Assembly (NCBI GenBank): GCA_008632985.1
Contig: QPGO01000290.1
Span: 47,236 to 67,235 of the forward strand
Direction of reading: 5' to 3'
From: Psammoneis japonica
Lineage: Eukaryota
Length of the DNA: 20,000 bases
The translations under genes were made by a program, and so were the position numbers. The stretch's first letter is position 1. Each line of letters starts with the position of its first letter. Below, in pieces: positions 1 to 20,000 of this stretch. The notes under the pieces were generated by a model, which did not search any database, was not told the origin of the DNA, and worked only from the letters and a program-made list of their open reading frames with translations.

Positions 1-350
1 CTGTGTTGCGAGCGTGCAAGCGCTGTGTCAGCCTGCACAGACAATTCAAACCATTTCATGCAATCAACCAAGTGCCACACACCCGAAGCAACTGACACAA
101 GAACTCTCCTGCTCAGGGGTGGCCTGCTCTGCTCTGTGGTCTGTGGGGCACTGCAGACCGAACGCAGTGGGCGGTTGACATGCAGATGACAGCTGCCAAG
201 TTTGCCTGCCCTGGTCCATCTGCGGCACTGGGCTGATGCAAACAAAATGTTCTGCTGCACATTCTGCCATGCAGGCATCAGCGACAAACCCACACACAAG
301 CTCTTCAGCGACAAACTTGCGAGCCAGCCTTCGCTGCGCACAGCCGTGCC

Positions 351-437
351 AGAGGAGCCACCACCTCAAAAAATCTCAAAGACAAGAAGTTCACCACAAG
401 CAAAGCCACGCAAGAGGAGGACCACCTCAAAAAATCT
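351..437 (+). repeat. Short imperfect direct repeat (~25 bp x2)
   Basis: agaggagccaccacctcaaaaaatct (351-376) and agaggaggaccacctcaaaaaatct (413-437). Confidence 0.75.
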
Positions 438-689
438 TTGAGACGAAAAGAAAAAGTTCTGCAAAAAATTCTGCCAAACACTCTACCTGAGCAGAAAGAA
501 AGGCCGGCGTGCGGTGGGGAGATGGGGCATTTTGCTGTTTTTCAGACATTCTCCATGACCAAACAAGTCATTCTGACACAGTGCAACAGTCAAGATTGAA
601 TGTTGCAACAAATGCAAAGTGTGTCAAAGCCTGAAGCACTGGATGAAATGCATTCGTTGATCTCTGGGACTGAAGCGCTTCTCTGAAAA

Positions 690-1054
690 GTTGAAAAAGC
701 TCACCTTCGAGTTGAAAAAAGTTGAAAAATTTCACCCCCAAGTTGAAAAAAGTTGAAGAAGTTTACCTTGTTTCTCTTTCACAGTCAGCCACAGACTTTG
801 CCCGCAACATCACATGGTGAAAATGGGGCCAAAGTGAAAAAGCTCACCTTCGAGTTAAAAAAAAAAGTTGAAAAAGTTCACCTTTTTGAGTTGAAAAAAG
901 TTGAAGAAGTTCACCTTCAAGGTGAAAAAAATTCTCTTTCACAGTCAGACACGGACATTTCATGGACGTTGCACACAACATCATGTGGTGAAAATGGGGC
1001 CAAAGTGAAAGAGTTCACCTTTGAGATGAAAAAAGTTGAAAAAGCTCACCTTCG
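690..1054 (+). repeat. Tandem repeat: ~31-bp unit nested in a ~160-170-bp higher-order unit
   Basis: Unit gttgaaaaagYtcaccttcgagttgaaaaaa at 690-720, 721-751 and onward (~8 full or partial copies). The spacer ttctctttcacagtcag...ggtgaaaatggggccaaagtgaaa occurs at 772-839 and 932-1010. Confidence 0.9.
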
Positions 1055-1615
1055 CAATGAAGCAAGGCTGCCATCGCCAAATGTCTTGGCTGGCAAGCAA
1101 GCACATCTTGTTCATGTCAAGCCATGACATGTGCATTTTACACTCTCAAGTGCCAGTGTTGAAGGGCAAGTTCATGTGAAAAGAGAAATGCGCGGGTTGT
1201 TTCTCTTCAGGGAGTTGGCCATCAAAATTGCAAAAATGCCCGATCTCCTGGCAGAACATTTGACAAAGGCACACAACAAGTGCTGACATTTCTGCTTGTG
1301 TGAGTTTGCTTTCTGGTGGAAGAATGTGACTTCTTGGGTGGAATTTTGGTTGTGATGGCATGGCATGTCATCTCCATGGTGGAACAAAGAATTTTGATGC
1401 GACATGCACGTCTGACAGACCAAGGTGCACCCGAGTGAATTCACATGCCAGCTGGGTCTTGAAGTGGCAAAGTCACCCTCAAAAGCATCACCATGGCTGA
1501 ACAAACATGCTTCCAGTGTTGTTGGATGTCCTGTCATCAACCCGTGTGAATCTTGTGGCATCTTGGCTTGAAATGATCTGACAGAGATGTTTTGCAACAA
1601 CAAGAAGCAGTGGTT

Positions 1616-2373
1616 TCAGTGTCTGAAATTCTCACCCAAGTCAAGCAGGGAAAGCTGAGAGCAATGGATGCCAAAAAGCTTTTTGAATCTAAAAGAAATT
1701 TGCCAGAACATGAGGTGTTGAGAGGTCATTTGCCAACTGGGATCACAATCATGGGATCCGAGTGAGATTTTCTCAAGACAGCAAAACAAGTCATGGCACA
1801 CAGCAGTTCTTGACAACATGGTGCATCATGTCAACATCTTGATCAATGACAATGACAACAAGAAGAGTGTGGCAAGAGCAAACATGATTGTGGCCACAAG
1901 AGTTGACCCAGTTCAATCAGACAGAAATGCTGCACAAGCACGGAAACACCACCTGTCATGAAGTGTCGCACACATTGCATCCATGCAGGCATCTGCTCTT
2001 GACTCTCTGGAAAAAAAAACCATCAGTGATGACTCACATGACAAGCCAACAACTGTTGTTGCATGTGCAGGAACCACTGATTTTCTGGTGACCATCACGT
2101 TGGAGTTGGCAGGTTGCTTCCAAGGCTGCAGGACCCATCTGTGAAAGGCATCATTGCATGTGCCAGCATGGATGGTGCCTTGTCCAGTGTTGTTGGTGGT
2201 CTCATGAGTGTGCCTGTGATTGTGGCTCCAACCTCAATTGGTTGTGGAACAGCTTTCGGAGAGGGGGCTGAGAGCATTGCCAACCATGTTGAGTTGCTGT
2301 GCTCCTGGCATTGGGGCAGGTTGTCAACATTGACAGTGGTTTTGGCACAGCTGCTCTTGCACTCAAAATGGCG
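1616..2373 (+). pseudogene. larB: LarB/CpmA-like (PurE/AIR-carboxylase fold, nickel-pincer cofactor biosynthesis) pseudogene with frameshifts and an internal deletion
   Basis: Collinear LarB motifs across shifting frames: SVSEILTQVKQGKL..A; FANWDHNHGIRVRF (cf. FAxLDHxRxxRxGFPE); IVATRVD; VVACAGTTD; IIACASMDGALSSVVGGLMSVPVIVAPTSIGCG (cf. AGMEGALPSVVGGLVxxPVIAVPTSVGYG); GLRALPTMLSCCAPGIG; VVNIDSGFGTAA. Gene ends are approximate. Confidence 0.88.
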
Positions 2374-2568
2374 TTGTTCCTTTTCTCAGGCAAAAACAGG
2401 GTTGATGGAAAATGCTCCAATGGCCCACACCATAGAATCGCCGTGGATGACGAACTGTCTCTAACGCTGCAAAAAGTGTCAGTGGTTCCCAACACACAGG
2501 TGAGCTTGGCTGGACCAAGCAGCTGCAAAATCAAGGACAACAGTGCCAGTTGAACCAAAAGCCACCTG

Positions 2569-2609
<41 letters not shown>
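2569..2609 (+). repeat. (CT)n microsatellite, ~20 units with one interruption
   Basis: ctctctctctttctctctct... read directly from the sequence. Confidence 0.97.
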
Positions 2610-2610
<1 letters not shown>

Positions 2611-3178
2611 AATGAAGGGCTCGAATTTGCTTGTCAACGCCGGATGCTGCTGCGTCGGTGTGGTGGTCTCTCAACATTCCAGGTCACGCTTCTGTTCAGA
2701 GCTCATCTTGCTCCCAGTTCTCCTCTTCATGCTGGGGCCCTTTCCAATGTGTGTGAATGAATGGGTTTTCAAACCTTCCCCATCATTGTCGTTGTTGTCC
2801 AGAGCCAGCACTTTTGCACATCTCTGGCGAGTTTTCCTCCCAGAGAAGAGTTTCCGAGTGAGGTTCACTGTTGTCAGACCTCGACAAGAGGACTTTGCCA
2901 ACAGAACATGTGAAGACATCACCCGCAGGAGGGAATCAACGTCTCTTGTGGTTCCACCAGTTCCACCGAGTGAGAAAGGTTGTTCAATGCGACCAGCTTG
3001 GCGACAAGAGCACCTCGGACCGTCTGTCTGCCCCGGTGAGCGGTGGGACGACCACTCGCAACAAAACAACAAAAACGACGACTCACTTGCTCTCTGCTCC
3101 GGCAGATGATGAGAAGAAGGGCACGTCCCCTCGAAAAAGTCGGCCAACCCTTGTTCAAGGTTTGTCAATTGCAACAGG

Positions 3179-4141
3179 ATGGAACGCCACCCACTGGCAC
3201 ATGCAGTTCGTGAATCAGGTGACGGAACGATGTCCGGTCACAATCCGACGGTGCGGGGAGACCCAAGTTTCATCTCCCGCGCTGGTGTTGATCGTGGTGG
3301 ATTATCATTTGTGCAATCCCGCTCAAGACCCTGGGTGCCCATTATGCCATCCATGACACAAGCCTCCCAAGCAACGCATGCAGAGTCATCGTCATCATCA
3401 TCGTCAACTGGTGTAGTAGACGGGTCAATGTTGCCGCCGCCCAATGGTCGCGTTGCACCACTGCTGCCGTTCTGGAATCATCCTCCAATGGTACCGAACG
3501 TCCACACAAATGTTGTTGATTGTCGCCTTGCGCTGAACGTCAACGCAAGCGTTCCATCTGCACCTGTTCGTGGCTTTACGCCATCGCTACCAAAGCCGCC
3601 GAGCTTTCATGCATCCTCAAAGTTTGTGGATATGTCTCCGGCAGGAGGGTTTGCCACTGTGCCTGTTCTCAAAGTCGATGAGAAGGTTCTTAAAAGACGA
3701 GCTTACATGCCAAGACAGAGTGAGGAAATTTCCCGGAAAAAGAAGGCAAAGAAAGCTCTGGTACAAGAGAAAAAGAAGAAATGGAGCAAGAAAATTATTA
3801 AGCGGAAAGCTTTGACACCGGCACCAGCTGCTGTCACTCCACTTGCTCCATATCTGATTCCAAAAAGCAGCATGCTTGAAAAAGACAACGCAGCTGCTGT
3901 GACTGAGACAGAAACAAGGGTAAAACAGAAGCATCAACTCTGTGAATTGGATAAATCAAACAGCACAGGTGACAGTCGAAACACTGACAAGGGGCGAGAT
4001 TTCAACGATTCACAAGGCAGCACTAATGAGCAGAGATTAATGAAGCTTGCAAAGAAACTCAACGTTCAAGTAGATTGGGTGCCGGATGATGAGTTGGACC
4101 CCATGGATGAGAGCTCTGGTTGTCCCACGGTGTATCTGTAG
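3179..4141 (+). CDS. Hypothetical low-complexity protein (Ser/Pro-rich, Lys-rich basic patch)
   Basis: 320-codon ATG-initiated ORF lying mostly in normal-TA sequence, so its length is not explained by loss of stop codons. No recognisable domain. Both ends are uncertain (possible intron near 4130-4190). Confidence 0.4.
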   Translation: MERHPLAHAVRESGDGTMSGHNPTVRGDPSFISRAGVDRGGLSFVQSRSRPWVPIMPSMTQASQATHAESSSSSSSTGVVDGSMLPPPNGRVAPLLPFWNHPPMVPNVHTNVVDCRLALNVNASVPSAPVRGFTPSLPKPPSFHASSKFVDMSPAGGFATVPVLKVDEKVLKRRAYMPRQSEEISRKKKAKKALVQEKKKKWSKKIIKRKALTPAPAAVTPLAPYLIPKSSMLEKDNAAAVTETETRVKQKHQLCELDKSNSTGDSRNTDKGRDFNDSQGSTNEQRLMKLAKKLNVQVDWVPDDELDPMDESSGCPTVYL

Positions 4142-4763
4142 CATGTTTTTTTTTGCTATTTCATGAGTTCTTATAGATGATTGACTTCAGGATGATCGAG
4201 AAGATATAACCATACCTGGCAATCGGTCTCAAGTCAGGACGGAACGCAACAACGAAAGTATTACATGCATGGAGTATCAGGTCCGATATGTTTAGCATGG
4301 ATTTGATACCCAGTTCTTCAAGCGGTATCGAAGCAAATGTGCAAAGACCAATGAATAGTCCATGTAGAAATATTTTTCCCTTTCCAAATATTATTCGTCG
4401 TTCCCAACATACGTCGAACTATTCCTTCCGCGGATTTTCATCCTTCATGTCTCGCCCATACGGTACAAGTATGGCCCTTGTGATCCCGGTACAAGTAGTG
4501 ATCTATTGTAGCATGGGAATGGAGATGGCATTAGCCACCACGATTTGCCTCATGTCGTCACAAATGGCAAAACCCGGGCCGACCAAAATGTCAAGTTGTA
4601 GTCGTACGTAGTTCCGTCGCGTAATCACGTGGTCGGAGCCGAGAGGCTTTCCGAAAAGGGAAATTCCAACACCGTAGGAATTCGCACTATTGTGCTCCCG
4701 CTTTTCCGGACGCGGCGAGTGAGATATGCATTAACAGACGACAAAAAAAGTGATGCTGTTATA

Positions 4764-5714
4764 TTATTTGAACACCGACAACTTCCCAAGAAACTCTTGA
4801 ATTGTTTCAAAGCTCATAAAGATGATACCCTGACCAGGAACAACCCGTCCCAAGCGAGGCAAAAGTCCAGCATAAAAGGCAGGGATGCCCTCCTTTACCA
4901 AAATTTGTTTGAAACAATCAAAGGTATTCTTGTATTGGGCAGCTTTTGTACCTTGCATGCGTGTCTGTTCAATACGGTGTATTTCGATGAAGCATGAGTC
5001 ACTTCCATTCATATCAAATCATCAAAACGTGCGTCGACTTACCTTTACGACGTCAAAAGGATTGTTTCCCAGTGTGCTGAAACACCCGGCGCTCATTCCG
5101 CCCAACAAACCCATAATGGGCGTCAGATTCTTTTCACCATCATTTGTAACAATCCGTTTGTATTCATTAAACCACATGAAACGCAATCCTTGATTTGAAC
5201 CCTGCTTTAGGGCCGTGGCAATTCCTCCTTGGTACACTCCGCGGATGCCTTCCGTTTTCAAAATATGCCCAAAGCCCTTGACAAAGGGCATGTTGAGTTC
5301 AATGCATTTTGTCTTTACAGTTTCCACTGGAGCCACAATGACGAGCGCTTCCGTCACACCGGCACCCAAACCCGCTACAAAATTTTTACCCGGCGTCAAT
5401 TTTCCTTGCGGATCTCTCAACTTGTCCTTGATGACTGAATTGAGTCCGAATCGAATACCCGCCTTTGGGATGCTTCCCAACAAGGTCGGTGCCAAGCCGC
5501 GATAGAGTGAGAAAAAGCCCGTCGTTTCGACTGTGTATTGGAGACCCGAAATCATTCCTGAATAGGGTAATTTGGCACCCTTGGTTTTGGATTGGAGTTG
5601 CAATTGTGTTTTGATAAATTCCATGGGCCACACCGCCGTGGCTTCCACGCCGCCGGCAATACAACCCGCCGCCATGGGCAAGAGCGGATTTTTCGTTTTT
5701 GTTTTTTCCGACAT
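4764..5714 (-). CDS. Mitochondrial carrier (SLC25), citrate/tricarboxylate transporter CTP1/SLC25A1-like; 2 exons (5714-5043, 4964-4764), ~290 aa
   Basis: Three PX[DE]XX[KR] signatures (PMEFIKTQ, PVETVKTK, PFDVVK|TR), plus PKAGIRF and KQGSNQGLRF typical of citrate carriers. A 78-nt GTAAGT...CAG intron (5042-4965) joins the exons in frame. Confidence 0.92.
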
Positions 5715-6355
5715 TTGAGCAGTTTGAAAATCAAAATCTAAATGGGAATATTCAAGAAATCAACAACGAAAACTGTCCGCTTCCTTTCAAACAATATCTG
5801 TCGGCAAGACGTAATGGATAATAACAACCCTGGACTGTGTGTGGTTGCTGGTTGCTGCTGCACCTGCTCTGTACAGTGGTTGTGTCTGGATCGGATCGTC
5901 GGCACTTTTTCTCGGTTTCTTTTCCCGCGCGAATTTCCGGATTCGCCAAAGATTCACACGGTCGAAGTACGAACGAATATGAATATTTTTTGAAATGAAT
6001 ATATAACATATTTATTTTTAACGGCATTTCAGATCCGAAAATTTATTTAACGTTACTGATGATCCAAAAATGTTTTGAGAGAATTCATTGGCTAACGGGG
6101 TTCCGTGGAGTATCCAGCCAACTGTCTTTTATACGTGATTATTGCATACTTTTGTACGTAATCGGTCGTTATCTAACGGCCAGCCACGCATGCGCTTGAA
6201 CACATCACAAGACTGAAAAATCGAGGGCGAAAGCATGACACGTCCCCTTCTCATCAGTCATTGCTTGTCATGCATGGGATCGATGACACCTCTAAAGTGT
6301 GATTACAAGTCATAATTCTTTCGATACGACTCTTGTTACCTTGACTTTGAGTCTC
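5715..6355. promoter_or_regulatory. Intergenic region between divergent genes (putative bidirectional promoter)
   Basis: Lies between the carrier ATG (5714, -) and the TLDc-gene ATG (6356, +), with an AT-rich core at ~5975-6060. Positional inference only. Confidence 0.5.
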
Positions 6356-7656
6356 ATGGTGCTTCCTATTCAAAAAGATCATCGGTATCAAGGCCAGTCC
6401 AACGAAAACGGCTGCTCCAGTGGCATGTTGTTGACGGATGACGCGCAACAGACAATAACATCAGTTTCAGAACTAAGAATCAACACTACTTGTGCTCGTG
6501 ACGACACTTTGTCGTCGCCATTATGCCTGGAACGAACGCTTTCGGAGAAAAGCTTTGATGAAAAGGATTGTTTCTTTTTACCCTTTGGTGGAAAGCATCA
6601 TCATAATAAAGAAAAACAGCATCAAGATATTGTAAAGGTACTGGCGGAAAAGACGTGCACATGGATGGAAGAATTAGAAGAGAAGCGACGAAGAGAATCG
6701 GCAGAGCATCGAATATCCCAAGCCATTCTTGGATTGAGGGCAGCGAGCGAACGTTCTAACAGCAGTGACTCTGTCTTGTTGCAAGAAGGAGCATCCTCGC
6801 CATTGCATGAGCTAGTTGGAGACGTGGGAGTGGCCATGTTTTCGCCTCTGACAAGACGGCCTTTGAACCACAACAACGAAACAACTCATGCAAAGAAGAA
6901 GAAGAAAAGAACACTCATCACGTAGAGTCGGAAAAAATCGAAGACACCGAGACGGATGACGACGAGTCGGAGGAATACTATGCAGTGCAAATCGAAGACG
7001 AACCGGATGCGGATTTGATTTCTTGTCCACGATTGTTGACACCCACCATGATGCAACAATTGGTGGATGACGACGCACTTCCCGAAATTTTAAAGTCCAA
7101 GACTTGGAAGCGCATTTTTGCCATTGGTCGTGATGGCGATGCGTTTTGTACCATGGCGCAACATTGTCACTCGTACAAGTATTCACTCGTTGTGGCTCAA
7201 ACACCAGAGGGTCATGTCTTTGGAGGATTTGCAACCGAACCGTGGACTCGTCGTCAAGACGGAGTGGGACGTTGTTTTTTCGGAAGTGGACAGTCCTTTT
7301 TGTTTACGAGTTTTCAAGACGAACAAGCCGAGTCTGTCGGACAAGATGATGGCAGTGATTGTTTCCATGATAGCAACATGAATGAACTAGCCGTATACAA
7401 GTGGACGGGGAACAATCGATATTGTCAAGTTTGCGACGTGGACAATGGATTGATTGCCATGGGCGGAGGCGGAGCCTTTGGTTTGACGATTGAAGAAAAC
7501 TTTACTCGCGGTGGTACGGGCAAATGCGACACGTTTGGCAACCCTCCTTTGATCCCGTCGCGTGACGAACGATTTGACATTTCCAACTTTGAAGTTTATG
7601 GGTTTGTCTCGTCGTCCCAATCGTTTAGTTCGGGCCGAGGCAGCCCTTCTCTGTAG
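6356..7656 (+). CDS. TLDc-domain protein (OXR1/NCOA7-like C-terminal domain); one apparent frameshift within 6811-6925
   Basis: TLDc motifs WKRIFAIGRDGDAF, GHVFGGFATEPW, FFGSGQSFLF, YKWTGNNRY, IAMGGGGAFGLTIEENF, CDTFGNPPL, FEVYGF. The TLDc frame is open back to 6811 and overlaps the upstream ORF that begins at ATG 6356. The 5' model is less certain than the domain. Confidence 0.85.
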
Positions 7657-7760
7657 TTTTATGGTGTCTCTAATTTTATAAAGAACCCTCCATAGATTCT
7701 ACAGCGAGATTGTGCTGGTTTAATTTACCATGCATGAACAGCACTCCCAGAATCACTTGG

Positions 7761-9422
7761 TCATGATGAACGGTTATTGCCTCGCCACTGAAACAAACCA
7801 TAGTACACGAGGCATGGAGGTACGCTGTCGTAAACTTTGCCGTGATTGGAGGGGTCCGCATAGTCCTTGAGTTTCCGTTGGTTGGTGCAATCTCTCAACA
7901 ACAATCGTACAGCACTCTCGTGCATTTCATTGCCGGCATAATTGACATTCAACACATAGAGTTCATCTTCGTCCTCTTCATTGTCATGTTGCTTGTTGTC
8001 GTCATAGTATTGCGAGATGTCTTTCATGGGTGTAAGAGACGCAAGAGGATTCTTTACGAGCGACATGCGAGGGCCAGGTGGAGTTGGCAACCAGCCCTCG
8101 GGACAAGCAGAATCCGTCACATCTACTACAACCTCATGACTTGACTCATCCGTAGTACTGTCATCCGTAGTGTTGTCCGACTCTTTGGCATTATCGTCCT
8201 CGCCATTGCGTTGTTCGTCCTCTTCTTCCGCCCCTTGTGTACCATTCACTAGACTGAATGCGGGTGGCGCCAGCAGGGTCGGAGGTAGAATGGACTGGGC
8301 TCCACCATTGCGTTCAAATTCCTGGATAATGTTGGGCAGCTCCGTCAAGAGTTTACCAAGCTTATCTCGAGCATTTTCAAAAGAATTGTTGACAATTGTT
8401 TCATTCCAACCTCCCTTTTTTGTAAGTAGCAAATGCTGCAGTGCCTGACAAGTTAATGAGGCATAGTTGGTTGCCATGAGGGAAATGTTAATGGAAACAC
8501 CCGCCTCGACGGTTTCCACCTTGTGCCACATGCCGGCGGGAAAGTACAAGGAATCACCTGCTTTTAAAACGATCGAACATTGCTCTCCACGAGCATTATT
8601 ACTCTTGCAGGATGGCTTGTCAAATTCAAACGTGGGACACGTCAGCCGTGCCGCTTTGAGCTGTGATTCCACAGCACGTGGTGCTGCATAGTGGGGTGTA
8701 CAACCTCGCAACGGATACTTGACAGTTCCCTCTTGGAGAGTCCAACGTTTGCTTCCACTGAGTTGAATTGTAAAATTTTCTTGAAAATCATAATGCCAAT
8801 CCGTCATGTGGGCACAAGTTCCCTGAAATACTTCGACTTCACCACGACCCATGCACGTTGATCGTTCTCCCGTTGGATCGTATTGACCACAACCAATGCC
8901 GGTTTCGGCAAGCATTCGTGAAACGAGCAGCTGTTCCAATGTTGGATTGGCACGACAATACGTGGCATGGCCAGCCTGGTGCAACGACAGTGCTGTCGAT
9001 GGATCCGAAATTTCAATACTTTCAATCAAATCTTGCTTTACAAGCCACACAAAGACGTTCTCCGAACTGGTCTCTGCGATAATCGACCCGGAATCCAAGT
9101 TGTACATGTATTGTTGAATTAATTTCTGGACGCGTTCGTCGTGGTTTCCCGAGGAAATGTGCAAGGCCTTTTTTCGAAAACAATGTTCTAGAAAATCATG
9201 GACGGATAGTGGAAAGATGAACGATTGTAGTAGCGAGGAATCCGACGACGATGGATCAATAATTGGTGCATTTTCGTGATTTGATGTGAGAGACAGAACC
9301 GGTATAGAGGGGGACAGCTCCTGCAGTCGGCGAGACGCATCTTGTTGTATCGTTTGAAAGCCGTGCTCTTCTTTTTCCGTCTTTTGTCGTTTGGTGGTTG
9401 GGCCGTTGCTGATGGATGCCAT
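7761..9422 (-). CDS. JmjC/cupin 2-oxoglutarate-Fe(II) oxygenase, ribosomal oxygenase (NO66/MINA/YcfD)-like, ~553 aa
   Basis: HxD...H triad: TDWHYDFQENFTIQLSGSKRW and LKAGDSLYFPAGMWHKV. N-terminal FLEHCFRKKALHI segment. First ATG at 9422; uninterrupted ORF. Confidence 0.88.
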   Translation of the reverse strand: MASISNGPTTKRQKTEKEEHGFQTIQQDASRRLQELSPSIPVLSLTSNHENAPIIDPSSSDSSLLQSFIFPLSVHDFLEHCFRKKALHISSGNHDERVQKLIQQYMYNLDSGSIIAETSSENVFVWLVKQDLIESIEISDPSTALSLHQAGHATYCRANPTLEQLLVSRMLAETGIGCGQYDPTGERSTCMGRGEVEVFQGTCAHMTDWHYDFQENFTIQLSGSKRWTLQEGTVKYPLRGCTPHYAAPRAVESQLKAARLTCPTFEFDKPSCKSNNARGEQCSIVLKAGDSLYFPAGMWHKVETVEAGVSINISLMATNYASLTCQALQHLLLTKKGGWNETIVNNSFENARDKLGKLLTELPNIIQEFERNGGAQSILPPTLLAPPAFSLVNGTQGAEEEDEQRNGEDDNAKESDNTTDDSTTDESSHEVVVDVTDSACPEGWLPTPPGPRMSLVKNPLASLTPMKDISQYYDDNKQHDNEEDEDELYVLNVNYAGNEMHESAVRLLLRDCTNQRKLKDYADPSNHGKVYDSVPPCLVYYGLFQWRGNNRSS

Positions 9423-9468
9423 GTTCAAGAACCAAGAAAGAGAAGGATGAATGGATTGGGTGAGGGTA

Positions 9469-11007
9469 TTTTTTAAAATAGAAGATTAAGGAAGCCTATG
9501 TAGAGCGGAAGGTAACAGCAGAGGGAGGCACGGAGGAAGCTGTAGAGACGGTAGAGTAAAAAGGTCGATGGACGCAAGACGAAGGGCGTTTTGTGGAAGG
9601 TATGGGTGAGGAGGGGGCAGGGAGAGAGGAGGTGAATCGGAGGATGTGCGTAGAAAGGTGAAGAAAACGTTGTAGCCAAGAGTTTGGGTGGCCCACTGGG
9701 ATGGGGTGGCTGTACGGTAGGTGTTTCCAAAGCGATCGGCGGACAGGCGACGCCATGCGGAGTCAGCAGAGGGAAGGATTGCAGACGGAGATGACAAAGC
9801 GTAGAGGAAGGCGGAGTAGGAGGCATCGGAGTGACGAAGGTCAGAGGAAGAGGACCAGGGTGGCTTGGGCTGAGAGCAAATAGAGGGGGATGTAGAACCA
9901 AAGAGCAAGCGGTGGGCAAAGTAGCCGAGACCACCAAGGTGATCTACAGTGAAGGGGAGCAGAAAGATGCCATTGTTGTCAAGCGAAGAAACAACAAGGG
10001 ATCCATCGGCAGAGGAAGTAGAGGGGCCAAGAAACTTCAATCTCGCGCTCGAGTGGTGTGCCTCAGTTAAGATGGGAGAAGAGGGGGCAGGCAGACCTGG
10101 AGGAGGGCGAGAGGAAGCTTGAGGGACGGTGACATCCACTGCAATGCAGTGATGGCGGGAGGGAGCGGAAAGGGAGGCGGGAGGGGGGATTGAAATGCCG
10201 ACATCGGTGGGACGGAGAAGCGGGCGGGTGGGGAGTAGGTTGGTGGGTTCAAGATGAACGTTGTTGGGGGATCGACAGAACTCAGCAAGAGGGCCCAAAG
10301 TTTGGGCTGGGATGAAAACAGTGTCACGGAGACCATTGGAAAGCTTGGACTTGTGAGCACGGCGGCAAGAAAAGGCATGATCACCGCAGGCATCCAGAAT
10401 GGCATGGCCACAGGGACAGGGAGTGTTGACAAGGGACGGAGGAAGGATGGGGAGACGAAGCTTACGAAGGGCGGCAATGGCGCAGGCGTCCGAAGAAAGG
10501 CGGGAGCTTGGAAAGCGACGAGAGAAGGAATGAAGAGGGAGGCTTGTGAGCGGAGACAGCAATGAAGGGAGCGAAGATTGCACGTCGTAAGATGAGTTAG
10601 CAAGGATGGAGGTCACTGCTTGTTGCTGATGTTCATGGTAGAGACGACGGGCCAGACCGGGGAGAGTGGCCGATTTAACCAGGGCAGCCAAGGAAGAAGA
10701 GGAAAGGGTGGAGGCGGAAGCCAGAACGGGAGCACAACGGCGGAAGAGCGCACAGAGTCGCAGGGAAGAGCAAGGGTTGGACCAGGAAGACAGGGAGAGC
10801 CGAAAGCAGCGCGGAAGGGAAACAGAAGCGCCAGATGGCAGGCTGACACCGTGCGAAGCAAAGCGGAACGAGCGGAGAAGCGACACCAAGAAGGAAGGAA
10901 TGGCGGCAGCTGTTGGGTCCCGGAGACCAAACCCGCCTGAGGAGGCAGGAAGGAAGGCGATGGCAATGGAGTGGTCGGGAAAAGGAGCGGCGAAGGAAGT
11001 GACGTAG
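9469..11007 (-). mobile_element. 5'-truncated non-LTR retrotransposon, CRE-like with restriction-like endonuclease (RT core missing)
   Basis: Post-RT motif LPASSGGFGLRD; RKLRLP followed by CCHC knuckle CPCGHAILDACGDHAFSC; LRD...EP...RPTD...AVDVTV...K...LLPFTVDHLGGLG endonuclease motifs. Stop at 9486, then a short A6 tract (9474-9469). Strong purine/pyrimidine strand skew. The 5' end is approximate. Confidence 0.82.
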
Positions 11008-11056
11008 TGTTTTCTTGTCAATTTTGAATTTTGTGAGTGGTGAGGTGGCAGGTGAG

Positions 11057-11155
11057 GCGAAAAAGATCGGTCGGAGGAAGACGAGAACGGACAGACTTGA
11101 GCAGAATTCTCCGCACGTGCCGCACTCGTGTCGGAGGGGGGATTTTGGAATTTTC
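11057..11155 (+). repeat. Diverged ~100-bp direct repeat, copy A
   Basis: gcgaaaaagatc-ggtcggaggaagac-gagaacggacagacttgagcagaattct...gtcggaggg-ggatttt aligns with 15536-15636. Confidence 0.8.
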
Positions 11156-12083
11156 GCCATCTGCGTTGAAGGTTGAAGGTGCACATGTCGACAATGTTGC
11201 CTGCTGCGTTGACAAACTGGACGTCATCCATGGGCAAACGGATGAAGAACATGACAGAGGGGTTGGTGACAGTGTTGTCCAGCTGATGGAGGTTGATGAT
11301 GCCTTGCATTTTTGCACACATGACATGATTGGGATGGAGACATGGTCAGCCACCGCACCATCATCCTGGATTGGTTTGAGGATGCGCCATTGTTGTCAAG
11401 GCAGTCTGGGATGATGGCTCCAGTGGCATCATGGTGTGTCATGATGGCAAGATTCACAGGATCCTTGAGGGACTGGTGACCTGCACTCTTCCATTCAGCA
11501 GCAATCTTGACTTCAACAAGGCTGGTTTGACTGGCGAGAGTGCCCACGATGGCAAGGCAGTCCCCGTGGGGGACAGCCCAGATGTGTTGATGACTGCACT
11601 CTTGTTGACATTGAATGCAAGGCAGTGCTTGGCATCAGCCATGTCTGTGGCAATGTGAGGGCAGACACTCTCAAGGTGATGCAATTGTGCGCGCAGGTGT
11701 GATGCGCTTCTTCGGGATGAAGGTCTTGGACAGAGGGTTGGCCAGATGCTTGTCGGTGGACAATGGTTTGGCACATTTGACAGGGGCTGGGGATTCACTG
11801 TGTTGGGTGAAAAGGTCTTGCAGATTGTGGATGTGTTTGTCGAATGGTCGAAGCATCGCTTGAAAGTGGAGCAGTGTGAAAAGCGAATGATTCTCAAAAT
11901 TTTGAACTGCTTCTCCTGTCGTGGTGAGCCGAAAAGTGGCGAGTGAAAGGAGAGACCATTGGCAATTGGCAATTTTCCCAATGGACAAATGGTCAAGCAG
12001 TGCCAGCTTGCATGAGCTGCACCATGTGCTGCTTTTGTGCACCGCGATCCGGAGAGATGATGCAAGCACCATTGCTTGAGACC

Positions 12084-14159
12084 ATGATGGCAGCTGGGAC
12101 GACCAACAGTGACAAGTGGCTTGCTCTAAACAAGGGTCGTGTTCAAGAAAAAGCAGGAGGAGACAAGTGGGAGGAGGAGCTTTGGACAGATTTCATTGAG
12201 GAAGCATTGTGGTCCCTGCTGCACGAGAATGATGTCATTGATGGAGACACGATTCGCACCGCCGAGGGCCTTGTCAAGTGCTGAGTGCAAACCAAGAAGC
12301 ATCTGATTGCAATGGCCAGAAAGCCTCCCAACAGAAAGCAGCTCTATGAAGCATTTAAGGGGGAAGATGTGCCTCTCATCATCTGTGCTGTGTTGTTTGA
12401 TGAGTGCGTCCATGTGAGTCGAGATGGTGAGTCTGAACTGTTTCTTGCACTTCTGTGTCCCAAACCAACACTTCTTGTCAGTGGTGTCAGAAAACATGTT
12501 TTGTTGTTAGATGTTTAAGTCTGGACTGTTGCTCACAGCCGGTGGCATTGCATGTGTGAGTCAAACATGCGGCATCAAGGTTTGGACCTCTTCTCACTCC
12601 TTCATCTTTTCACTGCTTCGCTGCAGAAAGAGAGCACCCCACTGTGTTTTCAAGCGATTGCCACTCCATCTGCACAAACTTGTGCACAAAAATGTCCCCA
12701 CTGGCAACTCTAATGCACCACGCATCCATCAAGATCTTGAAGACTTTCCAATGGACAAACTCAAGCCTCTGCAATTGGAAGAGTGTGTCAAAGATCTGTT
12801 CAAAAGAAGACACCAAGAGGAAGAAATGGGTCAAGGAAAGGTCAGTTGCTCCTGAGAAAGACAGGCACAAGATCACTGTGATCACCTTGTCACAAACATG
12901 ATCAAATCTTGCAAATGTGACCTTCACACAGACAAAGAGGCGTCTCTCAATGGTTTGAAAGTGGATGTCGAGATGCTTCGCAATTGGTTCGACACTGTTT
13001 GTGGAACGATGGAGGTGAAACAGCCGAAAAGAAAGAACATCGTGCCCCCCAGACCCAGACCCAATGAACCATCCAAAGGTCATAACTCAGGTTGCATCTC
13101 AGATGACACCACTCCACACAATGTGCGGCACTTGCCAAAATGTTTGCGGGATTCTTTCCACCTGCTCTTCTTGGCATTTTTTCAGATGGGCACCAGCGAA
13201 AGAGGACATTGGGCAACTGGAGGACAAAACTGGGCAGATGCCACAGGACCTTCACTTGTTGGAGCCACACAACAAAAACTCATTGAAAGGTGATTGTGAC
13301 AAATTTTGAACACCACAGAAACCAAGGTCATTGTTGGAGGTTGGAAATGATCATAAATCTCCTTCCATGTTTCCCAAACCGCATGTTGACTTGGGCAAAT
13401 GTGAGGAGGAGGGGAAGTCGAAGAATTGGATGATTCTGCCAAGGCAAATAAACAGGGAACATTGCATGCATCTGATGTCATTTCGGATGGGGCGCTTGTG
13501 CTGAGAATGCCAGCTTGGGTGTGTTGGGAGAAATGGCACGATCACCAGTCAAGCGGCTGCCAGCTCATGAGCATGATTTTCTCTGTGTTGTGAAAAAGGG
13601 TGATGCTTTGGGTGGCCATGAAAAGCTCAAGCATGACCTCAATTTCTACAAAGGGTGAATGCCGAACTCCAGGAATGAAAAACTGCATGTGCTGGAGGAG
13701 CTGGGTCACTGGCATCATGGCCATGTGCATTGTGCAATGAGCAGAAATGGCAATCTTTGTGTGCTGAAGCACTTTGTCAAGGGTCAGCATGCCACACTGT
13801 CAAATGGCAAAAGAAAAGCAATTGATGATTCAGAAGCCACTGCAAGCAAATCGGTCAAACACTGGAACACAGCCTGTGACAACTGGCTTCCTCATGTGTC
13901 AGCTGGAAAATGAGGTGGTGGCAATGCCATCATCATGCCAGACTTGGAGAAAATGTCAGCACAGCATGAACCTGAGAAGGTTTTGCCCATGCTTGGACAG
14001 ACTGTGAAAAAGAGATTCCATGACAAGGGCATTTGGCATGGGGGTGCCGCTTGGCGAAATGTCACATTGGCCAGGAACGCAAAAGGCAACATGACAAAAG
14101 TTTGCATGACAGATTTAGAGCCGCAAGGAATGATCAATCAAGTTGAAATCTCGAAGTGA
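12084..14159 (+). pseudogene. Decayed header + PD-(D/E)XK nuclease-like + protein-kinase-like gene (Crinkler-type REase-kinase architecture)
   Basis: Nuclease-like EASLNGLKVDV...CGTMEVKQP, then KVITQVASQM...GILSTCSSWHFFRW. Kinase-like VLEELGHWHHGHVHCAM...CVLKHF...GK*GGGNAIIMP...FHDKGIWHGGAAWRNV...VCMTDLE (13659-14159 in one frame with an internal TGA at 13911). Candidate introns at 12414-12510 and 12556-12626 (GTGAGT...AG). The 5' exon assignment is tentative. Confidence 0.65.
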
Positions 14160-15535
14160 TGGGACTTCAAAAACATGTGGACAGACTTCAAACGGAACCT
14201 TCAAAGTAATTGGGAGCAATTCAAGGCGGCTGAAGGTGTGCAATGAACTGCGCAGGCTCCTTTCTTGGCTTGTTGCATCACCATTCTATCCATCCAGCTT
14301 TTAAAAAAACTTTGAACTGTGCTGTTCCACTTCTTGAGTTTTCTTTTGTCAACAAACTGTTCTGTTCTGCGCTCTGTGGATTCTGAGATGTTGACGCTTG
14401 GTGCCCGACAAACCAACACATGGGGGTCATCACGGTCTTCCCGTTTGTGTTCCCTCCCACCCAACAGAGGTTTGGCCAGCCATTGGGGCACTGCAAGCCT
14501 TGGCACAGTCAATGGAATGTCCAATTCTGTTGCAATGATTACAATGACTGCTGCAGTGTGGCCCATTTCTTTGCCCCCATCAGCACTCCAAAAGTCAAAC
14601 TCTGTCGCCAACAAGCAAGGAACAACCACCCACTCACTGCAGCACCATTGCAACAACCAACAATGATCAGTGGGATTCTCAGAACATTCCAGTGATGCCA
14701 TCAAGACCACACAAAATGTTTTTCACACACCCGTGCCCACTCTCAAAAAGGAGAACAGCCACACATCAACGTTGACGGCATGCCATGCAGAAGTTTTGGC
14801 TCCTGGAAGTCTTGCAACCACTCGGTGAGAATGCAGCATGGGCCATTTTTCTTTTTCTGCAGTGAAAAAACACACTTGGCAATGACAGTGAAGGGGTGAG
14901 AGCCACCGCCACTGGCAACCCATGGGGCAACATGAGGAGCATCACTGAGAAAGAACCCAACACCCACAACATTGGGCATGATCAGCGTGGCACATTCTCT
15001 GGCAACCACAAATGGTGCTTGTGACCCAGTCATGCCACAATGGGGCAACAGTGGGCAGAAAACTTGGTCAGGGAACAGAAGCAACATGTGAAAGAAGTGG
15101 TGCTTGACAAGCAGGGTGTTTCCCCTGTTGCTGACCCCCTCTTCTGTCCCTGATGGGGTGCAACAAAAAAGCAGCACAGCCCTGAGGACACAGAGAAACT
15201 TGTCACAGCTGAAAGAGCAGTTTGTGAGCAAAATGCAGCACATGGGAAAAATGAAGCACCTTCATTGGACAGGAAGAAGCACAGGAGTGTCTTTTGGCAG
15301 AGGAGAGACACACAACACAGAGGAGCACAGAAATTTCAAAAAACAATTGGAGAAAACTTGCCACTGGTGCATTGAAAGAGACACTGTGCATGAGGGATGC
15401 AGTGCAAGACATCACTGCAGGAGTGAGTTTCAAAGAGGTCAGGCCACTGCCGAAGGCACCTCCTGGGGTCAAATGTCTTGTTGAGAAAACCAATGTTGAG
15501 CACAACCTGCAGCGGGTGAACGCATTTTTTGTGTC

Positions 15536-15636
15536 GCGAAAAAGATCGGGTCGGAGAAAGACGGAGAATGGACAGACTCGCGTAGAAATCTACATCATCC
15601 TCCGTAAGTCTCGTCGGAGGGAGGATTTTCGATTTC
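15536..15636 (+). repeat. Diverged ~100-bp direct repeat, copy B
   Basis: gcgaaaaagatcgggtcggagaaagacggagaatggacagactcgcgtagaaatct...gtcggagggaggatttt; same orientation as 11057-11155. Confidence 0.8.
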
Positions 15637-15739
15637 AGAAAAATTTCAGTGGCGAGCAGGAGTGCACTGTTTCCATGTTTCGACGCAACTGCGTTTGACA
15701 ATAAGAACGTATTGTTGATTCGAAAAAACAAACAACAGT

Positions 15740-18700
15740 ATGCAAGAACAACGCGTTTCGTTGGAGATGGTCCATCATGGTGCTGCCGCGTCGTCGTCGG
15801 CTCATTCGGTAGTGTGGATTCCATCATCAGACGACCATAATAATTCCTTGGTTGTGTACTCGTCTCACGGACTGTTGAATATAGCCACGCTCGAAACCGT
15901 AGTGCTAGGCACACAACAACAAGAGGTTTGGAACACGACTACCAGTCTGTGTACAGCGACGGTTGGGAGTGATGTTAGTACGAAACGGGTAATTTCCTGC
16001 TTGGCCCATGTGCGTCCGGCAGTCCAGAATTCTTCCAATCATGTATGCATCGCGACTGGCTTTTCCGACGGCACGGTGAACACTTGGACAAAGCAGCAAG
16101 ACAATCAAGACGATTGGAAAGAACATGTCGTGGTACAACCACCATCTGAAAAAAATGGACAACACGCCATTACAGACATGGATGGACTCCTGATGAATGA
16201 CAATGTCGTTTTTCTGGTTACTTGTTCGTCGGACGGTGCCTTCTTGTTGCAACAACATGGAAACAAAGAAGAACCAAAGAGACTGGCATCCTTTTGCGCC
16301 AATACGGTTCGACTCGAACAAATGGTGTCGTTGGATAAAATTATAATTTTGGTGGGAACCGCTCATCCGCGACACAACAAAATTCACGTGTACACCATGA
16401 ACTGCAGCAGTACTGGCAGTGATGATGTTCACCATTGTGGTCATTTGAGTGGACATCAAGATTGGATCACGTGCTTGGATTGGAACATGAATGAAAAAAC
16501 AATTCCCATGCTGGCCAGTGGTAGTCAGGATGCTAAAATTCGCTTGTGGCGATTTACAACCGTCTCCACCACGAGCAGTTCGTCCAATCATCAAGAGGAT
16601 GTTTTGCCCACTGTTTCGGATGATGAGGATAGTGATCTTGACTCTCTTTCCGATGACAATGACGAAGGCGAGGCTCGATTGGAAATCCTGAATGAAAAGT
16701 CCATAACAAGTGTTACACTGGAAGCCCTTCTTCTGGGCCACGAGGAATCCGTCACGTCTGTCCATTGGCATCCCAACCCACAACGTTACTACGGACAAGC
16801 TCACATTTTGATGAGCAGCAGCATGGACCGAACCATTTTGATTTGGGGACCCACCAGTGATGCTGGTGGAGTTTGGACGCCATTGACACGAGTGGGAAGT
16901 GCGGGAGGTATTCTCGGTGGATCCATTGGTTCATCGCTGCTGGGATTTGTCAATTGTCAAGTGGAACCCGTGCGAGGATCACGACTCTTGGGTCATGCGT
17001 ACGGAGGGGCTTTGCATTTTTGGTCTCTTGAAAGTAGTAGCCATGACAAAGAATCATGTATTACTCTTTCCATGGATGAAATGGCGGCTCAAAACAAGTG
17101 GAAGGCGACGCCCTGCCTGACTGGCCATTTTGAAGGTGTCACGGACCTTTGCTGGGAAGCGGAATCCGGCGACTATCTCTTGACGGTCAGCATGGACCAA
17201 ACGTGCCGTTTATGGGGTACTGTTTCAACGACTTCCAAAAAGGATGTATGGATCGAGCTGGCTCGACCACAGGTACACGGATACGATCTAAATGCCATTG
17301 CATCCGTTTCTACCGTACAACACAAGCATTTGATGGCCAGCGGTGCGGATGAGAAGGAATTGCGTGTCTTTGACGCTCCTCTCACCACGACAAATATTCT
17401 ACGAGCTGCGAGTGGTATTGTTGATGATTCGAATGTAGAATCGGGAGACTCATCGCGTGTCGAGCGTGCTTACATTCCCTCGTTGGGTCTCAGCAACAAG
17501 GCGACGGCTGTCGAGAGTGCCGAAGAAGACACGGGTGGTATTGACGACAATGGCTCATCCTCCCAAGACAAATCCTTCCATTTGCCTCTGGAACGGGATT
17601 TGGGCGTCATGTCCTTGTGGCCAGAGGTTCGCAAACTTTTTGGGCACAATACGGAATTATTCTGCCTTGCTTCGACAGTGTCCGCTCGGTCTGGTGCGAA
17701 ATACTCGTCTAGTCCCTTTGCCGAGATGTTCTTGTTGCGTCCTCGGCCAAAGCAAGAGATGTGAAGCGGCCTCGATTCGAATTTGGGATATTGAAAAAGG
17801 AACGTGCGTTCAGGTTCTAAAGGTAAGATACATCACTTATGATCGAGCGTTGTCCTGTGGTAAGAGTGGTGTTACCAATCGCTCCTTTGCATGCATCTCT
17901 TCTGATTACAGGGCGGGCATCGATCAACCGTGGCTACGTTGAGCTTCTCGCCTGATGGAAGATATTTGGTAAGATTAGATTAGCGCCTGCAAATGTCATG
18001 ACGTTTGGTGTTCTAACTTGCGCGAACCTTCCTTGTATAGGCGTCATCCGGCAAAGACCGTCGGCTTTGTTTGTGGAAAAGGGACGAGCCTAGACTGGAT
18101 TGCCCTCCATCATTTTCACTCGCAAGTGCAATCGATTCCGCTCACAAACGAATCATTTGGAGTGTTCATTTTTGTCCGCACGACCCTTGTATTTTGCGTC
18201 GGGGTCTAGGGACGGTTGCGTCAAGATTTGGAAGGTGACCGAGGCTCCAAGTCAAGATGATGACGGAGCGAAAACGACACAATTGAAGACGTTGAACAGG
18301 TGAGATACCGTAGCAACTGATGAATTGACTAGCTATGCGCCCGTATCCGTGTATCACTCATGTGATTGTTTCTGTCTCCAGCTTTGAGCCAGAAACGAAA
18401 ATTGGCAAAAGGGCGGATTCAGTGACGGCATTGTCGTTTGCTCCTTGGCTAGTAACTACGTCGGCCAATAAGAGCTGTGCAGTCCTTGCTCTTGGACTAG
18501 AAAGTGGTATTATTGAATTGTGGTCCGTGCCACTGTCAGACAAGAGTGTCGGGGAAGGAAAACCTGTGGTTTGTCGGAACATCCTCTGTACTCCTCGACA
18601 TGAATCTCATTGCGCCACAATAACCAAGCTTGCATGGAAACCAATCAACAACAGGGAAGACAACGATGGAAAGTCACAAAGGATTCCGCCATGCTTCTTG

Positions 18701-18753
18701 CAAGCGCCTCAGCTGATCACGGGTGCAGGTTGTGGCGAATGGCATTTAGCTAG
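15740..18753 (+). CDS. ELP2: Elongator complex protein 2 (WD40); exons 15740-17822, 17912-17968, 18041-18299, 18382-18753; four apparent 1-nt frameshifts
   Basis: ELP2 motifs LSGHQDWITCLDW, LASGSQDAKIRLW, LEALLLGHEESV, SSSMDRT, ELARPQVHGYDL, SGADEKELRVFDAP, IPSLGLSNKA, LWPEVRKLFGH, GHRSTVATLSFSPDGRYL, AHKRIIWS, ASGSRDGCVKIW, LASASADHGCRLW. Three GT-AG introns of 89, 72 and 82 nt. Confidence 0.93.
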
Positions 18754-18916
18754 TTGTTGCTACTACAGATAGTCATATGCTACGCTGCATACCCGATACC
18801 GTCGTGACAATGCGAACTTGGAACCGCTCACGAATGAAACTCTAGCTGCCACAGCGTAGAGTACGTTAACTTTAAACTACACTATGAAAGCTTCTTCGTA
18901 GGTGATTATTAATAAC

Positions 18917-20000
18917 TCAGACATGCCAAAGAAAGGTCGGTTTTTGCCTCACGAAAAAATACAGCTCGGAGAGATCGTCGATTCTTGCTAGTTCTTCATA
19001 CCATAGGTTCGATTCCTCGCTCTCCAGCAGCAGTTTCTTTTTGCCGCTCCGATTCAGCCGCAGAAGAAAGGAAAGGTAGGGGCTTACAATCATTTCAGGT
19101 TGTTCCACAATGGCATGGTTTCCTTCTAGCATGTCTAGAACCATTTCATAGCATTCCGATGCGTCTTGTCCATCAACGCCCTCAAAATCAAAGGGAATAT
19201 TCTGCAGTTTTTTGTTGGATTTGAGCTTCTGACAAAAGGATCTGACTCCTACATGAGAAATATTTTTATTGTCAGTAAGATCAAGGTGGATAAGCCCGCT
19301 ATCTTCTTTCTCAAGGACACGAGCAAACGCTCCGGCGGTTTCATCACCGCAGTTATTTAAACTGAGGCAGATCTTCTCCAAAAAGGAATTGAGAAGCAGT
19401 GCTCGAGCAAGTGCCACCCTCCTTCGTCACCAAAACCGCATTGCATCAAGTCTATTCCTTAAGTGTTTGGGTTTCTGACAGTGTTTCTGCAATAGCCATG
19501 ATGCCACGATCCCCAATGTTAGTGCTGCCGTGGAGGCGAAGTATTTCAACCGACGAACCTGCACGAAGACTATTCGCAAGGGCAATGGCACCATCATCAC
19601 CAATCGGACAACTATAAAGTGTCAAGGACGTCAACGTTTGATTGTATAGCAGGCTTGTGGCGAGCTCTTTTGCACCTTCGTGATCAACAAAGTCCAGTCG
19701 CAAGTCTTTGATTGTTCGATTCGATGTCACCAAATCACAAAGAGCGGATGTGCAAGTCTCCTGTCTGTATCAGACCACTGCCATTCTTCAACATTTTCAA
19801 GATTCTGCGCCCTGATAAATGGCCTTTCTTTCCCAACTTCAAGAACCTGAATGGAGGAATTGCACTCCCGCAAGCTATTCAAAATATTCACCACACAATA
19901 TGATTCGAGGTGGCATTGATAGAGTATGAGCGTTGTGGGGACCAGCCGTTCCGGATGCTCCTTGCAATGGAATTTGCACCCTGCTCACCGATCGAGCAAC
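18917..20000 (-). CDS. RNI-like leucine-rich-repeat protein, 5'-partial, with several apparent frameshifts
   Basis: Repeats such as CSIGEQGANSIA, LTSLTLYSCPIGDDGAIALANSL, LRLHGSTNIGDRGIMAIAETL, LIHLDLTDNKNISHVGV. The C-terminal LRLNRSGKKKLL...LYFFVRQKP resembles expanded diatom LRR families. Confidence 0.8.

Follow-up and report, generated by a model that had tools for sequence, protein, structure and literature searches.

In the diatom window examined here (the whole 20,000-base stretch of Psammoneis japonica DNA that was analysed), TA dinucleotides have been almost completely lost from two silent blocks, and at two of the three block edges this loss extends 0.7-1.2 kb further than the loss of CpG. 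The two losses, which an initial annotation had proposed to be distinct processes, are indeed separable: TA is gone from DNA in which CpG stands at gene level, and CpG-poor DNA is nested within TA-poor DNA, while no 500-base window or edge displays CpG loss with intact TA. Our preferred explanation, to which we assign a probability of roughly one half, is that a fast mutator restricted to TpA (A:T>G:C) acts across each block as far as step-like ends, together with a slower decay of CpG in older or methylated DNA.

Composition of the window and its silent blocks

Dinucleotides were counted against the skeleton of pyrimidine-purine (YR) steps, which both types of mutation leave intact. The gene regions of the window provide the background, with TA at 373 of 2578 YR steps (14.5%) and CG at 577 of 2578, and edges were located by single change points with 95% profile-likelihood intervals for the three block edges (A, B and C) of this one 20-kb window. 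TA is under-represented throughout, even in gene regions (odds ratio 0.50), and the TA-richest parts of the window are the other intergenic spacers, those away from the blocks: spacers between genes that have no contact with a block retain TA at 49/217 (4142-5021) and 30/145 (5715-6298) YR steps. TA-free gaps elsewhere than in the depleted domains do not exceed 126 bases, and those in 300 first-order Markov simulations of 20 kb reached 393 at most. A contig of X2, which is labelled 'DNA?', omits 4965-5042, a canonical GT..AG intron.

In block 1 (counted over 500-2463), TA occupies 6 and CG 28 of 463 YR steps, with a TG+CA share of 0.927; the corresponding values for block 2 are 15 and 73 of 1019, with a share of 0.914. 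Expressed as symmetrised odds ratios, TA stands at 0.05 in the blocks (0.00 in the halos, by which we mean TA-poor, CpG-bearing DNA beside a block, and 0.50 in the background), CG at 0.29 and TG/CA at 1.75, whereas the other seven dinucleotide classes are all within 0.13 of background, among them AA/TT at 1.24 versus 1.19 in the background and AT at 0.86 versus 0.99. Because TG about equals CA (220/209 and 472/459 in the two blocks), both strands have been mutated, and because YR steps are nearly conserved (23.77 per 100 bases in blocks versus 24.36 in the background), transitions dominate. The TA sites left over are enriched for TTAA and CTAA, a neighbour rule to which no enzyme was matched. 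The CG share is nearly two-state, at 0.07 versus 0.25-0.31, and the sole intermediate stretch is 1-499 (0.13).

No recognisable gene or transposon was found in block 1, for which a six-frame Pfam search returned 0 families. The same search of block 2 gave nothing above the cut-off, the sole match across both TA-free domains being DUF5898 at 17.1 bits versus a cut-off of 28.9. A single X1 contig spans 1-2562 with 0 differences, and no difference from the sample's contigs is listed for 1-3710; in the core of block 2, the sample's own contigs differ at seven positions, with CpG set against TpG/CpA at five of them. Several bins of the blocks lack X2 contigs, an observation from which we draw no conclusion.

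Table 1 Features of the window discussed in the text, with positions counted from its first base
Feature	Position	Strand	Characteristics
Silent block 1	1-2463	none	TA-poor and CpG-poor, TG/CA-rich; continues past the window's left end
Patch at end of block 1	2433-2465 (33 bases)	none	TA at 2433, 2462; CpG at 2439, 2442, 2451, 2465
(CT)20.5 microsatellite	2569-2609	none	Tandem Repeats Finder, period 2, 20.5 copies
Halo 1 spacer	2611-3302	none	Single-copy; TA none, CpG gene-level, TG/CA raised
Orphan ORF, 320 aa	3179-4141	+	From ORF list; 5' end towards block 1
JmjC-domain gene	7761-9428	-	Pfam JmjC_2 3.5e-12, Cupin_8 2.5e-11; X2 contig 7540-9498; 5' end towards block 2
5'-truncated retroelement copy	9470-11010	-	Many-copy; C-terminal half of polyprotein; between JmjC gene and block 2
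Block-side two thirds of retroelement	10020-11010	-	TA-poor, CpG-rich; most of the second halo first described
Halo 2b	11011-11240 (230 bases)	none	Non-element flank beyond loose end at 11010
Silent block 2	11241-15512	none	TA-poor and CpG-poor
Third halo first described	15513-15582 (about 70-72 bp)	none	CpG present, TA none
Elongator protein 2 (WD40) gene	15740-17764	+	Pfam WD40 2.1e-24; 5' end towards block 2

A TA-free spacer at edge A

TA dinucleotides begin at 2462 and then not until 3303, a gap of 841 bases that leaves 2463-3302 free of TA. Zero TA with plentiful CpG had been claimed for 2464-3302, and exact counts agree with this, including the 39 CpG in 2600-3300 and the 13 in 1081-2400. 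Measured over 2466-3302, TA is found at 0/182 YR steps (Fisher p=1.8e-12), and CG at 39/182 (21%), which is the background level (versus 577/2578, p=0.85). Base composition does not account for the gap: at the GC content of 2464-3302 (0.53), mononucleotide frequencies predict 46.2 TA, or 23.1 at an odds ratio of 0.50 (Poisson P(0)=9e-11), so that GC content, which had been named as a potential cause of the halo, is ruled out.

The change points at this edge lie at 3298/3303 for TA (3252-3577) and at 2433/2439 for CG (2346-2609), with intervals that do not overlap. The patch at 2433-2465 draws the single CpG estimate to 2433/2439. The microsatellite coincides exactly with the CpG boundary, given that segmentation of CG yields 45/612 for steps 2-2567 and 39/157 for steps 2609-3298. 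Beyond it, halo 1 contains TA at 0/156 and CG at 38/156 (0.244) YR steps, with 59 TG and 59 CA, and its TG+CA share (0.756 versus 0.631 in the background) has risen by approximately the missing TA share.

Halo 1 looks non-coding, with no coding frame signal, no Pfam match and no believable homolog, and the best score in an Atlas search with its ORFs was 0.79 (recognition 998). The sole HMMER match to one of these ORFs among 1.84 billion proteins (P0147) was judged spurious, being a tandem-repeat protein with 26-30 bits per repeat and no Pfam family. Around the halo there are no internal long repeats, no inverted repeats and no Rfam family. Halo 1 occurs in single contigs only, one X1 contig spanning 2620-3830. 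Given that an RNA-derived contig spans 3101-3830 and another covers a place near 2730, part of halo 1 may be non-silent today. The TA step at 3303 is located 124 bases inside the orphan ORF, for which we found no Pfam family and no homolog among proteins of near length. Frame 0 of this ORF scores best on codons (-0.012 versus -0.11 to -0.27), an X2 contig lies over its region (3101-3830), and from 3303 onward TA is present at 21/203 YR steps, as in other coding regions.

A retroelement fragment at edge B

Between the JmjC-domain gene and block 2 lies a copy of a retroelement, contained in the ORF 9486-11321(-). This ORF has 26 homologs, and in 12 of them the shared region is preceded by the reverse-transcriptase family PF00078. 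However, tblastn homology of the ORF is limited to 11036-9654, and a reverse-transcriptase profile of 12 homologs, run at maximum sensitivity in six frames, produced no match upstream of 11010, leaving the copy without its reverse-transcriptase part. A Cys/His motif and a nuclease-like motif are borne by the copy, and the invariant residues C304, D310, D314, H315, C319, R370, P371, D373 and D396 are present, while Pfam names no nuclease family in it. Reverse transcriptase, Cys/His motif and nuclease motif in that order within one ORF constitute what we take to be a non-LTR retrotransposon with a restriction-like endonuclease, which we use as a candidate label. A metagenome scan for DNA of this family yielded 193 pattern matches, 0 of which were confirmed. 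Summed contig depth reaches 3123-5064 in the retroelement, as opposed to 48-222 in other parts, and the loose ends lie at 9470/9472 and 11010. The fragment is a later arrival at the edge of block 2: the copy is truncated at ~11010, and numerous contigs from the one sample match it.

The second halo had been placed at 10020-11155, where we count 8 TA and 71 CpG. Within the retroelement copy itself, TA differs between the gene side (9470-10019, 21/111) and the block side (10020-11010, 8/196; p=5e-5), the latter being depleted against the background (p=7e-6), with CG at 61/196. This loss is less complete than that in the blocks (8/196 versus 21/1482, p=0.015), and the mutated part contains TG and CA in near-equal numbers (64 versus 63). 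A smooth gradient along the element was rejected, as successive bins (2/62, 5/71, 1/63, 0/54) are not monotonic and indicate instead a step to a low level. The TA change point, at 10068/10073 (9945-10241), falls inside the copy at ~10070, and that of CG lies at 11239/11243 (11132-11280); again the intervals do not overlap. Halo 2b is TA-free (0/54, p=5e-4) and has normal CpG (CG 16/54).

A few amino acid changes accompany this pattern. The copy has Cys at four columns (11093, 10736, 10388 and 10148) in which 3-7 of 13 homologs have Tyr, the consensus residue, and retains Tyr at 10640, 9818 and 9719. Where six or more of the 13 homologs have Tyr, the block-side part has Cys at three columns, Phe at one and Tyr at one; the fourth Cys is located where 3 of 13 homologs have Tyr.

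Edge C and the extent of the offset

At edge C, 15510-15582 contains 0 TA and 9 CpG, and the stretch 15513-15582 has TA at 0/15 YR steps (p=0.15). The change points of TA (15581/15583, 15503-15583) and CG (15510/15513, 15440-15521) have overlapping intervals, and the offset here is within chance. The gene that follows is named elongator complex protein 2 both by Atlas and by its homologs, and its best named relatives are pennate diatoms. The initial annotation had described an offset between TA and CpG boundaries at all of these edges; it stands at edges A and B, with intervals apart and TA loss 0.7-1.2 kb wider, but not at edge C. Neither does a uniform rim describe the halos well, as that of edge B is mostly a later-arrived retroelement fragment and that of edge C is not significant.

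Potential explanations for the offset

Of the alternatives offered by the initial annotation, a TA mutator that reaches further and one that acts earlier or faster, both withstood our tests. Under the preferred reading, two independent mutation processes of differing speed would operate on the same silent blocks. The first would be a TpA-specific mutator that converts TA to TG or CA (A:T to G:C transitions) on both strands, probably by means of a DNA-acting adenine deaminase of the kind postulated in Bigelowiella natans. It would be fast and near-complete and would cover the whole silent interval with step-like ends, the TA steps being situated from 124 bases inside to ~640 bases upstream of the starts of flanking ORFs. 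The second, much slower, would convert CpG to TpG/CpA, presumably via deamination of 5-methylcytosine in cores that are presumably methylated, and would show solely where a block is oldest. Sequence incorporated later would have experienced the first process without the second, which would apply to the truncated retroelement and, if the relative ages that we infer for the two single-copy spacers are correct, to 2611-3302 and 11011-11240. The halo would then represent the difference between later-joined DNA and older block DNA. The graded order in 10020-11010, where TA is partly lost and CpG (61/196) is not, fits one fast and one slow clock.

Several observations count against a time lag. The single-copy halos (2466-3302 and 11011-11240) taken together have TA at 0/236 YR steps versus 21/1482 in the blocks, yet CG at 55/236. 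With TA so completely lost and CpG intact, a pure time-lag reading needs a ratio of rates of roughly at least 20, as well as later silencing of the spacers than of the cores. Furthermore, the two-state CpG share is less like an age continuum than like methylated versus unmethylated DNA, and the position of the edge A CpG boundary on a microsatellite hints at a physical boundary. That part of halo 1 may be non-silent today also speaks against the preferred reading.

The main rival explanation, which we consider possible but less probable than its negation, is that the footprint of the mutator is truly wider than the methylated DNA, with some state of the chromatin (either a repressive histone mark or absent transcription) guiding it and filling the interval between active promoters. 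5-methylcytosine would then be confined to the inner part, and the halos, being unmethylated now, would never come to lose CpG. All three flanking genes have their 5' ends towards a block, and the TA step lies near the start of each (3303 versus the ATG at 3179; ~10070 versus the ORF end at 9428; 15583 versus the ATG at 15740). In addition, the step at ~10070 splits one retroelement copy, so that position rather than element identity sets the target. The two-state CpG share has sharp edges, one of them on the (CT)20 tract, TA is retained in intergenic spacers with no block beside them, and transposons of Phaeodactylum are described as carrying H3K9me2/3 and H3K27me3 besides DNA methylation (PMC4504042). 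However, the retroelement part of the edge B halo is more simply explained as a later arrival. We put forward only tentatively the idea that the TpA mutator is tied to a silent-chromatin state independent of cytosine methylation, which might spread from old transposon blocks over unmethylated single-copy DNA until stopped by the promoter of an active gene or by a boundary, for example a (CT)n tract.

For edge B only, it is conceivable but improbable that TA sites of the retroelement were edited in RNA or cDNA before integration, with ADAR- or APOBEC-like polarity, in which case their loss would be uninformative about the block. In each of the four replacements Tyr gives way to Cys (sense-strand TAY to TGY), never to His, and TA loss is uneven along the element. 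Nevertheless, a 4:0 split could arise by chance (two-sided p=0.125), TG and CA are balanced as noted above, the non-element flank 11011-11240 is also TA-free, and halo 1 is left unexplained.

Slightly more doubtful still is the long-patch error-prone repair suggested by the initial annotation. In such a scheme, core 5-methylcytosines would deaminate to give T:G mismatches, and these would attract mismatch repair with a polymerase-eta-like enzyme that mutates A:T pairs at WA motifs up to ~1 kb away. TA is indeed a WA motif, the halo widths of 0.7-1.2 kb are on the order of repair tracts, and TA loss always adjoins CpG-decayed DNA. Against this, the other WA motif, AA/TT, is not depleted, the near conservation of YR steps implies few transversions, with the gain in TG+CA making up for the missing TA and CG, and TA loss stops in steps rather than in decaying tails. 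Hypermutations in B. natans, moreover, are reported as A>G or T>C at TpA in 230 of 231 cases (bioRxiv 10.64898/2026.01.13.699255). A reading without any mutator in the halo, invoking base composition, promoter selection or chance, can point to the scarcity of TA everywhere in the genome (odds ratio 0.50 in gene regions) but is very unlikely in view of the 46 TA predicted (23 at the background odds ratio), the longest gaps of 126 bases in gene regions and 393 in simulations, and the TA-richness of other intergenic spacers; it is refuted for 2463-3302 and 10020-11240 and stands for 15513-15582 only.

Only one previous report, a preprint of 2026 about an alga unrelated to diatoms, describes a mutator that removes TpA from DNA. 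In the diatom window, complete loss of TA is possible with CpG untouched, repeat boundaries are not followed, and the marks of polymerase eta are absent. The probable mechanism is thereby narrowed to a deaminase that reads TpA and targets domains, not particular sequences. Should the rims be unmethylated, TA depletion would provide a sequence-only map of past silent chromatin, and if the coupling to silent chromatin holds, a TA-free zone would be a permanent DNA record of heterochromatin spread, with genes beside blocks exposed to recoding of their 5' ends (Tyr to Cys/His) that is free of stop codons.

Comparison with known systems

Repeat-induced point mutation (RIP) of ascomycetes converts C:G to T:A at CpA and thereby makes TpA, needs duplicated sequence, acts before meiosis, and creates stop codons. 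Its leakage in Neurospora extends at least 930 bases from a repeat boundary (PMC2973834), and in this respect the pattern described here is similar, as hypermutation of silenced or repeated DNA spills into single-copy flanks on a comparable scale (0.7-1.2 kb). The direction, however, is opposite, given that in the diatom TpA is destroyed, GC rises, and the process cannot make stop codons. Nor is its extent set by duplication, since the TA step at ~10070 lies inside a repeat copy and the single-copy halo 1 is fully converted.

The cores themselves resemble methylated transposons, which lose CpG through deamination of 5-methylcytosine, in their CG odds ratio of 0.29 and TG/CA excess of 1.75. Yet CpG decay of this kind leaves TA alone, and its footprint is narrower than that of TA loss at two of the three edges. 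The second phase of antibody somatic hypermutation involves mismatch repair and polymerase eta, targets the WA motif (AA and TA) and generates many A:T transversions. Although its A:T mutations likewise spread hundreds of bases from a deaminated cytosine and TA is a hot spot, AA is unaffected in the diatom blocks, transversions are few, and the ends are step-like.

For TpA loss in diatoms or offsets between TA and CpG boundaries, a literature search, outside which most subscription journals lie, yielded only the preprint on B. natans, in which integrated giant-virus and virophage DNA undergoes TpA-restricted hypermutation (Mettrop et al., bioRxiv 10.64898/2026.01.13.699255). The rate at TpA is given there as ~6e-7 per site per generation, ~1000x the background of that alga, and the authors extended the hypermutable region 21 kb past the annotated insertion (bioRxiv 10.64898/2026.01.13.699255). 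The process described there has in common with the pattern in the diatom a confinement to TpA, A:T>G:C transitions to TpG/CpA on either strand, local domains of foreign or silent DNA, a long-term signature in which TpA is low and CpA+TpG high, and, presumably, a very high rate. In contrast, our host is a diatom rather than a chlorarachniophyte, and the process is inferred here from composition and a few amino acid changes, whereas mutation-accumulation lines were used there; TA loss is near-complete in the diatom blocks (odds ratio 0.05), as opposed to 0.45 in the viral region of B. natans; and CpG decay, methylation boundaries and single-copy flanks with TA loss only are not described in the abstract, Results or Discussion of that account. 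The products expected of such a mutator, TpG and CpA, are observed in aggregate rather than per site (TG+CA share of 0.756 for halo 1, 0.91-0.93 for the blocks and 0.631 for the background), and a mobile target is found in the retroelement fragment, the blocks and halo 1 being without recognisable mobile origin.

Adenosine deaminases with a 5'-U preference include ADAR, as well as ADAT2/3 and TadA, which act on U33-A34 of tRNA. The TpA context of the losses described here suits enzymes of this type, as raised in the Discussion of Mettrop et al. (bioRxiv 10.64898/2026.01.13.699255).

Results

TA loss and CpG loss at block edges

The initial annotation proposed that TA loss is separate from CpG loss at the edges of the two silent blocks (block 1, 1-2463; block 2, 11241-15512), both poor in TA and CpG, and this decoupling is borne out statistically by counts of pyrimidine-purine (YR) steps and by change points. 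Our index, the share of YR steps reading TA or CG, is composition-free because changes of TA or CG to TG/CA are transitions, which preserve YR steps. In the background (gene regions outside TA-depleted domains), TA accounts for 373 of 2578 YR steps (0.145) and CG for 577 of 2578 (0.224). Rims of TA-free or TA-poor DNA with normal CpG were considered at the end of block 1 (edge A) and to the left and right of block 2 (edges B and C; see table). Every TA and CpG count made previously was correct on recount: consecutive TA starts fall at 2462 and 3303, 39 CpG occur in 2600-3300 versus 13 in 1081-2400, and there are 8 TA and 71 CpG in 10020-11155, and 0 TA and 9 CpG in 15510-15582.

Features of the window, with TA and CG counts among YR steps in the rims (Fisher p versus background in brackets)
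Feature	Positions	Strand	TA	CG	Remark
Edge A rim	2466-3302		0/182 (1.8e-12)	39/182 (0.85)	
Edge B, block side of retroelement	10020-11010		8/196 (7e-6)	61/196	
Edge B, beyond retroelement	11011-11240		0/54 (5e-4)	16/54	
Edge C rim	15513-15582		0/15 (0.15)	9/15	
Orphan ORF	3179-4141				best codon score in own frame
Mitochondrial carrier gene	5022-5714	minus			
TLDc gene	6985-7656	plus			
JmjC gene	7761-9428	minus			
Elongator protein 2 / WD40 gene	15740-17764	plus			

Mononucleotide content predicts 46 TA in 2464-3302, and the background odds ratio 23 (P(0)=9e-11), while the longest TA-free gap is 126 bases in gene regions and 393 in 300 Markov simulations. The change-point intervals for TA and CG are disjoint at edge A (3252-3577 vs 2346-2609) and edge B (9945-10241 vs 11132-11280), so the proposed offset stands there, but they overlap at edge C, where the 70-base rim is within what chance would produce. 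Composition and chance are excluded as causes of the TA-free rims, edge C excepted, and local GC content does not account for the offset. CpG loss without TA loss is absent throughout the window.

Within the two blocks, TA (odds ratio 0.05) and CG (0.29) are the sole dinucleotides reduced, and TG/CA (1.75) is the sole class raised. YR steps number 23.77 per 100 bases in the blocks against a background of 24.36, which implies that transversion removed few TA, and the balance of TG and CA indicates mutation on both strands. The edge A rim from 2611 to 3302 (halo 1) has a TG+CA share of 0.756, versus 0.631 in the background; this gain equals the missing TA share, the CG share being unaltered. CTAA and TTAA are over-represented among TA survivors in the blocks (6 vs 22 outside and 4 vs 18 outside, respectively), and ATAC, ATAT, GTAC and CTAG make up 0 of the 22 surviving block TA versus 143 of 373 outside; these contexts hint that the mutator follows a rule set by neighbouring bases.

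Edge A and the gene regions

The CpG boundary at edge A coincides exactly with a (CT)20.5 microsatellite (2569-2609). The 692 bases from the microsatellite to 3302 have single-contig cover, and this spacer yielded no frame signal, Pfam family or credible homolog. TA returns abruptly at 3303, at coding-region density (21/203), 124 bases inside the orphan ORF. At the end of block 1, a 33-base patch (2433-2465) holds 2 TA and 4 CpG among 11 YR steps, in surroundings that are about 93% TG/CA. Block 1 also contains an A-rich tandem unit of 31-33 bases, arrayed at 686-769, 831-931 and 1002-1061, and longer 70-base repeat copies at 794-863 and 965-1034.

The window is gene-dense and eukaryotic, and the best named relatives of its elongator protein 2 are from the pennate diatoms Nitzschia, Seminavis, Fistulifera, Mayamaea and Epithemia (42-46% identity). 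Contigs from two sequencing runs of one sample (X1 and X2) were compared with the window. X2 cover of the orphan ORF begins at 3101, and an X2 contig exactly skips the GTAAGT...CAG intron of the mitochondrial carrier gene (4965-5042, minus strand), from which it follows that this run, labelled 'DNA?', contains spliced RNA. A contig form lacking 91 bases (3831-3921), with one additional A, is found in both runs, in X1 at roughly half of the depth (31.8 of 61.8); with its CT..GT ends, this is probably not an intron but a heterozygous deletion in the orphan ORF.

Of 212 differences between the window and same-sample contigs, 40 were listed, unpolarised as to direction of change. Those outside the blocks (3303-9469, 15583-20000) include 20 transitions, 13 of which interconvert TA with TG or CA (expected share 0.224; binomial p=5.5e-5), so TpA in ordinary DNA may be hypermutable as well, if to a lesser degree. 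Among the seven listed in block 2, five set CpG against TpG/CpA (11363, 12289, 14320, 14370, 14824) and one sets TA against TG (12287); the CpGs left in this block look highly polymorphic.

A retroelement copy at edge B

The minus-strand ORF 9486-11321 has 26 homologs, and in 12 of them the shared part is preceded by a reverse-transcriptase domain. The shared part contains invariant Cys/His and Arg-Pro-x-Asp...Asp motifs, which we take to be a zinc knuckle and a restriction-like nuclease as in R2-type non-LTR elements. Homology is limited to the stretch from about 11036 down to 9654, a reverse-transcriptase profile search found no match upstream of the fragment, and contig ends are loose at 9470/9472 and 11010. 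Moreover, summed contig depth in one sample, which may be the window's own source, is 3123-5064 in three bins over 9339-11339, versus 48-222 elsewhere, a figure that is not copy number and indicates only that numerous distinct contigs match here. Consequently, most of the second halo, at edge B, is a 5'-truncated, repeated retroelement copy, with the JmjC gene on one side of the insertion and block 2 on the other.

Within this copy, the gene side (9470-10019) has 21 TA among 111 steps and the block side 8 among 196 (p=5e-5), with a change point near 10070. The bins past this point (2/62, 5/71 and 1/63) are not monotonic, indicating a step down to a low TA level rather than a smooth gradient. 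Since a change of TA to TG or CA never makes a stop codon, frames would stay open, with Tyr replaced by Cys or His. At block-side columns with Tyr in at least 6 of 13 homologs, the copy has Cys at three, Phe at one and Tyr at one, and a fourth Cys stands where 3 of 13 homologs have Tyr; at the three such gene-side columns, Tyr is retained at two and replaced by Phe at the third.

Past the element's 5' end, 230 bases of TA-free DNA with normal CpG form a small non-element rim. Beyond the end of homology, the reading frame continues without a stop for about 100 codons (11011-11321), in TA-free flank, probably because TA loss makes no stops and removes TAA/TAG. Across the element the plus strand shows a G-over-C skew (per 500 bases, G about 200 and C about 85), which persists more weakly (about 160 and 95) for some 1.2 kb beyond the element's 5' end, reaching into block 2 (11011-12250), where no homology to the retroelement family is detectable.

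Discussion

Our preferred explanation, to which we assign a probability of about one half, is a time lag between a fast TpA mutator and slow CpG decay. A preprint on mutation-accumulation lines of Bigelowiella natans (bioRxiv 10.64898/2026.01.13.699255) reports that A>G or T>C changes, all at TpA, made up 230 of 231 mutations in two integrated viral regions, at a rate of about 6e-7 per site per generation, and proposes an ADAT2-like adenine deaminase. At a comparable rate, TA loss would saturate long before putatively methylated CpG decayed. TA would be lost first and block-wide, CpG decay would follow slowly, and DNA joining the block later would carry TA loss only, which would account simply for the nesting of CpG-poor DNA within TA-poor DNA. 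The block side of the retroelement, with intact CpG and less complete TA loss than the blocks (8/196 vs 21/1482, p=0.015), fits this order.

The main rival, which we rate as less probable, is that the mutator's target zone may truly be wider than the putatively methylated DNA. In the two single-copy rims, TA loss is no less complete than in the blocks (0/236 vs 21/1482), yet no CpG has been lost; CpG is nearly two-state, with one edge on a microsatellite; and one TA step falls within a repeat copy. Additionally, measured from the ORF starts of block-facing genes, all three TA steps lie between 124 bases inside and about 640 bases upstream, and TA is kept in spacers not touching a block. These observations fit a chromatin-guided mutator halting at active promoters and are compatible with the time lag as well.

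Two further explanations are disfavoured. Editing of the retroelement before integration could account for the 4:0 Cys:His split, but this split is not significant, and the non-element rims are left without account. Long-patch error-prone repair, suggested in the initial annotation and here considered as the work of a polymerase-eta-like enzyme, fits poorly with unaffected AA (AA/TT odds ratio 1.24 in blocks vs 1.19 in background), with the scarcity of transversions and with step-like ends.

Our literature search, thin on subscription journals, returned the B. natans preprint only, with no paper on diatoms or TA/CpG boundary offsets; the window pattern matches this sole published case found. 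What the window adds is a statistical demonstration of decoupled TA and CpG loss at block edges, together with a TA step that falls within one repeat copy and a single-copy spacer that is fully converted; it also excludes a WA-motif repair model. Like RIP, the process hypermutates silent or repeated DNA and can extend into adjoining single-copy DNA; for RIP, leakage of at least 930 bases is reported in Neurospora (PMC2973834). However, the process in the window runs in the opposite direction to RIP, and its extent is not fixed by a duplicated unit.

What the first reader, a model, noticed from the sequence alone, without database searches (positions are those of the whole stretch)
11008..15582. 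Domain-restricted erasure of TpA: candidate 'reverse-RIP' A:T->G:C hypermutation system
Seen: about 15 TA in 4.55 kb (two TA-free runs of >1 kb) despite abundant T and A, with strong TG/CA excess, while flanking genes have normal TA. In the embedded pseudogene, positions where the family consensus as I recall it has Tyr read Cys/His (TGC at 13163 in GILST[C]; CAC at 13770 in VLK[H]F; V[C]M[T]DL). Known: fungal RIP gives CpA->TpA and so raises TA, and 5mCpG deamination lowers only CpG, so neither explains this. Inference: a process converting TpA to TpG or CpA (A->G on either strand) acts on repeat/accessory DNA. Every Tyr codon, two of three stop codons, TATA and AATAAA signals and Tc1/mariner TA target sites contain TpA, so it would disable almost any gene and could be a genome-defence system. 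Candidate mechanisms are a TA-preferring DNA adenine deaminase or Pol eta-like error-prone patch repair (WA hotspot). I do not know of a description of this process but cannot check the literature.
Basis: partly seen in the sequence, partly recalled or inferred. Interest (0 to 1): 0.93.

Follow-up and report, generated by a model that had tools for sequence, protein, structure and literature searches.

The report
TpA-erased DNA islands in a diatom
Two stretches of non-genic DNA in what is almost certainly a diatom genome have had nearly every TA (and most CG) dinucleotide turned into TG or CA, the same signature as the TA-specific hypermutation reported in 2026 for the unrelated alga Bigelowiella natans.

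Summary
Window 11008-15582 has 15 TA where 298 are expected (O/E 0.05). CG O/E is 0.36 and TG/CA O/E about 1.7. Neighbouring genes and other intergenic DNA keep TA at O/E 0.34-0.70. A second island lies at 1-3302.

The embedded gene is a dead copy of the kinase-like DUF5898 family, with three frame changes and three in-frame TGA. Against nine homologues, 10 of 11 consensus Tyr columns read His or Cys. Seven of 13 Arg columns read His/Gln/Trp/Cys/stop, which is CpG decay. Total pyrimidine-purine steps are unchanged, so TA and CG were converted in place by transitions.

ApA, ApT and G+C are normal. That argues against Pol-eta WA hotspots, biased gene conversion and RIP.

Flanking genes point to a diatom. 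A 2026 preprint showed experimentally that B. natans mutates only TpA to TpG/CpA in integrated viral DNA. The process is therefore no longer undescribed. My paper searches found no report of it in diatoms, nor of its pairing with CpG decay.

The enzyme, the targeting signal and any defence role remain untested.

The parts
11008..15582 (.). Main TA-erased island: 15 TA (O/E 0.05), CG O/E 0.36, TG 1.74, CA 1.70; G+C 48.8%, like the flanks
1..3302 (.). Second island with the same signature (7 TA, 84 CG, 332 TG, 346 CA). It runs off the window's left end and holds 31-33-bp tandem repeats (686-1061) and a CT microsatellite (2569-2609)
12931..14245 (+). Pseudogene of the kinase-like DUF5898 family. 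It has three frame changes (near 13028-13071, 13420-13426, 13521-13530). 10 of 11 consensus Tyr columns now read His/Cys. It may start further upstream, near 11990 (inference from open frames only)
13656..13658 (+). In-frame TGA where homologues have Arg (consistent with CGA to TGA, CpG decay)
13911..13913 (+). In-frame TGA where homologues have Trp (GKW-GGG motif)
14157..14159 (+). In-frame TGA where homologues have Trp
9470..11340 (-). High-copy repeat: summed contig depth 3000-5000 against about 60, loose ends at 9470 and 11010. It carries one open frame, 9486-11345 on the minus strand. The frame's tail resembles C-terminal regions of reverse-transcriptase-bearing proteins, which is a lead only
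10241..11340 (.). Part of the repeat next to the island: TA nearly gone (6 TA in 1100 bases) but CpG kept (O/E 0.87), so TpA loss and CpG loss are separable
11056..11152 (+). Left copy of a direct repeat of about 100 bp (about 78% identical by my reading of the core). It has no TA. Two of the right copy's three TA read CA here; the third is in a poorly aligned stretch
15535..15633 (+). Right copy of the direct repeat. It straddles the island's right edge and keeps TA at 15583, 15591 and 15605 and its CpGs
15740..17764 (+). Intact WD40-repeat gene 157 bp beyond the edge; TA O/E 0.43, CpG 0.98
7761..9428 (-). Intact JmjC/cupin gene on the other side; TA O/E 0.49. Its named relatives are all diatoms

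Best explanation
The island is silent, non-genic DNA: a dead kinase-like gene, unidentifiable sequence and the edge of a repeat. It sits between two active genes in a diatom. Two context-specific transition processes have rewritten it in place, on both DNA strands.

(1) A:T to G:C changes confined to the dinucleotide TpA, giving TpG or CpA. This is the signature measured directly in Bigelowiella natans.
(2) C to T changes at CpG, the expected decay of methylated cytosine.

Both feed the same products, so nearly all pyrimidine-purine steps end as TG or CA.

Shown: the direction of change, the TpA restriction, the action on both strands, the limitation to a domain, and the death of the gene.

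Inferred: the TpA process is enzymatic and follows a chromatin or silencing state. Within that, my split is about 35% adenine deamination at 5'-TA, as proposed for B. natans, and about 15% oxidation of thymine at 5'-TA followed by mispairing. The two give identical sequence outcomes. The rest is unknown. TpA sites were lost about 2.6 times faster than CpG sites in the same DNA. This comes from survival against the flanks: 0.095 for TA and 0.40 for CG, my arithmetic counts.
For: Polarity. tblastn of nine homologues gave 19 matches. That yielded 225 columns with at least 3 homologues and at least 60% agreement, of which 167 are identical in the window. Consensus Tyr, 11 columns: His 8, Cys 2, Tyr 1. 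Consensus His (6/6) and Cys (2/2) are kept, so the change runs from Tyr outward. Of the 58 changed columns, 16 fit a single TpA to CpA/TpG step and 15 fit CpG to TpG/CpA. There are 10 other transitions, 11 transversions and 6 multi-step changes.

Conversion in place. Pyrimidine-purine steps make up 23.8% (island) and 23.3% (island 2) of dinucleotides, against 24.3% and 24.4% in the flanks. TA+CG make up 10-12% of them inside and 36-37% outside.

Specificity. ApA, ApT and TpT O/E and G+C equal the flanks.

Both strands, site by site. TG 501 against CA 475, and a runs test gives z = 1.1.

Domain restriction. Other intergenic DNA has TA O/E 0.57-0.70. The codon 3-1 boundary in four intact genes has 0.51 (64 TA). 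The edge at 15583 is sharp.

The gene is dead. It has three frame changes without intervening sequence and three in-frame TGA.

Contig differences. All 6 in-island differences shown in the contig table are at these sites. At 11363, 14320, 14370 and 14824 they are CpG against TpG/CpA. At 12287 two other contigs, probably other copies, read TA against the window's TG, and at 12289 CG against CA.

Precedent. In B. natans, 230 of 231 de novo substitutions in two integrated viral regions were A to G or T to C, all of them at TpA. That study also found 124 TpA-poor, CpA+TpG-rich clusters genome-wide (sections read).
Against: No de novo events were observed here. This is a fossil signature in one 20-kb window, and no genome is held.

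The polarity rests on protein consensus, because no DNA of intact homologues could be fetched. Where a change was ambiguous my classifier took the TA or CG path, which affects 3 of the 58 cases.

No viral or clearly foreign gene was found in the island, so the 'foreign DNA' target reported for B. natans is not shown here.

The B. natans preprint does not mention CpG at all, so identity of the two processes is not established.

The only mutation-accumulation study of a diatom that I found (Phaeodactylum, PMC6604790; passages read) reports a GC-to-AT bias and names CG/CC/TG as the mutagenic contexts. The passages I read do not report a TpA effect.

The confirming contigs may come from the same sample as the window.
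Confidence: 0.72

Rival explanations
1. Untargeted neutral equilibrium. The whole genome has a strong TpA to TpG/CpA and CpG to TpG/CpA mutation bias. The islands are simply the only unconstrained DNA in a compact genome, and selection keeps TA everywhere else.
For: TA is under-represented throughout the window (O/E 0.34-0.70 in genes and other spacers). The islands hold no intact gene.
Against: The least constrained sites outside the islands keep ten times more TA. The codon 3-1 boundary has O/E 0.51, and the other intergenic stretches have 0.57-0.70, the highest in the window. CpG O/E is 1.06-1.32 in those spacers against 0.21-0.41 in the island, so the islands differ in state and not only in constraint. 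The edge at 15583 is abrupt.
Confidence: 0.12
2. Native composition or selection. The block came from a donor, such as a virus or mobile element, whose DNA avoids TA and CG. Alternatively, TA is selected against, for instance as a transposon target or nuclease site.
For: The block is bracketed by a direct repeat of about 100 bp and abuts a high-copy repeat, which fits an insertion.
Against: The gene inside is broken, and its Tyr codons have turned into His/Cys at family-invariant positions. That is decay, not adaptation. The left copy of the bracketing repeat has lost the TAs that the right copy keeps. No viral relative was found in the one scan of viral contigs.
Confidence: 0.04
3. RNA-level A-to-I hyper-editing (ADAR-like) of a transcript, followed by reverse transcription and insertion.
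For: ADARs prefer U 5' of the edited A (stated in the preprint's discussion). A retroelement-like repeat is adjacent.
Against: Editing one RNA strand gives TA to TG on one strand only. Here TG 501 against CA 475 are interleaved without runs (z = 1.1), and both His and Cys replacements occur within one gene. The signature also covers a flanking repeat copy and 1.1 kb of the neighbouring repeat, which points to action after integration. That ADARs are confined to animals is recalled, not tested.
Confidence: 0.04
4. Base-calling or assembly artefact at chemically modified T or A (and 5mC) in a heavily modified domain.
For: The platform of the only holding run is not on record, and that run may be the source sample.
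Against: Separately built k-mer contigs at about 60-fold depth reproduce the islands: 0 differences over 1-2562 and 14 over 5.9 kb. A strand-specific miscall at a palindromic TpA would give conflicting calls from the two strands, including new CG, and not a clean loss of both TA and CG (inference). Twenty-seven of the 58 protein changes and three frame changes are unrelated to TA or CG.
Confidence: 0.03
5. Error-prone patch repair by a Pol-eta-like polymerase (WA hotspot), or GC-biased gene conversion.
For: Both give A:T to G:C changes (recalled).
Against: A WA motif includes ApA, yet ApA O/E is 1.19 inside against 1.15-1.21 outside. ApT is 0.90 against 0.89-0.99, and G+C 48.8% against 47.6-48.4%. 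The loss is strictly at TpA.
Confidence: 0.03

Closest known systems
TpA-specific hypermutation of integrated NCLDV and virophage DNA in Bigelowiella natans (Mettrop et al., bioRxiv 10.64898/2026.01.13.699255; abstract, Results and Discussion read)
   Same: Both show only TpA changed, to TpG or CpA according to strand. Both are confined to discrete domains of silent or single-copy DNA beside normal genome. Both leave a long-term footprint of low TpA with high CpA+TpG. [quoted passage not shown]
   Different: The host differs: a diatom (Stramenopila), inferred, against a chlorarachniophyte (Rhizaria). This case is a near-complete fossil, whereas the viral regions in B. natans still hold 3.3-9.2% TpA. 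Here the loss goes together with CpG loss, which the preprint does not mention. No viral gene was found here. No rate was measured here.
Repeat-induced point mutation (RIP) of fungi
   Same: A dinucleotide-specific transition process that destroys genes in non-essential DNA and leaves compositional islands.
   Different: The chemistry and outcome are opposite. RIP turns CpA into TpA, so TpA rises and G+C falls. It also needs duplicated DNA (recalled and stated in the preprint's discussion). Here TpA is erased, G+C is unchanged, and the island is mostly low-copy.
Decay of methylated CpG in silenced DNA. Cytosine methylation covers about 6% of the Phaeodactylum genome according to the passage of PMC6604790 read, which cites Huff and Zilberman 2014 and Veluchamy et al.
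   Same: It explains the CpG part: CpG O/E 0.21-0.41, Arg codons turned into His/Gln/Trp/Cys/stop, and CpG against TpG/CpA differences between the window and the run's contigs.
   Different: It cannot remove TpA. TpA loss also extends over 10241-11340, where CpG is kept at O/E 0.87.
ADAR or APOBEC editing footprints in retroelements (PMC4866542 seen only in a search listing; otherwise recalled)
   Same: Deaminase-type clustered transitions recorded in genomic copies of mobile DNA.
   Different: Those footprints are on one strand and are made before integration. Here both strands are affected and so is adjoining DNA.

Membership tests
B. natans-type TpA hypermutation | Changes are A:T to G:C transitions at TpA only, giving TpG/CpA | tested here: met
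   10 of 11 consensus Tyr columns read His/Cys. 16 of 58 changes fit a single TpA step. ApA, ApT and TpT are unchanged
B. natans-type TpA hypermutation | Confined to discrete genomic domains next to normally mutating DNA | tested here: met
   Edge at 15583. Neighbouring genes and spacers have TA O/E 0.34-0.70
B. natans-type TpA hypermutation | Target is integrated viral or other foreign DNA | tested here: inconclusive
   The island holds a dead DUF5898 kinase-like gene, the edge of a repeat and unidentifiable DNA. No Pfam hit other than DUF5898 in six frames. No relatives in the one viral-contig scan. Two ORFs are without clear homologues
B. natans-type TpA hypermutation | De novo rate about 1000-fold above background, active in only some lineages | not testable with these tools
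   Needs mutation-accumulation lines or pedigrees. The one run found is held only as contigs
Fungal RIP | C to T at CpA, raising TpA and lowering G+C | tested here: not met
   TpA O/E 0.05, CpA O/E 1.70, G+C equal to the flanks
Fungal RIP | Acts on duplicated sequence | tested here: not met
   Summed contig depth 68-175 in the island against about 60 in the flanks. The highest-copy part of the repeat (9470-10240) keeps TA O/E 0.70. Contig depth is a rough guide to copy number only
Methyl-CpG decay | CpG to TpG/CpA, with CpG depletion limited to the silenced domain | tested here: met
   CpG O/E 0.21-0.41 against 0.98-1.32 outside. 7 of 13 Arg columns changed by a CpG step. Methylation itself was not measured
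ADAR-type RNA hyper-editing before retro-insertion | A to G on one strand only | tested here: not met
   TG 501 against CA 475, interleaved, runs z = 1.1. 12 TA to CA and 4 TA to TG on the coding strand
Pol-eta WA-motif mutagenesis | A mutated after A or T | tested here: not met
   ApA O/E 1.19 inside against 1.15-1.21 outside
DUF5898 (PF19250) protein family, for the embedded gene | Sequence match to family members and to the Pfam model | tested here: met
   Nine homologues with E from 8e-127 to 5e-40, six of them carrying PF19250. The Pfam match of the read-through frame is weak: E 0.006, 16.9 bits, below the 28.9 cut-off. The gene is broken

The most novel reading that the evidence does not exclude
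TpA erasure is an ancient chromatin-directed genome-defence pathway shared by distant SAR lineages (diatoms and chlorarachniophytes). In diatoms, one activity that recognises 5-methylpyrimidine-purine steps in silenced DNA could drive both TpA to CpA/TpG and 5mCpG to TpG/CpA. Candidates are a TET/JBP-type oxidase acting on T in TpA and on 5mC in CpG, or a dual A/C DNA deaminase. Such an enzyme would be a natural A:T to G:C editor of double-stranded DNA with dinucleotide specificity.
Probability: 0.15. Interest if true: 0.88.

Novelty: new member of a known kind. Interest (0 to 1): 0.72.

Why it matters
If the same process is at work, the TpA-specific hypermutation known only from a 2026 preprint on one chlorarachniophyte also occurs in diatoms. 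Diatoms are a major and genetically tractable algal group. That would change the question from an oddity of one species to a possibly widespread way of permanently disabling silent or invading DNA.

The diatom island adds three things:
- It shows the end state, with about 95% of TA gone and every Tyr codon but one destroyed.
- It shows the process in DNA without viral genes.
- It shows the process overlapping with CpG decay but separable from it, which links it to chromatin state.

There are two practical consequences. TA/CG-free, TG/CA-rich islands are an easy marker for such DNA in assemblies, and they will mislead gene finders, because few stop codons remain and long false ORFs appear. The enzyme behind the process, once found, would be a candidate natural A:T to G:C DNA editor.

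Tried and rejected
- Whole genome: none is held, so no genome-wide scan, no paralogue DNA and no deaminase/TET/DNMT inventory.
- DNA of intact homologues. The search for related loci with alignment A1 failed for lack of a conserved stretch. With A3 it found no confirmed relative in metagenome contigs (281 pattern matches, 0 confirmed) or viral contigs (55 matches, 0 confirmed). With P0004 alone: 64 matches, 0 confirmed.
- Other coding content. Six-frame read-through of 9400-15602 and 1-3401 against Pfam gave only the weak DUF5898 match and one 0.058 chance-level hit. ORF 14746-15261(-) had no homologue. ORF 14204-14722(-) had one weak repetitive hit, E 1.2e-4.
- Hidden repeats. A purine/pyrimidine-coded self-comparison (26-mers) found nothing linking the two islands.
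- Strand-coordinated clusters: none.
- RNA: no RNA holder listed.
- Runs X2 and X3 add little. X2 covers parts of the window at low depth, and X3 laid nothing.
- Earlier notes of this scan: nothing on this genome or sequence. The word searches returned phage and organelle cases that do not bear on this.
- Literature. Six full-text searches returned only the B. natans preprint for TpA-specific hypermutation, and none for diatoms. Subscription journals are outside the library.
- The 31-33-bp tandem units in island 2 show two CA-against-TG double differences between units 772-942 and 932-1110 (read by eye). That fits independent conversion of one ancestral TA or CG, but it is too few to count as evidence.


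Full report

Yes. In 11008-15582 I count 15 TA against 298 expected from base composition (O/E 0.05). CG is 98/270 (0.36), TG 501/287 (1.74) and CA 475/279 (1.70), at 48.8% G+C. Two thousand mononucleotide shuffles gave a mean of 298 TA, sd 12.8, and never fewer than 256. The two TA-free runs are 11005-12127 (1122 bases) and 14540-15583 (1043 bases).

Using the flanks as the local standard, TA makes up 373 of 2578 pyrimidine-purine steps outside and 15 of 1089 inside (Fisher p = 6.5e-42). For CG, p = 1e-23. Four intact neighbouring genes have TA O/E 0.34-0.49. Three other intergenic stretches have 0.57-0.70 with CpG O/E 1.06-1.32.

The right edge is abrupt at 15583, 157 bp before the start codon of a WD40 gene. 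The left edge is graded (see section 4). A second island with the same signature lies at 1-3302 (7 TA, 84 CG, 332 TG, 346 CA).

**2. Is it an artefact?**

One public run holds 95% of the sampled 31-mers of the island. Contigs built from that run reproduce 1-2562 with no difference. They reproduce 12243-18166 with 14 differences and 3 gaps, crossing the right edge, at a word depth of about 60. The run may be the window's own source, so this rules out an assembly accident but is not independent.

A miscall at modified bases is unlikely for two reasons.
- At a palindromic TpA the two strands would disagree and would create CG, not remove it (inference).
- The gene inside carries many changes unrelated to TA or CG.

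**3. What organism, and what lies in the island?**

The window is eukaryotic and intron-poor. It holds a mitochondrial carrier (5022-5714, minus strand), a TLDc protein (6985-7656, plus), a JmjC/cupin protein (7761-9428, minus) and a WD40 protein (15740-17764, plus).

The JmjC protein has 326 relatives at E of 1e-10 or better, of which the best 120 were listed. Every listed hit that carries an organism name is a diatom: Pseudo-nitzschia, Cylindrotheca, Nitzschia, Phaeodactylum, Mayamaea and Bacillariaceae MAGs. The full-length listed hits are mostly 41-49% identical. I therefore take the host to be a diatom without a close sequenced relative. It is not Bigelowiella.

The embedded gene belongs to DUF5898 (PF19250).
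- A read-through of 13476-14245 found nine homologues, with E from 8e-127 to 5e-40. One is a transcript labelled Attheya, a diatom.
- A language-model look-up places the family among atypical protein kinases of eukaryotes (a lead only).
- tblastn shows the copy is dead. The match jumps between frames at about 13028-13071, 13420-13426 and 13521-13530 with no intervening sequence, so these are frame changes and not introns.
- There are in-frame TGA codons at 13656, 13911 and 14157.

Nothing else in the island could be identified.

**4. The neighbourhood**

9339-11339 has a summed contig depth of 3000-5000 against about 60 elsewhere, with loose ends at 9470 and 11010. This is a high-copy repeat. 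It carries one long minus-strand frame (9486-11345). The tail of that frame looked to me like the cysteine-histidine and nuclease tail of some retroelement proteins (recalled). The atlas look-up gave unnamed animal and plant clusters, one of which has reverse transcriptase on 15% of its members (a lead only).

The island proper has depth 68-175, so it is single- to low-copy.

A direct repeat of about 100 bp (11056-11152 and 15535-15633, about 78% identical in the core by my reading of the alignment) brackets the island. The right copy lies at the edge and keeps three TA. In the left copy two of these read CA, and the third lies in a poorly aligned stretch.

Within the high-copy repeat, 9470-10240 has TA O/E 0.70. 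The part next to the island, 10241-11340, has 6 TA in 1100 bases yet CpG O/E 0.87. Two conclusions follow:
- Copy number does not decide what is hit.
- TpA loss and CpG loss can occur apart.

**5. Direction and context of the changes**

I laid the nine homologues on the window with tblastn (19 matches). I kept columns covered by at least three homologues with at least 60% agreement. I dropped the second match of the internally duplicated P0001 and all columns below those limits. This left 225 columns, of which 167 are identical in the window.

| Consensus residue | Columns | State in the window |
|---|---|---|
| Tyr | 11 | His 8, Cys 2, Tyr 1 |
| His | 6 | all kept |
| Cys | 2 | both kept |
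| Arg | 13 | 6 kept; His 3, Gln 1, Trp 1, Cys 1, TGA 1 |

The 58 changed columns break down as follows.

| Class | Count |
|---|---|
| Single TpA to CpA step | 12 |
| Single TpA to TpG step | 4 |
| Single CpG to CpA step | 10 |
| Single CpG to TpG step | 5 |
| Other transitions | 10 |
| Transversions | 11 |
| More than one step | 6 |

Three of the TA/CG cases also had a transversion path, and my classifier preferred the TA/CG path. The excess of CpA over TpG among amino-acid changes is largely a detection effect: TA to TG at third codon positions of Leu and Val is silent.

Across the island TG and CA are balanced (501 against 475) and interleaved (runs test z = 1.1, the same as in the flanks).

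A second line of evidence needs no homologues. Transitions cannot change the purine/pyrimidine pattern. Pyrimidine-purine steps are 23.8% and 23.3% of dinucleotides in the two islands, against 24.3% and 24.4% in the flanks. Only their make-up has shifted, with TA+CG at 10-12% of them inside and 36-37% outside.

The six in-island differences listed between the window and the run's contigs all fall in the same classes. The table shows only the best supported 40 of 527.
- At 11363, 14320, 14370 and 14824 the difference is CpG against TpG or CpA.
- At 12287 two other contigs, probably other copies, read TA where the window has TG.
- At 12289 those contigs read CG where the window has CA.

I read the contexts.

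**6. What it is not**

- RIP makes TpA and lowers G+C. Here TpA is erased and G+C equals the flanks.
- CpG decay explains only the CpG part.
- A Pol-eta WA hotspot or general GC-biased conversion would also deplete ApA or ApT. Their O/E is 1.19 and 0.90 inside, against 1.15-1.21 and 0.89-0.99 outside.
- Editing of an RNA copy would mark one strand only, and would not reach the bracketing repeat and the neighbouring repeat.
- A genome-wide neutral bias is the strongest rival. However, the least constrained sites outside the islands keep ten times more TA: the codon 3-1 boundary has O/E 0.51 (64 TA) and the other spacers 0.57-0.70. CpG also shows that the islands are in a different state.

**7. 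How it most likely works**

Shown: in-place, two-strand, site-by-site A:T to G:C transitions restricted to TpA, together with CpG decay, confined to non-genic islands bounded by active genes.

Inferred:
- A chromatin- or silencing-directed enzymatic process is at work.
- From survival against the flanks (TA 0.095, CG 0.40; my arithmetic), TpA sites were lost about 2.6 times faster than CpG sites in the same DNA. That implies a very high per-site rate, assuming these CpGs were methylated.
- The chemistry cannot be read from sequence. Adenine deamination in 5'-TA on one strand and thymine modification in 5'-TA on the other give the same product.
- I favour a DNA adenine deaminase, as proposed for B. 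natans, at about 35%. I keep thymine oxidation followed by mispairing at about 15%. The mutagenicity of oxidised thymine is recalled, not tested.

**8. Comparison with what is known**

A bioRxiv preprint (10.64898/2026.01.13.699255; I read the abstract, Results and Discussion and searched its text) reports the following for mutation-accumulation lines of Bigelowiella natans:
- 231 of 302 nuclear substitutions fell in one integrated giant-virus region and one virophage region.
- 230 of those 231 were A to G or T to C, and all of these were at TpA.
- Only some lines were affected.
- The genome holds 124 clusters of TpA-poor, CpA+TpG-rich windows.
- An ADAT2-like deaminase is proposed as the enzyme.

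The preprint does not mention CpG, diatoms or stramenopiles.

The present island passes the preprint's cluster thresholds by a wide margin. This is a new host lineage and a more complete end state, without viral genes and with CpG decay alongside.

Six full-text searches found no other report, and none for diatoms. The Phaeodactylum mutation-accumulation paper (PMC6604790; passages read) reports a GC-to-AT bias and CG/CC/TG as the mutagenic contexts, with no TpA effect in the passages I read.

**9. Verdict**

It is a new member of a known, very recently described kind.

Interest is 0.72. The signal is extreme and clean. It extends a days-old phenomenon to diatoms, and it makes testable whether TpA erasure is a widespread silencing-linked genome defence.

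Noticed in passing
window 1-3302: A second TA/CpG-erased island (7 TA, CG O/E about 0.2-0.5, TG/CA about 1.6-1.9) runs off the left end of the window. It ends about 124 bp inside an unannotated ORF (3179-4141, no Pfam match).
   Followed up: partly
window 9470-11340: High-copy repeat: summed contig depth 3000-5000 against about 60. It has one open minus-strand frame of 619 codons, and its 3' end lies 42 bp from the JmjC start codon. Depth falls towards higher coordinates, as expected if most copies are 5'-truncated retroelements (inference).
   Followed up: partly
window 11056-11152 and 15535-15633: A direct repeat of about 100 bp brackets the island. Only the copy inside the island has lost its TA. 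Whether it is a target duplication, part of the high-copy repeat or a duplicated promoter is open.
   Followed up: partly
window 686-1061: 31-33-bp tandem units nested in repeats of about 170 bp inside island 2. Two unit pairs differ by CA against TG at the same dinucleotide, as expected if one ancestral TA or CG was converted independently in each unit.
   Followed up: partly
window 11008-15582, both strands: With TAA and TAG almost absent, the island is full of long false ORFs: 100-220 codons in all six frames, rich in Cys, His, Trp, Gln and Met. Gene finders will over-call here.
   Followed up: yes
window 11363, 14320, 14370, 14824: The window and the run's contigs differ at CpG against TpG/CpA sites inside the island. 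This suggests CpG decay is still going on, or that two alleles differ.
   Followed up: partly
window 11706-14382 (joints): One other contig of the run joins short pieces resembling 11706 (inverted), 13574-13616, 13695-13777 and 14382 onwards. At least one further rearranged relative of the island therefore exists in that data set.
   Followed up: no
protein P0001: One homologue carries the C-terminal DUF5898 region twice in tandem, so the family duplicates internally. The family's function is unknown.
   Followed up: no
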